NCBI GenBank assembly: GCA_050173015.1 | Contig: JBFXLE010000005.1 | Location: forward strand, 172,120-236,119 | From: Calditrichaceae bacterium | GTDB lineage: Bacteria > Calditrichota > Calditrichia > Calditrichales > JBFXGD01 | Direction: 5' to 3' | DNA length: 64,000 bases | Part shown: positions 1 through 64,000 of the stretch, one piece after another | How the letters are laid out: each line of letters opens with the position of its first letter | How positions within the stretch are numbered: position 1 is the first letter of the stretch | Made by a program: the position numbers and the translations under genes | Notes under the pieces: generated by a model | Told to the model about the DNA's origin: nothing | Database searches by the model: none | The model's input: only the letters and a program-made list of their open reading frames with translations

Positions 1-264
1 TTTATCAACATCAAAGAACAATATCAAATAAAACTCACAGACGGCGCGGAACGAATTGATTCCGTCTGCGGGCGTTTAAACATCTCCTTAAGCTCCCAAA
101 ACGGTTATCATATTGTCCATGTGGTTGATGATATACAGCTGAACAATCTGCTGGATCAATTGCGAAAAGGCGATAATCTGATAAAGGAAGTGATACCAAG
201 AAAAATATCGCTTGAAGAGTTCTTTATAGATGTGGTTGAAGATAAACCGGAGACGAGTAAATGA
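1..264 (+). CDS. ABC-2 type transporter ATP-binding protein, C-terminal fragment (5' truncated by window)
   Basis: Frame 1 is open from base 1 to TGA at 262-264 (…IPRKISLEEFFIDVVEDKPETSK*). The SLEExF tail is typical of ABC-2 ATPases. ATGA overlap with the downstream permease. Confidence 0.7.
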   Translation, partial: FINIKEQYQIKLTDGAERIDSVCGRLNISLSSQNGYHIVHVVDDIQLNNLLDQLRKGDNLIKEVIPRKISLEEFFIDVVEDKPETSK

Positions 265-1082
265 AGACATTGGCGATCATTCAACTGACATTCAGGGAAT
301 CTCTTGCAAAAAAAACATTCATTGCATTCTTTGGTATATCGACACTCGTTTGTTTGCTGTTTATTTTCGCGCTCAATCTCGATATTGTTGACGGAGCACA
401 GTCGTATATTTCTCTATTCGGGAAAGAAATTGAACAAGCCGTTCCTGTTCAGAAGATTATTCTGGGAATTGAGGGCGGCCTTGCGGTATTGCTATTTACG
501 GGGGGATTGTTTTTATCCCTTTTCGCCACAAGCAATCTGATTCCTTCGATGCTCGAGCCGGGCAGTATTGACTTATTAATTTCCAAACCCGTTAGCCGGA
601 GCAATATTCTTGCGGGCCGGTTTGCCGGAGGCGTGGCGATCGTGGCATTTAATGTGTTTTATCTTGTCGTATTCTCATGGTTAATTCTTTCGATCAAAAC
701 ATCCGTTTGGAATTGGGGATTCTTGTTGGCCGGTGTAATGATCGTTATTACTTTCATCATTTTATTTACGCTTATGACTTTTCTCGGAATAGTGACGCGA
801 AGCGGTCCGTTCTCATTAATGATTACTTATGCGATTCTTTTCTTCAGTCCCTTGTTATTACAACGGGATCAAATATACGCGTTATTATCGAATAAGATAT
901 ATGGCTATATCCTTGACGGGTTGTATCATTTCTTCCCAAAAGCCGCGGAGCTTGGTGAAATTACGGAACGGCTGGTAAGAGGTGTCGATGTTGCGAGCTG
1001 GGTGCCTCTGTGGACGTCGCTTTTGTTTGGAGCTTTTATGATGATCACAACCGCAATCATTTTTGAAAAGAAAAATTTTTAG
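261..1082 (+). CDS. ABC-2 type transporter permease
   Basis: About 6 TM segments; motif GSIDLLISKPVSRSNILAGRF typical of ABC2_membrane_2 permeases; coupled to the upstream ATPase. Confidence 0.85.
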   Translation: MKTLAIIQLTFRESLAKKTFIAFFGISTLVCLLFIFALNLDIVDGAQSYISLFGKEIEQAVPVQKIILGIEGGLAVLLFTGGLFLSLFATSNLIPSMLEPGSIDLLISKPVSRSNILAGRFAGGVAIVAFNVFYLVVFSWLILSIKTSVWNWGFLLAGVMIVITFIILFTLMTFLGIVTRSGPFSLMITYAILFFSPLLLQRDQIYALLSNKIYGYILDGLYHFFPKAAELGEITERLVRGVDVASWVPLWTSLLFGAFMMITTAIIFEKKNF

Positions 1083-1091
1083 GAGGTTGTA

Positions 1092-2084
1092 ATGAAAAAG
1101 CGACTATTGTTAATATTTATCCTCGCGGGTATAGCGTTTTCCGTGTGGAGCTGCGATGTGGAAAGATCGGAACCGATCAACTCGAAAATGGCTGAACAAC
1201 TGGCTATGCTGCCTCAAAATGCTGATGGTCTTATGTATATCAATGCTGAAAAGATTATTAAAAGTAAATTTTTTAATTTAATGATGGATAGCGCGGGATA
1301 TTGCCTGGAAGACAACAAGGACTTCAAGGAAATGGAGGATCTGACAGGATTTAATATAAGAACAGACGCCAGGGAAGCATATTTTACGTATTCAGCCACA
1401 AAGGACACGCTGGGCGATAAATTTCTTGCAGTGGTTACCGGTCGCTATAATGAATCCAAGATAATGGAGTTTATCCATCAAAATAAGAATGGGGCAGATA
1501 TTCTCTACGAAGAGTTCGAAGGAATAAAAATATATTATTTCTCCGGCAAAGATATCCAATTCTGCTTTCCGGATCAGGAGACATTTGTTTTCGGGCATAA
1601 AAAAACAATCAGATCGTGGATAGAAAAATTAAAAGCCGGCGCGTATAAAAAACCGGGTGGCAAATGGTTTGATGTGGTTAAAGACATAAAATATAAAAAC
1701 GGCATATATTTTACAATGGATCCAAAGGGAGTGGTCGATCAAATGATGTCGGAAATGAAACGATTTGATGATTCACAAAAGTTTGAGGCGTTTAAGTCCG
1801 TGGAAAATATAAGTTTCTCAATGGATATGGATGATAAACTCAGATTTGACGGGTGGGGAAACTTCGGAAATAAGGAAACTGCCGAATTGTTTTTTGATTC
1901 GGCAAAAGGATTACTTGCAACCCTAAAATTATCGGTTAGCGGTGACCGTGACGCCGTAGATGTGGTTAATAAAGTGAAGATCGCGCAGAAAAAAGAAAGT
2001 GTTCAGGTGAAGTTTGAAATCACGGGAGAAGACGCGCGAAAGCTGATTTCCCGCGGCCAATTCCCAAAATTCGCCATAAAGTAA
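1092..2084 (+). CDS. Hypothetical lipoprotein
   Basis: RBS AGGAGG; signal peptide with lipobox (VWS-C); 9 bp after the permease. Confidence 0.7.
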   Translation: MKKRLLLIFILAGIAFSVWSCDVERSEPINSKMAEQLAMLPQNADGLMYINAEKIIKSKFFNLMMDSAGYCLEDNKDFKEMEDLTGFNIRTDAREAYFTYSATKDTLGDKFLAVVTGRYNESKIMEFIHQNKNGADILYEEFEGIKIYYFSGKDIQFCFPDQETFVFGHKKTIRSWIEKLKAGAYKKPGGKWFDVVKDIKYKNGIYFTMDPKGVVDQMMSEMKRFDDSQKFEAFKSVENISFSMDMDDKLRFDGWGNFGNKETAELFFDSAKGLLATLKLSVSGDRDAVDVVNKVKIAQKKESVQVKFEITGEDARKLISRGQFPKFAIK

Positions 2085-2092
2085 ACTCCAAT

Positions 2093-2135
2093 ACAATCCC
2101 GGCGATTTTTTCATAATTCCGGGATTGTTTTTTTT
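2093..2135 (+). terminator. Rho-independent terminator
   Basis: ACAATCCCGG…CCGGGATTGT 10-bp stem followed by a T-run, just after the stop at 2084. Confidence 0.7.
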
Positions 2136-2305
2136 ATCACCTATCCCAATAGCCATTTTTTTATCACTTCCACAGTTTTACACAAAAAATTCATAAAACT
2201 ATAAAGTTGTCGAAGATCATAGATATTTCGATCCTGCCCGGGTATTTTAATCAAAGGTAAGGTTTGGTTTGCATATTTTTCGGTTTCATTTATGGAGGAT
2301 TTATC

Positions 2306-3721
2306 ATGAGAACAAGGCTAATCATATTGTTATCGGCCGGAATTTTTATTTTTGGATGTGAGAATGACTCAACTTCTCCAAAGGCAACTCTGGAGATTGA
2401 TGCTGTTGTCGAACAGTCCGCGTCGGTGGGTTGGGAAGTAAACAGAATGGCGGGCAGCAGTAATGAAATTGCATCTCTGACCGGTGAAAGTGATTATGCC
2501 GGTGATACGGAGATTGGAAATTTCAACAGCGCGGCAAAGATGAAGACTCAGGCTGTAAATATGAAAATTGAAGCAGCGGAATATCTCCCCAACCGGATGA
2601 GTCTGAGTAAGACCACCGGCGATTCTCTATACTATTTCGAGGAATCAATCAATGAAATGACCGGCTTTGGGGTGCGTAAGGCTCTTTATTATAATTCTGA
2701 AACGGGTATCGCAAGATTTTATGAAACGATTTTTCAATTTCCAAACTGGATGAATCTGGAGTATGATTCAAGTGAAATCCAAATAAACACCAATTATACA
2801 TTGGAAGATGATTCGGATGATTATCTCGAGAGTCTATATAAAATTCAAAATTTCAAAGATACCTTCTTTATAGATTATATTGAATCCGCATTGACGGTTA
2901 CCGACCACGAGGGGAATGACATCAAGGCATTTACGGCGTCTATGGATGCCTATTATAATGAAGGGATGAATCTTTCTCATCTTCGCCAGTCAATGGTAAT
3001 AAATATTGATCAATCGGGCACTTTGCGGGAAGATTTTGAATTTCGCGATGGTAAAACCGCCTATAACAGCGTCACTTTTTACGCAAATCATACCGGTGAA
3101 TTTTCAAAATTGCTGAGAAACGGGACATTGATTTCCGGAACGTTTGACAGTGTGGAAGATGACCTTAGCGGGTTCTATAGTGAAATGATCAATTTTCCCG
3201 AAGGTTCATATATTGATCAAATTAATCGCTCAGCGGGGATAGAAATCACCTTACCTGATTCCATTCTGAATATCACGCTGAGGGAAGCGATCTATTTTGA
3301 ATCCGGCAACATCGACTCATCGAGCGCGGATATAACAGTCCAAAATATCGACGGAGTTAAAATCACGGTCATAGATCTAACAAAATCCAATTCTGCTAAC
3401 GGCACGATCACCATCGTGGAGCAAGATACGGAAAGCTCACTCAGCGGAAACTGGACAACCAGGGATAATTATTATATTGTCTTTGAAGCCGAATCATATT
3501 TTGACGGCAGTTCTCATCTATACTATGAAGTATATCTAAATGAGGAAGCTTACAATAACGGTGATACGGCGCTTATTACCGGAGATTATAATTTCTCACC
3601 GGATCAAACCGGTCAGGGAACGCTCACCTATGGCGGGAAAACATACCTGATATCATTTAGCGACGCCGCCCGGGCAGAGATTAGTTCCGGCGGTGAATCG
3701 GCGAGTATTAGTTTATTCTAA
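2306..3721 (+). CDS. Acidic, beta-rich hypothetical lipoprotein
   Basis: ATG at 2306 follows GGAGG; lipobox IFG-C; D/E/S/T-rich with alternating beta-strand pattern; no family recognised. Confidence 0.7.
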   Translation: MRTRLIILLSAGIFIFGCENDSTSPKATLEIDAVVEQSASVGWEVNRMAGSSNEIASLTGESDYAGDTEIGNFNSAAKMKTQAVNMKIEAAEYLPNRMSLSKTTGDSLYYFEESINEMTGFGVRKALYYNSETGIARFYETIFQFPNWMNLEYDSSEIQINTNYTLEDDSDDYLESLYKIQNFKDTFFIDYIESALTVTDHEGNDIKAFTASMDAYYNEGMNLSHLRQSMVINIDQSGTLREDFEFRDGKTAYNSVTFYANHTGEFSKLLRNGTLISGTFDSVEDDLSGFYSEMINFPEGSYIDQINRSAGIEITLPDSILNITLREAIYFESGNIDSSSADITVQNIDGVKITVIDLTKSNSANGTITIVEQDTESSLSGNWTTRDNYYIVFEAESYFDGSSHLYYEVYLNEEAYNNGDTALITGDYNFSPDQTGQGTLTYGGKTYLISFSDAARAEISSGGESASISLF

Positions 3722-3734
3722 TAAAAAAAACATG

Positions 3735-3762
3735 GGCGGATGCAATAGTATCCGCCTTTTTT
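3735..3762 (+). terminator. Rho-independent terminator
   Basis: GGCGGAT…ATCCGCC stem plus TTTTTT; upstream A-run suggests it may be bidirectional. Confidence 0.75.
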
Positions 3763-3981
3763 GTGTTAGCTATAATCTTAAATTCTATTTGGCAAAGAAA
3801 CATCATACAGTAATAATATTTTTCATATAAAACAAAGCCGGGATGAATGCGTATATTATTCAGGAGCTGTAATTGAAATAATGATCGAATAATATAAAAA
3901 TATATATTTGTCCAAAGCAGGATAACTCATCATCCAGACGCGGTTTTTAGTTCTCAGTTTAATAAATTCTGGAGTAACCGG

Positions 3982-5052
3982 ATGAAGTGGATGCTAAGAA
4001 ACATTGTTATTTTTTTGATGTTGGCGACTACCATTAGCTGTGTCAATCGGATTCACCGATACGAGGGTAATCAGATTGTTGACGGCAAGTACGATTCAGA
4101 GTATCCCACACGTCCGGTTTCTGAACATCTGGAAAAACTCACAAAAAGCGTAAAATTAATAAGTATTTTTTCAATTTATGGAAGTTATGATATTTATGGT
4201 GACAGAAATTTAAGAAAAGAAGGACTGTCACACGCGGATATAAAAACAAACGCGACCTATCATTACATTTTTGAAAAACCGGCGACCGGAACGGCGACAA
4301 TAATTTACGCGGATGATAATAAGATAGCCATGCTCACCTGCGCCCATGTGGTAAATTTTCCGGATACGGTATTCAGTTATTTTAAAGATAAATTTGGTAA
4401 AGACACGCCATATATTCGAAATGTATCGATCAAAGAAAGACAAAATATTCATATTCATGATGTGCCGGCATATAAGAATTTTGAAATAATAGCAATTGAC
4501 TCAGAAGAAGATATCGCGTTAATCGGTTTTACTCTTGAATATAACCGTCCCGCTGAACTCATACCGGTCTTAAATTCTCCCACCGGACGCGCGGAGGAGC
4601 TTGACTGGGGTACAAGGGTATATTTGATCGGATATCCGAGGGGTAAGAAAATCGTTTCAAACAATATGGTTAGCAGTCCGAACCGGGATAAGAAACAAGG
4701 ATTTATAATAGATTCAGTTTCTCCAAGGGGAATCAGCGGGGGACTGATCTTTGCGGTTCGGGACGGGGTACCGAATTTTGAAGTAGTGGGGATGGCCAGC
4801 GCTGTCGCTGCAGAATCAATGTACTACTTGAGCCCGGAAAAAAACTTTAAAATGTCTGATTATGATGCCCTTCACACTTATGACGGTGATGCTTTTGTCC
4901 AAACCTATGATTCGGTGTTTTATGGTATCACGTATGCTCTTTCAATTGAATCAGTTTTAAAATTCATCAAGGAAAATGAACCGGCGATCCGATCAAAAGG
5001 TTACAATCCGGACCGTTTTTTTGGCGGGAATATCAACTTTGAAAGAAATTAA
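3982..5052 (+). CDS. Trypsin-like serine protease, lipoprotein
   Basis: LTCAHV (His), EDIALI (Asp) and GISGG (Ser) motifs; lipobox TIS-C. Confidence 0.8.
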   Translation: MKWMLRNIVIFLMLATTISCVNRIHRYEGNQIVDGKYDSEYPTRPVSEHLEKLTKSVKLISIFSIYGSYDIYGDRNLRKEGLSHADIKTNATYHYIFEKPATGTATIIYADDNKIAMLTCAHVVNFPDTVFSYFKDKFGKDTPYIRNVSIKERQNIHIHDVPAYKNFEIIAIDSEEDIALIGFTLEYNRPAELIPVLNSPTGRAEELDWGTRVYLIGYPRGKKIVSNNMVSSPNRDKKQGFIIDSVSPRGISGGLIFAVRDGVPNFEVVGMASAVAAESMYYLSPEKNFKMSDYDALHTYDGDAFVQTYDSVFYGITYALSIESVLKFIKENEPAIRSKGYNPDRFFGGNINFERN

Positions 5053-5168
5053 TCATTTCTTTAGAGTGCATGGAGAATTAAGGTCCGGCGGGGCAAACTT
5101 GAAAGTTTGAACTTATAAAATTATATTTAGCCTATGTAAGGCTTAAATAATTTTGCAGGATAATTTAA

Positions 5169-5828
5169 TTGAGAATCGTAGCATTCAGCGACACTCATGG
5201 TTACCATGATCAAATCAAAATTCCCGACGGAGATATATTAATTTTTGCGGGAGATATGTGCACAAAAAGATCTTTGGAAAGCATTGAAAAGTTTAATCAT
5301 TTTTTGGGAAGTTTGCCGCATACTCATAAGATTGTAATTGCCGGAAATCATGATTTCCCATTTGAACGCGAACCCGTTGAAGCAAGAAAACTTATAACAA
5401 ACGCCATTTATCTTCAGGATCAATCAACTGTAATAGAAGGAATTCATTTTTACGGATCGCCCTGGCAACCCTGGTTTTTTGACTGGGCGTTTAATTTGAA
5501 AAGAGGGCAGGCGTTAAAAGAAAAATGGGATCTTATCTCTTCCGACACGGATATTCTGATTACACACAGTCCTCCTTTCGGAGTTCTTGATCTGGTAGGC
5601 CATAAACATGTCGGATGCGAAGAACTGACCGCCGCTCTGATGAGAATTAAACCCAAATATCATATTTTCGGCCATATCCATGAAGGTTATGGCACAAAAG
5701 AAATGAATGGAACAACATTTATCAATGCCGCCATATGCAACGGCCGTTTTGCTCCTGAGAATAAGCCGATGATTATTGACTATAAACCGTCACATATCAC
5801 CCGCCCGGATGCCGCCGCGTCTATCTGA
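5169..5828 (+). CDS. Calcineurin-like metallophosphoesterase (MPPED/239FB-like)
   Basis: SDTH, AGD, GNHD, LITH and GHIHE motifs. Confidence 0.9.
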   Translation: MRIVAFSDTHGYHDQIKIPDGDILIFAGDMCTKRSLESIEKFNHFLGSLPHTHKIVIAGNHDFPFEREPVEARKLITNAIYLQDQSTVIEGIHFYGSPWQPWFFDWAFNLKRGQALKEKWDLISSDTDILITHSPPFGVLDLVGHKHVGCEELTAALMRIKPKYHIFGHIHEGYGTKEMNGTTFINAAICNGRFAPENKPMIIDYKPSHITRPDAAASI

Positions 5829-5836
5829 ATAAACGT

Positions 5837-6289
5837 TTAATCAGCACCTTCGAATAAGGCTCTTAAATTAAGCGAGGGCGCTTTTTTGTTGGCCGCGAGA
5901 GAAACATAAGTCTGGGCAAAATGTTCTTTTCCGGCGCCAAGCACGGTGCTGATCGTCCCAAGAGCCAATGCAAGTTCGTTTGGCGGGAAGCGCTTTACAA
6001 TCTCATTCCAGATAATTTCTTCTAGTATATTAAACGCCGAGTGCACTTCATAAAGATCAAATCCTTCGGCATGCCGTTCATTTGCTATTTTTTCTGTATA
6101 GCTAAGCATGGGAATGATCTGTTTTGATGAAACACATTCACTCATCACCGAGTAAAGCGATTCAATCCGCATGTGTGTTGTTTCCGCCGGGCTTTTCTCA
6201 TAGTGCTTCAGACGGACACTTTTCAACATCTTAACGGCAGATTCAAGAAGACTCTGTTTTTCTGATTTTAGTACTGTATTTAAATCCAT
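5837..6289 (-). CDS. Stand-alone RsbRD N-terminal-like helical (globin-like) domain protein
   Basis: All-helical 150 aa with IANERHAEGFDLYEV, resembling RsbRD_N motifs. Confidence 0.55.
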   Translation of the reverse strand: MDLNTVLKSEKQSLLESAVKMLKSVRLKHYEKSPAETTHMRIESLYSVMSECVSSKQIIPMLSYTEKIANERHAEGFDLYEVHSAFNILEEIIWNEIVKRFPPNELALALGTISTVLGAGKEHFAQTYVSLAANKKAPSLNLRALFEGAD

Positions 6290-6398
6290 AATGATCCTTT
6301 TTAATGTGTGATTAAAGTAAGAATAATTTCACAAATTCAGACATCAAATGGAAGTAATTATTTTTTTTTTGGATATGAAAAGGGGTGAGAATTTACGA

Positions 6399-7034
6399 TC
6401 AGAAACTACCTTTGTGGCCATTGCTTAAATAATAATGCCAGATCATTCTGGCTGCCACGGCCCTCCATGGACGCCAGGGTTGAGCAAGGGTGGTCATTTC
6501 ATCCCGTGATGGTTTTTTAGAAAAATTTTTTAATTTTTTCAGAGCGATTTGCAGCGCTAAATCTCCGTCAGGCCAAATATCCGGACGCCTTAAAGCCATT
6601 AAAAGATAGATATCTACAGTCCAAGGACCAATTCCTTTTAGTTTGAGTAATTCTATCCTCGCGGGTTCATTTTCGAGGGTGTTTATATCTTCAAGGCTGA
6701 TGTTCCCGGCCAAAATTGAATCAGCTAAATTCCTGCAATACAGAGTCTTTTGGCGGCTGAATCCAATGGCTTTTAGTTCCGTGTCATTTAATGTGATGAA
6801 ATTCTCGGGTGTAATTGATTCTATCGCTTCATGCAACTTATCGAAGGCCGCTTTGGCGGAAGCCAGTGACACCTGCTGTTCCAATATGATATGAACCAGG
6901 GTTGAAAAACCGGGATCTCTGGTCCACATCGGCGGGCGGCCGAACTGAAGATAAATTCTGTTTAGATCCGGATCTGCTTTACATAGAAAGCTTAATCCTT
7001 CATCGAAAGTTTGTGTGTTTAGTGAATTGATCAT
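6399..7034 (-). CDS. alkA: DNA-3-methyladenine glycosylase II (AlkA-like HhH-GPD)
   Basis: ILEQQVS, LKGIGPWT helix-hairpin-helix, PDGD catalytic Asp, WRPWR. Confidence 0.88.
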   Translation of the reverse strand: MINSLNTQTFDEGLSFLCKADPDLNRIYLQFGRPPMWTRDPGFSTLVHIILEQQVSLASAKAAFDKLHEAIESITPENFITLNDTELKAIGFSRQKTLYCRNLADSILAGNISLEDINTLENEPARIELLKLKGIGPWTVDIYLLMALRRPDIWPDGDLALQIALKKLKNFSKKPSRDEMTTLAQPWRPWRAVAARMIWHYYLSNGHKGSF

Positions 7035-7084
7035 TTATTTTCTTTTTGAAAAACCGAAATTCATAGCTGAGCGCAATATTCTGA

Positions 7085-7930
7085 TCAGACAGAAGTCGTC
7101 ATATCTGAACGCCTGGCCGCTTCCCAGCCCAATATAGCTTTTTTACGGGCGGCGCCCCAATGATAATTACCAATCCGTCCCATTTTTTGTATAACCCGGT
7201 GGCATGGGATGAGGTAGCTGACCGGATTTGATCCGACCGCGTTGCCAACCGCCCGGCTGGATGAAGGGTGCCCGATTTTGCGGGCTATATCATCATAGGA
7301 AGCCAGGCCGCCATCCGGAATTTTCAAAAGAGCCTCCCAGACTTTTATCTGAAAATTTGTTCCTTTCACATATAGTTTCAGCGGAACCGGATCAGCCTTG
7401 TTTACAAATATTTTATTAAAATAACTGGAAGTTATTTCCGGGTTTTCAATAATCACGGCATTGGGCCAGTTTTTTCTTAAGGTCGTTAATCCCTCTTCCT
7501 TGCCGTACTCATCATGAAAAGATAAACCGCAGATACCTCTGCCGGTTACGGCAATCAGGCAGCAGCCAAACGGACTTTCATGAAAACCATAATTAATCTT
7601 AAGTCCGGATCCTTTAATCTTATATTCGCCGGGTGTGACGGCGTCAATAGTTATAAACAGGTCGTGCAGCCGGCCCGGGCCGGACAGTCCGGAGTCATAG
7701 GCGGCATCCAGAACACTGCGTGATTCAGCAAGCGCTTTTCTGGCGTGATCTATAGTCAGGAATTGTAAAAAACGTTTGGGACTAATCCCTACCCATTGCT
7801 TAAATACTTTTTGCAGGTGGAATGAACTTATTCCAAGACCTGCTGACAATTCTTCCAACCCGGGCTGTTCACGAAAATGATCATCCAGATACAGGATGGT
7901 TTTTTCTATCAAATCATATTGAGATAACAC
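7085..7930 (-). CDS. Bifunctional AraC-HTH / methylated-DNA--protein-cysteine methyltransferase (Ada-like)
   Basis: N-terminal AraC HTH (SSFHLQKVFKQWVGISPK); C-terminal Ogt domain (GTNFQIKVW, RAVG, PCHRV active site). Confidence 0.9.
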   Translation of the reverse strand: MLSQYDLIEKTILYLDDHFREQPGLEELSAGLGISSFHLQKVFKQWVGISPKRFLQFLTIDHARKALAESRSVLDAAYDSGLSGPGRLHDLFITIDAVTPGEYKIKGSGLKINYGFHESPFGCCLIAVTGRGICGLSFHDEYGKEEGLTTLRKNWPNAVIIENPEITSSYFNKIFVNKADPVPLKLYVKGTNFQIKVWEALLKIPDGGLASYDDIARKIGHPSSSRAVGNAVGSNPVSYLIPCHRVIQKMGRIGNYHWGAARKKAILGWEAARRSDMTTSV

Positions 7931-8039
7931 AATTTTTTCTCCACGTTCTTTAACATGGTGAAAAATAACAAATCTGAATATTCAAAATCCACCCGATTCT
8001 TGTGTATTGTAAAAAAAGCAGATGAGACGGTTGCAATGA

Positions 8040-8825
8040 TTAATCGTCATTACGTTGCACTCTGCCGGCAACATTTGTGATATCGAGTCCCCCGCTGCCG
8101 GAATCATCAATGATCACATCTTTTCCCACATCATCAATAATCACAGAACCCGAACCGTCATCAATCCTGACGTTGCCGCCTATCTGACTGATATACATAT
8201 TGCCGCTTCCGTCATCCAGGGTAACGTTTCCCCGGACGTTCTTTATTTTAACATGACCCGAACCGTCGTCAATATCGGCGTTTCCGGAAACATCATCAAT
8301 CTCCAGATCTCCTGACCCGTCATCTATAAGCAAATTTCCGCCAACACCGCGTACCGTCAAATCACCGGAGCCGTCATCGATCTCAACATCGGAGTTCATG
8401 TCGTTGATTTCAATGTACCCCGAACCGTCATCGACATATAACCTTAATGACGCGGGCGTTTTAACCGTCAGATTGACTTGAATATCGGGATTTTTATCAA
8501 GAATGGTAGAGAAAAATGAGTGACCGTCTGAATTAATCTCACTCCGGAGAACCGCCTGACGGCCTTCCTTCACCAGCTCCAGCTTGAGATACTTTTCAAG
8601 ATACTGCTTTATTTCTTTTCCGTCGCCATTCATGCTGACAATCTCGGCGTTTACCTGAATTTCTTTCAGATCTTTATCACCCTGAACTTTTAGAAATCCG
8701 GCGCCGCAGTAGATTGCTAATGATTCTAATCCATTGGCGGTTAAACTGAGTTTACGAGTGCCGGAATTATCAACAGCGAATACGGGTAGGGTAATCAAAA
8801 TAAGAAGCCATATCATCGATTTCAT
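8040..8825 (-). CDS. Exported DUF4097/adhesin-like beta-solenoid protein
   Basis: Signal peptide from MKSMIW (RBS GGAG); seven ~19-aa repeats containing DDGSG. Confidence 0.75.
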   Translation of the reverse strand: MKSMIWLLILITLPVFAVDNSGTRKLSLTANGLESLAIYCGAGFLKVQGDKDLKEIQVNAEIVSMNGDGKEIKQYLEKYLKLELVKEGRQAVLRSEINSDGHSFFSTILDKNPDIQVNLTVKTPASLRLYVDDGSGYIEINDMNSDVEIDDGSGDLTVRGVGGNLLIDDGSGDLEIDDVSGNADIDDGSGHVKIKNVRGNVTLDDGSGNMYISQIGGNVRIDDGSGSVIIDDVGKDVIIDDSGSGGLDITNVAGRVQRNDD

Positions 8826-8944
8826 AATATCTCCTTTCAATTCATACAGTCTGCGGATAAGAAATTTGGAGTACATATTAAAAGAGTACGGGATAAATCG
8901 GAAAATGTTTGCTTCCATAAATAATATTTCCGGGATTCAGAATT

Positions 8945-10414
8945 CTATTTTAACAGTAGCATACGCCGGGTGGTTGTCATTGCTTTATCTGATCGAAGAC
9001 GAACAAAATAGACACCGGATGGCACCAATTGCCCATTTTCATTTTTCCCGTTCCAGTAAACGGTATATCTGCCGGCGCTGAATGTATTTCTGACCATATT
9101 TTTTACTAATTGTCCCCCAATACTGTATATATTCATTTCAAGTTCTGAGAGTCTATTTACGGTAAACGGAATAATGGTGCCCGGATTAAATGGATTAGGA
9201 TAGTTGGGTTCAAGAATAAATATAGCCGGTTGTAAAACAGATGGATCATCAATGGATGTGGTTATCGTAGGTTTAAAACGGTAGATTTTCCCGTCAAACG
9301 CGCAAATATACAATTCATTATCCTGATCGATGCCAAAAGAAGAAATATTTACTGATGTGTCGATCAAAAGTGAATTTACAGCCGGATTCAGGCCGTCATA
9401 AAGGAGAGACCAGATTCGGCCGCTTACATAATCAGCATAAATGTATTTCCCCTGCAGTTCCGGGACCGTTTTTCCCCGGTAAACATAACCCCCCGAAACC
9501 GATGCTCCAGAACTTCGCCCATACTCCCATATCGGAAAAGTAAGTCCGGTTGTATCGCACCCGCTGGAAGGGTTATAACAGTGTGAAGCCTCCATGATCC
9601 GCCAGCCATAGTTTTTGCCTTTCGCAATAATATCGATTTCTTCGTAGGCGTTTTGTCCCACATCAGCGGCCCACAACAAACCGGTGACAGAATCAAAACT
9701 GAATCGCCATGGATTTCTCAACCCAAAAGCGTATATCTCTTCTTTGTATCCTGATTGATTATTGTTAAAAGGATTGTCGGCGGGGATAGCATAGTTCATT
9801 GTATCGGAAACCTGATTTACATCAATCCTTAATATAGAACCGAGAAGAGTTGTTAAGTCCTGGCCGTTTCCGTTTGTTCCATGCTGATCGCCTGATCCTC
9901 CGCCATCTCCCATAGCAATGTACAGATAACCATCCGGTCCAAAGGCAATCTGCCCGCCGTTGTGATTGCTTTCCGGCTGCGGGATCTCAAGAATGATCAA
10001 TTCGCTGTTTTTTGCGGCGGAATCAGGATTTGTATCCGACACCTTAAACCTTGAAATCACCGTTCTTCTGGGAGAAGAAGCGGTATAATCCACAAAAAAA
10101 TAACCGTTGTTTTTATAATCCGGATGAAAGGCTAATCCAAGCAATCCTTCCTCATTACCGGAGTCGTTGACATCGTCTTTGAGATTGATAAATTCACTTT
10201 TCCGGGTAACCGTGGAATCATTATCAAAGACATAAATAATTCCCTGCTGTTCAACCACAAAGATCCGGTTTGCGTCATCATCCGCGGATTGCAGATCGAC
10301 AGGGCGTATAAATGAAAGGTTGGGAAAAGCCTCAATCAGCTCAGACTGGGCGTAAACAGAGACCGTATTCAGAATAAAACAAATTATTAAAAGCATTAAT
10401 CTAAAAAAATTCAT
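8945..10414 (-). CDS. PQQ-dependent glucose/sorbosone dehydrogenase family protein with C-terminal sorting domain
   Basis: EEGLLGLAFHP, NHNGGQIAFGPDGYLYIAMGDGG, GLRNPWR, DVGQ; C-terminal NYPNPFNP…SGVYF…MLLLK. Confidence 0.9.
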   Translation of the reverse strand: MNFFRLMLLIICFILNTVSVYAQSELIEAFPNLSFIRPVDLQSADDDANRIFVVEQQGIIYVFDNDSTVTRKSEFINLKDDVNDSGNEEGLLGLAFHPDYKNNGYFFVDYTASSPRRTVISRFKVSDTNPDSAAKNSELIILEIPQPESNHNGGQIAFGPDGYLYIAMGDGGGSGDQHGTNGNGQDLTTLLGSILRIDVNQVSDTMNYAIPADNPFNNNQSGYKEEIYAFGLRNPWRFSFDSVTGLLWAADVGQNAYEEIDIIAKGKNYGWRIMEASHCYNPSSGCDTTGLTFPIWEYGRSSGASVSGGYVYRGKTVPELQGKYIYADYVSGRIWSLLYDGLNPAVNSLLIDTSVNISSFGIDQDNELYICAFDGKIYRFKPTITTSIDDPSVLQPAIFILEPNYPNPFNPGTIIPFTVNRLSELEMNIYSIGGQLVKNMVRNTFSAGRYTVYWNGKNENGQLVPSGVYFVRLRSDKAMTTTRRMLLLK

Positions 10415-10712
10415 ATCTTACCTTTCCATAAAATTGGACTGCCGGTGTATGGTTTTTGAATGAAAAAGGACCCAATTCCGGCAGATTATGGATCAATCAC
10501 GGAATAAATTGCGGAAAATGAAGGGATTGATCAGCTTTTTTAAAAAAAAGTAATTAATTAAACCGGATATCCGATATAGATATTTCACAGAGGACAAGGA
10601 AAGTCCGTCAGACATTCGGGAATCCGCGTGAAAGAGATAATTTTATCTACATATTTAATGCATGATAATCATATAATAACTACATGAAATTTTTTAATTA
10701 GCAGGAGGATGC

Positions 10713-12848
10713 ATGCGAATTATTACGGTAGTCCTTTTTATTTTATTTACGTCAAATGTGTTCGCGCAAACCGCAAAGGCAAAATTCTTTATCGGTGAAG
10801 TGCGGGTGAAAAAAGCAACCGAGCAGGGAACCTGGAAAAATCTTACTCTAAAAACTGAGTTGGAAAACAAAGATCTGATCAGAACAGGTGAGAAATCCCG
10901 CTGCGAGATCCTGCTCCCTGATGGTTCGATTACTTATATTTCGGAAAACTCAATGCTGGAGCTTCGAAATATCAGCAATCCGGAAACTTCGGGAATAGAG
11001 ATATTTACCGGATTTGGAAAATTTCTGTTTAAGGTTAAAAAAATAATTTCAGGAAACTTCCGGGTAGGAAGTCCGGCGGCGGTTGTCGCCATCCGGGGAA
11101 CGGAATTTATTCTTATTAATGAAGGCGGCCAGACAGAGTTGATGGTAAAAAGCGGAGTCGTGGATTTCAGCGATCCGGCGCTGGTGACAACATTGCAGGT
11201 TCAGACAGGCCAGAAGTCCGTCACCATCGCGGGTGAAGCGCCGCAAACTCCGATGGTATTGAGTGAAAAAGACCTGGACCTTTTCGATGAAATGACGTCA
11301 CAACCGGAAGAAATGAATCAGGATTCGCCAGAAACCGAAGAAACGGCCAAACCGGCGACTAAAGAAATTAATCAGGAACCACAGCCCTCCACCGGAGATG
11401 ACGCGCAGAAGCCGGATAAACGATCAAGTGATGGCCCGGGATTTAGCGCGGGTGTTTCAGTCGGCGCCGTTTTGATAGATGATCAGATTTATAACCAGAT
11501 CGGGATCCGGCCGGAGTTTTCCATAGGCAAGCTGGGAGTGGCTCTTGATTTAAGTTTATATATGGATAAAGACGGCAATATCCGTGATGAGAACTGGGAT
11601 GAGTTTAGTGATATATTCGAAAAAATTTATTATGTCCGTTGGGGTCAGAAAGGCGATCCGTTTTATGTAAAGGCGGGGGCGATTGATAATTATCGTCTTG
11701 GATACGGCTTGCTTATGAACCATTATTCAAACACTATTGAATATCCGACGGTAATACGTACGGGAATGGAACTCGGGCTTCAGGGGGATAAATTCGGATT
11801 TGAAGGGATGGTCAATGATTTTGGTGAACTATCCGATGGCGGTGGTTTGACGGCCGGCAGAGTCACATATAAGATCCTGGGCGATCTGGAAATCGGAGCG
11901 AGCGTTGTTTATGATGTAAACCAGTACAAGTCGCTAAAAGACAGAGATGGGGATGGTATTCCTGATTATATAGATGATCTGCCTGATGATAAAAAATACT
12001 CGGTTGACACGGATGGCGACGGCGTGCCTGACGCGCTGGATCCTGACAGGGACGGTAACGGCTACTCCGACAATTACGCGGTTCTTCCGGATTCATCCTA
12101 TTATAACGATGATCAGTTTAATGAAGGTAAATTAAAGAAAACCCCGTTTGATGTGGATGACGCGGATAATAAATCACAAATAGGTTTCGCGCTGGATATC
12201 GCATACCCATGGATCAATTTTGATTATTTGAAACTGATCACCTATGGCCAGGTCGCGAAATTCGGCAACGACGGTGGATGGGGTATCGCGGCTCCGGGCG
12301 TGATGGCAAAGTTCGCGTTTATCAATGCGTATGCGGAATACCGTATTTATGATGAAAAATTTATTCCTGAATATTTTAACACAACTTACGAACTGGAACG
12401 CGCGGTATTTACAACAGACAGTACCGGACAGCTGGTACCATATACAAAGAGACAACTTTTGGAATCGCTGAATGATAAAGCGACCGGTTTTGTGGTCGGC
12501 GCGGATTTTGATATTTTAAGTCTTATGATATTCGGGGCGGAATATCAACATATGAATAAAAGTGAAATCGAATTCAAAACTTTCAGGGCAAATCTGGACC
12601 TGAATACAAGCTTCCTGCCGAAAATCAACAGGGCCGGCGCCTATTATATCCAAAATAATGTTGTGGATCTGTTTGAAAAAAGTCCGGGGACGATATTGGG
12701 TTACCGTTTTGAATACGAGATCAGCGGAAATGCCTCGCTGTTGCTTGACTTCCGGCAGAATTACCGTGATTTAAACGGCGACGGAAAAATCTCAGGGTCA
12801 AATGAGACCGTTAGAACAACAAATGTCCAGACGGTTTTCAGGTTTTGA
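10713..12848 (+). CDS. FecR-like domain fused to a probable outer-membrane beta-barrel with TSP3-like Ca-binding repeats
   Basis: Signal peptide; FecR-like motifs (IRTGEKS…LPDGS, VAIRGTEF); acidic/Pro linker; amphipathic strands; DxDGDG repeats; C-terminal Phe. Confidence 0.65.
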   Translation: MRIITVVLFILFTSNVFAQTAKAKFFIGEVRVKKATEQGTWKNLTLKTELENKDLIRTGEKSRCEILLPDGSITYISENSMLELRNISNPETSGIEIFTGFGKFLFKVKKIISGNFRVGSPAAVVAIRGTEFILINEGGQTELMVKSGVVDFSDPALVTTLQVQTGQKSVTIAGEAPQTPMVLSEKDLDLFDEMTSQPEEMNQDSPETEETAKPATKEINQEPQPSTGDDAQKPDKRSSDGPGFSAGVSVGAVLIDDQIYNQIGIRPEFSIGKLGVALDLSLYMDKDGNIRDENWDEFSDIFEKIYYVRWGQKGDPFYVKAGAIDNYRLGYGLLMNHYSNTIEYPTVIRTGMELGLQGDKFGFEGMVNDFGELSDGGGLTAGRVTYKILGDLEIGASVVYDVNQYKSLKDRDGDGIPDYIDDLPDDKKYSVDTDGDGVPDALDPDRDGNGYSDNYAVLPDSSYYNDDQFNEGKLKKTPFDVDDADNKSQIGFALDIAYPWINFDYLKLITYGQVAKFGNDGGWGIAAPGVMAKFAFINAYAEYRIYDEKFIPEYFNTTYELERAVFTTDSTGQLVPYTKRQLLESLNDKATGFVVGADFDILSLMIFGAEYQHMNKSEIEFKTFRANLDLNTSFLPKINRAGAYYIQNNVVDLFEKSPGTILGYRFEYEISGNASLLLDFRQNYRDLNGDGKISGSNETVRTTNVQTVFRF

Positions 12849-12871
12849 TAATTAATTTGTGTTGAATTATG

Positions 12872-12908
12872 AAGCGTAATACCCAAAAGGTATTGCGCTT
12901 TTTTTTTT
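12872..12908 (+). terminator. Rho-independent terminator
   Basis: AAGCGTAATACC-CAAAA-GGTATTGCGCTT stem followed by a long T-run. Confidence 0.8.
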
Positions 12909-13102
12909 GATAATCGAGCTGTTTGGCCTTCAAATTACCAGATAAATTTGAACTGAAAAATCGCCGCGAAAAATTATTTTAAATATTTATTCATTTTTGA
13001 TTGTTTTCATTTGTCATTTTTGTTATCTATATCTTACGGAAATCGCAAAACAAAATTTGTGATCCAAAAATAAATAAATTATAATTCGAATCAAATTGGA
13101 GA

Positions 13103-13372
13103 TTGCTAATGCAAAAACAAACAGCAATAAATTTGATTGAAGAAACCCGTTATTTAATCGGGAAAGACATAGAACTTAAAAGATTAGATCTGGATTCCGA
13201 TAAATACAGCACAGAAACATTTAAAATTCTGGATAATTCTTCAATTATATCTTTAACGAATCCTTCGAGCTCCAGGGTCTGTCTTGATGTATATGCAAAA
13301 GTTGAAAATCAGATGACCAGTGAAGTTCTTCATATCTCCCTGAAAAAACTGGCAGAACTGTATCTCTCATAA
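13103..13372 (+). CDS. Small hypothetical protein
   Basis: 89-aa ORF with GGAG RBS, fills the intergenic space and converges on the next gene. Confidence 0.55.
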   Translation: MLMQKQTAINLIEETRYLIGKDIELKRLDLDSDKYSTETFKILDNSSIISLTNPSSSRVCLDVYAKVENQMTSEVLHISLKKLAELYLS

Positions 13373-13396
13373 CGCCCGGATTTATAGCCACCGCAA

Positions 13397-14455
13397 TCAG
13401 GGAAATTTAAGTTCAATCCCAAATCGCGGTTTTCCCCGCAGATTTAATTTGAACGGATCTGATTCCGAATCAACGTTTTGACCGACCCGGTAGCCTGATT
13501 TGAGTTTGTTTGCAAATTCGAGACTGTATCCGGCAAACAGGTGAATATCAACCACATCAAGTGAAATCCCTCCTCCGATGCCGATAATCGGCTCGAGAAT
13601 TTCCGCCATTCTGAGCCCCCCCAGCAGGTGGATAGATGTGCCGATGGTTTTGGCCTTCGTGTCTACCGGTTTCAGATGATAGTTTATCACCCCGAATCCC
13701 GCCACGTCCGCCGACGGTTTAGGGCGGATGATAATTTTTCCGTCGCTGCCCACTTTCAGATCCACATCATCAGCGCTGGTTACCGCCAGAGCGATACCAT
13801 AACTCCATCGTTCAAGAGAAGTGTTGTCAAATACGGCGCTGGCAAGTACGTTTGGAGATGAAAGATCTTCTTTTACGATGATAGACAGGTCACTGAATTT
13901 TTGATATGATTTTGGAATGGTGAATTTACGGATGTCAACCCAGGTTTCCTGACCCGCCAGACCGGGGAGCGCCTGTGCCCGGGTAAATGGACCGAACAGT
14001 CCCAGAAAACCCGGAAGATTTTCAAGAAAAGGAGAACTTTTTGCGGTTGCCATCAGGGAAATAAATGAAGGGGCCTGTGGTGAGCGGGAGATAAAAATAT
14101 AATACAGGTTATCCTCCTTTAATCCATAAAGACGAGTGTTGAAGAAGTCCGTATTTTCATGCAGGATACCCATTGGCGCGAACTCATCCATAAAATGGGC
14201 AACCACAATATAATAGTTTTTTGGATCAAGCTTATATCCCGCGCCTTCGATGACTTTCTTCAGATTAAAGACGGCGCTGTCGGCCTGATTCTCAAGAAAC
14301 CAGCGATACGCCTTGCCGTAGTATTCTTCACTGTCATCATAAACGAATGGCGCGCCGGGAATTTGCTTTGGAACCAGAATGGTTCTCTCCTGGGCATAGA
14401 CTGTTGTTACCAGGAAAACAGTGCACATAATGATGTTAATACAGATATGACGCAT
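13397..14455 (-). CDS. Exported hypothetical protein, possible C-terminal beta-barrel
   Basis: Signal peptide (VYA-Q); amphipathic C-terminal strands ending RFGIELKFP. Confidence 0.6.
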   Translation of the reverse strand: MRHICINIIMCTVFLVTTVYAQERTILVPKQIPGAPFVYDDSEEYYGKAYRWFLENQADSAVFNLKKVIEGAGYKLDPKNYYIVVAHFMDEFAPMGILHENTDFFNTRLYGLKEDNLYYIFISRSPQAPSFISLMATAKSSPFLENLPGFLGLFGPFTRAQALPGLAGQETWVDIRKFTIPKSYQKFSDLSIIVKEDLSSPNVLASAVFDNTSLERWSYGIALAVTSADDVDLKVGSDGKIIIRPKPSADVAGFGVINYHLKPVDTKAKTIGTSIHLLGGLRMAEILEPIIGIGGGISLDVVDIHLFAGYSLEFANKLKSGYRVGQNVDSESDPFKLNLRGKPRFGIELKFP

Positions 14456-14505
14456 GATACCCCCAATCTTTTACATGCGGTGAATTATTAAATCATAAAA
14501 GATAT

Positions 14506-15552
14506 TTACTGTTTTTCAATAAATAATGTTTGGGTCGGATAGGCAAACTCAATTTTATTCTCCCCGAATTTACGGATGAGCTCCAGATTGATTCCCTGTT
14601 GCGTATCCATATAAACAGTGTAATCAGGACTTTCCATCCAATAAACGATTTCAAAATTAAGAGAAGAATCGCCAAAGCCTTTAAAATGCGCTCTGTCAAA
14701 CCGGGCCAAATCCTGTTTGGTGATAATATCTTTAATCATTCCGGGAATGGCTTTCAAATTATCCGCAGAGGTCTGATAAGTCACGCCTATGGAGAATACG
14801 ACCCGACGCTCGGACATCCTTTTATAGTTGCGAATCCGGCTATTCAGCAAATCACTGTTTGAAAATACAAGCTGTTCTCCGGAAAGGCTGCGAATACGGG
14901 TTGTTTTTAAACCGATGTGTTCGATGGTCCCCATATAACTGTCAATAATGATAAAGTCTCCGAGAACAAACGGCTTGTCCAGAATGATTGAAAGCGACGC
15001 GAACAAATCACCGAGCACATTTTGTACCGCGAGGGCAACCGCGATACCACCAACGCCCAGACCCGCAACAAGCGCTGTGACATTTATGCCGAGGTTGTCA
15101 AGGGCGAGGAGGCTGATGACGGACCACAGAATAAGCCGGCTGACAAATCCAAGGGCAGAAAAAGTTGTCGCGCTGGCAGCGTCTTCTTCCATTTTTTGAC
15201 TTTGGTAACGCTTTAACCAGTAGTTGATAATTTCGCTTCCCCAAATCGCGCCCTGAAACAACAATGAAATAATGAGCAGCTTAATCATGATTTCTCTGCC
15301 TGTTTCGGGAAGCGAGAGATACAGGGAGCCGGTATATACAGAAACATAAATTAAAAACCAGAGTTTGATTTTATCGATCAATCCGGCAATCATATCATCA
15401 ATATCAGTTTTTGTCCTTTTTGCCAGGGATAGAATGCGCCGGTGCAGCAGGCTTTTTATAATACGCAGACCGATCAGAACTAAAACCGCGATAATAATTA
15501 CCGTTAACCAGGACTTGAAGGTGTTGTTATAAAAAACCTGATCAAAAAACAT
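14506..15552 (-). CDS. Small-conductance mechanosensitive channel (MscS family)
   Basis: ALVAGLGVGGIAVALA, DKPFVLGD, HIGLKTTRIRSLSGE, FAYPTQTL motifs. Confidence 0.92.
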   Translation of the reverse strand: MFFDQVFYNNTFKSWLTVIIIAVLVLIGLRIIKSLLHRRILSLAKRTKTDIDDMIAGLIDKIKLWFLIYVSVYTGSLYLSLPETGREIMIKLLIISLLFQGAIWGSEIINYWLKRYQSQKMEEDAASATTFSALGFVSRLILWSVISLLALDNLGINVTALVAGLGVGGIAVALAVQNVLGDLFASLSIILDKPFVLGDFIIIDSYMGTIEHIGLKTTRIRSLSGEQLVFSNSDLLNSRIRNYKRMSERRVVFSIGVTYQTSADNLKAIPGMIKDIITKQDLARFDRAHFKGFGDSSLNFEIVYWMESPDYTVYMDTQQGINLELIRKFGENKIEFAYPTQTLFIEKQ

Positions 15553-15693
15553 GAAATATCTCCTTTGTTTTAAAGAACCGGGAAAAATGCCAACATGGAA
15601 ATTTATTAAAAATTGTCAGAAAGTAATATGTTTCTAATAAAAACTACCCTTCATATTATGTTACTAAATAAATTCAAAGTCAATACTTTAGAT

Positions 15694-16602
15694 TTATTCA
15701 TACGGTGGTGACTTGTCACTGTTTTTTGGTTTTGTATTTGGAAAAGTCCAGTTGATCTCCGCGGTGATCATCCCGAATACAATTAGCAGGCCTCCGAGCC
15801 ACCCGGTAAAAGGCAAAATTTCTCCCGCGATCAGAAAGGCAAACAAAGCGGCAAATACCGGTTCCATGGAGAAAACAAGCGCGGTTCGCGTGGCGGTGGT
15901 GAATCGCTGCATAGCTGTCTGCATCAAAAATGTATACACGGTGCCGAAAAGCGCGAGATAAAGCAGCACGTAAAGATAAATAGTCGTCGGAATAAAACCC
16001 GGACTTTCTGAAAAGGGTAAAGTGGAAAGGCTTAAGATCGAAACCGCGATGAGCTGAACGGCGGTCAGAACATAGATGTTATGCAGACGGGCGTATTTTC
16101 CGGTCAGGATGACATGAAAAGTAACCGAGAAGGTGCACACGAGAACCAGATAATCACCATAATTCCATTTAAGAGGATTACCGCCTGAAAGCAGCAAAAG
16201 CCCCGCCGTTGCCAGAGCGACACCGGCAAGAGAATTTAGTCGCGGGTGAGCGCGAAAGAACAGGATACCAAATGCCGGAACAAAGACGACGGAAAGTCCG
16301 GTGATAAATCCGGCGTTTGAAGCGCTCGTGTGCTGGATACCCCACATCTGAAACAGGTAAGAGATAAAAAGGAAAATACCAAGAATCGCGCCGTGTGTGA
16401 CTGTTGAACGGTCAATAAGTTTTCGATGGGGTATCGCGATCAGCGTCATAAAAAAGGCGGCAAGAGAAAGGCGAATCGCCAGGAACGTCTGAAGGGGAAC
16501 GGACTCAAGGGTCAATTTGGAAATAATAAACGTCGTTCCCCAAAAAACGGTAACGGACAATAGCAAAAGATCGGCCCTGGTTTTTGATATCTGTTTTGTC
16601 AT
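15694..16602 (-). CDS. DMT/EamA family transporter
   Basis: About 10 TM segments; FWGTTF, TSASNAGFITGL and MEPVFA motifs. Confidence 0.9.
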   Translation of the reverse strand: MTKQISKTRADLLLLSVTVFWGTTFIISKLTLESVPLQTFLAIRLSLAAFFMTLIAIPHRKLIDRSTVTHGAILGIFLFISYLFQMWGIQHTSASNAGFITGLSVVFVPAFGILFFRAHPRLNSLAGVALATAGLLLLSGGNPLKWNYGDYLVLVCTFSVTFHVILTGKYARLHNIYVLTAVQLIAVSILSLSTLPFSESPGFIPTTIYLYVLLYLALFGTVYTFLMQTAMQRFTTATRTALVFSMEPVFAALFAFLIAGEILPFTGWLGGLLIVFGMITAEINWTFPNTKPKNSDKSPPYE

Positions 16603-16672
16603 AATACGCAGGTCTCTCCGCTTTGCCGTTTAAAAGAAAAAATAAATTCAAAAAGTTGAGTCATGATATCTA

Positions 16673-17182
16673 TCAGTATTTATCATGATCGTGATCGTTT
16701 TCTTCATCTTCATCATGATCTTCTTTATTCTTTTCGGTTAAAGCGGAGCCGGTATTTGATGTCATACCGGTCCATGATTGGATGAGCGCCAGGTCAGTCC
16801 GGCTGAGTCTTGCGTCGCTATGGATTAAAGTGTATTGCCAAAGCGGCATTTCACCTTCAGAAACTTCCTCCCATATCTCTTTGATTTTTTTGTTTCTTTT
16901 TTCAGCATCAAAACGATTCCAGGTAGAGAAATTAAGCTCTTTTCTAGCCTCTTTTACATCGTATGCCACAAGCCATGAGGCCGGCGCCACATAACTGTAC
17001 CAGGGCCATTTGACTTCATTTGAATGACAGTCATAGCAGGCGCGTTTAAGAACGGTTTTAACTTCATCCGGAGCGGGTACTTCCGTTTCCACAGGCGGAT
17101 TAGACCGGGATACGGGAACAAGCTGTATGGCGGCGAAAAAAAGGACAATAACAATGAGTGATGTACGTTTAATGTTTTTCAT
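16673..17182 (-). CDS. Haem-binding (Haem_bd) cytochrome c-type protein
   Basis: CYDCHS heme motif, WPWYS, MPL distal Met; N-terminal anchor; His/acidic tail. Confidence 0.85.
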   Translation of the reverse strand: MKNIKRTSLIVIVLFFAAIQLVPVSRSNPPVETEVPAPDEVKTVLKRACYDCHSNEVKWPWYSYVAPASWLVAYDVKEARKELNFSTWNRFDAEKRNKKIKEIWEEVSEGEMPLWQYTLIHSDARLSRTDLALIQSWTGMTSNTGSALTEKNKEDHDEDEENDHDHDKY

Positions 17183-17210
17183 GGCGAAAGATCTCCCAAT
17201 TTATTCTGTT

Positions 17211-18374
17211 TCAGTGAGATTTTTTTAAAGCCTGATCAAAATCGTAAATAATATCATCAACATCTTCAATACCGATGGAAACGCGGATAAGGTGGTCTGA
17301 TATACCCAGATTTTTTCTGTCGCTTGTGGAAAGGCCTGAGTGTGATGTTGTCGCCGGACGCGTCAGCAGAGTTTCGACACCGCCGAGACTGGGAGCGATG
17401 ATAGGAATGGTGGTGTTTTGCATAAATTTTTTCGCGGCAACGACGCCTCCTTTTGGTTCAAAGCTAAGCATACCCGAGAAGCCGTCAAACAGTTTTACCG
17501 CGCGGAAATATCCCTCATTGCTCTCGAGTCCGGGATAGTTCACATTTTTTATATCCGGATGATTTTCCAGAAATTTCGCAACTTTTAATCCGCTTTCATT
17601 ATGCTGTTTCATTCTCAAAACAAGCGTTTTCATGCCCCGGTGCAGTAAAAAACAGGCATGAGGATCGAGCGCGCCTCCGAGCAGTTTTAGTTTCAGGGCG
17701 GCTCTTTCAACCAAATCTGCTTTTCCGATCACCGCGCCGGCAACGATATCCGAATGTCCGTTTAAATACTTTGTGCCGCTGTGAAGGGAAAGATCAAATC
17801 CGAATTCCGGCGGTCTGAAATTGACAGGGCTGGCAAAGGTGTTGTCAATCATCGAAATAAGACCGTTTAATTTTGAAAATTCAACGACCGCCTGAAGATC
17901 CGCCACCTGCAGAAGCGGATTGGTCATGCTCTCTACATAAATAACTTTAGTATTGGATTTTATTTTGGTTTTCCACGTATCCGGATGCCGGGCGTCGATG
18001 AAATCATAACCAATGCCGTATTCCGGCAGCACCTGAGTAATAAAGGTGTGCGCGCCTCCGTAAAGACAATCCTGAGCGAGAAGGTGATCCCCGGAGCGAA
18101 GGCAGCTTAGCAGAGCGGCGGATATGGCTGCCATTCCGCTTCCGGCAACCAAAGCGGATTCAGCGTTTTCCAAAGCCGCCAGCTTTAGATTTAACGCGAT
18201 ATGGTTTGGTGTATTGTTCAGACGGATATATTTAAGCATCTCATGATCGCCTTCGCCTTTGAATTCGTACATGGCGGTTTGAAATATCGGCATACTTACC
18301 GCACCGCTGATTAGAGGGTCGGGTTCGCCGGCATGAATGACTTTTGTGGCGAGTTTATCGGAGTTGTTTTTCAT
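17211..18374 (-). CDS. Cys/Met metabolism PLP-dependent enzyme (cystathionine gamma-lyase/synthase family)
   Basis: SGMAAI, DNTFASP, HSGTKYLNGHSD (PLP Lys), SLGGVE, RVSIGIE. Confidence 0.92.
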   Translation of the reverse strand: MKNNSDKLATKVIHAGEPDPLISGAVSMPIFQTAMYEFKGEGDHEMLKYIRLNNTPNHIALNLKLAALENAESALVAGSGMAAISAALLSCLRSGDHLLAQDCLYGGAHTFITQVLPEYGIGYDFIDARHPDTWKTKIKSNTKVIYVESMTNPLLQVADLQAVVEFSKLNGLISMIDNTFASPVNFRPPEFGFDLSLHSGTKYLNGHSDIVAGAVIGKADLVERAALKLKLLGGALDPHACFLLHRGMKTLVLRMKQHNESGLKVAKFLENHPDIKNVNYPGLESNEGYFRAVKLFDGFSGMLSFEPKGGVVAAKKFMQNTTIPIIAPSLGGVETLLTRPATTSHSGLSTSDRKNLGISDHLIRVSIGIEDVDDIIYDFDQALKKSH

Positions 18375-18549
18375 AAGCCCCCCAAGTTAAAAATTTACAA
18401 TGATAAAATCAGAGTTTCTAACGTTAAAATTATATAAAAAGACACAATCCGGGCAATTAATTTCTAATATTTGATTTAATCCCAATATAAACGCTTCAAC
18501 ACTCTTAGGGGAGATAAATGTTCCGGCGGTGGATGTTTTCTGAGTCAGG

Positions 18550-19269
18550 TCAAAACCTGGATGAAGAATCCGGGTAAAGGATCTCCATCGGAAAGCCGTA
18601 AGCGTCTTTATCGGGATGTTCCGGGATGCTTTTAATCATCTCCGGCGGAGACGCGGCGGTGACGGCGAGAATCAGCGCGTCGAGAATATCATCTCTGGCG
18701 ACATCACTCCGTTTGAAGCGGCTTAATGCCGTGTTATAAATTTTCGGCAGTGATAATTGGATGTTGTTGAGTATTTGTAAACGCTTATTAACTCCATGAA
18801 TGGTCTTCTTACTGTTTTTTAAGGGTTGGCCGTTTAATGACTGAAAACAGATTTCCGGATGGGATTCATGTATTTTAATCCGCGCTTGGCCTTGTGAGGA
18901 TAATAAGATGTCCGTTTGCCGGATTTTTGGAATGATATTCCATGTCTGAACGGATAATTTTTTACCCAGGGTTTTCTGGTTGATCAATGAGGCGTCCCTG
19001 TAATTCGCCGCGTAAACCGCGTCACGGCATGGGGCGGGGAAAATACTTGAAGGGCGGGATTTTAATATCTTCCGGGCAAGGATATCGCATTCTCTCGCCC
19101 GCGAGGAGGGCAGGCCAATGGGGATATCGATCAAAATCATGGAAGACTCCCGAAACTCATCCCAAAGCATGGCGAGTTCCGGGAATAGCTTTAATTCGCC
19201 GTTAAAATCAGTATCGATACCGGCGGCAATCCACCCGGCGCGGCAACCGTCAACTCCAACGAATCTCAT
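18550..19269 (-). CDS. DUF429 family (RNase H-like fold) protein
   Basis: GVDGCRAGW, IDIPIGL, ESHPE, DDILDA motifs. Confidence 0.85.
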   Translation of the reverse strand: MRFVGVDGCRAGWIAAGIDTDFNGELKLFPELAMLWDEFRESSMILIDIPIGLPSSRARECDILARKILKSRPSSIFPAPCRDAVYAANYRDASLINQKTLGKKLSVQTWNIIPKIRQTDILLSSQGQARIKIHESHPEICFQSLNGQPLKNSKKTIHGVNKRLQILNNIQLSLPKIYNTALSRFKRSDVARDDILDALILAVTAASPPEMIKSIPEHPDKDAYGFPMEILYPDSSSRF

Positions 19270-19273
19270 TTTA

Positions 19274-20611
19274 TTAATTTGTCAATCCGCGTTCATAATA
19301 CCAATCTTCAAGCTTCAGATAACCTCTCAATGCTCCGGCGGTTATGATACGCAAGGGTTCCGGCGGCCAGGGGATAACTCGCGGATTAACAAATGGGCTG
19401 TCGGTCAGGTCGGTCTGTCGTTCAAGGAGCATATCACACATGGTTTTGGCATTCAGGTGACTCATAGACACACCATGACCAATGCACCCGATGGAATAAA
19501 CCGCGTTTTTGTTTTTGATATATCCCATCGCGGGAGTCAGGGTAACGGTCACCGAAAAAGGGCCGCCCCATCGATGGCTGATTTTTACATTTGCCAGAGA
19601 GGGAAACAAAAATCGCAGATGATTATCAAGATGATTCCATGCCGCCTTGCTCTCGTCGCCGTGAAGATCGTTCGCGTAAGTTAATCCGACGGGACCGCCT
19701 CCGATCACAACACGCTTATCCGGCGTAATGCGGTAGTAATGAATAAGATTGCGGGCATCCTCCACGCCTTCCTGACCCAGCCAGCATATCGGTTCAAGCT
19801 GTTCGGAAGATAGAGGTTCGGTAGCGATCATATATGTAAAAGCCGGAATTTGCTTTCTTTTTAGATCTGGAAACAGGTGCGAATAAGCGTTTGTAGCAAA
19901 AACCAGTTTTTCGGCGGTCACCGCGCCCCGGGGAGTTTTCAGTATGAAGTTGTTTTTTGAGTTGATTTCGATCACGGGTGTGTTCTCATATATTTTAACA
20001 CCATGCCGTTTTGCCAGATCTTTTTCCTGCCGCACCAGTTTGGCGGGATTGACAAGAAGCAATCTCGGTTCCAGCATAGCTCCGAGATACCTTTCGGAAT
20101 TGACCCTGGAGCGTGTCTCTTTGGATTCGATCCAGCTAATATCATCGAAACCCAGAGAATTCATTAGTTCAATATCATGTTTTAGTCTGTTAACATACCC
20201 GGGAGTGGTGGCGGCGCGCAGAAAACCGGGTCTGATCTTATCACACTCCAGTTTTTCGAAAGTGATCAGCTCATCGAGATGATCCACCGCCCGCATCATG
20301 TAATGGTGGGCTTCGCGGACATATTCTTTTCCCCTCAGCATGGCGGTAACTCCAAAACCGAGACCCACGACGGTCATGGCAAAGGAACCGTTTCTGCCGC
20401 TCGCGCCATAACCGATCGTTTTCGATTCAATAAGCGCGACACTCATTCCGGGTTCAGCTAGTTTTAATTCACGGGTGGTGGCGACACCCGTAAAACCGCC
20501 TCCGATTATTGCGGTATCAACAGTAATATCTTCACTGATGGGTGGATCCGGCGAATAATCACCGTAGGTATCCAGCCATAATGAAAGCGGGGAGTCCGGA
20601 AAGATTTGCAT
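19274..20611 (-). CDS. FAD-dependent oxidoreductase (DAO/PuuB-like)
   Basis: IIGGGFTG dinucleotide-binding motif, GASGRNG, ATNAY, GHGV. Confidence 0.85.
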
Positions 20612-20733
20612 GAGATTCTCCTGAATTACAAATGGCGCGTCTGAATGTAAAGAAGTGATATTAAGTTAAATTAATTTATTTCACATTTCAATCGACGATC
20701 AACCATGAGACCGCATCTTTATCATTATACATG

Positions 20734-21555
20734 CTAAAGTTTAAATCCGGGTCCTATAATTGAGATATGAATCAGCAGGATTATGATGGAGGCCATAATC
20801 CAGAACCAATTTAATTCAACTTCCAAAGGTTTCAGCGGTTGTTTCTTAAACCAATTAGTCTTAAAAAGCTGCGACATCCAGGCTAAGGCGGAAGTTCCTC
20901 CAAAAGATGAGGCGGCGGAAGTGATAACAAATAACATGGAGATCGGATTTAGAAACGCGCCGATAGTCGATGCCGCGCTGCCGGAAAGATAGGGAATGAC
21001 CGTTAATATTAGCGCGCGCTTTAAGCGGTTTGAATCATCTTCGCCGATTAATAAATTTAATTCGCGGAGTGAAATCCAAATGGATATAACGTATAAAACA
21101 GCGCCGGTAAGGATTAATATTACTCTCCAGAACCAGAAAAATTCAACGCCCTCAATCACATGAATCCAGTCCCCAAAACCGATGATGCCGGAGAATAAGG
21201 GATAACCGGTGGCGGTTAACAGATTCACGGTCATAGACAGCCAAAGGAAAAATCGCCATTCCGATGAACGCACACGGATTTTTTTTAACATTACCCAAAA
21301 AAAGAGCCCTGTTAATAAGTTGACAATACTGCCCGCGCTGGCGATCAGCCGCCGGAGGGAATCGCTCATTGTCTCATGGTCATACTCAAAGTAGGCGGTG
21401 GAGAAGGAGACAGGATCACCCCCGGAAAGGTAACACGCTCCACCGTGACCGATCAGTTCATGCAAAATGTTTTGAATAATATAGACGATGACGGATATGG
21501 CTATGATTGTTAGAATGTTGATGTTTAAACCGGGCTTAACTGATTGGTGATTCAT
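20734..21555 (-). CDS. Polytopic membrane protein, possible M50-like zinc peptidase
   Basis: About 7 TM segments; HELIGH plus AG..N and GDW motifs resembling site-2-protease/M50B metal ligands. Confidence 0.5.
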   Translation of the reverse strand: MNHQSVKPGLNINILTIIAISVIVYIIQNILHELIGHGGACYLSGGDPVSFSTAYFEYDHETMSDSLRRLIASAGSIVNLLTGLFFWVMLKKIRVRSSEWRFFLWLSMTVNLLTATGYPLFSGIIGFGDWIHVIEGVEFFWFWRVILILTGAVLYVISIWISLRELNLLIGEDDSNRLKRALILTVIPYLSGSAASTIGAFLNPISMLFVITSAASSFGGTSALAWMSQLFKTNWFKKQPLKPLEVELNWFWIMASIIILLIHISIIGPGFKL

Positions 21556-21647
21556 TTTATCTCTTCTTTTTATCAGTTGGGGTTAATTAATATAAACTTT
21601 TTACCAAAAATTCAAAATATTTAAGAAAAACGGTCTGAACCTTGGTT

Positions 21648-22666
21648 AAGAAAGTAGAAAGTAGAAAGTAGGAAGTAGGAAGTAAGAAGGATAAGAAAAA
21701 AGATAAAAGAAAAAAGAGTAAGACAGACTGTTTCCCCCTGGCCACAGGGGGACTAAGGGGGTTGTTTTTTTGTCGTAAGTAAGAAGTAGGAATTTAAGAG
21801 CGTTAAGAGAAAAGAGTTAAGAGTGGGGAAAGAAAGTAAGAAGTAGGAAGTAGGAAGTAAGAATTTTAAGAAAAAAGATAAAAGAAAAAAGAATTAAGAG
21901 TTTAAGATACAACTATTGTGTTGCGGAATTCTTCGGGGCGAATTTTCTGTTCGAGTGGTTGAATTAGAAAAACGGAGAAATTTATACGAGTTAAAATTCG
22001 CCAGGGCTTTTTGCTACTTTTTGGCCATTCAAAAAGTAGGGAGGGAGAAAAGGAAGAAGTAGGAAGTAAGAAGTAAGAAGTAAGAAGTAAGAAGTAAGAA
22101 TTGTTAAGAGTAAAGAGTGTAAGAGTAGGGGCGCGATGCTCGCGCCCTAAGAAGAGAGCAAGAAGGATAAGAAAAAAGATAAAAGAAAAAAGAGTAAGAC
22201 AGACTGTTTCCCCCTGGCCAAAGGGGACTAAGGGGGTTGTTTTTTTGTCGTAAGTAAGAAGTAGGAATTTAAGAGCGTTAAGAGAAAAGAGTTAAGAGTG
22301 GGGAAAGAAAGTAAGAAGTAGGAAGTAGGAAGTAAGAATTTTAAGAAAAAAGATAAAAGAAAAAAGAATTAAGAGTTTAAGATACAACTATTGTGTTGCG
22401 GAATTCTTCGGGGCGAATTTTCTGTTCGAGTGGTTGAATTAGAAAAACGGAGAAATTTATACGAGTTAAAATTCGCCAGGGCTTTTTGCTACTTTTTGGC
22501 CATTCAAAAAGTAGGGAGGGAGAAAAGGAAGAAGTAGGAAGTAGGAAGTAGGAAGTAGGAAGTAAGAAGTAAGAAGTAAGAATTGTTAAGAGTTAAGAGT
22601 GTAAGAGTAGGGGCGCGATGCTCGCGCCCCGGGAAGAACGTAGGCATCAGAGTTTTCATGTAATCA
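21648..22666. repeat. Composite non-coding tandem duplication (~476-bp unit x2) with heptamer tracts and hairpins
   Basis: 21684-22148 is repeated at 22160-22630 (offsets 476/475/482). Contains AGTAGGA/AGTAAGA heptamer runs, inverted repeats and a GTAG-type REP. Confidence 0.95.
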
Positions 22667-22713
22667 TCTAATTCAAAGTTCAAACAATCTTTAATCCCAG
22701 TTCAGACAATGGC

Positions 22714-22746
22714 AAAAAAAAGCCGGACCTGAAACAGGGCCGGCTT
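22714..22746 (-). terminator. Terminator of the rubrerythrin gene
   Basis: AAGCCGG-CCTG-AAA-CAGG-CCGGCTT hairpin with an A8 run on the plus strand. Confidence 0.75.
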
Positions 22747-22767
22747 GATATTGATTCGATATGGTTA

Positions 22768-23346
22768 TTAATAATTTTCTGCCAGGATTTCAAAATACGA
22801 CTGTGAATGAGCGCAAGCCGGGCATGCTTTTGGCGCTTCTTCGCCTTCATGCAGATAACCGCAGTTGCGGCAGCGCCAGACGATTTTGTCATCACGGCGA
22901 AACACGATTTCATCTTCAATGTTGTCAGCAAGCTTTTGATACCGGCCGCAGTGATATTTTTCGGCGTTGGCCACATATTCGAACACTTTCGCGATGCCTT
23001 CAAAGCCTTCTTCTCTCGCGATTTTAGCGAACCCCGGATACATTTCGGTGTACTCGTGTTTTTCACCGGCGGCAGCCGCGCGCAGATTTTCTTCGGTTGA
23101 TCCAATCATTCCTGCCGGAAAGGCCGCTTTAATTTCCACATCGCCGCCCTGAAGATATTTAAAGAACCGTTTGGCGTGTTCCTTTTCCTGATTGGCGGTT
23201 TCCTCAAATATTTCAGCGATCTGTATATAGCCCTCTTTTCTTGCCTGACTTGCGTAAAATGTGTAGCGGTTCCGCGCCTGTGATTCACCTGCGAATGCGG
23301 TTAGCAGATTGATCTCGGTTCTGGTCCCTTTTAGTGATTTAGTCAT
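22768..23346 (-). CDS. rbr: Rubrerythrin
   Basis: AFAGESQARNRY, EKEHA and di-iron ExxH motifs; C-terminal rubredoxin CRNC…CPAC. Confidence 0.95.
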   Translation of the reverse strand: MTKSLKGTRTEINLLTAFAGESQARNRYTFYASQARKEGYIQIAEIFEETANQEKEHAKRFFKYLQGGDVEIKAAFPAGMIGSTEENLRAAAAGEKHEYTEMYPGFAKIAREEGFEGIAKVFEYVANAEKYHCGRYQKLADNIEDEIVFRRDDKIVWRCRNCGYLHEGEEAPKACPACAHSQSYFEILAENY

Positions 23347-23524
23347 ACTTAATACTCCTTCCATCAATGAATAGATACCATTACATCAGGAACATATCAA
23401 ATTAATCATGATGTTGACTATTAATATAAAGATATTTTTCACATTATGAAATCGAAAAAAGATTTCACAACATAACATTGATGGATATCAAATTTAAAAA
23501 AGAAAGAAGGTTGAGGAAGATAAA

Positions 23525-23549
23525 GCCGGCAGAGTATATCTCTGCCGGC
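23525..23549 (-). terminator. Hairpin/terminator downstream of the DUF2911 gene
   Basis: GCCGGCAGAG-TATAT-CTCTGCCGGC perfect 10-bp stem. Confidence 0.6.
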
Positions 23550-23558
23550 CAGAAATGA

Positions 23559-24617
23559 TTATTTTTTCTTTAGCTTCTGAAGTATATCATTGATGCGCTG
23601 TTTCTGGGTATCGCCTGTGACCATGTTATGCGCTCTGGTGTAATTTTCAAGAGCCAGCTTATAATTACCGTCATTTGCATACGCTTCACCAAGACTGTCA
23701 TAGACATTCCATGAATCCGGGTAGCGTTTTACATTCATTTTAAAGATATCAATCGCTTTAGGGATGTCGCCTCTGTTCATCACTTCATAACCCCAGTTGT
23801 TCAATTCGGCTTCAGTGGCCATTTCCAGAGCCTTGTTTTTTAATTTATCCGCCTCTGCCTTATTGCCTTTTCGATTTATGATTTCGGATTTCAGATTAAA
23901 ATTGGTGAAATTAGGTGTCATCGAGATGGAATGATCGATCCACTCTTCCGCCTGCTCCGGAAATACATTGTTTTTATAACAGTAGTTCGCTGCATCATAC
24001 CAACCCCGCCAGCTGAACCGGGGAAGCGACCGAAGTTCCTTCCGCATATTGTTCACAACGGAAGCATGCACATCGATTGCCACATCGAACGAAACCATCA
24101 GTTTCTCCCAGTGCAGGCTTACCCGTACCGAATTTTCGGTTGGATCAATAAACCGGTATTCCAGCCGCTCGACAAATTCAGCCGGTGCGGGAATCGCTGA
24201 AACCCTCAGGGCGTCTTCCGCCGCATCATAACTAAAACTTCCCCATGCCGCGTTCATTTTACTAAAAATCAAAGTCCATTCTTTTTCGGAAGGGATGATA
24301 TGAAATCCATAAGTCCCCGCCGGAAGATCTTTGCCGTTTATCTTGACCGGATCGCTGAAAGAGATAGTTGTGTTTTCATTGGCGCCCGCCCGCCACATCT
24401 TATTATAGGGCACGAGATCATCCCATATTTGCCGCCCCTTTACTGCCGGGCGGTGATAGGTAATCGTAATTTCTGTCAGGCCGATGGTTTGGCTCACCAT
24501 CGCTGCGGGACTGGTTCTGGGCATCGTCAGGGCAGGTTGCGATGATGCCCTGTTAACAAAAAACAGTCCTGAGATAAAAAAAATGACCATTACCGAAACA
24601 AAAAACTCTTTACGCAT
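23559..24617 (-). CDS. DUF2911 domain protein with C-terminal TPR
   Basis: PRTSP…YHRPAVKGRQIW…WRAGANE (DUF2911); NVYDSLGEAY TPR; signal peptide. Confidence 0.88.
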   Translation of the reverse strand: MRKEFFVSVMVIFFISGLFFVNRASSQPALTMPRTSPAAMVSQTIGLTEITITYHRPAVKGRQIWDDLVPYNKMWRAGANENTTISFSDPVKINGKDLPAGTYGFHIIPSEKEWTLIFSKMNAAWGSFSYDAAEDALRVSAIPAPAEFVERLEYRFIDPTENSVRVSLHWEKLMVSFDVAIDVHASVVNNMRKELRSLPRFSWRGWYDAANYCYKNNVFPEQAEEWIDHSISMTPNFTNFNLKSEIINRKGNKAEADKLKNKALEMATEAELNNWGYEVMNRGDIPKAIDIFKMNVKRYPDSWNVYDSLGEAYANDGNYKLALENYTRAHNMVTGDTQKQRINDILQKLKKK

Positions 24618-24830
24618 AATTTTCCCCCTGATGTCTGATACTTATTCATGTTTTAGATATAATAAATTCACTTTGACTTTATTCATATTACATTAAAAGT
24701 AAGCAAAAAATTCCTGAGCGGATAAGTCTGTTTGCATCAAAGATGGCTTGATGAACTAAATGGAAGCTTGTATGAGTTATATATGCCGTTTGCAGAAAAA
24801 GTAGAATCTCAAAAAATAAGGAGTCATAAA

Positions 24831-25367
24831 TTGAAGTGGTTACTGCGTATTGGCATAGGGGTAGTGATATTAATCTTTGCGGCGTTTATGGTGATGTTTG
24901 TATGGAGCGGCGCGGCAAAGGGAATCGGACATAGTGAAATAAAAATTCAGATCGACCGTCCGGCCGCGGAAGTGTTCGAATGGATCACGGATACAGATAA
25001 ACTTAAATCATGGATGGAAGGATTTGTTGAAGAAAAGCCTTTGAATGGTGACAGCCTGAGGATCGGCGCCAGGTCGATGCTTATTATCGAATATGATGAA
25101 CAGATTTATGAAATGGAAATGGAAATCACTGACCTTGAAATAAACCGCTTACTGGAAGTAAAAATCAGCGCGATCGGTTGGGATGAAACTTCCCGATATG
25201 TCTTGAATGAATCGGACGGCAGCACGACCCTTCTGTTCAAAGATGAAACGCAATACAAACATACTTTTGCAAAACTGATGGAGCCGCTGATCACTTTGTC
25301 CGCGAGAAATCATTTTCAAAAGAACTTTACGCGATTAAAAACACTGGCGGAGTCCGCTGAAATGTGA
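24831..25367 (+). CDS. SRPBCC/polyketide-cyclase-like protein with N-terminal TM
   Basis: IDRPAAEVFEWITD…W motif; TTG start after GGAG. Confidence 0.75.
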   Translation: MKWLLRIGIGVVILIFAAFMVMFVWSGAAKGIGHSEIKIQIDRPAAEVFEWITDTDKLKSWMEGFVEEKPLNGDSLRIGARSMLIIEYDEQIYEMEMEITDLEINRLLEVKISAIGWDETSRYVLNESDGSTTLLFKDETQYKHTFAKLMEPLITLSARNHFQKNFTRLKTLAESAEM

Positions 25368-25386
25368 CACCTCTCCGAAGAATAAA

Positions 25387-25980
25387 TCAACGAATTTCAT
25401 AACGCATGATGGGACGTGTTTCCGAACGGCGGGCCGCTTCCTTAAATCCGGCCTTGCGAAAAGCGGATGCCAGTCCGGTCCAGGCGAAAGCATCGGGCAA
25501 CTGATCTTTTTTGGGTTCAACCGGATAACCTTCGATCAGATTGCCTCCATTTTGTTTGACATAGATAGTGGCGGCCTTCAGCAGGTTGACGGTTAAGCCT
25601 TGTTTTCGGAATCGCTTGTCAATAAAGAAGCATACTACTGACCATACGGGGCGGCTATCCAATGGCTTTAAGATTCTCGAGCGCTCCAGCACCGAATACT
25701 GATCACGCGGGGCCACCGAGCACCATCCTACCGGCTGACCATCCCAGTAGGCGAGTATTCCGGGCACTTCACCGCCAAGGATAATCGATCTCATCGCTTT
25801 TTTGTTTTTTTCACCCTTGTTTTTTTCAAACTCGGACCGCCTGATACGCCACCACATACACCAGCAGCCGGCGCAGGCTCCGCGTTCACCGAATAATGTT
25901 TCAAAATCGTGCCATCGGCCGGCGTTTACGGGGTAAAATTCAAATCCGTCAACGATATTGATTGGCTGTTCTGCTGACAT
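25387..25980 (-). CDS. GNAT family N-acetyltransferase
   Basis: GCWC, VGWCSVAPR, CFFIDKRFRKQG acetyl-CoA motif, EGYP, FRKAGF. Confidence 0.88.
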   Translation of the reverse strand: MSAEQPINIVDGFEFYPVNAGRWHDFETLFGERGACAGCWCMWWRIRRSEFEKNKGEKNKKAMRSIILGGEVPGILAYWDGQPVGWCSVAPRDQYSVLERSRILKPLDSRPVWSVVCFFIDKRFRKQGLTVNLLKAATIYVKQNGGNLIEGYPVEPKKDQLPDAFAWTGLASAFRKAGFKEAARRSETRPIMRYEIR

Positions 25981-26070
25981 TTTGTTCTACCTTCTATCCA
26001 ATCAATTATATATGAAAAAAAGACCGGTGTTGGATACGTCCGGCCTTTTAACAATTATTTGAATGTTTTA

Positions 26071-26484
26071 TTACTTTGCCGCTTCCGCCGGTTTATAAAT
26101 GAGAGAGGCGACGATGCCGTCAATGACCAGCTGAATATATCCGAACGCGATCCACATCAATGTGAGGTTTAATGAAATATCGAATGTTACATATTGAGCG
26201 AACATGCCGGGAATCATTGTCAAAGAGGCGATGATCAGTCCATAGCGGACACCCTCCATGACACCCCGACCTTCATAGCCACGGGCAAAAATGAACACAA
26301 AAAAGTAAATAAATACCACCTCGGCCAGATACATCACCCACATCAGGCTTTCCATATTTTCACGCCAAACACCGGTCATTGCCTGGTAGGTTGGACCAAG
26401 AATGACGGCGTGGATGACAAAATTTAGAATTTCGTGGACGATGTAAACAATAAACGTCGCGGTAATAATTTTTTTCCAGTTCAT
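26071..26484 (-). CDS. Four-TM membrane protein (DUF1761-like)
   Basis: Four hydrophobic segments; EGVRYG motif; RBS GGGAGG. Confidence 0.65.
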   Translation of the reverse strand: MNWKKIITATFIVYIVHEILNFVIHAVILGPTYQAMTGVWRENMESLMWVMYLAEVVFIYFFVFIFARGYEGRGVMEGVRYGLIIASLTMIPGMFAQYVTFDISLNLTLMWIAFGYIQLVIDGIVASLIYKPAEAAK

Positions 26485-26571
26485 CTCCCCTCCCAATTGA
26501 TAAATAAGTGATGGTTGAAAAAGTCACTCTTCAATCTAACGCAAACAAAAAGGATAGACAATAAAATGATT

Positions 26572-26693
26572 AAAAAGTAGGGAGGAAGAAGTAGGAAGTA
26601 AGAATTGTTAAGTGTTAAGGGTGTAGGAGTAGGGGCGCGTAACTCGCGCCCTGAACAGAAAGCAGATAACGCATCAGAGTTGTCATGTAATCA
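26572..26693. repeat. Third, partial copy of the 21.6-22.7 kb composite repeat
   Basis: AAAAAGTAGGGAGG, heptamers, GTAGGGGCGCG…CGCGCCCT REP and GCATCAGAGTTnTCATGTAATCA match 22506-22666. Confidence 0.85.
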
Positions 26694-26763
26694 CCTCAAT
26701 CATTGTTTAGACAAACACAGGGAGACGCGGCGTCATGGTTAAGATTTTTAAACGGGCATCGGT

Positions 26764-26938
26764 CCCGGGGCGGGTACCTCCGCCCCGGGGAAGGTCACTC
26801 CCTTCCGGGGAAGCGTTACTTTTCAAGAAGAAAGCATCACCTCGCCTCCGGGGAAGAAAAAGATTCACCGGGAAGGTTTGCCTCTCTTACGGGAAGCGCT
26901 AAAATTTTACCGGGGAAGTACAAAATCACTGCGGGAAA
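26764..26938. repeat. ~21-bp periodic array of CGGGRA cores
   Basis: About 9 (C)CGGGRAG-like cores spaced 19-22 bp apart, with unrelated intervening sequence. Confidence 0.6.
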
Positions 26939-26951
26939 TGTTTAAGGACCA

Positions 26952-27116
26952 ATAGCCCCGACCTTCGGATCGGGGATGACAGGTAAACCAAAATAATCCC
27001 GGGTTTCAGCCCAGCTTCGGCTAAAGCCAAATAAAATAAGATTCCCGGCTGTCCACGAGCTATAGCCCGTGGCAATAAGTATAAAGCGATTCATTGCCCC
27101 GACCTTCAGGTCGGGG
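26952..27116. repeat. REP/REPIN-like cluster of palindromes
   Basis: ATWGCCCCGACCTTC…TCGGGG hairpins at 26952 and 27093; inverted copy at 27053-27076; GGGTTTCAGCCC / GGCTAAAGCC inner pair. Confidence 0.75.
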
Positions 27117-27136
27117 GTAACCGATAAAGCGAAATC

Positions 27137-29056
27137 CTATTCGACTTGTTTTTTACTGGCAAGCATGAACAGGTAAGCGCCCAACAGGCAAAATATTATA
27201 AAAGAAACCGCTTCTCCCGCCAGTCCGTGCAAGCCAAAGCTGAGGCCGCCGGGCTTGGTGCCGGCCACAAAGGCAAATCCGGCGATGACAACCCCCATGA
27301 TGCCCTCCCCGGCGATCAGCCCCGAACTAAACAGCACACCCGTATCGGTTTGTTTCTCGGCCACACCCTCTATCTTACGATTCCGTCTCGCTTCCACAAA
27401 ATATTTGATCACGCCACCCACAAATACGGGCGTCATGGTGGAAAGGGGCAGATAAATCCCAACCGCGAACGGCAGGGACGGCACGGACAGCAGTTCAGCC
27501 ACAACGGCAAAACTGGCGCCGATGAGCACCAGACTCCAGGGCAGATTGGCCTGTAGAACACCGTCAACCACCGTTTTCATTAGCGTGGCCTGCGGAGCTG
27601 GGATCTCTTTTGATCCAAAACCATACACTTCACCAAGCGTCACCACCGCGAGGGCAATGAAGAATGCCGAGCTGAGAGTGCCGAATAATTCGCTTGCCTG
27701 TTGTTTCGCGGGTGTCGCGCCGAGCAAATAACCGGATTTTAAATCCTGCGAAATATCACCGGCGATCGACGCCGCGACCGCCACTACCGTCCCGATCGTC
27801 AGTACCGCTGTCTTGCTCATGGGATCTGTCCAGCCGAGCATATAAAACACGGCGCTCGTCCCCAGCAGGGTAACGATGGCCATACCCGATGTGGGATTGG
27901 AGGATACACCCACCAGACCGACAATCCGGGAAGATACGGTAACAAATATAAAAGCAAACAACACAATGGCCAGAGATCCAATGACACGCGTAATCATAAT
28001 CTGATCCACACCAACCACATAAGGAGTGGCAATACTGGTGATCAGGAACAACGCAACCACCGCGATAACGACTTTAAATGATAAATCACGGTCCGTCCGA
28101 ATTCGTGAGGATATCTCTGTGACAGCTTTCGGCGAGAGTTCGCGAATTCCGATTTTCAGAGAATTGATCATGGTCGGGAGCGACTTGAATACGGTAATGA
28201 CACCCGCCACCGCCACAGCACCGGCGCCGATATAACGGACGTAGCGTGTCCAGATAAGCTGCGGCGACATATCCACGATAAGTTTTTCGGTCTCCGGAAA
28301 CATGGGCGTCGCGACCAGTTCCCCAAAATGGGCGATGGCCGGAATGATTCCTAGCCAGGACAGTAATCCGCCGGCAACCATAATGGCGGAAATCCGGAAT
28401 CCAAGAATATAGCCCACTCCCAGCAAAGCCGGTGTAGCTTCCAGTCCCAGCTCCCCTTTTTTGAGTCCGGGAATATTCATCGCTACTTCTGACGGCCATA
28501 ATTTGGCAAAAGACAGCAAACCTTTATATATGGCGCCGAGGCCGAGTCCGTAAAACACAAATTTGGCTTTACTGCCTCCGCTGTCCGCCGCGATCAGAAC
28601 CTGAGCCGCAGCCGTGCCCTCCGGATAGGGAAGCGATTCATGTTCTTTAACAATCAGAAACCGGCGCAAAGGAATCATAAAAACAATCCCCAGCATGCCG
28701 CCCAGTAATCCAAGAAGGGCGATCTGCGCGAGCTCGGGTTTAAATCCCCATATAAATAGGGCGGGTACGGTAAAGATGATTCCGGAAGCAAGGGATGAAC
28801 TTGCGGAACCGGTAGTCTGGGCGATATTGGCTTCCAAAATAGACGCCTTCCCCCAGATCTTTTCGAATGATTTAAAGAGAGCCACCGAAATTACCGCCAA
28901 CGGAATAGCGGTACTTATGGTTAATCCGACTCTTAATCCCAGATACGCGTTGGCGCTTCCGAAGAGGACACCGAACACGGCGCCGACAATCAACGCCCGT
29001 ACACTAAAGTCCTTTAAATTTGAATCATGCGGTACATGCGGTTTAACTTCAGACAT
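27137..29056 (-). CDS. OPT family oligopeptide transporter
   Basis: ANAYLGLRVG, EANIAQT, YPEGTA, SQDLKSGYLLGATP, APQA, SGLIAGE motifs. Confidence 0.93.
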   Translation of the reverse strand: MSEVKPHVPHDSNLKDFSVRALIVGAVFGVLFGSANAYLGLRVGLTISTAIPLAVISVALFKSFEKIWGKASILEANIAQTTGSASSSLASGIIFTVPALFIWGFKPELAQIALLGLLGGMLGIVFMIPLRRFLIVKEHESLPYPEGTAAAQVLIAADSGGSKAKFVFYGLGLGAIYKGLLSFAKLWPSEVAMNIPGLKKGELGLEATPALLGVGYILGFRISAIMVAGGLLSWLGIIPAIAHFGELVATPMFPETEKLIVDMSPQLIWTRYVRYIGAGAVAVAGVITVFKSLPTMINSLKIGIRELSPKAVTEISSRIRTDRDLSFKVVIAVVALFLITSIATPYVVGVDQIMITRVIGSLAIVLFAFIFVTVSSRIVGLVGVSSNPTSGMAIVTLLGTSAVFYMLGWTDPMSKTAVLTIGTVVAVAASIAGDISQDLKSGYLLGATPAKQQASELFGTLSSAFFIALAVVTLGEVYGFGSKEIPAPQATLMKTVVDGVLQANLPWSLVLIGASFAVVAELLSVPSLPFAVGIYLPLSTMTPVFVGGVIKYFVEARRNRKIEGVAEKQTDTGVLFSSGLIAGEGIMGVVIAGFAFVAGTKPGGLSFGLHGLAGEAVSFIIFCLLGAYLFMLASKKQVE

Positions 29057-29132
29057 TGCTCTCCCCTGATGTTGAGATATTTGTTTCACCGTCTTTATTT
29101 ATCATGATGATTGGTTTTCTTTCTAACCTGAT

Positions 29133-29999
29133 TCAGGTGGTTTTGCTTTCCGGTTTTATTAGTTCCGACAAATAAATTTTCATTTCGGATACAACGGCCT
29201 TTGTATGGGTATTGTTGTTTGTCTCCATATCAACGTAGGTTGAATTTGTCAGATCGTGTACAATTTTCTTTAGGTTCCCCGGGTCGTGCAATTTATCCTT
29301 TGAAGCTCCGATAATCAACGCGGGATATTTAACATGTTCGAGAAAATCCCATATTTTATATTTTGCCAGGGATAAAACCGCTTTTTTCAGTTTCCATGGA
29401 TCGGCAGCGTCAAGAGACGACGAATACTTTTCGAATTGGGCATAGTCGTGTTTAACATTCAGACGAAAATTTTTCAGATACCACAGAACAGTTGGTTTGA
29501 TCAGCTTATACATGGGGGGATAAAAAATGGTGACGAGGAAAATCCATGTTTTTGGAACCCTGAATTCCGCGTTTGGTCCTACCAAAACAAGGCAGCGCGG
29601 ATCGGATTTTAGCAAACGGCAGCTGTCAAGTATCGTAGTCGCGCCCAATGAGCTTCCGAAAAAGATATATTCACCGTCTTTTAAATTAAAGTGTTCGATG
29701 AGTTTGACAATATCCTGCCCCATATCGGCGACGCCGTATCCCACATCGCCTCTAACCCGGGATGATATTTTTTCACGTGTTTCGATATAGTACACATTAA
29801 ATTCTTTTGTCATTTCCAGCAGAACTTCCCGCCAGGCGGAAATCTGAGATACCCATCCGGCGACAAATACAACCGATGGATTTGAAGTTTTTTTAGGCGC
29901 GGTAAATGTAATTACCCGAAGAGAAACATGTTCGGATGTATCGATCATTTCATCCCTGAAAGACACGCCGGCAGCACAATATTCCGTTAAATTTTCCAT
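29133..29999 (-). CDS. Alpha/beta hydrolase
   Basis: VFVAGW oxyanion region, GSSLG nucleophile elbow, D (KDKLH) and late His (NTH). Confidence 0.75.
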   Translation of the reverse strand: MENLTEYCAAGVSFRDEMIDTSEHVSLRVITFTAPKKTSNPSVVFVAGWVSQISAWREVLLEMTKEFNVYYIETREKISSRVRGDVGYGVADMGQDIVKLIEHFNLKDGEYIFFGSSLGATTILDSCRLLKSDPRCLVLVGPNAEFRVPKTWIFLVTIFYPPMYKLIKPTVLWYLKNFRLNVKHDYAQFEKYSSSLDAADPWKLKKAVLSLAKYKIWDFLEHVKYPALIIGASKDKLHDPGNLKKIVHDLTNSTYVDMETNNNTHTKAVVSEMKIYLSELIKPESKTT

Positions 30000-30065
30000 T
30001 ATCCCTGTGATTTTTATTCTACATTATTAGATTAATTTAAGCCGTTTTTCAACTTTTGCTTTCAG

Positions 30066-31643
30066 TTAATGCGAATTATTCATCCTGGCATACCATTTCT
30101 TGTTCTGTTTGTACACATTTCTAAACTCGGCGTACATTTTGTCATAGAGCGATCTGTTGGCCGGATTTGGATTATATTGTTTTTCGATTTTAATATATTT
30201 TTTTATTTCTTCAAAGGATTTAATATAGCCCAGGCTCATGCTTGCCAGTAGTGCCACACCTTTGCCGGCAGCCTCCTGCGGATCTGATACCTGGTTAATA
30301 TTCCGGTTAGTCACGTCGGCGATAATCTGACACCAGACGCTGCTTTTCGCGCCTCCGCCGATGATATTTAGTTCATCGACTTTATCATACAGATTTTCCA
30401 GCGTCTCCATTGCCCAGCGGGTATTGAAGGCAACTCCCTCAAAGACGGCTCTCACAATATGCTCTCTCGAATGGTTTAGACCGATATTATAGAGTCCTCC
30501 CCGTACATGATTGTCATCAAGGGGGCAGCGTTCTCCAAACAGCCAGGGGGTGAACATCAACCCATCCGATCCCGGTGGCGCTGATTCCGCGAGCTGATCC
30601 AGAAGCTGAAAAATTTCGCTGACGTTGCCTTCTTCCTTTAGCTGTTCTTCGTGATAAAGTACCTTTGTTTTCAGCCATTCCAGACATAATCCCGCGGTTT
30701 CCTGATGAGCAAGTCCGAGATAATATTTTTTCGGCCAGGTGCTGCCGATGCATCCCGCGTAGTGGACAAGATCGATTTTTCGTTTGGTAAAATGTCCGGC
30801 AACGCCACCGCTCGTGCCGATCCTGATGTGCAGTTCCCCGTTGTCAATCGCTCCGGACCCCAGCGCCGATGCGCTCAGGTCGCCGGCGCCGTTGATGATC
30901 GGTGTGCCGGGCAGTAATCCTGTTTCCGCGGCGGCTTCAGGCGTCAGCTCCCCTGCGATAGCCGCGCTCTCTTTTACCTCGGCAAGACGCTCGGGTATGA
31001 TACCGGGGATTTTACATAATCCGGAGTGCCACTCATTTTTATTTTTTCTGGTATCAAGAAGCCACCATATCACCGCCAGATCGACGGAAGTGACAAATTT
31101 TCCGGTGAGCTTATAGATGATAAAATCCTTGGCGTCGATAAATTTATACGTTTGCGCGAATATGTCCGGCTTATTTTTTTTAAGCCAAAGCATTTTCGCG
31201 ATGATATCTTTCCCGGTGTGTCCGGGAGTCCCTCCGGTTATTTTTAGAAATTTAAGGAGCCGGAATATATTAAAACCGAGAACCCGCGGAGCCGTCCATA
31301 AAGTATCTTTCAAAATTTCCGCGCTGCGCACATCAAGCCAGCTCATGGCGGGAGTCAGAGGTTCACCGGATTCGGATACCGGAATAAGATTTTGCATCTG
31401 TGACGCGAAGGTTACTCCGACCACATCTTTGGGTTCGACACCTGATTTTTTTAACACGGTCCGCGTATTATCGCAGACCGCATCCCACCAGTCCAGTGGA
31501 TTTTGTTCGGCGTAACCCGATTTGGGATGACTTAAATGGTAGGTTTTTTTGGCGGTGTCAATGATTTCTCCGAAAACTGTCGTTAAGAGGACTTTGTCGG
31601 AGCTGGTTCCCATATCATGCGTAATAATGTACTTTTCGGGCAT
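30066..31643 (-). CDS. FGGY family carbohydrate kinase (xylulokinase-like)
   Basis: DMGTS, EQNP..WW, GAGD, GTSG, GERCP, RAVFEG, GGGAKS motifs. Confidence 0.9.
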   Translation of the reverse strand: MPEKYIITHDMGTSSDKVLLTTVFGEIIDTAKKTYHLSHPKSGYAEQNPLDWWDAVCDNTRTVLKKSGVEPKDVVGVTFASQMQNLIPVSESGEPLTPAMSWLDVRSAEILKDTLWTAPRVLGFNIFRLLKFLKITGGTPGHTGKDIIAKMLWLKKNKPDIFAQTYKFIDAKDFIIYKLTGKFVTSVDLAVIWWLLDTRKNKNEWHSGLCKIPGIIPERLAEVKESAAIAGELTPEAAAETGLLPGTPIINGAGDLSASALGSGAIDNGELHIRIGTSGGVAGHFTKRKIDLVHYAGCIGSTWPKKYYLGLAHQETAGLCLEWLKTKVLYHEEQLKEEGNVSEIFQLLDQLAESAPPGSDGLMFTPWLFGERCPLDDNHVRGGLYNIGLNHSREHIVRAVFEGVAFNTRWAMETLENLYDKVDELNIIGGGAKSSVWCQIIADVTNRNINQVSDPQEAAGKGVALLASMSLGYIKSFEEIKKYIKIEKQYNPNPANRSLYDKMYAEFRNVYKQNKKWYARMNNSH

Positions 31644-31829
31644 AGGCTGCAATCTCTCTTTTCAGTTACTGACTCTATACGAATATAATAATACGCGATA
31701 TTATATTAAGGATTTCCCTTTCAGCACAACCGGGTTTCTTTAACCTTTTTCATATTTGGAGATGTTGACAATAAATCATATAATCACCACAACTTTGGAA
31801 AACTTTTTATTAAACAGAGAATCATGGTA

Positions 31830-32318
31830 TTATTGATCAGCATAGGACTCAACCTTGTCATCGACAACCGTTAACTCAACTCCCGCCTGTTTAAAAAGCT
31901 CCCGGGTTTCTTCGGCGGCATGATACTTCTTTTGAGCGACGACTCTTGTTATACCGACGCTTATGATCAGCATGGCGCACACCCGGCAGGGTTCCATGGT
32001 GCAGTATAAGGTGGTGCCCTGTAGCGAAATCCCGTATTTTGCCGCCTGACATATGGCATTTTGTTCGGCGTGAATGGTGCGCACGCAATGCTGAGTGATT
32101 GTGCCGTCACTGTTCAGCACTTTTTTTAGCTGATGTCCGGCCTCATCGCAGTGCGGCAGTCCCGGCGGGGAGCCGACATATCCGCTGCATAACATCCGTT
32201 TTTCACGAACAATGATACATCCGCTCTTGCCTCTGTCGCATGTTGCCCGATTCGCGACTTCAGTCACGAGCTTTAAAAAATATTCATCCCAGCTTGGGCG
32301 TTTTTTTTCGGCTGCCAT
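31830..32318 (-). CDS. dCMP/cytidine deaminase family protein (ComEB-like)
   Basis: RPSWDEYF, HAEQNA and PCRVC zinc motifs. Confidence 0.9.
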   Translation of the reverse strand: MAAEKKRPSWDEYFLKLVTEVANRATCDRGKSGCIIVREKRMLCSGYVGSPPGLPHCDEAGHQLKKVLNSDGTITQHCVRTIHAEQNAICQAAKYGISLQGTTLYCTMEPCRVCAMLIISVGITRVVAQKKYHAAEETRELFKQAGVELTVVDDKVESYADQ

Positions 32319-32460
32319 ATGGTCCGATCCTTTCAAATTCGCCAACAGACCCAGAATTTAACTTTAATATAACTGAAATATGATTATATTCAAGTTCTAA
32401 TTTTAAGGTTGTTTGATCATTATGTGAGCAGGAGATTATAAAAGTTGAAGCTATGAAGGA

Positions 32461-33921
32461 TTATTCCGATCGCATAATATTTCGCCTGATTCCCGCGTCG
32501 GGCGCGGAATCGTTGAATCTTATCTGATCGAAAAACAGATCAATACCCAGGGCATCATACACTTCTGAGAGATCGGGAAAGTCACTGGAATTGACATGCG
32601 CGTTGTATAAATCTGTAAAAACGGTTGTCCGGGTGAGCAAATCCAGTTTTCCGGATATCTCCAGAGCGGTCCACATGCGGTCAGAAGGCATACAGCATTC
32701 TCTGAGCAGGCCGAGCGCTGTATCAAGAGTCATTTTGCCGCCGGATAATTTACGCAGACGCCAGTCGGCCATCAGCATCATTCCCGCGCCGCTCCAGTAA
32801 ACTCTCATAAACGCCCGGTTACGGTACATGTGTTCGGCCGCGTCGCTTAGTGTTTCATCACCGGATTCATTTTTGCCGCGGTTAAAGCCTTCGTGTAGTT
32901 TCTTCCAGGCCTTTTTTTCAGTAAGAATTCCGGTTCGGGCTAGCAAGACATTTTGATAATAACTGGCAAGCCCTTCAGAAAACCAGGCGTCATTTCTGCT
33001 TATGAACGGCAGGGTCAAATGACTAAATTCATGAAAAGCGGTCCAATCCTTCAAAAAATCCTCTTGTGCCCGGCGCTGATCAATAAAAAAATGCGCCGCG
33101 GGGCTGCCTCCCCTTAAAACCTGCGCATAGGGCACCGGCTCACGGCCTTTGTTTACGGGTATAACTAAAACCTGAGTATATTTTTGTGGAAACTGTCCAT
33201 AAATATCAGCCACCGCCTGCGCGGATTTTTGAATCCAGTGACTGATCTCATCCGGTTTAACAGGAGGATCACCATCCATTATGGCAAGTAAAAGAGTGCC
33301 GCCGGAAACCTGAATTTCTTTTGAATAGAATTTACCAAAGACAACCGTGACCGGCCATTCATGAGGGGTATGACCCAACCGGTATACAGCTTTTCCGGGT
33401 TCCGTGCTGACCTTCTCCCATGGGGCGGAGACCTTTATGTTCCCCGGAAGTTCAAAGGATATCAGGATATCAACATCTGTCCGGTCTTCTTTTGGAAGCC
33501 ATAACCACAGATCCGCGGAGGTGATCAGGGCCGAACCCGCTCTTCTGACCATGCTCCATTTATTTTTACTAACCGCGCTCTGTAAGTCAACCTGATATTC
33601 GATACCGCTGCCATCGGCGATTTTGCCAAGGTTGATTTTATTGTCACCGATATTCGTTTCGTTGTTTCCTCTGACATGGGTCAGATATTTAGAAGCTTTT
33701 TTATTGCCTGAATAAAGAACATCCGGGGAAGGCCCTTGATAAATAATCTGAACGGTCAGGAACGCTAAAGATGAATCAACGCGGACAGAATAATAATGAA
33801 TCCTTTTTTTTTGACCGGAAAAGACAGACATCCCGCAGATGAAAGAGAATATGATAAGTAAAACACCTATCGGGAACAGAGCGGGATTGACCTTAATATT
33901 TTGAATCCGGATATTCATCAT
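32461..33921 (-). CDS. Gluzincin (M61/M1-like) metallopeptidase
   Basis: HEFSH…WFSEGLASYY; N-terminal membrane anchor. Confidence 0.75.
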   Translation of the reverse strand: MMNIRIQNIKVNPALFPIGVLLIIFSFICGMSVFSGQKKRIHYYSVRVDSSLAFLTVQIIYQGPSPDVLYSGNKKASKYLTHVRGNNETNIGDNKINLGKIADGSGIEYQVDLQSAVSKNKWSMVRRAGSALITSADLWLWLPKEDRTDVDILISFELPGNIKVSAPWEKVSTEPGKAVYRLGHTPHEWPVTVVFGKFYSKEIQVSGGTLLLAIMDGDPPVKPDEISHWIQKSAQAVADIYGQFPQKYTQVLVIPVNKGREPVPYAQVLRGGSPAAHFFIDQRRAQEDFLKDWTAFHEFSHLTLPFISRNDAWFSEGLASYYQNVLLARTGILTEKKAWKKLHEGFNRGKNESGDETLSDAAEHMYRNRAFMRVYWSGAGMMLMADWRLRKLSGGKMTLDTALGLLRECCMPSDRMWTALEISGKLDLLTRTTVFTDLYNAHVNSSDFPDLSEVYDALGIDLFFDQIRFNDSAPDAGIRRNIMRSE

Positions 33922-34012
33922 CTTTCTTCTCTTAATGCATATAAATATTTAAGTGAAGAAGACAATAAAATATTTCAAAAATTCGGTTGGATGGCTGAAA
34001 GCCGCAAAGCGA

Positions 34013-36787
34013 CTATTTGAGATATAGCATTTTTCCTGTTCCGCTGAATAGAATTCGGGAACCCGAGGTTGCCCGTATCAAATAAAAATAAACACCGCTC
34101 GCCATGCCCGCGTGCGGTTGATAAACGAAACGGTGAAGCCCGGGCCGTTGCTGCTTTTTTAGCGGGATATCAATACGCCGTCCCGATATATCAAAAACGG
34201 CGATTTCAACGTCCGATATTTGCGGAATAGTGTACTCAATGGTTGTAGAAGGATTGAACGGATTGGGATAATTTTGGCGGATTGAAAAAGCCAACGGCAA
34301 TGATTCTGTATGCTCAACAGGTGTGGATATGTTGATATCTTCAATTTTAATTTCATGATTTTCTGTCGTGTTCAAATCGGATTGAACATACAAAATTTGA
34401 TTATCGGGGTCATAATAATACCCGTTCTCCGATTGTCGCAACAACACAAGAGAGGCGAAGGCGCTCGTTTCAGCGTTGTCAACAAACAGCCTTTCAGGAG
34501 CGCTATTCACCTGATGAATTTCGGCAAGATAAACACGGTCGGCGGGCATTCCCGCGTAACTACCTTCAGAGGCGCCGATAATCATCATCATTATATTTTT
34601 ACTGTCCTGTGTATAAAATGACTGAGAAAAATTTGTCAATGTATAGCTGCCAAGCTGATATTCCAGACTGTTATTATCATCTTCATACAATATAAAGGAC
34701 GCGTCGGCTTCCGGGTCGGGATAGACGGTGAGCGTCAAAGTATCCACGGGAAATTCATCCACATAATTCATCACCGGCTGCATGGGAATAATGCTCCCTG
34801 CTTTGATGAACAGCGGGATTTGATCAAGGGGTGCGTCAACCGAAACACTTCGCCCGCCTTCATAAATCTGATCTGTCCAGAAATCAAACCAGCGCCCCGA
34901 AGGAAGATAGAAGGTCTTGCTTCGCTGCCCCGACTGAACCACCGGGGACACCAGGATGTTCTCCCCGAAAAGGAATGAATCCTCATCATTAGTAAGAGCG
35001 GGATCATCGGGATCGGCAAAAAACAACGGTCTGGCAATGGGCATTCCGGTCGTGTAATTTTCGTAGGCCAGCGTATAGAGATAGGGCAATAACCGATAGC
35101 GCAACTGAATGAATTTTTTGCTGATCGCTTCGGCTTCTGTTCCGAATCCCCAGGGTTCGGTGGACTGATTATCCACACCATGCGCGCGCATCACCGGATT
35201 GAAGGCCCCGAACTCGATCCAACGGATATACAGCTCCGGAGAAGATGTTCCGGTGAATCCCCCCAAGTCGGAACTGTGATAAGCCAGGCCGGAAATTCCG
35301 GTATTAAGCATCAACGCCGGCTGAACAGCCAAACCCCCGAAAGTTCTTGAAACATCTCCCGACCAGGTAAATACCCCGTAGCGCTGAATCCCGGCATAGC
35401 CCGAGCGGGTAAGATTCACAACCCGTTCATTGGGACGGTAATCGCTGAATCCTTCATACACGGTTTTGGCCCAGAGAAGATTGTACAGATTATGTATTTC
35501 ACGTGCTCCGCCAAGAAAATGCACCATATCGACAGGATGATTTTCCGGTTCTCCAAGATCTGTCCATACACCGGCCACCCCATAATCCATAAATGTCCGG
35601 TACTCGTTCCATAACCACTCCCGCGCGTCCGGATTTGTAATATCAAACAAAACCGCGTTACAACCGCATGACCACCAGTTGGAAAGGATATAGGGATTTC
35701 CAAAAGCATCCATAGCGCTGTACGCGCTCAGAGATCCGGTAAGATCGGAATAATGCCGGGAGTACTGGGTAAAATACGGTTCGGTGATGACAATGGTCTT
35801 AAATCCCCGGTCCATGAAATCAGAGGTCATTCCCGCCGGATCGGGCCAATCGCCAAAATCCCAGGACAGATCACCCATGTTTTGAAACCAGTAAAGATCA
35901 AGTATAATGGCATCGGCGGGGATATTTTTGGCGCGCATGGTACTGACCATGTTACGGGCTTCGTTTTCATTTCGGTAGCCGAATTTTGATTGCAGATATC
36001 CCAGCGCCCATTTTGGCGGAAGCGGCTGTCTCCCCGTAAGCCAGGTGTAGGCCTCGATTTGATCGGGAACGGTTTCACCTGCGATAAAGAAATAGGAAAG
36101 GACGCCTCCATACACATGATAATAAAAATTATCCGGTTCATACACCCCAAGATCAAATTCCGCTTTACCGTTATTTTCGAAATAAAGCGCGTATCCCCGC
36201 GCGGATGAAAGAAAGGGAATGTTGATGTTCATGGTTGAAGGGACGGGAGATCCATACCCGTAAACCTGTGTGTTATAACTGGTAAAAGCGTAACCGCGTA
36301 AATCCAGATCCAATCCCCGTTCACCGGTTCCGTAAAAGTGATCGGCGGGATCGAGCATAAATGTGGCCGCTTTATCATCTCCGTTCCATAAAAATCCGCC
36401 GGCGGACGGTTCGTCCAGCAACGGCATTCCGGAAGCCGTCTCGTAATGTATCCGCAAAGGAAATTTATCCAGCCTGATTGTCAATCCGGCAGTCTGAATA
36501 TTGATTTCACTCTCAGATTCGCTAAGGGTGTATGATATGGCCTCACTGGTGTCCTGAACAACAACCCGGGATGTATCGGGCGCGGTATTTCCATCCGGGA
36601 GAAGATCGACGCGAACGATATCAGACCGGTAAAAGGTAAATATTATGGCGGCGGGATTGGCTTCTACAATAATCTGCTTGCCTGAAATTCGGTAACCCGT
36701 AAAATCACCGGTAGATGACTGTCCAAAGACCAATCCGGTATGCAACGCGATGACAATTATAATAGATAAAGCGTTTTTTATACGCAT
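34013..36787 (-). CDS. Glycoside hydrolase family 31 with C-terminal sorting domain
   Basis: LDLYW, WTDLGEPE nucleophile motif, WSGD, SDLGGF, ELYIRW, MRAH; C-terminal NYPNPFNP…SGVYF…MLYLK. Confidence 0.92.
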   Translation of the reverse strand: MRIKNALSIIIVIALHTGLVFGQSSTGDFTGYRISGKQIIVEANPAAIIFTFYRSDIVRVDLLPDGNTAPDTSRVVVQDTSEAISYTLSESESEINIQTAGLTIRLDKFPLRIHYETASGMPLLDEPSAGGFLWNGDDKAATFMLDPADHFYGTGERGLDLDLRGYAFTSYNTQVYGYGSPVPSTMNINIPFLSSARGYALYFENNGKAEFDLGVYEPDNFYYHVYGGVLSYFFIAGETVPDQIEAYTWLTGRQPLPPKWALGYLQSKFGYRNENEARNMVSTMRAKNIPADAIILDLYWFQNMGDLSWDFGDWPDPAGMTSDFMDRGFKTIVITEPYFTQYSRHYSDLTGSLSAYSAMDAFGNPYILSNWWSCGCNAVLFDITNPDAREWLWNEYRTFMDYGVAGVWTDLGEPENHPVDMVHFLGGAREIHNLYNLLWAKTVYEGFSDYRPNERVVNLTRSGYAGIQRYGVFTWSGDVSRTFGGLAVQPALMLNTGISGLAYHSSDLGGFTGTSSPELYIRWIEFGAFNPVMRAHGVDNQSTEPWGFGTEAEAISKKFIQLRYRLLPYLYTLAYENYTTGMPIARPLFFADPDDPALTNDEDSFLFGENILVSPVVQSGQRSKTFYLPSGRWFDFWTDQIYEGGRSVSVDAPLDQIPLFIKAGSIIPMQPVMNYVDEFPVDTLTLTVYPDPEADASFILYEDDNNSLEYQLGSYTLTNFSQSFYTQDSKNIMMMIIGASEGSYAGMPADRVYLAEIHQVNSAPERLFVDNAETSAFASLVLLRQSENGYYYDPDNQILYVQSDLNTTENHEIKIEDINISTPVEHTESLPLAFSIRQNYPNPFNPSTTIEYTIPQISDVEIAVFDISGRRIDIPLKKQQRPGLHRFVYQPHAGMASGVYFYLIRATSGSRILFSGTGKMLYLK

Positions 36788-36818
36788 TAGCCGCCTTCTT
36801 GCTCTCAAATTTTATGTT

Positions 36819-39800
36819 TTAATCTGTTCTTAACAACCGTTTAAACCAAAGAATGGAAATCACCGCCAATGCCAGCGATGAAAGAACAGCGCCCGGGATC
36901 GCTTCGGGAACAGCATTAAACACCCCCTGTTTGACTGAACCGAGAATCATCAATGACCCGCTCATCAATGGAATGAGCGCCGGTTGAAAACGGAATACGG
37001 TAATATACATGATAATAAAATATATACCTGAAATTATTCCCAGGGTCATCCAAAGGTTGAGATTGTCAATGGCAAATCCGCTGTAAATAAAGCCGAATAA
37101 GAAAAGCGCCAGGAGAGTAAGGATTTTTCTGCCGGACCATCCGTCAGAGAATTTATCAAGGGCGGTGAATACCAGCAAGAGCAGGGCGGTTTCGATAATA
37201 TACCCGGCGATGGGCTGTAATGCCGCACCAAGAAGTGGGATTGAACCGGCGATCGTTTTATATTCCGCCCAGACCGGCTTGAGGACCGGACCGGTTAATG
37301 ATCCCGCGGATGTTAGTAATCCCGCGAAAAGCAGCCCGATGGAGGCTCCAGCTAAAATCATGGTGAAGCTACCGCGGGCTTTTTGGGCTCGTTTCCATTT
37401 TTGCGTGAATCCGCCGATAAAGGCGGGGCCGGCCGCGAGAAGCAGGATCAAAATAACAGGCATAACGAGCGCGAGAATCATCTGATTGAAATACGGTTCG
37501 GATGTCGAAAATTTAGCGACAGAACAATTCCATTCATTGATGATGTCAATAATCCCGATTCCAAGCAGAAAAGTGAGAATCCATAAAAAAACAGAGGGAG
37601 AAAATTTCTTTCTGCTCCAGGCAACGATAGCGCCGATTATACCGGCGAGGAAAATCAACACGGCAGACATGATGACGAGACCCCTGATGAGTCTTGAAAG
37701 ATTCGTTCTGTTTATTTCATCGCGTTCCCAGTCTTCCTTGACATATATATAACGATAACTGTCAGTCACCTCTTTGCCCGAAATGAGAACCGCGATCCGG
37801 GCCTCCCCGTTTTCGGTCGAATAAACCATCGTGTCCGCGAAAGTAATCGTCCAGTCAAGACGATTTTCAAGCCGTGAAGGTTCTACAGAGATCACTTTCA
37901 GGACTGAGGGGTCCATCCGGTGCAGATTGACGATTACAGAATCGGCTATTTTTTTTGCCTGTTCTTCTTCAAGAATCGCGCCGGTTCTTGCCTCGGGCAG
38001 GATATGGCGGAAACGGATATTGTTTTCATCCTGAATCAATATCTGATATTCCTCGGCTCTATCCGCCACATCACCTTCAAAACGGATATAACGAATCTTC
38101 CAGTATGGCGGTGACAGGTAGTTGCCGATCAATCCGGCGTAGCTCTCAGACCCTTCTGTCTGCCAGATCATCCGGTCATCCGCGCCGTTGGGGGATTCAA
38201 TACAGCTCAGCATCCTCCATTCTTTGGGTAACTGAATATTTCTTTCCTTCATAATTGTATCGGCAATTCGAATCGCCTCAGTTTTTTGAATATCCAAACG
38301 TGGCGCTTCGTTTTTGAAATTGGCGGTGAAAATCCAAAGAACAAGCCCGGCAATTCCGGCAAATATTAGGAAGTAATTGATGTTTTTTCCCTGTGAAACT
38401 TCCTCTTTTTGGGGAGTCGGCACCGGTTTTTCTTTCAACGGATCCGGTTCCCATGATCCGTTAAGCTGTTCATCCCTTATTGTTGTCCATTTTTTGGATC
38501 TTAAGCGGGCAAACAGGATTACCCACAGCGGAACCAGCACGAGAATGAAAACCATCAGGCGGTCGGCCCAGATTCCGGGAGCGGTCGAAACAAATAAAGG
38601 AAGGGCGAACCAAACAACATCCACAGCGTAATGCAGAATAATACCCGGAAGCAACCCGAAGTACAGATAAACAAGACCGAAACCGATAGAAGGGATAATC
38701 AGTTCCACTAGTCTGGCGTACGCCGGCTGCTGCGGATAATTGGCGTGAGCCGCCCCAAAAATCACCGCCTGGAGAATAAACGCGGCGAATATCCAGGCTT
38801 TTCTGTGCCCGTATTTTTGACCGATCAGAGCGGCCCCGGCGATGGGAATCGCCCGGAACAGACATTCTTCCATAAAACCGGCCTGAAAAGAAATGGTTAT
38901 GGATGACAGCCAGGGAAAATATGAGGCCAGTATATCGGGCTCAAATAAAGCCTCGGATGGCGACCACCAGCCAAGATACCGCGAGGCAAAAAAGTATAAC
39001 CCGATATCGAAGGCAAAGAACAATCCAACCGCCAGATACCCGCCGAATGTCTGTCCCCAAACAACCGGCGAGCTTGCCGTGTCTTTTGACCAAATATTCC
39101 AGAACCGCAGATGGTTAGGAAAGGCTTTTCTTGTGAGACTTTCCGCCGCCATAAATGAAAGCGTAAAAAAGATTGTCAGTCCGATAAATGACACGAGCAA
39201 ACCGACAATCTGCTGCATTACAAACCCTTGCGCGGAGAGGGCCGTGTCATATCTCATCCATGACAGCGGCCATCGGTTCAAAGAGTTTAATATTTGCAGC
39301 AGCGCGACAAAGATCCCCCAGAACAGAGGTTTTCGCCAGATAATCCATCTTTGCCGGATGAGAAAAAACAATCCGATGATCATACCGCCCAAAAAGTAAA
39401 AAATGATCATTCCCACCAACGCGCCCGCGGAGATGGTTTCATTTGATGAACGCATTTCACTGTATCGTCTGGAGAAGGCTTCGGGTATTTTCACAAAATG
39501 CGTTAATTCGGTAAACTTATCACCCGATACGACCAGGCGCATGCGATAGTGGGCGTCACCGGTTTTAATATCGGCGCGTTCATATACAAAGGTATGATCA
39601 ACACGGCCGCCGGGGCGGACTTCCTTCGACGTTTCCACAAGATTATATACACTCAGATCAGTTTTTAGGAACAGCCGCGCGTTTTGTTCGGCGATCACCC
39701 GGGCGGAGTCCGGTATTAATGCCGCGCCCGGCGCCTTCTCCGAAAGCGTTTCGACAAAACCGTATGGTTCGCCTCCCGGTGTGAAGCGGATTTCCGTTTC

Positions 39801-40139
39801 ATTTACTTCCGATTCTCTGTAATGACGAACATGCCATGTGTAAGGATAGTAGATTTTCTCCTCAAGGACGGCGCTGAATGCTTCCGCTCCCCCCGCTTCA
39901 AGCTCCACATAATTCTGAAATTTGTTGTCCAGGTCAAACGAAGCCGCCTGATCAAAATCAGTGGGTCCGAGATTTAGGATTCCGGAAAACTGTTCCGCGG
40001 CGCTCAGTGCCGTCTGCCTGTCCATCTGCAGATCCAGATTAACAAGCGGATAGGCCATAGGGAAAAACCGGTAGGTAAATATGGCGCCTGCAATGGAAAA
40101 AATAGTAAGAATGATCCAGAAAGCGGGTTTTCTAAACAT
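36819..40139 (-). CDS. Large CPBP (CAAX/Abi) family intramembrane metalloprotease
   Basis: EECLFR, FGAAH and H…D (LHYAVD) motifs; many TM segments; two related soluble domains. Confidence 0.8.
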   Translation of the reverse strand: MFRKPAFWIILTIFSIAGAIFTYRFFPMAYPLVNLDLQMDRQTALSAAEQFSGILNLGPTDFDQAASFDLDNKFQNYVELEAGGAEAFSAVLEEKIYYPYTWHVRHYRESEVNETEIRFTPGGEPYGFVETLSEKAPGAALIPDSARVIAEQNARLFLKTDLSVYNLVETSKEVRPGGRVDHTFVYERADIKTGDAHYRMRLVVSGDKFTELTHFVKIPEAFSRRYSEMRSSNETISAGALVGMIIFYFLGGMIIGLFFLIRQRWIIWRKPLFWGIFVALLQILNSLNRWPLSWMRYDTALSAQGFVMQQIVGLLVSFIGLTIFFTLSFMAAESLTRKAFPNHLRFWNIWSKDTASSPVVWGQTFGGYLAVGLFFAFDIGLYFFASRYLGWWSPSEALFEPDILASYFPWLSSITISFQAGFMEECLFRAIPIAGAALIGQKYGHRKAWIFAAFILQAVIFGAAHANYPQQPAYARLVELIIPSIGFGLVYLYFGLLPGIILHYAVDVVWFALPLFVSTAPGIWADRLMVFILVLVPLWVILFARLRSKKWTTIRDEQLNGSWEPDPLKEKPVPTPQKEEVSQGKNINYFLIFAGIAGLVLWIFTANFKNEAPRLDIQKTEAIRIADTIMKERNIQLPKEWRMLSCIESPNGADDRMIWQTEGSESYAGLIGNYLSPPYWKIRYIRFEGDVADRAEEYQILIQDENNIRFRHILPEARTGAILEEEQAKKIADSVIVNLHRMDPSVLKVISVEPSRLENRLDWTITFADTMVYSTENGEARIAVLISGKEVTDSYRYIYVKEDWERDEINRTNLSRLIRGLVIMSAVLIFLAGIIGAIVAWSRKKFSPSVFLWILTFLLGIGIIDIINEWNCSVAKFSTSEPYFNQMILALVMPVILILLLAAGPAFIGGFTQKWKRAQKARGSFTMILAGASIGLLFAGLLTSAGSLTGPVLKPVWAEYKTIAGSIPLLGAALQPIAGYIIETALLLLVFTALDKFSDGWSGRKILTLLALFLFGFIYSGFAIDNLNLWMTLGIISGIYFIIMYITVFRFQPALIPLMSGSLMILGSVKQGVFNAVPEAIPGAVLSSLALAVISILWFKRLLRTD

Positions 40140-40438
40140 CTCATCCCCCAATTTTTTTTGAGAATGGATTTAAATATGATGAAGATTCGCCGGACTAAAT
40201 GAACGGTTGTGTGAAAATATAAGCACGGGAGGCGTTCATAGGAAATATTAATAAATTAATTAATTCGGAAGGTTTGGCCGGATCGCGACCAATTATTAAT
40301 TATGATGAGACCTAAGATTATTCAACGGGCTTTGAAGCCGTAATCAGGAATTGAATATTATAAATCTTGTAATGAATAAAAGTGTATGATATTTTACAAA
40401 AGCTGAATAATTGAGACAGCTTTTGGTAAGGTTAGACT

Positions 40439-41788
40439 ATGAAAAACACAATTTCATGCCGCCAGAATGCATGGTATGGAGACAATGAGATTTCTTACCG
40501 GTTCCCCGACAACTGGAAAATTACCGTATTTTCCCCTCAAGACAGGGCAAAGCTGAGTGATGATGAAATTTATACAAAGATACAAAATCCCCTGGGCTGT
40601 TTTCCCCTGATCAAACAATTGAAGCCGGGTATGAAAGTATTAATTATCAGCGATGATATAACCAGACCCACCCGTACAGATGTCATCATTCCGATTCTTC
40701 TCAATATCCTGAAAAACGCCGGTATTCATTCCACTCATGTTTCTATATTGATCGGAACGGGCCTTCATTCGCTTATGGGTGATCATGAGAAGATGCTTAA
40801 ATTCGGCAAAGCAATAGTTGATAATTTTAAAATATATGACCACGATTATCGCGGAAAAAACATTTACGCGGGAAAAACAAGACAGGGGACACCGGTTTTT
40901 ATAAACAGACATGTTATGGAAAGCGATTTTATAATCGGTGTTGGCGGGATTTATCCTCATAATCCGGCCGGATTCGGAGGAGGAGCCAAGCTGATCCTGG
41001 GTGTCAGCGGGGAGAAAACAATCAAATATTTTCATCTGAGAAGAAAAGGCGTGGACGCCGGCGGAGCAGTTTCAAATGAATTCAGACAGGATCTGCTTGA
41101 AGCTTCAAGGTTGGCGGGAATGAATTTTATCATCAATAACCTGGTTGATAAAAACAGAAATATAATCGATATCTTTGCCGGAGATGTTGATTCGGCTTAT
41201 CATGCGGGTGTGGAAAAAGCGATGGATATTTTCGGTGTTCCGAGTCCCGCCGATCAATCGTTTGATTTAGTGGTGGCTGACGCCTATCCCTTTGACAGTA
41301 CATTTGCCTTTACCCGAAAAGGATGGTGGCCTATCCGTCAATGCGGGAGAAAAAGCTACAAACTTATTATTTCTTCTATCCCTAATGGAATAGGGAATCA
41401 TCCGCTATTTCCGACGGTTCCGGTCCGATACCCAAAGATAATTGACGCGTATAATCAATACCTGACCTCCGGAATCAAAGATTTTATCTTCAACTACTCC
41501 GTAAAATCCATTTACCGGGGAGGCCGAAACTTTGCGTCAGAAGGATTTCATAAGGTTAAGAATATGATTCGTCCGTCCGCGAAGGAAGCTCCGGCAGCCC
41601 GGAATCAGCCTCTGCCGGCGACACTGCTTCATGGTTTGGATAAAAATTTCTCAAATCAACCGTTACCGTATTCTCTGCGCTCAACAAATAATCTTAAGGA
41701 ATTCACAGATCATTTGATATCCCAAACCGGCGACAGGGAATTAAAAGTGGGATTTTATCAAGCATCGTCTCTGACTTTTCCTGGATAG
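40439..41788 (+). CDS. LarA-family (nickel-pincer dependent racemase/epimerase, DUF2088) protein
   Basis: DITRPT, GTGLH, GTPV.IN, PH..AGFGGG.K motifs. Confidence 0.8.
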   Translation: MKNTISCRQNAWYGDNEISYRFPDNWKITVFSPQDRAKLSDDEIYTKIQNPLGCFPLIKQLKPGMKVLIISDDITRPTRTDVIIPILLNILKNAGIHSTHVSILIGTGLHSLMGDHEKMLKFGKAIVDNFKIYDHDYRGKNIYAGKTRQGTPVFINRHVMESDFIIGVGGIYPHNPAGFGGGAKLILGVSGEKTIKYFHLRRKGVDAGGAVSNEFRQDLLEASRLAGMNFIINNLVDKNRNIIDIFAGDVDSAYHAGVEKAMDIFGVPSPADQSFDLVVADAYPFDSTFAFTRKGWWPIRQCGRKSYKLIISSIPNGIGNHPLFPTVPVRYPKIIDAYNQYLTSGIKDFIFNYSVKSIYRGGRNFASEGFHKVKNMIRPSAKEAPAARNQPLPATLLHGLDKNFSNQPLPYSLRSTNNLKEFTDHLISQTGDRELKVGFYQASSLTFPG

Positions 41789-42079
41789 CGCGATGGTTAT
41801 TTCGGGACCGGGAACTACATTTTTTTTATAAAAACAGCACTTCTATAAAGGCTTTTTGTCATAAGCGCGTCAGCCGTTTCTTTGATGTGTAAGTTATGAT
41901 CGGCTCATACCTATGTTTTGATTGGCTGAACCGTATGTTATAATCGGTTCATGCGTAGCAGACGATGGTGTTATCCGTTTAGGCCACAACGGTTATTTGA
42001 AATATTGACGCGGGATTACACGTTTATTGAAGATGTCGGCCATATCCGCGCCGGATTAAGTGATACTCAGGATGTAATT

Positions 42080-42352
42080 ATGATCATGTTTTACAGGCAT
42101 AAAAACTGTTCCGAATGCGACGATATTCAGGACCGGCTCGATGAGCTGGTCATTGCATACGAGTCCGTCATACCGGGGGCGGAAGAGCGGCCGGAAATTC
42201 AAAACCTGCCTGTTTTAAAAGATGACGGTAAAAATTTTACCGGGATACAATCGATTTCTAAGCATATTGATGAATTAACGTCCTTTAAAGAGATTTGGGA
42301 TAAATTTCAGGGCGATTCATGTTATTGCAATGACCGGGGCGAGGTCGAATAA
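42080..42352 (+). CDS. Small glutaredoxin-like protein
   Basis: CSEC motif near the N-terminus, LPVL cis-Pro motif, C-terminal FQGDSCYC. The ORF extension upstream of 42080 looks non-coding. Confidence 0.6.
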   Translation: MIMFYRHKNCSECDDIQDRLDELVIAYESVIPGAEERPEIQNLPVLKDDGKNFTGIQSISKHIDELTSFKEIWDKFQGDSCYCNDRGEVE

Positions 42353-42554
42353 TCCTGCTTTTTCATCATTTCTCATGTGATTTTTAAACAAAACCTTACG
42401 TTCATCGTGTTTCAGTATCTGCGTATCTCAGAAAATTGGATTAATCAGGGAGTAACGCGATGCACGGCAGAAGAATTTATATCTTCATATTTGTGTAATA
42501 ATATATTAATTTAATCATAGCAAAGGCCAGTTTCACATAAGCTTGGGATCATTT

Positions 42555-45488
42555 ATGAAATCAAAAGTCCTCATTCCTCTTCTGCTTCTTTTTCAGTTTC
42601 TGTTTTTAGTTTTCAGTGTCAATCTTTTTTCGCAGTCAATTGAATCTGCCGAAATTACCGGATTAATACAGTCATTTAAAAAAGACGAACGCGGCCCCTA
42701 TCAGGCGATCCGTTGGTTTTGTCCGGATGGCACCATCATTCCGCCCAAGGAAAGGTGTCCGGAGCCCGGCGGTATTCAGCACGCTCTTCATAAAGATATT
42801 GTCACGCGAATCGCGAAAAATAACGGGATATACCTGGGACAGATTCTTGCCGGAGCGAAGTTTGAAGATGTCTTGGATGAACTGAACCGGAACTCCAGAT
42901 TAAAACAATATATGATGGAGAGATATCTTCAGCGCTCCGATGACGGCTGGATTTTTCGCAGAGCGCGTTATTACCGGGGCGCCATCCAGGTAGAAGATGA
43001 AGAATATTGGGGAGTGAATTTTCTAAAATGGCTCGTCTCCAGGGAAGATATTATTGATAAGCAATTCTATTTGTTGCGTCAGGCCGCAAAGGATATTCCG
43101 CATAAGGCCAATGATAATCACTGGAATAATATCCGGGATCTCTCCAAAACGCTTGGCGATTCACTGCCGTCATTTATGGATTTGCGGGTGAAATTACACG
43201 GTCAGCCGGATATGGGAGATCTGGAACGGGTAAGAAATTTCAAAACACGAAACAAAAACAAAATTCCGGTGATGATGGATGAATTGCTGCAGAATCTGGA
43301 AAAGGAACTGGAACTGGCATTCAAACCGACTGATCTTCAGACACTCAGCGCATACGTTGAAAAATTACCATCATCTAATATTCTATCCGTACGTACTAAA
43401 AAACTAATCACTGCTTACGGAAGAAAGAGCAGTCAGAATACGCCGGACAACCGAATAAAGGACATTGCTTCCCTACTGTGGGAGATCAGAGCCAATCTTC
43501 TTTCTGTGTCAAAGCCGGATCAACGTCTGGCCATCATCGATCTTTCAAACGAGCTCGAAACGATCCTTTTCAGCGAAATTCGTTTATGGAAGCCGGAAAC
43601 CATCGGCGGGCTGCTTGAGAAAAATTATTATCTTACAAAAGCGGCGGCAGGATGCGGATTTCTTGAAAAATGGGAATGGGAACAGATTGAGCAACTCCTA
43701 TCGGTGTCCGGAAACGCTGAAGATATGAGTCTGGATGATTTCAGAAAAAAAAGCGAAACTTCAAGGCGAGCCGTCGAATGGAGCGCGGGAATGGTACGGG
43801 CTAATTTTGAACCGGTCGTTTCATTGTTCGATGCATTCGAGCCGCTTGCAAAAGGTTTTACGGATGACCGCATTCGCGGCTCTGTGCTTCTTCCTCTTGG
43901 AGAAGTCGCGGGCGATTTGTCAGACCGGTTGTCTGTCTTTGCAGGTCAGAGCAACAATGTAATGGGGATAAGTAATCAGAATAAAATTACCGGTCTTAAT
44001 CCGGGATTTGCTTTTGGGAAGCTGGAAGTTGTTCCCGGGGCGCCGGATGACATTCAGTTCGCGGCGGATAAAATTTATATACTGATGCGACCGCCCGCGG
44101 ATATGAAACCGGTAGCGGGAATTGCTACTGTTTCAGAAGGAAATCTGGTCTCGCATGTGCAGCTGCTGGCGCGGAATCTTGGAATTCCGAACGCGGTCTT
44201 GTCGGATCAGAATTTGGCCGATTTATCCGCTTATTCGGGGAAAGACGTGTTTTATGCGGTTTCACCGGGCGGCAGCGTGTTAATGAAACCGGCTGAAAAA
44301 ATGACGGATAGGGAAAAAGCTCTTATTCAGATTAAAAAGAGGAAAGAAGAAAGAATTAAAGTTCCAACAGGGAAAATCAATTTAAATCAGACCGATATTA
44401 TAAGTCTGCGTAAGCTCAGGGCATCCGATTCGGGAAAGATCTGCGGCCCTAAAGCGGCAAATCTTGGTCAGTTGAAAAGTATGTTCCCGCGGCAGGTGGT
44501 AGAGGGTCTGGTGATTCCATTCGGAATTTTCCGTCAGCACATGGATCAATTCATGCCGGGTAGTGAATTAACTTACTGGCAGTATTTACAGGAAACGTTT
44601 GAGAATGCATCCGGTGAGAATAAAACGGGAATGACAAATGACCAAATAGATTCAATGGTATTAAAGCGTCTCGAAGTTCTTCGTGAAGCGATCAGGAAAA
44701 TTAAATTTTCACAGGAGTTTTTACTAAAGATGAAAGCCGGATTCACGGATGTTCTTGGCAGGGACATGGGCGGAGTACCGGTCTTTATCCGCAGTGACAC
44801 CAATATGGAAGATTTAAAGGATTTTACGGGCGCGGGATTGAATCTGACGGTATTTAATGTGGTTGACGAAGAAAAAATTTTACAGGCAATCCGCGACGTA
44901 TGGGCTTCTCCGTTCACGGAACGGAGTTATAAATGGAGACAAAAATTTCTGCTTAATCCGGAAAATGTATATCCGTCTATTCTTATTATTCCCACCGTGG
45001 ATGTTGAAAAATCGGGGGTGATGATAACGACCGGTGTCACCTCCGGGAATCCGGAGGATGTTACCATCGCGTTCAACCGCGGAGCCGGCGGGGCGGTGGA
45101 GGGTCAGGCGGCCGAATCGTATCTTCTGAGAAACGATGGCTCAAATCAACTATTGTCTCCTTCGCGAGAAACTCTCAGCACAACGCTCCCGGCAACGGGC
45201 GGAACGGCAAAAGCAATCATGCCTTTGAACAAACCGGTGCTGGATAACAATGAACTAAGCATGCTTCGCGCTTTTGCCGGTGAGATCAAAAAGAAACTCC
45301 CGGGGACTCCCGGAATTGAATCAAAAGGGCCGTTTGATGTGGAGTTGGGATTTAAAGACGGGCAAATCTGGTTGTTTCAGGTACGGCCATTTGTGGAAAA
45401 TAAAAACGCGCGATCTTCAGAGTATCTCCAGAAAATGGATCCGAAGATAAAAGATATCCGGATATCGCTAACCGATACTCTGAATTAG
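42555..45488 (+). CDS. Exported PEP-utilising/dikinase-family protein (phospho-His swivel domain followed by C-terminal ATP-grasp PPDK_N domain)
   Basis: Signal peptide MKSKVLIPLLLLFQFLFLVFSVNLFS-Q; EGNLVSHVQLLARNLGIP His motif; GPKAANLG, RSDTNMED…FTGAG, ELGF…LFQVRP. Confidence 0.85.
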   Translation: MKSKVLIPLLLLFQFLFLVFSVNLFSQSIESAEITGLIQSFKKDERGPYQAIRWFCPDGTIIPPKERCPEPGGIQHALHKDIVTRIAKNNGIYLGQILAGAKFEDVLDELNRNSRLKQYMMERYLQRSDDGWIFRRARYYRGAIQVEDEEYWGVNFLKWLVSREDIIDKQFYLLRQAAKDIPHKANDNHWNNIRDLSKTLGDSLPSFMDLRVKLHGQPDMGDLERVRNFKTRNKNKIPVMMDELLQNLEKELELAFKPTDLQTLSAYVEKLPSSNILSVRTKKLITAYGRKSSQNTPDNRIKDIASLLWEIRANLLSVSKPDQRLAIIDLSNELETILFSEIRLWKPETIGGLLEKNYYLTKAAAGCGFLEKWEWEQIEQLLSVSGNAEDMSLDDFRKKSETSRRAVEWSAGMVRANFEPVVSLFDAFEPLAKGFTDDRIRGSVLLPLGEVAGDLSDRLSVFAGQSNNVMGISNQNKITGLNPGFAFGKLEVVPGAPDDIQFAADKIYILMRPPADMKPVAGIATVSEGNLVSHVQLLARNLGIPNAVLSDQNLADLSAYSGKDVFYAVSPGGSVLMKPAEKMTDREKALIQIKKRKEERIKVPTGKINLNQTDIISLRKLRASDSGKICGPKAANLGQLKSMFPRQVVEGLVIPFGIFRQHMDQFMPGSELTYWQYLQETFENASGENKTGMTNDQIDSMVLKRLEVLREAIRKIKFSQEFLLKMKAGFTDVLGRDMGGVPVFIRSDTNMEDLKDFTGAGLNLTVFNVVDEEKILQAIRDVWASPFTERSYKWRQKFLLNPENVYPSILIIPTVDVEKSGVMITTGVTSGNPEDVTIAFNRGAGGAVEGQAAESYLLRNDGSNQLLSPSRETLSTTLPATGGTAKAIMPLNKPVLDNNELSMLRAFAGEIKKKLPGTPGIESKGPFDVELGFKDGQIWLFQVRPFVENKNARSSEYLQKMDPKIKDIRISLTDTLN

Positions 45489-45522
45489 TGGTTTGTTTAA
45501 TATTTGGGGAGAAACAGATCCA

Positions 45523-46770
45523 ATGAAAATAAAAATAGCGGCGTTACTTTTTTTTATGATCCTTTTTGACGGTCTTTCGGGTTACCCGATCGACGGATAT
45601 CAATGGACAGGAATAAGACGCTTATTGAGATTAAGCCTGATGAGCGAGGGACAGATTAAAGGTACTTTGCCCCCACCCGGAGGCAGGAAGCCTTACTCGG
45701 AAATCGCTTTGAATCTTTTAAACGCGAAAGGTGACAGTCTTGATACGCTTCCGAAGGTAGATCAGGAATTACAGAAACGGATTGACGCGCTGTTCCCGAA
45801 TCGCGATGAAAGTTATTCACTGGCGCTTCTTGAAATCACCCCGGGTAAGCCGATGCGCTTTGCCAAACGACAGGCGGAAAACAGATTCGCTCCCGGAAGT
45901 GTGGGAAAGCTGGCCATTTTAGCCGGACTGTTTACCGAATTACAAAAAATCTACCCGGATTCACCCGAAAAAAGAAAGGAACTGCTGCGCGCCCGAATGG
46001 TCGTCGCGGATAAATGGATTCTCACAGATCATCATGAAGTACCATTTTTTAATCCGGAAACGAAGGCGGCATCCTGGAGACCGATAAAAGAAGGGGATAC
46101 ATTTTCTCTGTATGAATGGGTAGATCACATGATCTCAGCCAGCGCGAATTCAGCGGCAAGCGTTGTCTGGAAAGAAGTTCTATTGATGAGAGCATTCGGG
46201 AAAAATTACCCGGCGAGTCCGGAGTGGGAAAAACATTTTTTTGAAAAAACAACAAAAAGTGAACTCAGTGCCATAGCCATGTCAACGGTTAATGACCCGC
46301 TCAGGGCGATGGGGATTGAGCAGAATGAATGGCAGCTTGGCAGTTTTTTTACGCAAACAGGCAAAAAACTGGTTCCGGGCGGTAGTGGAAGCTACGGGAC
46401 TCCCACGGCTTTGCTAAAATATCTTATCGCTTTGGAACGGGGAAAGATAGTGGATGAATGGTCAAGCCTGGAGATTAAAAGAATGATGTATATGACCGCG
46501 AAACGAATCCGCTATGCGTCAAGCCCGGCGTTAGCAGACGCGGCGGTCTATTTTAAATCGGGAAGCCAGTACCGCTGCAAAGTGGAACCTGATTTCAAGT
46601 GCGGTAAATATATGGGAAATGTTGAAAACTATATGAATTCGGTTGCCATTGTCGAGCATCCGGCCGGTCGTGTCTATCTTGTGGCGCTTATGTCAAATGT
46701 TTTAAAGAAAAACTCAGCGGTGGAACATCAGTCGCTGGCCACATTTATCGACAGGATCATTTCAAAATAA
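45523..46770 (+). CDS. Exported serine hydrolase, class A beta-lactamase/PBP fold
   Basis: SVGK (SxxK), SAN (SxN), KSG; signal peptide. Confidence 0.8.
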   Translation: MKIKIAALLFFMILFDGLSGYPIDGYQWTGIRRLLRLSLMSEGQIKGTLPPPGGRKPYSEIALNLLNAKGDSLDTLPKVDQELQKRIDALFPNRDESYSLALLEITPGKPMRFAKRQAENRFAPGSVGKLAILAGLFTELQKIYPDSPEKRKELLRARMVVADKWILTDHHEVPFFNPETKAASWRPIKEGDTFSLYEWVDHMISASANSAASVVWKEVLLMRAFGKNYPASPEWEKHFFEKTTKSELSAIAMSTVNDPLRAMGIEQNEWQLGSFFTQTGKKLVPGGSGSYGTPTALLKYLIALERGKIVDEWSSLEIKRMMYMTAKRIRYASSPALADAAVYFKSGSQYRCKVEPDFKCGKYMGNVENYMNSVAIVEHPAGRVYLVALMSNVLKKNSAVEHQSLATFIDRIISK

Positions 46771-46780
46771 ATGTGTTGTT

Positions 46781-49666
46781 TTAGCGGTCGACACCAATAT
46801 GCTTCAGCGCGAAACCGGCCATTTTTCTGACTTTGGGATCCGGACTGTTCACCAATGATCCAATATAAGGAAGATATTTCTCATCTTTTAATTGACTGAC
46901 AAGATACAAGGTACGGATTTGCAGTGTCGTGTCTTCGCTTGAAAGAAGCGTTGTAAGGCATTCGTGCTCAGACTTGATTTTTAATCCAAACTGCTCAAGC
47001 GTTTTATCGATAACAGAACTGATCATTGTCGTTTCAACGATCGGTATGATGATCTTTTTCAAATCGCTCTCCAGGACATTATCCAAAAACTCAACCGCGT
47101 TGACACGGACATCCGGTTTGCTGCTGCTGATTCCACTGTACACATTCTCTATATCTTCAGGCGGATATTTTAATCCAAGCAGCCGGAATATTCTTTCCAG
47201 ATTGTTGTCCAGGCGATCCTCTAAAGCCTTGATCAGCATATTTCTGGCTTCATGCAGTTTGGTTTGATTGGGATCAGATAAGTTCCCGGCACCGGAAATC
47301 GTCTCGGCTCGCACCTGTGAATAAAGAAACGCGAGAGTGTTAACATAATCGTTGGCTTCCGCGAAAATTCGGTTGGCGAGGTTGGGGACATGGAAATTCA
47401 GCGCGGGGGAATTCAGTCTCAGGTCGTATAAAGCATTGATGACTTCATAGCGGACGAGCGCGTCTTTTAACTGTAAATTTTTTACAAGAACATCTACCGC
47501 TTTTTGGTTGCGGAAATTGGCGATCAGAGCGGGAATACTCAATCGAATATTTCTCTCAACATACGGATTGTTTAAATGTTCATTCAAAACATCAAGTATT
47601 TCCGGCCCAAACGCAAGGAGTGCTTCGTAGGTGTATTTCCATAATCTTTTCTTTTTTTGCATACGGATCAGAACGGGGATAAAGTCCATATTCTTGCTGG
47701 ATCCGGCGGCTAATATCGCTGCTTTTAAAACGTCAGGATCGCTATCGCTCAATAAAATATGCAGATAGGGGTACAATTCGGGAATATCCGCCGCGCCAAT
47801 GACCCTGGATGCCAGAGTTTTTAAAGATTTTGTATGGGATTTGTTTGTCTGAAGCCGCAAATCTTTCATCAATTCGTTTACCGATTCTTTCACTCTGAAT
47901 TGCTGCTTTAATTCGGGATTATTACGGCTCTCCCTTGCCGCGCACAGAAGGGCGGCGCTGCGAACGGTAATATCGGGAGACTGCAGGAATGAAGACAGCT
48001 TTTCAATTCTTTGTCCGCCGGCCCTCTGAAACAGATAATGTATGGCCTCAGTTTTTATCTCTAAATCCGGGTCTTGGATAAGATTTTCGACTTCTGCGGA
48101 AAGATCCACATGTTTATAAAAATAGATATTTCTAAGTACTTCAAGTTTTATTTCTCCGGAAGAATGGTTCAGAAGTTTCTGAAAGCATGGAAGAAGACGG
48201 TCGTTTTGAATTGGCTTCACCATTTTAAGAACCTGGAGAATCTGAGATTCATTTTTTCCTTCAAGGATTTTGATGAATCCGCCAAATACAGACTCGTTTT
48301 GAATGTCGGGCAAATCTGAATTTGAGTTTATCTTATTGGATTCAATCTTTAAGCGGAAAGAATTGACATACTCTTTTCTAATCCTGGTGACAAGATATAT
48401 CCATAGAGAAAGCAATAAAATGATAATAAGACTGATCTGCCTGATGGAGAAGTCGAATCCGTACGTTAAAAAAATCAGAAGCAATCCGCCAATTCCTGTC
48501 GCGAAGCTATCTACAAAAACATCGATAAACGATTTTGCCTGATTTTTAATTTCCACCGGAATAGGCAGGGCGAGCAGTTCGATTCCGGCCTTGTTGATGG
48601 AGTTTTTAAGACTGCCGTCCGTTATTTTGATAAAAACTCCCGCCCACAGCACGGGAGTGATAAAGATGGTTACCGCGCCGATAAGAATTCCAACCGGCAG
48701 AAACAATAAAGAAGTACCCACTCCAAAAACGCCCACAACCCGGCGCGTGACAAACAGCTGAATCAGAAGAGAAGCGATATTCAGATTGGAAAGCCAGAAT
48801 CCGAAGAAGGCGGTTAACTGATCCTCATTGGTGATTTCTCTGGCAGCGATGGCTCCAAACTGATACTCAATAAGTTTGGCGACCAACACACCGGTTCCAA
48901 CGATGCTGGCCAGATAAATAAGATGCTTTGACTGCCGGATTATACGGACCGGATGGACCGCCGTCACGGATACCGGATGCGCCCGGTATAATTTACGGTG
49001 TTCGGCGTTCCTAAAATAATCCTTCCATAAATTATTTGTGATTGGTATGCACAATAATAAAAAACCGATACAAATAAAGATCAGATTTTCACTGCTGATG
49101 ACAGGGGCAAGAAAATTGGTGAGATACCCGCCGAAAATCCCTCCGGCGATGGCGCCGGATCCTATGAATCCGAATAAGCGTTTCGCCTCACGGGCGTTAA
49201 ATATCACATTCGCGAGTATCCAGAACTGAGAACTCGAGATGACGGCAAATATGGCGACAAACACATAAAAAATGTATATGATCCAGCCGGGCAGCAAATT
49301 TAACTGCAGAAACGACCAGAACATAAATAAAAAAGCAATTGAAATTTTTAGTGTTTTTACAATTAAACGGTGCACAGGCGCTTTTTTAAGCAGTTCTGAA
49401 TAAAGAGATGATATTCCGGCCGCAAACACGGCAACCAATATAAATACAAAGGGAAGCTGTTCAACGCCGAACCTGGTAAGGAACATTGAAATAACCACAG
49501 GTTTTACAATGAGCAGAGACGAGATGATCAGAAAAATATAAATCCACATCATCAGGGCTCGTCTTCCCTCCCCGTGTCTTATATCAAAGGTCTCGTTAAG
49601 AATTTTTTCAACGATGTCAATGAATTTTACCCCGGCAACGCTGGAACCGCTGTTTGTGCTCACCAT
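46781..49666 (-). CDS. NTT/TLC (Npt1/Npt2-like) nucleotide transporter fused to HEAT repeats
   Basis: About 12 TM N-terminal domain with QFWILANVIFNAREAKRLFG and KSFIDVFV motifs; helical HEAT-like C-terminal half (DPDLEIK, DPDVLK, DALVR, DPKVR). Confidence 0.85.
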   Translation of the reverse strand: MVSTNSGSSVAGVKFIDIVEKILNETFDIRHGEGRRALMMWIYIFLIISSLLIVKPVVISMFLTRFGVEQLPFVFILVAVFAAGISSLYSELLKKAPVHRLIVKTLKISIAFLFMFWSFLQLNLLPGWIIYIFYVFVAIFAVISSSQFWILANVIFNAREAKRLFGFIGSGAIAGGIFGGYLTNFLAPVISSENLIFICIGFLLLCIPITNNLWKDYFRNAEHRKLYRAHPVSVTAVHPVRIIRQSKHLIYLASIVGTGVLVAKLIEYQFGAIAAREITNEDQLTAFFGFWLSNLNIASLLIQLFVTRRVVGVFGVGTSLLFLPVGILIGAVTIFITPVLWAGVFIKITDGSLKNSINKAGIELLALPIPVEIKNQAKSFIDVFVDSFATGIGGLLLIFLTYGFDFSIRQISLIIILLLSLWIYLVTRIRKEYVNSFRLKIESNKINSNSDLPDIQNESVFGGFIKILEGKNESQILQVLKMVKPIQNDRLLPCFQKLLNHSSGEIKLEVLRNIYFYKHVDLSAEVENLIQDPDLEIKTEAIHYLFQRAGGQRIEKLSSFLQSPDITVRSAALLCAARESRNNPELKQQFRVKESVNELMKDLRLQTNKSHTKSLKTLASRVIGAADIPELYPYLHILLSDSDPDVLKAAILAAGSSKNMDFIPVLIRMQKKKRLWKYTYEALLAFGPEILDVLNEHLNNPYVERNIRLSIPALIANFRNQKAVDVLVKNLQLKDALVRYEVINALYDLRLNSPALNFHVPNLANRIFAEANDYVNTLAFLYSQVRAETISGAGNLSDPNQTKLHEARNMLIKALEDRLDNNLERIFRLLGLKYPPEDIENVYSGISSSKPDVRVNAVEFLDNVLESDLKKIIIPIVETTMISSVIDKTLEQFGLKIKSEHECLTTLLSSEDTTLQIRTLYLVSQLKDEKYLPYIGSLVNSPDPKVRKMAGFALKHIGVDR

Positions 49667-49687
49667 AAATCCTGTTTTTTTATAAGG

Positions 49688-50605
49688 TTAGACTTTTTTA
49701 CCGGTTTTTAAAACCTTCTCCGCCGTCAACAACAAATCTCTAAGAATCGCCTCTCCGTGAGGATCTTCGACAAGTCCCACCAGTATATAACGCCGCCATT
49801 CCGGACCCCAGACCATTACAGAATCTGAATGCCAGTTCCGCCAGGTGCCTGATTTTCTGTATATCTTGGCATCCGGAACGACTTCGTCCAGACTATGCAC
49901 AAATTTATGATGAAGTTCAGGATCCGAAAGAAAATCCAGCATTTGGGCTGAGCGATCCCGGCTAACCAGTTTTCCGAACGCCAGTAAATAATAATAGCGG
50001 CAAACCTGTGTGGCGGTAGCGCCGTGACTTAGACCCATTAAAGGATCAGGATAGCGTTTTCCCAATTTCGCGTAACGTTTGCCAACCCACAATCCTCCCC
50101 CCAATTCCGGCGCGTATAACTGATACTCTGGATTCATAAGGACAGCCTGGATTTTTTTAAATCCGACCCGGTCAATCATTCTCGTTGCCGCCGAATTATC
50201 TGATTTACTGATCATGATACGCATATCTTGCAATACTTCAGGTGACTCTTCAAGCGTACCATCTTCAAGCGACTGCGATGCGCCCAACAGGATTGCCAGT
50301 TTTGGTAAACTTGCCGCATACATCATCAGATCGCCGTTAACTCTGGCAAACCTTACATGATGCGGGTCGCTGATGTCAACGAGGCCGACCGACATTTTCT
50401 TTTTATCGATCAGTCTGGCCCAGGTTTTATCTTTACGAAGCTGTTTTTCCAATTCAGCCTGAAAATCATTGTCAACCAGTTTCCTTAAAGGTTTGATTTC
50501 CTTGTCAGCGATAGAATAAGGGAGTGGTTCGTCTTTGTTGGTCTGAGTGAAGCCATGAGGAATGAACACCAAAAATGCAGTAATCAAAAGATAGAGTATT
50601 TTCAT
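49688..50605 (-). CDS. Exported serine hydrolase, class A beta-lactamase/PBP fold
   Basis: AASLPK (SxxK), SDN, KSG; signal peptide. Confidence 0.85.
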   Translation of the reverse strand: MKILYLLITAFLVFIPHGFTQTNKDEPLPYSIADKEIKPLRKLVDNDFQAELEKQLRKDKTWARLIDKKKMSVGLVDISDPHHVRFARVNGDLMMYAASLPKLAILLGASQSLEDGTLEESPEVLQDMRIMISKSDNSAATRMIDRVGFKKIQAVLMNPEYQLYAPELGGGLWVGKRYAKLGKRYPDPLMGLSHGATATQVCRYYYLLAFGKLVSRDRSAQMLDFLSDPELHHKFVHSLDEVVPDAKIYRKSGTWRNWHSDSVMVWGPEWRRYILVGLVEDPHGEAILRDLLLTAEKVLKTGKKV

Positions 50606-50919
50606 AAATGTAATCCTTAAAAAATGTTGTAATCACCCCGGATCACGCCGATTAATTCGAGAATTAAACGAGACTGAAATATGTTAGTTCACGGAAATAA
50701 CCGGAAATAATACAAATTCATAAAATATATTTGAATAAACAAGATATTTTTAAACGCCGGTTATATTGGTCATAAAACAATATTTATTCCTGGTCAAAAT
50801 GATTGAAATGTGATAATTTTATTTTTTGTTTTGAGAACTACGATTTATCTTATATCATAATAGAGTGTATTTAATATATTTGGATAAACTCAGGTCAGGC
50901 CGAAACTCTGGGGTGCGCC

Positions 50920-53900
50920 ATGTTTAAAAACAACAACATCAAACGAATCTTTATGACTGGCGCTACCGCGGCGCTGGTGCTTATGTCCGTTTCGATAGGT
51001 TTTTTCTGGATAACGGCCGAATTCCGTCAGTTTGAACAACAGTCGGAAGAGCTGGAAAAAACATACATTGAATCGCAAAAAAAAATGGTAAAGGATCAGG
51101 TCGAAAATGTCATTAACTATATTCATTATAACCGGGCGATCTACGAAAAAAACCTTCAGGATGATTTAAAACAGCGTGTTTATCAGGCGCATGCCATAGC
51201 CTCCAATATTTACAACCAATATAAAGATCGGTATCCGGAAGCAGATTTAAAAAAAATGATCCTTGACGCTCTTAGGCCTGCCCGTTTTAACAACGGCCGG
51301 AGTTATTTTATTGTGACGGATCTTTACGGCATATCTCAGTTATATCCCCCGGAACCGTCAGTTGAAGGCACCAGCCTGGGAGAATGGGTTGATGCAGACG
51401 GGAAATATGTAACCAAAGAAATTATCGCGCTCTTAAAAAAGGAAGGAGAAACGTATCGAAAATATTTCTGGCACCGCCAGGATGAAAACTCTGAAAAGAC
51501 ATATCCTAAGATAGGGTTTGTAAAAATCTTTAAGCCATTCAACTGGTTTATCGGCACCGGAGAATTTCTTGATAATGTCGAGAATGATATAAAGAAAGAA
51601 GTTCTGGAGCGAATATCCAGAATTAGTTATGATGAAAACGGTTATGTCTTTGTGAACACCTTTGATGGGATCGCTCTGATTATTGACTCAGAAAAATACA
51701 AAGCCGGCGATAATGTCTGGGAATTGACGGATCCTAATGGTGTAAAAGTTGTACAGTTAGAGAGAAAAGCGGCCGAAAATCCTGAAGGAGGATTTATCCA
51801 TTACTCCTGGGTAAAACCGTCAACCAGCCAATATTCACCAAAAATATCATTTATTAAAGCGGTAAATGACTGGAAATGGATGATAGGCGCCGGTGTATAT
51901 CTTGATGACATAAATAGCGTTATATCGGCGCACAAACATCAGTTGAAGATGGGAGTGATGCAGCACATCATCAGCATTTTGCTGCTCTTTTTATTTGTAC
52001 TTACACTAACCATTCTTTTATCAAATTATTACTCGGAAAAAATTAAAGATGAATTCGATATATTTACATCTTTCTTTAAGGAGGCGGCGCACAAGCATAA
52101 GAAGATCACTGAAGGAAAGCTGAAACTCAATGAATTTAAAGTACTTGCGGAATCGGCGAATTATATGGTTGGGGAAAGGGAGAAAATCGAAAATGAACTT
52201 GTGATAAATAAGCAGAGAATGGACGATTTAATTTCGAGTGTTAATGGTTTTCTTTGGAGCGCGAATGTAGATAAAAATAAAAATATCAATCATACTATTT
52301 ATACGGAAAGTATTTACAGAATAACGGGGTACAAATCAGAAGAATTTTTAAATGTATCTAAAAATCTCTGGGTATCTATTATACATCCTGATGATTCTGA
52401 ATTTGTAAAGGCGTCAATCAATTCCCTTCTGAATAGTCAGGCGGCTCACGGAGAATACCGTATTATAAGAAAAGATGGTAAAATTCGCTGGCTTTATGAA
52501 ACAGCGGAACCGCTTTTGGATGAGAATGGCAGAACCTGCCAAATAAACGGTGTGTGCGTGGATATAACCGATCGCATAAAGGCGGAAGAAGATCTGGAGG
52601 CGGAAAAAGAACGATTGGCCGTGACATTGAGAAGTATCGGTGATGCCGTAATAACCACTGATACACATGGTAATATTGTAATGCTGAATAAGGTAGCGGA
52701 GGAGCTGACCGGCTGGACGCAATCCGAAGCTCATGGAAAACCCCTGAACAAGGTATTCAGAATTATCGATGAAAAAACAAAAAAGCCGGCAGAAAATCCG
52801 GTTAAAAAAGTCATGAAATCGGGAACGATTGTAGGATTGGCAAGCTCTACACTGTTAATTTCTAAGGACGGGACGGAGAGAATTATTGCCGACAGCGGCG
52901 CGCCGATCAGAGATAAGGGCAGCAAAATACTTGGTATAGTATTGGTTTTCAGAGACATTACTGAGCATCGGAAGCTTGAAAACGAAGTCTTAAAGAATAG
53001 AAAACTTGAATCGGTTGGATTGCTCGCGGGGGGGATAGCTCATGACTTTAATAATCTGCTGACAGCGATTCTTGGAAATATATCACTTGCAAAATTGAAT
53101 CTTAAGCCCGGAGAGCGAACGTTTGACCGGCTCGAAGACGCCGAAAAAGCGACCATGAGGGCAAAAGATCTGACCCAACAACTATTAACTTTTTCACGCG
53201 GAGGAGCGCCGGTCAAAAAATTATCGGATGTGGGAATACTCATAAGGGAGACGTCTGAGTTTGCGTTGAGAGGATCCAATGTAAAATCAAAAATATCAAT
53301 CCCGGAGAATCTATGGTCGATCGAAGTTGATGAAGGGCAGTTAAGTCAGGTCATAAATAATCTCGTTATAAACGCCGATCAGGCGATGCCGGAAGGCGGT
53401 ACTCTTGAAATAATTGCGGATAATTTGAATGCCAAGGGAGAAAAAAACAGTCTGCTTAAAAAAGGAAAGTATATAAGGCTGGTCATACGAGATCAGGGAA
53501 TTGGGATCCCGATGAACCATCTGGATAAAATATTTGATCCCTATTTTACAACAAAACAGCATGGAAACGGATTGGGGCTTGCCACAACGCATTCGATAAT
53601 AAAAAATCATCAGGGATATATTACAGTCAAGTCAGAGCTTGGAAATGGAACGGAATTTATCATTTATCTTCCAGCTATCTCAAAAACTAAAAAAGCGGGT
53701 CTTTCCGGAGCTAAAAAAATAACCGGAGGCAGCGGAAACATTCTGGTTATGGATGACGATGACCTTATATTGAAGGCCTGCGCTAATATGTTAAAAAGTT
53801 TAGGATATAAAGTCGTTTTAGCTCCTGACGGCGGTGAAGCAATCGAAAAATATACACTGGCCCGGAGTTCAGGTGAACCGTTTGACCTGATCATGATGGA

Positions 53901-54138
53901 TTTAACTGTTCCGGGCGGCATGGGCGGTAAGGAAACAATTCGGAAAATGAAAGAAATTGAACCGGGGCTGAAAGCGATTGTCATGAGCGGATATTCAAAT
54001 GATCCGGTGATGGCAAATTATGAGGAATATGGTTTTATGGGTGTAATAACCAAGCCTTTCAATATTGAAGAGCTGGCCGCGACGGTCGGCAGGGTTATTT
54101 CAGACGGGCATGAGGAAAAGAAACAAATAAACGATTAA
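50920..54138 (+). CDS. Hybrid sensor histidine kinase (Cache x2, PAS x2, HisKA, HATPase, receiver)
   Basis: Two TM segments flank tandem Cache domains; PAS (IHPDD, SIGDAVI); H-box AHDFNNLL; G-boxes; receiver DDD…D…KPF. Confidence 0.93.
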   Translation: MFKNNNIKRIFMTGATAALVLMSVSIGFFWITAEFRQFEQQSEELEKTYIESQKKMVKDQVENVINYIHYNRAIYEKNLQDDLKQRVYQAHAIASNIYNQYKDRYPEADLKKMILDALRPARFNNGRSYFIVTDLYGISQLYPPEPSVEGTSLGEWVDADGKYVTKEIIALLKKEGETYRKYFWHRQDENSEKTYPKIGFVKIFKPFNWFIGTGEFLDNVENDIKKEVLERISRISYDENGYVFVNTFDGIALIIDSEKYKAGDNVWELTDPNGVKVVQLERKAAENPEGGFIHYSWVKPSTSQYSPKISFIKAVNDWKWMIGAGVYLDDINSVISAHKHQLKMGVMQHIISILLLFLFVLTLTILLSNYYSEKIKDEFDIFTSFFKEAAHKHKKITEGKLKLNEFKVLAESANYMVGEREKIENELVINKQRMDDLISSVNGFLWSANVDKNKNINHTIYTESIYRITGYKSEEFLNVSKNLWVSIIHPDDSEFVKASINSLLNSQAAHGEYRIIRKDGKIRWLYETAEPLLDENGRTCQINGVCVDITDRIKAEEDLEAEKERLAVTLRSIGDAVITTDTHGNIVMLNKVAEELTGWTQSEAHGKPLNKVFRIIDEKTKKPAENPVKKVMKSGTIVGLASSTLLISKDGTERIIADSGAPIRDKGSKILGIVLVFRDITEHRKLENEVLKNRKLESVGLLAGGIAHDFNNLLTAILGNISLAKLNLKPGERTFDRLEDAEKATMRAKDLTQQLLTFSRGGAPVKKLSDVGILIRETSEFALRGSNVKSKISIPENLWSIEVDEGQLSQVINNLVINADQAMPEGGTLEIIADNLNAKGEKNSLLKKGKYIRLVIRDQGIGIPMNHLDKIFDPYFTTKQHGNGLGLATTHSIIKNHQGYITVKSELGNGTEFIIYLPAISKTKKAGLSGAKKITGGSGNILVMDDDDLILKACANMLKSLGYKVVLAPDGGEAIEKYTLARSSGEPFDLIMMDLTVPGGMGGKETIRKMKEIEPGLKAIVMSGYSNDPVMANYEEYGFMGVITKPFNIEELAATVGRVISDGHEEKKQIND

Positions 54139-54250
54139 TGATGATCATGATATGGGGCTGAATGAATTAATTTTATTTATCAGATATTTTTCATAAATTT
54201 GAACCTTACCGGAAATTTAGTTATGCCCGCAGATATTAAGAGGAAAATTA

Positions 54251-54763
54251 GTGGTAAACGAGACATTCAAGACAAAAATTTTCAGATGGGGGATGAACAT
54301 CTTTCCCGCCTATCGGGGCACGGGAGCGCGCATTATCCATATTTCAGGTGACTGGACCAATGTCCGGATTAAAATTCCCCTGAGTATGAGAACAAGAAAT
54401 TATGTCAATACTATTTTTGGTGGAAGCATGTACGGCGGAGTTGATCCGATTTATATGCTGATGCTGCTAAAAATATTAGGACCGGATTATATCGTATGGG
54501 ATAAAGCCGCTACAATCCGGTTTATGAAACCGGGGCGGCAGACCCTCTACGCGGATTTCACTCTGGATAAAAATGAAATCGATGAGATTGTTTCACTTTT
54601 GAAATTTAGTTCAAAAACGGATCGAAAGTACCTGGTTGAACTCAAATCATCGGATGGGGTCACACACGCGAAAATCGAAAAGACAATCCATATCAGCTTA
54701 AAAAACAAAGCCAACGAGCCGGTAGAATCTAAAATGTTCCGGGCCGGGGAGTCCGCGCGGTAA
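54251..54763 (+). CDS. Hotdog-fold thioesterase-like protein (DUF4442/YiiD-like)
   Basis: RNYVNTIFGGSM and VWDKAATIRF.KPG motifs. Confidence 0.85.
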   Translation: MVNETFKTKIFRWGMNIFPAYRGTGARIIHISGDWTNVRIKIPLSMRTRNYVNTIFGGSMYGGVDPIYMLMLLKILGPDYIVWDKAATIRFMKPGRQTLYADFTLDKNEIDEIVSLLKFSSKTDRKYLVELKSSDGVTHAKIEKTIHISLKNKANEPVESKMFRAGESAR

Positions 54764-54903
54764 TTTTTTTAATTCACACCCGCTATTTTAATATTTCCAG
54801 CCACAAAGAAGTTAGTAAAATAACATGAGACACCGGGGAATTTTCCTCCATTTTCCTTCGCTAAATCTAATATAGATTCAATCATTAAATATTGGAGTAT
54901 CCA

Positions 54904-55767
54904 ATGAATAACATAGATAAACGGGGATATGTACACCCCGAAGTACTGGTGTCAACGGATTGGGTGGAAGAAAATCTAAAAAATCCGGGGATACGAATTA
55001 TCGAGTCAAATGAGGACACGCTTTTGTACACGGCAGGGCATATACCCGGCGCCGTGCATGTGGACTGGACAACGGATTTAAATGATCAGATTCGCCGGGA
55101 TTATATACACCGCGGCGCGTTCGAAGAACTGATGTCCAGGATTGGCATGACAAAAGACACAACGGCAGTTTTTTATGGTGATAAGAATAACTGGTGGGCA
55201 TGCTACGCTTTTTGGGTGTTTAGTCTGTTTGGTCATAAACGGATGAAGATTATGGATGGCGGTCGCGTTAAGTGGGAAAAGGAACACCGTGTCATGACAA
55301 GAGAAGCGCCAAAATATCCGGTGAGTAAGTACGCGGCGAAGGAGCGAACGGACCGCGATATTCGCGCTTTCAGGCAGGACGTTTTAAAACATGTTGAGAA
55401 AAAGCTGCCGCTTGTCGATGTGCGCAGTCCTGAAGAATACAGCGGTGAGCGATTGCATATGGAAGGTTATCCCAATGAAGGGGCATTAAGAGGCGGTCAT
55501 ATTCCCGGAGCGGCGAATGTGCCGTGGAGCATGGCGGTGAATACGGATAACGGCACGTTCAAGGATGCGCAGGAATTAAAAGAAATATATCTGCGCAAGC
55601 AGGGATTGAAACCTGATAATGACATTATCACCTATTGCAGGATCGGTGAACGAAGCAGTCTGTCATGGTTTGTGCTCACCTATCTGCTTGGTTATAATCA
55701 TGTGCGAAATTATGACGGATCATGGACAGAGTACGGGAATCTTGTAAACGTGCCGATTGAGAAATAG
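54904..55767 (+). CDS. sseA: Tandem-rhodanese thiosulfate/3-mercaptopyruvate sulfurtransferase (SseA/CysA-like)
   Basis: LVSTDW, GHIPGA x2, DVRS, active-site YCRIGER, YDGSWTE signature. Confidence 0.9.
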
Positions 55768-55787
55768 ACAGCAAAGTCAAACGATCA

Positions 55788-56240
55788 ATGGAAGACTTAA
55801 TGCGGGTACCGGACAAGCTGGCGGAACTAATTGAAAATCTATCTCTTGCAGATGATCTGACCGATCGCGCGGAGTTTCTTATAAGTTACGCGGATCAATA
55901 TCGGGAAGTACCTCCGGAAATTGCCAAACGTCCGTTTCCGGAAAAAAACAAAATTCCGTATTGTGAATCGGAGGCGTATATCTGGTCTGTTCTCCGGGAT
56001 GACGGAACGGTTAAATTATATTTTGCCGTTGAGAATCCATCCGGAATATCAGCGAAAGCATTAGCAGCCATCCTGGAGAAAACACTTTCCGGTCTGACAG
56101 CCCGTGAGATCGCGGAAATTCCGGATGAAATCGTCTATAAAATTTTCAGACAAAATATTTCAATGGGAAAAGGAATGGGACTTATGGCCATGGTACAGGC
56201 CGTTCGCTCCTTAGCGAGAAATCATTTATCCTCATTATAG
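55788..56240 (+). CDS. sufE: SufE family Fe-S metabolism sulfur acceptor
   Basis: CES motif; LSGLT..EI pattern; adjacent to the sulfurtransferase. Confidence 0.8.
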   Translation: MEDLMRVPDKLAELIENLSLADDLTDRAEFLISYADQYREVPPEIAKRPFPEKNKIPYCESEAYIWSVLRDDGTVKLYFAVENPSGISAKALAAILEKTLSGLTAREIAEIPDEIVYKIFRQNISMGKGMGLMAMVQAVRSLARNHLSSL

Positions 56241-56258
56241 CAATGAATATATGACGTC

Positions 56259-56519
56259 TTAAATTATTTCATTATCTAAATCGGGATCTGGTTCTTCATG
56301 GTTGAACGAGAATTCATCGTCGATATATCCCGCTGATTCAAGATACTGACGTACAAAAGAATTGATAAAATCATTCAATTCCTGCCAAAGATAACCCGAA
56401 TCCAGAATTTCATTATGAATATAATCTTCGTATTTGTGTAAATCCTTGTCCAGAATGCTAAGGACATATTCACCCAGGGATTTTTCATTATACCAATCCC
56501 TGTTCCTTCCATTACCCAT
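56259..56519 (-). CDS. Small acidic hypothetical protein
   Basis: 86-aa ORF, very D/E-rich, AAAGG upstream; converges on sufE. Confidence 0.5.
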   Translation of the reverse strand: MGNGRNRDWYNEKSLGEYVLSILDKDLHKYEDYIHNEILDSGYLWQELNDFINSFVRQYLESAGYIDDEFSFNHEEPDPDLDNEII

Positions 56520-56872
56520 ACGATACCCTTTCGTTATATAGAACTGTTACTGTCAATTTTTTAAGTTTGCCCGAAAATGCTTCCGCTATCCGGATTATCG
56601 AGAAATATACCAACATCGACAATTTATAAAGAAACTGAATAAATTTGATGAGGAGAATGATAAAAATCAATCGGAAATTTACATTTCTTTCAGGAATCAA
56701 ATGAAATAATTCCTTGTTATAAAAATTAGAATTCCGGTTTGAATAATTGTCGGCTCAATAAAAAATAACACCATACGCTTCAACTGACGGATATATTTTC
56801 GATATAAATTTAATATCGTGTGAAATCCACCGCAGAAATCATTTTGACGGTGGCCAGAAGAGGAAACTGAAC

Positions 56873-57736
56873 ATGAAAACACACCTGAGTGAAAAATGGC
56901 AGCGGCTTGGTAAGGTCAATCCCGTGAATCTGACAAAAGCTCGTATTGAGCTTCATCAGGCTTCACAAATAATCGCGGCAATTGGATCATCCTATCTGGA
57001 ACCCAGGGAGGATGCCGGTCATTCCAACATGGAATGGCTGGGGGATAATCAGGTTTTTGCCGGAAATAAAATCGGCGGCAAAAAGAAATATCGGGTGGCG
57101 TTGCATCCGACTGACCTTAAACTGCAGTTTCTGGATGGCAGCGGAAAAATTCTATCAGAATTTGCCCTGGAAGGTCGATTGATGGATGGCGCGGTTGAGT
57201 GGCTGAGAGAGGAACTTACATCTCACGGATTTGATAAATCAAAATTTAATTTTCCTGATAACCTTAAACTTCCCGCGGCCAGTCAGTCGCTGGGGCAGCC
57301 GTTCAGGATGGATATGGCGGCGGCTTTCGAAGAACATGCCAAATATTTCAGCAATGCAGATTTAATTCTGAGAGAGGTGCTTAAGGAAGTGGACGGGGCT
57401 TCAGAAGTCCGCTGCTGGCCGCATCATTTTGATATCGCCTCGCTGATTACAGTGGATAAAAAACTTGAAAAGTCTATTGGCGTTGGCCTGTCGCCCGGTG
57501 ACGACAGTTACAATGAACCCTATTTTTACGTGACCCCATGGCCATATCCGGACGAGAAACTTGTCGGGTCCCATGATCTTTCCGGGGAAGGATTCTGGCA
57601 TACCAAGGGCTGGATAGGCGCGGTACTCCCGGGTTCAGAGATAATTAAGGAGACCTCCCGGGAAGCCCAGGTTATAAAGAATCTTCTTTTTCTCGAAAGC
57701 GCTATCAATGCCTGTTCTAAAATTCTTGCATCCTAA
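56873..57736 (+). CDS. DUF5996-like protein
   Basis: WPHHFDIA and G.SPGD…EPYFYV.PWP motifs; RBS GAGG. Confidence 0.65.
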   Translation: MKTHLSEKWQRLGKVNPVNLTKARIELHQASQIIAAIGSSYLEPREDAGHSNMEWLGDNQVFAGNKIGGKKKYRVALHPTDLKLQFLDGSGKILSEFALEGRLMDGAVEWLREELTSHGFDKSKFNFPDNLKLPAASQSLGQPFRMDMAAAFEEHAKYFSNADLILREVLKEVDGASEVRCWPHHFDIASLITVDKKLEKSIGVGLSPGDDSYNEPYFYVTPWPYPDEKLVGSHDLSGEGFWHTKGWIGAVLPGSEIIKETSREAQVIKNLLFLESAINACSKILAS

Positions 57737-57759
57737 TAACTGTCAGAGATTCATTTTTA

Positions 57760-58512
57760 ATGCTCAAATTGGAAAAAGTGACAAAGTCGTTTGCAAATAC
57801 GACTGCCGTAAATTCATTAAACCTGAAAATTAAATCGGGTGAAACAACCGTTTTGATTGGTCCGAGCGGTTGCGGCAAATCGACTATCCTGCGGCTGATG
57901 ATCGGCTTGATTAAACCGGATAGTGGGGTAGTGTACTTTGTGGATGAGAAGTTAACAAGGGATAATATCGGGAATGCCCGACTAAGGATGGGATATGTTA
58001 TTCAGGATGGTGGTTTATTTCCGCATTTAACAGCCCGCGACAATATAACAATCATGTCAAAATATCTGGGTTGGCACAAAAAAGAGATGGATGACCGTTT
58101 GTTAGAACTTACAGCGCTTTCACGATTCCCGGAAACCGGATTGGATCGCTTCCCCGTTCAGCTTTCAGGGGGACAAAAACAGCGGGTGAGTCTTATGAGG
58201 GCGTTGATGCTTGATCCCGATATTTTGCTTTTGGACGAACCGCTTGGCGCGCTTGATCCGATGATCCGGTCAGAATTGCAGGAAGATCTTCGAAGTATTT
58301 TCAAAAAGCTCAATAAAACGGTGGTCATGGTAACGCATGATATGGCAGAAGCAGGTTTTTTTGGCGATAAAATCGTCCTGTTGCGCGAAGGAGAAGTAAT
58401 CCAGAGCGGAAGTTTTCAGGAAATGTTAACCTCGCCTAAAGATCCGTTTGTGACCAGGTTTATTAATGCCCAGCGCTCTCCGCTGGAGAGGCTTCATGAA
58501 TCGGTCAGGTGA
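57760..58512 (+). CDS. Osmoprotectant/betaine-type ABC transporter ATP-binding subunit (OpuBA/EgtV-like)
   Basis: GPSGCGKS, GYVIQ..GLFPH, LSGGQKQR, DEPLGALDP, VTHD. Confidence 0.92.
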   Translation: MLKLEKVTKSFANTTAVNSLNLKIKSGETTVLIGPSGCGKSTILRLMIGLIKPDSGVVYFVDEKLTRDNIGNARLRMGYVIQDGGLFPHLTARDNITIMSKYLGWHKKEMDDRLLELTALSRFPETGLDRFPVQLSGGQKQRVSLMRALMLDPDILLLDEPLGALDPMIRSELQEDLRSIFKKLNKTVVMVTHDMAEAGFFGDKIVLLREGEVIQSGSFQEMLTSPKDPFVTRFINAQRSPLERLHESVR

Positions 58513-58519
58513 TCAGATT

Positions 58520-60025
58520 ATGAAAAAAACACTCATTTCAGTAATCCTGTTGATCTTGATAAGTATCCCGGTTTCCACCAGCGGCAGGCAGGTAAAACAG
58601 GTGGTCATCGGTTCGAAAAAATTTACCGAGTCTGTTATCATCGGCAATATTATAGATCAGCTTTTACAAAATGCTAAAATTAAATCTGAGCACAAAAAGG
58701 AACTGGGAGGCACCCGGATTTTATGGAATGCTTTACTCAACGGAGAGATAGATATCTATCCTGAATACACCGGAACCATCGTAAAAGAAATCCTAAATAA
58801 TGAGCAGATGTCAAATTTTCAAGATATACGCTCCGTTCTGGGGAAGCACGGAATAGGAATGACCGGTTCCCTTGGTTTTAACAATACCTATGCAATCGGA
58901 ATGAGGGATTTGATCGCGGATGAGATGAATATTCGAACAATTTCTGACTTAAAAAATTATCCGGAGTTAAAATTTGGTTTTACGAATGAGTTTATGGATC
59001 GGGGCGACGGCTGGCCCGGGTTACGCGAGACCTATGGGCTGCCTCAGGACAAGGTCACGGGTCTCGACCACGATCTCGCCTATAAAGGCTTGATGAGCGG
59101 TTCTATTCAGGTAACGGATTTATATTCAACCGATGCTGAAATCATCCACTATAATCTTCGGATTTTGGAAGATGATTTGCATTACTTCACCGAATATAAA
59201 GCGGTTCTGCTATATCGCCTCGATCTTGAGGACAGAGTTCCGGGTAGCATCGAAATATTACAAAAGGCCGCAGGCCGGATTTCAGAAGAGCATATGATCC
59301 GGCTCAATAGCCTTGTGCGAATTGAAGGTTTCCCGGAAGCGAAAGCGGCCGCGGAATTTGTGAGAGAAAATATGGGAATCGACACCGGTGTGAAGACGCA
59401 AACAGCGTATGACAGGATACGCCGGCATACTTTTGAACATTTGTATTTAGTATTTATATCATTATCCACGGCTATTCTGGTATCAATTCCGCTCGGTATC
59501 GCCGCATCCGTTAATGCCAGGTTTGGAGCGGGAATTCTTGGCCTTGTCGGAATCATTCAGACCATACCTTCGTTGGCTTTACTTGTATTCATGATACCGC
59601 TATTGGGTATCGGAGGGCCTCCGGCAATAGTTGCTCTGTTTTTGTACAGCCTTCTGCCGATTGTCCGGAATACCTATACGGGTATTCATGATATTCCCGG
59701 CCCGATAAGCGAATCTGCCCGCGCGCTGGGATTGCCCCGTTTGATCAGGCTTTGGAGGATTGAGCTGCCAATGGCCTCCGCTTCAATTCTTGCCGGCATC
59801 AAAACTTCGGCGGTGATCAATATTGGAACAGCCACCCTGGGCGCGTTAATCGGCGCGGGTGGATACGGGCAACCGATTCTGACGGGAATACGGCTGGATA
59901 ATACGGGTTTAATCCTGCAGGGGGCAGTTCCCGCGGCCCTGCTCGCGCTTCTGGTTCAGTGGGGATTTGATTTGGCGGATCGTGTATTGATACCAAAAGG
60001 CCTGAGAATTAAGGCAAGTGACTAA
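58520..60025 (+). CDS. Fused betaine-type substrate-binding protein + permease (OpuBC/OsmF/EgtU-like)
   Basis: GSKKFTE, YPEYTGT, NNTYA, EF.DR.DG, YSTD in the binding domain; QTIPSLAL, LPIVRNTY, EAA-loop, IGAGG.G in the permease. Confidence 0.9.
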   Translation: MKKTLISVILLILISIPVSTSGRQVKQVVIGSKKFTESVIIGNIIDQLLQNAKIKSEHKKELGGTRILWNALLNGEIDIYPEYTGTIVKEILNNEQMSNFQDIRSVLGKHGIGMTGSLGFNNTYAIGMRDLIADEMNIRTISDLKNYPELKFGFTNEFMDRGDGWPGLRETYGLPQDKVTGLDHDLAYKGLMSGSIQVTDLYSTDAEIIHYNLRILEDDLHYFTEYKAVLLYRLDLEDRVPGSIEILQKAAGRISEEHMIRLNSLVRIEGFPEAKAAAEFVRENMGIDTGVKTQTAYDRIRRHTFEHLYLVFISLSTAILVSIPLGIAASVNARFGAGILGLVGIIQTIPSLALLVFMIPLLGIGGPPAIVALFLYSLLPIVRNTYTGIHDIPGPISESARALGLPRLIRLWRIELPMASASILAGIKTSAVINIGTATLGALIGAGGYGQPILTGIRLDNTGLILQGAVPAALLALLVQWGFDLADRVLIPKGLRIKASD

Positions 60026-60057
60026 ACAAATGCTGTGAGATTGAAGGAGATTAATTG

Positions 60058-61056
60058 ATGGTAACGGCAGTTATGAAGGAAAGATTTGAACTTATCACAT
60101 CAGATCAGGAAAGTACGGCAAACGAATTTTCGAAGGATGTGGCAGAAGGGCTCTCGGGCGCGCCAAAACGACTACCAAGTGTGTATTTCTACGACAAAGA
60201 AGGCTCACTGCTATTTGAAAAAATATGCGACCTGCCCGAATATTACCTCACAAGAACCGAAACAGAAATTCTGAATGAATACGCCGATGAAATTTCTTCA
60301 AAATTCACCGAAGATATTATGCTGGTGGAATTGGGCAGCGGCAGTTCGGCAAAAACGCGGATTCTGATTGAATCATTTATACGACGCTTTGGGAGCGTGT
60401 GTTATTATCCGATTGATATTTCGCGCACCATGCTTGAGAATAGCTCGAAGGCACTGTTAAAAGACTACCCGGGACTGGAAATTACCGCGGTTGCCGCAAG
60501 GTACAGGGAGGGTCTCAATCTCCTGAAGAATTATTCGGACCGGCCAAAGCTAATCCTCTGGCTGGGATCGAGTATCGGTAATTTCGACCATGAAGAATCC
60601 GTCGAATTTTTAATCCGTCTGCGGGAAACTATAACATCTAATGATGGCCTGATTGTAGGGGCGGATCTTCGGAAAAGCAGAAACATTCTTGAAAGAGCGT
60701 ATGATGACAGTCAGGGAGTAACGGCGGCTTTCAATTTAAATATCCTGAAAAGAATAAACAGAGAATTGAACGCTGATTTTAATCCCGGGACTTTTCGCCA
60801 CCACGCGCATTATGATGAAGAATCCGGCCGGGTTGAAATGCATCTGATCAGTAAAATTGATCAATCGGTTCAGGTCGGTGAAGAAAAATATTCATTCGCG
60901 GAAGGTGAAAGTATCTGGACCGAGTCATCATACAAGTACAGTTTGAATGAGTTTTCTGAAATTGCGGATCAGGCCGGTTTTGCTGTTGAGAAGGTATGGA
61001 TGGATGAAGAAACCAGGTTTAGTTTGCAGTATCTTATCCCAAAAGGGACATTGTAA
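60058..61056 (+). CDS. egtD: L-histidine N-alpha-methyltransferase EgtD
   Basis: PKRLPS.YFYD..GS.LFE.I..LPEYYLTR.E, ELGSGS..KT, GSSIGN, AYDD.QGVTAAFN.N, TE.SYK. Confidence 0.93.
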   Translation: MVTAVMKERFELITSDQESTANEFSKDVAEGLSGAPKRLPSVYFYDKEGSLLFEKICDLPEYYLTRTETEILNEYADEISSKFTEDIMLVELGSGSSAKTRILIESFIRRFGSVCYYPIDISRTMLENSSKALLKDYPGLEITAVAARYREGLNLLKNYSDRPKLILWLGSSIGNFDHEESVEFLIRLRETITSNDGLIVGADLRKSRNILERAYDDSQGVTAAFNLNILKRINRELNADFNPGTFRHHAHYDEESGRVEMHLISKIDQSVQVGEEKYSFAEGESIWTESSYKYSLNEFSEIADQAGFAVEKVWMDEETRFSLQYLIPKGTL

Positions 61057-61096
61057 TCTGAGCCCGCTAAAAATCGATAAGCAGAAAGGTAGTATC

Positions 61097-62359
61097 ATGG
61101 AAAGATCAGAAATACTTCAAAAATTTATTAGAGTACGGAAATTTACAGAAGAATTATGCGGAACGCTGGAAACTGAAGATTATGTCATTCAGCCCGTGGC
61201 GGATGTGAGTCCGGCAAAATGGCATCTGGCGCATACCACATGGTTTTTTGAAACGTTTCTTCTGCGTGAATTTGAGCGTGATTTTAAGCCGTATCATCAT
61301 TTATATAACTTTCTGTATAATTCCTATTACTATCACGCCGGCGAACGATGGGACCGCCCGGAACGCGGTAACTTATCACGACCTACCGTTAAGGAAATCT
61401 ATCATTACAGGGAAGCTGTAACCGGAAAAATGCAGATTCTGATTGACCGTGTGAGTGAAACCCAATGGAAGGAATTTAGTGACAGGGTCATATTAGGGAT
61501 CAACCATGAACAGCAGCATCAGGAACTCCTCCTGACCGACATAAAATATCTGTTCGGCCTGAATCCCTTGTACCCGGTTTATAAAAAAGAAAAATCCAAT
61601 ACGGGACAATCCTCACTTCCGGAATCTTCGTTTATCACCATTAAAAGCGGGATGAGAACGCTCGGATTTGGAGACAAAGGATTTTGTTATGATAATGAGC
61701 AGCCCGCTCATCAGGTTTATGTAAATGACTTCAAGCTGCAAAACCGGCTGGTGACCAATGGAGAATATCTCGATTTTATTAAGGATAATGGCTACAATGA
61801 TTTCAGGCACTGGCTTTCGGACGGCTGGGACGCTGTTCAGGTGAATAAATGGAAAGCGCCTCTTTACTGGCGAAAGATTGATGACGCCTGGTTTGAGTTT
61901 ACGCTTTCAGGTCTGAGAAAATTGGATCTCCATGCTCCGGTAACTCATATCAGTCACTACGAAGCGGATGCGTACGCGTCATGGATGAAAAGACGTTTGC
62001 CCACTGAAGCGGAATGGGAGATCGCGGCCCGGGAGCAAAAAATTTCGTCAGAAGAAGGTAATTTTGTCGATGACGGATATTTTCATCCGGTCATGCCCAA
62101 AAATCCGTCAGGCAGATTAACGCAGATGTTCGGAGATGTTTGGGAATGGACGGGCAGCGCGTATCTGCCGCATCCGGGATACCGCCGGGCCGGAGGCGCG
62201 TTAGGAGAATATAACGGTAAATTTATGAGTAATCAGATGGTGTTGAAAGGCGGTTCCTGCGCGACATCCCGTGATCATATCCGCTTGACATACCGAAATT
62301 TCTTTCAACCGGATAAACGCTGGCAGTTTACCGGTATCCGCCTGGCCGGGGATGTATAA
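61097..62359 (+). CDS. egtB: Ergothioneine biosynthesis sulfoxide synthase EgtB
   Basis: DinB-like SPAKWHLAH and HEQQHQE iron ligands; NSYY loop; FGE-sulfatase domain (RLPTEAEWE, GDVWEW, YRNFF). Confidence 0.93.
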   Translation: MERSEILQKFIRVRKFTEELCGTLETEDYVIQPVADVSPAKWHLAHTTWFFETFLLREFERDFKPYHHLYNFLYNSYYYHAGERWDRPERGNLSRPTVKEIYHYREAVTGKMQILIDRVSETQWKEFSDRVILGINHEQQHQELLLTDIKYLFGLNPLYPVYKKEKSNTGQSSLPESSFITIKSGMRTLGFGDKGFCYDNEQPAHQVYVNDFKLQNRLVTNGEYLDFIKDNGYNDFRHWLSDGWDAVQVNKWKAPLYWRKIDDAWFEFTLSGLRKLDLHAPVTHISHYEADAYASWMKRRLPTEAEWEIAAREQKISSEEGNFVDDGYFHPVMPKNPSGRLTQMFGDVWEWTGSAYLPHPGYRRAGGALGEYNGKFMSNQMVLKGGSCATSRDHIRLTYRNFFQPDKRWQFTGIRLAGDV

Positions 62360-62844
62360 AAAATTCGTAACGGCAGCGCGTGTTTCAATTTTAAGAATAA
62401 TTCTCTGGTGCATTAAGGTAGGGTTTGTATATCGTTTATCCGCAATGAGGATAAAAATATAAATTTCCGCTAAAAACGTCATGATTTTCTTAGTTGGTTA
62501 AAGAAAATGTCTTTTGGTAGCCGTCCGCATCAATATACCTAACGAAAAAATATCTTTTTTATTGACTGGCGGAATAGACATAGCTATGTTCTTATAAAGA
62601 AACCCCGCGTTTTGCTTTTGAATATTATGTTGATTGTTAAAAAATTCTGGTTTTTACAATTTTTTTTGAAGATCATTGTTAAAGAAATGAACCCGGAAAT
62701 CTTAATGATAAAATTGTTACCACAACTCACAAAATTATCAATCTAAATTTTACACGGAATGGTGAATTCATTTTATGTAAATCAAACTGTGTAAATTTTG
62801 TTTATAATAGAGGTTAGGGTTGTGATTTTAAAAAGGGAATAGCT

Positions 62845-63915
62845 ATGAAATATTTAAAAACAACTCTTATTCAATTTAGTATTTTGGCATTCTGTTATGG
62901 ACAAAGTTCGGCATTTTTTGAATTTAATACATCTCGTTACGCCAGAGTCGTATCACTGGGAAATGCTTTTACCGGATTAGCGGATGACATTGAAACTGTT
63001 TATTATAATTCAGCAGGACTGGCAAACCTTGATTACTATTCAGTTGCTTACTCAAGAGGACAAGGTTTTGCTTTTATTACGAATGATTATGTTGCAGATA
63101 ATATTGCGGTATTAATCCCTGTGTTTGATAGGATAGGTAAAATTGCTTTATCTTTAGATCGTCTTGATTATGAATTTGATGATTATAGTGAATCCTTATT
63201 TCGGCTACACTATGCTAAAAAAATTTTTAAAAATTTGTCAATTGGAACCAGTATAAATTTTTATCATTTATCCGCGGACTCTTATACTGAAGTAAGTGAT
63301 CCAGGCAGCAATGACAGACAGTTTACCGGTAATGCGTTTGATATTAGCGTATCGGCGCTTTATTCAATGCCAGTGAGGTTTATCCCGGGTATATACAATG
63401 AATCACGCATTGGTTTTCAAATGCAAAACCTATTTGATACAGAAATACATTATTCAAATGAATTACCATCGGAATCAAAGTACCAAACTTTTCGCGCGGG
63501 AATATCAACAATTATGATTCCGAAGTTCCCAAAAATAAATTCATTGAATCCTTTAAAGGTAATAATTGTGGCCGATGCAGTCTTTTATGGTAGCAATTAT
63601 AATTTTGATGTTTGGCAGCCTAATTATGGCATCGAAATAAAAATTTTTGAAATTCTTAATTTGAGATATGGTAGAGAAAATGAAGAAGAAATAAAAAACT
63701 ATTATGATTATTCACCTCAGCATCCGGTCAGCAGATATGGATTTGGTGTTGAATTTCCAATTCATAAATTTATTTCAGAATATGAAAGATTGATGTTATC
63801 CTTTGATTACAGTTACTCTGATTGGGATAAACTTGACGAGTCAAAGCCATTTGGTATCTCAAACGACTTACCAAATAGAGAATCGTATAGTATAAAATTG
63901 TTACTACAATTTTAG
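62845..63915 (+). CDS. PorV/UPF0164-like outer-membrane beta-barrel protein
   Basis: Signal peptide; AR..SLGNAFTGLADD…YYNSAGLA N-terminal motif; amphipathic strands; C-terminal Phe. Confidence 0.7.
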   Translation: MKYLKTTLIQFSILAFCYGQSSAFFEFNTSRYARVVSLGNAFTGLADDIETVYYNSAGLANLDYYSVAYSRGQGFAFITNDYVADNIAVLIPVFDRIGKIALSLDRLDYEFDDYSESLFRLHYAKKIFKNLSIGTSINFYHLSADSYTEVSDPGSNDRQFTGNAFDISVSALYSMPVRFIPGIYNESRIGFQMQNLFDTEIHYSNELPSESKYQTFRAGISTIMIPKFPKINSLNPLKVIIVADAVFYGSNYNFDVWQPNYGIEIKIFEILNLRYGRENEEEIKNYYDYSPQHPVSRYGFGVEFPIHKFISEYERLMLSFDYSYSDWDKLDESKPFGISNDLPNRESYSIKLLLQF

Positions 63916-64000
63916 AGAATTGTAGACCTTACAATGCAATTAAGCAACAACTTGAAAATCACCGGCCGCTTATTTTTGTGGCTTATCGCCCCGTTAAATT

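Follow-up and report, generated by a model that had tools for sequence, protein, structure and literature searches.

A conserved four-gene locus with a predicted exported dikinase and a carrier that may feed nucleotide into the periplasm

Can a bacterium carry out ATP-dependent phosphorylation in its periplasm, which is usually taken as ATP-free? The question is raised by positions 42555-50605 of the window (the whole stretch of 64,000 nucleotides that was analysed), which the original prediction read as a candidate system for ATP export and periplasmic phosphorylation. The underlying observation was confirmed: four genes lie there in two tight convergent pairs, all ORFs are where they had been placed, and the gaps of 34, 10 and 21 bp are exact. 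On the + strand are the dikinase gene DIK (42555-45488, 977 aa) and HYD1 (45523-46770, 415 aa); on the - strand are TRH (46781-49666), which encodes an NTT/TLC-type carrier with a HEAT domain, and HYD2 (49688-50605, 305 aa). HYD1 and HYD2 encode Beta-lactamase2 serine enzymes. All four starts are ATG. The longest ORFs begin at TTG codons 12 and 30 bases upstream of ATG starts, that of DIK at 42543. The DIK start at 42555 is favoured because a same-genus relative has a stop codon immediately before the dikinase ATG; DIK residue numbers below are counted from the TTG at 42543 and the length of 977 aa from the ATG.

The arrangement is more than chance, since the window order is kept by 50 of 51 four-gene loci, which come from several phyla (median gaps 2, 7 and 65.5 bp). 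Of the 55 genome-contig loci that extend 7 kb or more downstream from DIK, 49 had all four genes. No fifth gene family recurred near the window-type module, the next best being found in 6 loci. In the window's own group, represented by 41 genomes, full-length DIK, TRH and HYD1 occurred only in two, G000 and G001. Of 151 Flavobacteriaceae genomes, 34 had DIK and 33 had full-length TRH (>900 bits), and every one of the 33 was also among the 34; in the single exception DIK was cut at a contig end. In 10 genomes the DIK locus had no adjacent TRH: 7 of these had, at another place, a full-length match scoring 770 bits or more, and 2 others had a shorter membrane-only carrier beside HYD1/HYD2.

A deeply divergent set of DIK relatives from metagenome contigs (30-36% identity), here called clade B, keeps the same company. 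HYD1, HYD2 and a carrier were all present in 19 of the 28 clade-B loci that had 6 kb or more of flanking sequence, and the order in 13 of the 19, DIK> HYD1> <HYD2 TLC>, differs from that of the window. The clade-B carrier is HEAT-less (median 434 aa), and 8 of 8 tested passed the Pfam TLC cut-off. No fifth gene recurred in these loci, and no mobile-element gene recurred beside the module in either clade. The co-occurrence of the dikinase with TLC/NTT carriers and Beta-lactamase2 enzymes, expected from the original prediction, is therefore strong, being seen in both deep clades, whose gene orders differ, and as genome-wide co-inheritance. A literature search found nothing on the four-gene module.

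From N- to C-terminus, DIK consists of a leader, a Cys hairpin, an all-alpha domain, a swivel-His domain and a C-terminal ATP-grasp domain (AF2 model, mean pLDDT 86.5, pTM 0.83). The beta-hairpin module (42699..42791, +; strands 53-59 and 78-83 in the model) carries the Cys pair C60/C72 in RWFCPDG...ERCP, kept in 62/62 homologues, and at least two Cys lie within 40 aa of an RGP motif in 74/74 clade-B dikinases. The all-alpha domain (residues 85-470, 42795..43952, +; 20 helices in the model) is presumed to bind the acceptor; in full-length relatives it always begins about 25-50 residues in, and structure searches gave no clear match to a known fold. The phosphohistidine swivel domain (residues 471-600, 43953..44342, +) has its putative catalytic His538 (codon 44154-44156) in EGNLVSHVQLLARNLGIPNA. 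The ATP-grasp nucleotide-binding domain (residues 615-955, 44385..45407, +) has the motifs GPK637AANL, R750SDTNMED and D932-x-E934...Q946-x-R948, invariant among homologues. What a His-swivel dikinase needs for ATP-dependent catalysis is intact in DIK, and the assignment of DIK as the full machinery of an "X, water dikinase" is strongly supported by these motifs.

A build of the PPDK/PEP-synthase type, as originally proposed, did not hold. Pfam gave PPDK_N alone, at the C-terminus (residues 634-960, E 3.2e-26), with the His domain upstream and no PEP-binding barrel found. In RPH and PEP synthase the ATP-grasp comes first, so the order in DIK is permuted. LmRPH, PEP synthase and the phenol/hydroxyacetophenone-type dikinases (HpeI) are cytoplasmic, and their acceptor domain is unrelated to that of DIK by the searches made. 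Membership of a known NCBIfam dikinase family was rejected, with scores far under every family cut-off. DIK had 848 homologues at E<=0.001, of which the best 120 were 867-1011 aa long, and identity across phyla was 50-62% over about 980 residues.

The closest likeness in layout is to plant and algal GWD1 and phosphoglucan, water dikinase, where the catalytic order (all-alpha domain, short linker, His domain, C-terminal ATP-binding domain) is that of DIK. In StGWD1 the central domain of 20 helices spans aa 483-926, the His domain 931-1050 and the ATP-binding domain 1069-1387; the passages giving this layout also relate the ATP-binding domain to PPDK and rifampin phosphotransferase (PMC13553574). 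The likeness of the alpha domains is one of order and helix count, and PDB entries 9HA9 and 9QVI were not among the structure-search matches. The same mechanism would be expected in both, with the beta-phosphate passing to His and then to the acceptor. Each is also associated with an NTT-family carrier, GWD working in plastids that the plastid NTT ATP/ADP translocator serves. DIK is bacterial and apparently extracytoplasmic, so its carrier would need to export, not import as with GWD. DIK differs further in having a signal peptide and the Cys-hairpin module and in giving no Pfam match to the CBM45 or CBM20 starch-binding modules.

HYD1 and HYD2 match Pfam Beta-lactamase2 (E 1.9e-7 and 2.6e-16). 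The HYD1 motifs S126xxK129, S207xN209 and K345SG were invariant in 51 sequences and its Cys pair C352/C360 was present in 51/51; the HYD2 motifs S99LPK102, S135DN137 and K251SG were invariant in 43 sequences. The two align to each other with motifs in register (hhalign probability 82%, E 1e-5), by which they are classed as distant paralogues with a predicted SxxK/SxN/KSG serine chemistry. Pfam family and motifs are shared with class A beta-lactamase and PBP-A type enzymes such as Tll2115 of Thermosynechococcus, and the predicted relation to these is very distant. The HYD2 profile had Tll2115 as its sole PDB match (E 0.008, over 20 residues), the HYD1 profile had none, and single-sequence searches of PDB gave no match for either protein. 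HYD1 differs from class A and PBP-A enzymes in extra N-terminal sequence of roughly 100 aa, an insertion that separates SxxK from SxN, and its own Cys pair.

Sec-type signals had been predicted for the dikinase and both hydrolases, and conserved N-terminal hydrophobic leaders bear this out. Each protein has exactly one hydrophobic 19-mer, N-terminal and behind K/R residues. The DIK leader (42555..42632, +) is MKSKVLIPLLLLFQFLFLVFSVNLFS, followed by Q, and reads as a Sec/SPI-type signal peptide. Leaders were scored by a crude hydropathy rule, which also passes every membrane protein and 23 of the 34 window ORFs that are 250 aa or longer; under it a leader was found in 72/79 DIK, 69/70 HYD1 and 49/50 HYD2 homologues and in 74/74 clade-B DIK homologues. 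In HYD1 a conserved mature N-terminus, YPxDG, lies at median position 22 (72 sequences), and 9/50 HYD2 leaders are lipobox-like. A Bacteroidota-type small residue plus Q follows the hydrophobic core in 71/77 DIK leaders, in agreement with the Q-rule for Bacteroidetes leader ends (PMC5837995 and PMC10653852). The two Cys pairs quoted originally (FCPDG...ERCP in DIK, RCK...KCG in HYD1) were both found and are invariant among homologues, and would suit an oxidising compartment. Sec-type leaders on the three proteins, and action outside the cytoplasm, are on this sequence evidence strongly supported.

TRH joins a membrane half (residues 1-446, 48329..49666, -), predicted to be a 12-helix NTT/TLC-type MFS carrier, to a C-terminal HEAT-repeat domain (residues 460-961, 46784..48289, -; Pfam HEAT_2 E 6.2e-27, all-helical repeats in the model). 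Residues 34-446 of the model contain 12 long helices, and this even number, with the NTT/MFS fold, would place the HEAT domain in the cytoplasm. The NTT/TLC assignment stands by orthologues, profiles and fold: 38 of 52 orthologues match Pfam TLC, the membrane-half profile matched only AtNTT1 (1e-14) and CpNTT1 (2.1e-13) in PDB at E<=0.001, and the best Foldseek matches were NTT1 of C. pneumoniae (9j3n, TMt 0.68) and AtNTT1 (9j3l, TMt 0.71). By its own sequence it does not, the window TRH giving no Pfam TLC match even at E<=10. Its architecture, as distinct from a tree placement, is that of the NTT-HEAT fusion proteins of Major, Embley and Williams (2017), in which the HEAT part is PF13646/PF02985; they are described as a monophyletic group of uncharacterised function, widespread among free-living bacteria (PMC5381601). 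Passages of that paper propose ATP uptake or exchange, and in them dikinase or beta-lactamase-fold neighbours are not mentioned. The clade-B carriers, being HEAT-less, are unlike these fusions.

Our best reading, to which we give a probability of about one half, is that the locus encodes an "X, water dikinase" that works in the periplasm on nucleotide supplied by a carrier dedicated to it. On this reading the four genes make up one self-contained envelope module. The carrier would bring cytoplasmic adenine nucleotide to the periplasmic side of the membrane; the beta-phosphate of ATP would pass to His538 of DIK with release of AMP and Pi; and the His domain would swing to the alpha domain, where a periplasmic acceptor would be phosphorylated. 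HYD1 and HYD2 would act on this acceptor too, earlier or later than DIK, which suggests that the substrate contains a D-aminoacyl/peptide or ester moiety. Cell-wall material is the most plausible, and a guess, as are the glycan and the antibiotic of the original prediction, because the DIK acceptor domain has no recognisable fold. The HEAT domain may be a cytoplasmic accessory, perhaps regulatory, since the sister clade works with a HEAT-less carrier. The module is a hint, short of proof, that these bacteria supply their periplasm with nucleotide. Free ATP could escape via outer-membrane porins, which counts against this reading. So does a mismatch of products, AMP and Pi from a water dikinase versus the ATP/ADP (+Pi) exchange of characterised NTTs (PMC3306366); no periplasmic adenylate kinase travels with the module in the neighbourhoods of either clade.

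The carrier residues open the way to the strongest alternative, a possible but clearly less probable one. In AtNTT1 mutagenesis four charged residues matter (K155, E245, E385 and K527), K527 being tied to ATP binding (passages in PMC3306366 and PMC4256464). By HMMER alignments of the membrane-half profile, the equivalents in 40 window-clade carriers are F/Y at K155 (40/40, in a stretch where the alignment is weak), A/S/T at E245 (40/40) and T/S at K527 (40/40), with D/E kept at E385 (40/40). The carrier of this clade should therefore be unable to bind ATP as AtNTT1 does. The ATP-export reading is partly supported: it keeps its co-occurrence, conserved export signals and intact dikinase, and loses three of the four AtNTT1 charged residues. 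The module could be exported with the carrier moving another solute (the phosphorylated product, the acceptor, AMP/adenosine for salvage or another nucleotide cofactor) and DIK receiving its phosphoryl group by another route or from a donor other than ATP. The missing Pfam TLC match of the window carrier fits this, as do passages stating that NTT substrate range is not predictable from primary sequence (PMC4256464) and titles in the reference list of PMC5381601 on family members carrying NAD or SAM in some organisms. However, the invariant ATP-grasp motifs of DIK mean that nucleotide would be needed in a compartment without a known supply, and no alternative donor-supply gene recurs in either clade. 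Moreover, the 23 clade-B carriers, with the same partner set, have D at E245 (23/23), E/D at E385 (23/23) and K at K527 (23/23).

A second, rather unlikely alternative is about the substrate and leaves room for nucleotide export: an antibiotic or other toxic small molecule would be inactivated in the periplasm, phosphorylated there by a rifampin-phosphotransferase-like dikinase, while the two beta-lactamase-fold enzymes would hydrolyse it or similar compounds. The Beta-lactamase2 membership of HYD1 and HYD2 and a weak NCBIfam match of DIK to RIF phosphotransferase favour it, but that match scores 56.8 bits against a cut-off of 999 (RIF_Ptrans_rph), the DIK domain order is unlike that of RPH, and the acceptor domain does not match RPH's. 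The high identity across phyla and the fixed four-gene set look more like a housekeeping envelope function, and the lack of recurring mobile-element genes also speaks against resistance to a toxic molecule.

Improbable is a cytoplasmic location of the catalytic domains, with the DIK hydrophobic stretch an inverted anchor or buried helix and the carrier linked to cytoplasmic nucleotide handling, for example via the HEAT domain. The leader rule is indeed unspecific, and a HEAT domain on the cytoplasmic side could dock a cytoplasmic partner. But DIK has its K/R residues ahead of the hydrophobic core and acidic or neutral sequence behind it, the orientation of an export signal; Q-rule-type ends and an invariant Cys pair come directly after, both co-transcribed partners have leaders, some of HYD2 lipobox-like, and clade B manages with HEAT-less carriers.

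Water dikinases consume two phosphoanhydride bonds, so that running DIK backwards would need a donor of PEP-like energy. It is very improbable that DIK makes ATP from AMP and Pi with a periplasmic high-energy phospho-compound and the carrier imports it: import is the canonical direction of characterised NTTs (PMC5381601) and superfamily dikinases are reversible in some organisms (PPDK, PMC5371819), but DIK has no PEP/pyruvate-binding barrel and the two SxxK enzymes would be left without an explained role.

As an analogy only, the module under the preferred reading resembles PatA/PatB, DltB/DltD and AXER/SLC35B1, in which a membrane protein provides the donor and a target in the envelope or a lumen is modified by a soluble enzyme across the membrane. 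The protein families and donors differ from those of the module, and we know of no His-swivel dikinase or NTT carrier in them. PatA/PatB in peptidoglycan O-acetylation and DltB/DltD in D-alanylation bring an activated donor across the membrane, and AXER/SLC35B1 of the ER imports ATP for lumenal kinases.

The best-supported reading of the four genes is that they encode a periplasmic His-swivel dikinase together with a dedicated NTT-type nucleotide carrier. The gene set recurs and is co-inherited, the catalytic motifs are intact, the folds agree and the leaders are conserved. We infer leader cleavage, residence in the periplasm, the substrate and direction of the carrier, and the acceptor of the dikinase. 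The dikinase gene, DIK, lies at 42555-45488 (+) and is followed by HYD1 at 45523-46770 (+). On the opposite strand are TRH, an NTT/TLC-type carrier with a HEAT domain (46781-49666, -), and HYD2 (49688-50605, -). HYD1 and HYD2 are two SxxK serine enzymes. ORF listing and translation show all four genes, and the coordinates given here are for ATG starts. Intergenic gaps of 34, 10 and 21 bp had been claimed in the original prediction, and recomputation from the ATG starts returned identical values. For DIK, we favoured the start at 42555 over a TTG at 42543 because a stop lies immediately 5′ of the ATG in a same-genus relative; residue numbering of DIK nevertheless begins at the TTG.

A pattern scan with one genome per species returned at least 599 stretches, at least 593 of which encode a DIK relative. 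The best 80 loci were examined and came, by record title, from Calditrichia, KSB1, Bacteroidota (Flavobacteriaceae, Saprospiraceae, Cytophagales and Bacteroidales), Desulfobacterales and Rhodothermia. Sequence reached 7 kb or more downstream of DIK in 55 loci, and HYD1, TRH and HYD2 were all present in 49 of these. Of the 51 loci with four genes, 50 share the gene order of the window; the gaps have medians of 2, 7 and 65.5 bp. When the ORFs of the best 80 loci were clustered, only four families recurred, in 79, 68, 56 and 51 loci; there was no fifth recurrent family among them, the next one being present in 6 loci.

We examined ten genomes in which no TRH adjoins DIK. In seven of these, TRH was matched over its full length at another place with 770 bits or more; one carried a weaker full-length match (407 bits) and a 427-aa membrane-only form, and one carried a 477-aa membrane-only carrier only. 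In the remaining genome, for which completeness was not given, no TRH match was found. The unlinked TRH genes adjoin HYD2 or HYD1, and the membrane-only carriers adjoin HYD2 and HYD1.

Co-inheritance was also seen within taxonomic groups. Among 151 Flavobacteriaceae genomes, which are related and not independent of one another, DIK was detected in 34. A TRH match above 900 bits was present in 33 of these 34 and in no other genome. In the remaining DIK-positive genome, the end of a contig truncates DIK. Weak TLC-like frames (427-441 aa, 75-95 bits) were all that was found in three genomes without DIK. In G090, a member of this family, a single DIK match is accompanied by two full-length copies of TRH, on C29 and C40 (1188 and 984 bits).

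In the window's group, 41 genomes were searched for DIK, TRH and HYD1, and full-length copies were present only in G000 and the same-genus G001. The other DIK matches there were weak ATP-grasp matches to PEP-synthase-like paralogues and two fragments in G040, a genome of the same class as the window's. These short N-terminal fragments, on C71 and C164, span 101 residues at 64% identity and 34 residues at 82%, and one of them is near a contig end. TRH and HYD1 gave no match in G040. The fragments may represent a remnant or an assembly gap.

DIK has two features expected of a His-swivel dikinase. One is a PPDK_N-type ATP-grasp nucleotide-binding domain; the other is a mobile phosphohistidine domain, whose catalytic His is conserved. 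PPDK_N was the sole Pfam match (residues 634-960, E = 3.2e-26), with nothing upstream of residue 634 at E≤0.01. The catalytic residue, His538, is invariant among the homologues, within EGNLVSHVQLLARNLGIPNA. The motifs GPK637AANL, R750SDTNMED and D932-x-E934...Q946-x-R948 are likewise invariant. The DIK motifs probably line up with K22, R92, D321/E323, Q335/R337 and T453-S-H455 of PPDK. The PDB titles 'K22A', 'R337A' and 'T453A' among the fold matches of DIK fit this presumed equivalence.

In NCBIfam, matches of DIK to rifampin phosphotransferase and to prodigiosin ligases were all far below their cut-offs. For PEP synthase or PPDK proper, the NCBIfam PEP synthase models scored at most 85.6 bits against cut-offs of at least 598, and Pfam found no C-terminal PEP/pyruvate-binding TIM-barrel in DIK.

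The domain order of DIK is that of glucan, water dikinase: as in potato GWD1, the alpha domain comes first, the His domain next and the ATP domain last, at the C-terminus. In the accessible text of PMC13553574, the central domain of StGWD1 (aa 483-926) has 20 helices, and the His and ATP domains are at 931-1050 and 1069-1387; the model and fold matches of DIK follow this map. DIK differs from GWD/PWD in having neither of the starch-binding modules CBM45 and CBM20.

An AF2 model of DIK made from 62 sequences (mean pLDDT 86.5, pTM 0.83) begins with the leader, a helix at residues 7-29, followed by a beta-hairpin at residues 53-83 and then by the all-alpha domain. The hairpin carries C60 and C72, both invariant in 62 of 62 homologues. 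When the whole model was compared by VIA-align and Foldseek, no convincing fold was found for residues 85-470; the PDB entries of the GWD central domain, 9HA9 and 9QVI, were not among the matches. In the ESM Atlas, the alpha domain scored 0.84 and 0.76, below the lead threshold of 0.9. Searched alone against 1.84 billion representatives, it retrieved 502 proteins at E≤0.001. Among the best 150 of these, the domain was always at the start of the match, it was preceded by a leader-sized stretch where the N-terminus was complete, and most proteins were about 930-1040 aa. The alpha domain is therefore confined to the DIK family.

The same search also retrieved full-length DIK relatives of about 30% identity, which we call clade B. 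Their His, ATP-grasp and Cys invariants are all kept. A metagenome scan with clade-B DIK found 574 relatives among 600 stretches, and 80 loci were examined. The recurrent families in these loci were DIK (76), HYD1 (46), HYD2 (39) and a carrier with a median length of 434 aa (31); no fifth family recurred in the 80 loci, the next being present in 8. The carrier in these loci is HEAT-less, and all eight clade-B carriers tested were over the Pfam TLC cut-off (25.9-68.1 bits vs 21). Flanks of 6 kb or more were available for 28 clade-B loci, and 19 of these contained all three partners, mostly in the order DIK> HYD1> <HYD2 TLC> (13 of 19). The association of a dikinase, a TLC-family carrier and two SxxK enzymes thus survives deep divergence, a changed gene order and loss or gain of the HEAT domain. 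Since the association persists across this loss or gain, the HEAT domain is probably accessory. In three loci (L163, L165 and L143), two TLC-family genes stand in tandem, one of about 426-438 aa and one of 711-857 aa with a longer tail; a weak HEAT_2 match was seen in the tail in L163. The longer genes may be intermediates between HEAT-less and HEAT-fused carriers.

Export was examined with a crude leader rule, namely a hydrophobic 10-mer with a mean Kyte-Doolittle value of at least 2.0 and K/R before it. This rule is unspecific: of the 34 window ORFs that are 250 aa or longer, it accepts 23, every membrane protein among them, and rejects 11. It was passed by 72 of 79 DIK, 69 of 70 HYD1 and 49 of 50 HYD2 homologues and by 74 of 74 clade-B DIK. 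Most of the failures look like artefacts of start-codon choice. In each of DIK, HYD1 and HYD2, the N-terminus holds the one and only hydrophobic 19-mer of the protein. A small residue and Q follow the hydrophobic core in 71 of 77 DIK and 40 of 49 HYD2 homologues; this pattern is the Q-rule for signal peptidase I substrates of Bacteroidetes, according to the accessible text of PMC5837995 and PMC10653852. Lipobox-like leaders were found in 9 HYD2 homologues, and YPxDG is conserved directly after the leader of HYD1 (median position 22, 72 sequences). DIK, HYD1 and HYD2 would be cleaved behind their leaders and reside in the periplasm.

The carrier assignment of TRH came from profiles and structure. 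Pfam detected only HEAT repeats on the window's TRH (HEAT_2, 94.1 bits; HEAT, 48.3 bits), both C-terminal to the carrier half, and the membrane half gave no match to Pfam TLC (PF03219) even at E≤10. Among 52 orthologues, 38 match Pfam TLC (best E = 8.6e-14) and all 52 have HEAT_2. For a profile search of the PDB, a membrane-only alignment was used since a profile of whole TRH yielded only HEAT alignments; at E≤0.001 it matched only AtNTT1 (1e-14) and C. pneumoniae NTT1 (2.1e-13). The AF2 model (pLDDT 81.2) shows the 12-helix NTT fold, with 12 long helices between residues 34 and 446 and the HEAT repeats after them at residues 460-961. The top three Foldseek matches were NTT1 structures (9j3n, 9j3l and 9j3m; TMt 0.68-0.71). 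An even number of helices in an NTT/MFS fold would place the HEAT domain in the cytoplasm. A predicted complex of TRH 1-450 with DIK 470-981 scored 0.00 against a mark of 0.32, which is evidence for neither side.

This architecture, an NTT with C-terminal PF13646 and PF02985, is the 'NTT-HEAT' fusion of Major et al. 2017 (PMC5381601). The accessible text of that paper describes these fusions as widespread in free-living bacteria, monophyletic and uncharacterised. Three TRH orthologues (L058:14069-16987 (-), G106 and G066) have a single in-frame stop, TAA or TGA, and could be pseudogenes or sequencing errors. L058 was left out of alignment A3 because of its stop.

In the accessible text of PMC4256464 and PMC3306366, the charged residues K155, E245, E385 and K527 of AtNTT1 are reported as important; the binding of ADP has been linked to K155 and that of ATP to K527, and K527E shows no ATP binding. 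We mapped these residues by a HMMER alignment of the membrane-half profile with AtNTT1. Chain index plus 84 gives the precursor numbering, and this shift places K, E, E and K exactly on the four positions. In the window clade (relatives like the window's), the K155 position, in a weakly aligned stretch, is F/Y in 40 of 40 sequences, and clade B has no aligned Lys (n = 23). The E245 position is A/S/T in 40 of 40 and D in 23 of 23, respectively. The E385 position is D/E in 40 of 40 and E/D in 23 of 23. The K527 position is T/S in 40 of 40 and K in 23 of 23. Of the four charged residues, only that at the E385 position is retained in the window clade. Clade B, its sister, has the canonical lysine for ATP, which the window's carrier lacks. 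Because the K527 equivalent is missing, our confidence in NTT1-like ATP binding by the window's carrier is lowered. The window clade has other invariant charges, at K55, R159, R163, D350, K354, E363, K374, K378, D382 and D386. The residue losses do not overturn the assignment of TRH to the NTT family.

Both serine enzymes belong to the penicillin-recognising SxxK group. They match Pfam Beta-lactamase2 (PF13354; cut-off 22) with 31.1 bits for HYD1 (E = 1.9e-7) and 60.1 bits for HYD2 (E = 2.6e-16), and their SxxK, SxN and K[ST]G motifs are invariant: S126VGK, S207AN and K345SG in 51 HYD1 homologues, and S99LPK, S135DN and K251SG in 43 HYD2 homologues. The Cys pair of HYD1 is also invariant (51 of 51). 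With hhalign, HYD1 and HYD2 aligned with a probability of 82% (E = 1e-5) and the motifs in register; they are distant paralogues. Single-sequence searches of the PDB gave no match for either protein, and the HYD1 profile gave none. The HYD2 profile matched only the cyanobacterial Tll2115 protein (E = 0.008). Related solved structures are very distant. In the ESM Atlas, HYD1 retrieved nothing beyond its own Beta-lactamase2 family.

The periplasm is usually regarded as being without ATP, and envelope machines are built round that limit. On thermodynamic grounds, an exchanger opposite an ATP-free periplasm would run outward. The weak points of the reading as a periplasmic dikinase with its own carrier are the return path of AMP, the lack of a fifth gene, possible leakage through porins and the absence of the K527 equivalent from the window clade. 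As for the acceptor, DIK may act on a polymer or glycan, given its GWD-like build and the all-alpha domain presumed to bind the acceptor, and the two PBP-like partners may suggest cell-wall material. A more specific proposal, which we consider a long shot, is that cytoplasmic ATP is deliberately spent in the periplasm: the NTT-type carrier would feed the exported GWD-like dikinase, which would phosphorylate a glycan of the envelope. The most provocative candidate for this glycan is the sugar backbone of peptidoglycan, with the two PBP-like enzymes remodelling the peptide part. If true, the module would phosphorylate the cell wall covalently and would be the first ATP economy dedicated to the periplasm, and it would add a new acceptor class to the water-dikinase superfamily.

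In this module, an ATP-grasp/His-swivel enzyme bearing an export signal is paired with an ATP/ADP-translocase-family carrier, which challenges the textbook assumption of a periplasm without ATP. Periplasmic nucleotide supply in bacteria becomes directly testable, in cultivable Flavobacteriaceae, and the residue differences between the two carrier clades provide a ready-made structure-function test. The module would also give a first functional context to the free-living NTT-HEAT family, which to our knowledge has stayed uncharacterised since 2017 (PMC5381601). In the main texts and abstracts searched, this family is described only as uncharacterised, and no description of an exported bacterial dikinase or of the four-gene set was found.

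L011, the locus of the same genus, was the only one in which the flanking genes were recovered (70-87% identity). Upstream of the module is a gene for a LarA-like protein (40439-41788, +; Lar_N, E = 6.3e-48, with a weak DUF362 match), which was not found next to DIK outside L011. A flanking ORF of 133 aa was likewise recovered only there. Divergent from HYD2, after a gap of 314 bp, is a dCache-PAS hybrid histidine kinase gene (50920-54138, +) with dCache_2, two PAS, HisKA, HATPase_c and receiver domains. Only the same-genus relative also has it beside the module (L011, 87% identity); outside L011, the kinase query gave only weak partial matches of 21-35% identity. Since the neighbourhood is kept in the same-genus relative alone, conservation does not support a regulatory link between the kinase and the module. 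A scan of 42000-51200 found 20 promoter sites (16.6 expected) and 11 terminator sites (10.3 expected), with nothing above chance. A reading as a defence system was dropped, as PADLOC models gave only a generic HEAT match.

A pair of large, uncharacterised genes lies further upstream. The product of one (36819-40151, -) is 1110 aa long, has about 17 hydrophobic segments and carries an Rce1-like CAAX-protease domain in its centre (E = 9.3e-10). The other (34013-36808, -), a 931-aa ORF with an N-terminal leader, follows immediately downstream in the same orientation.
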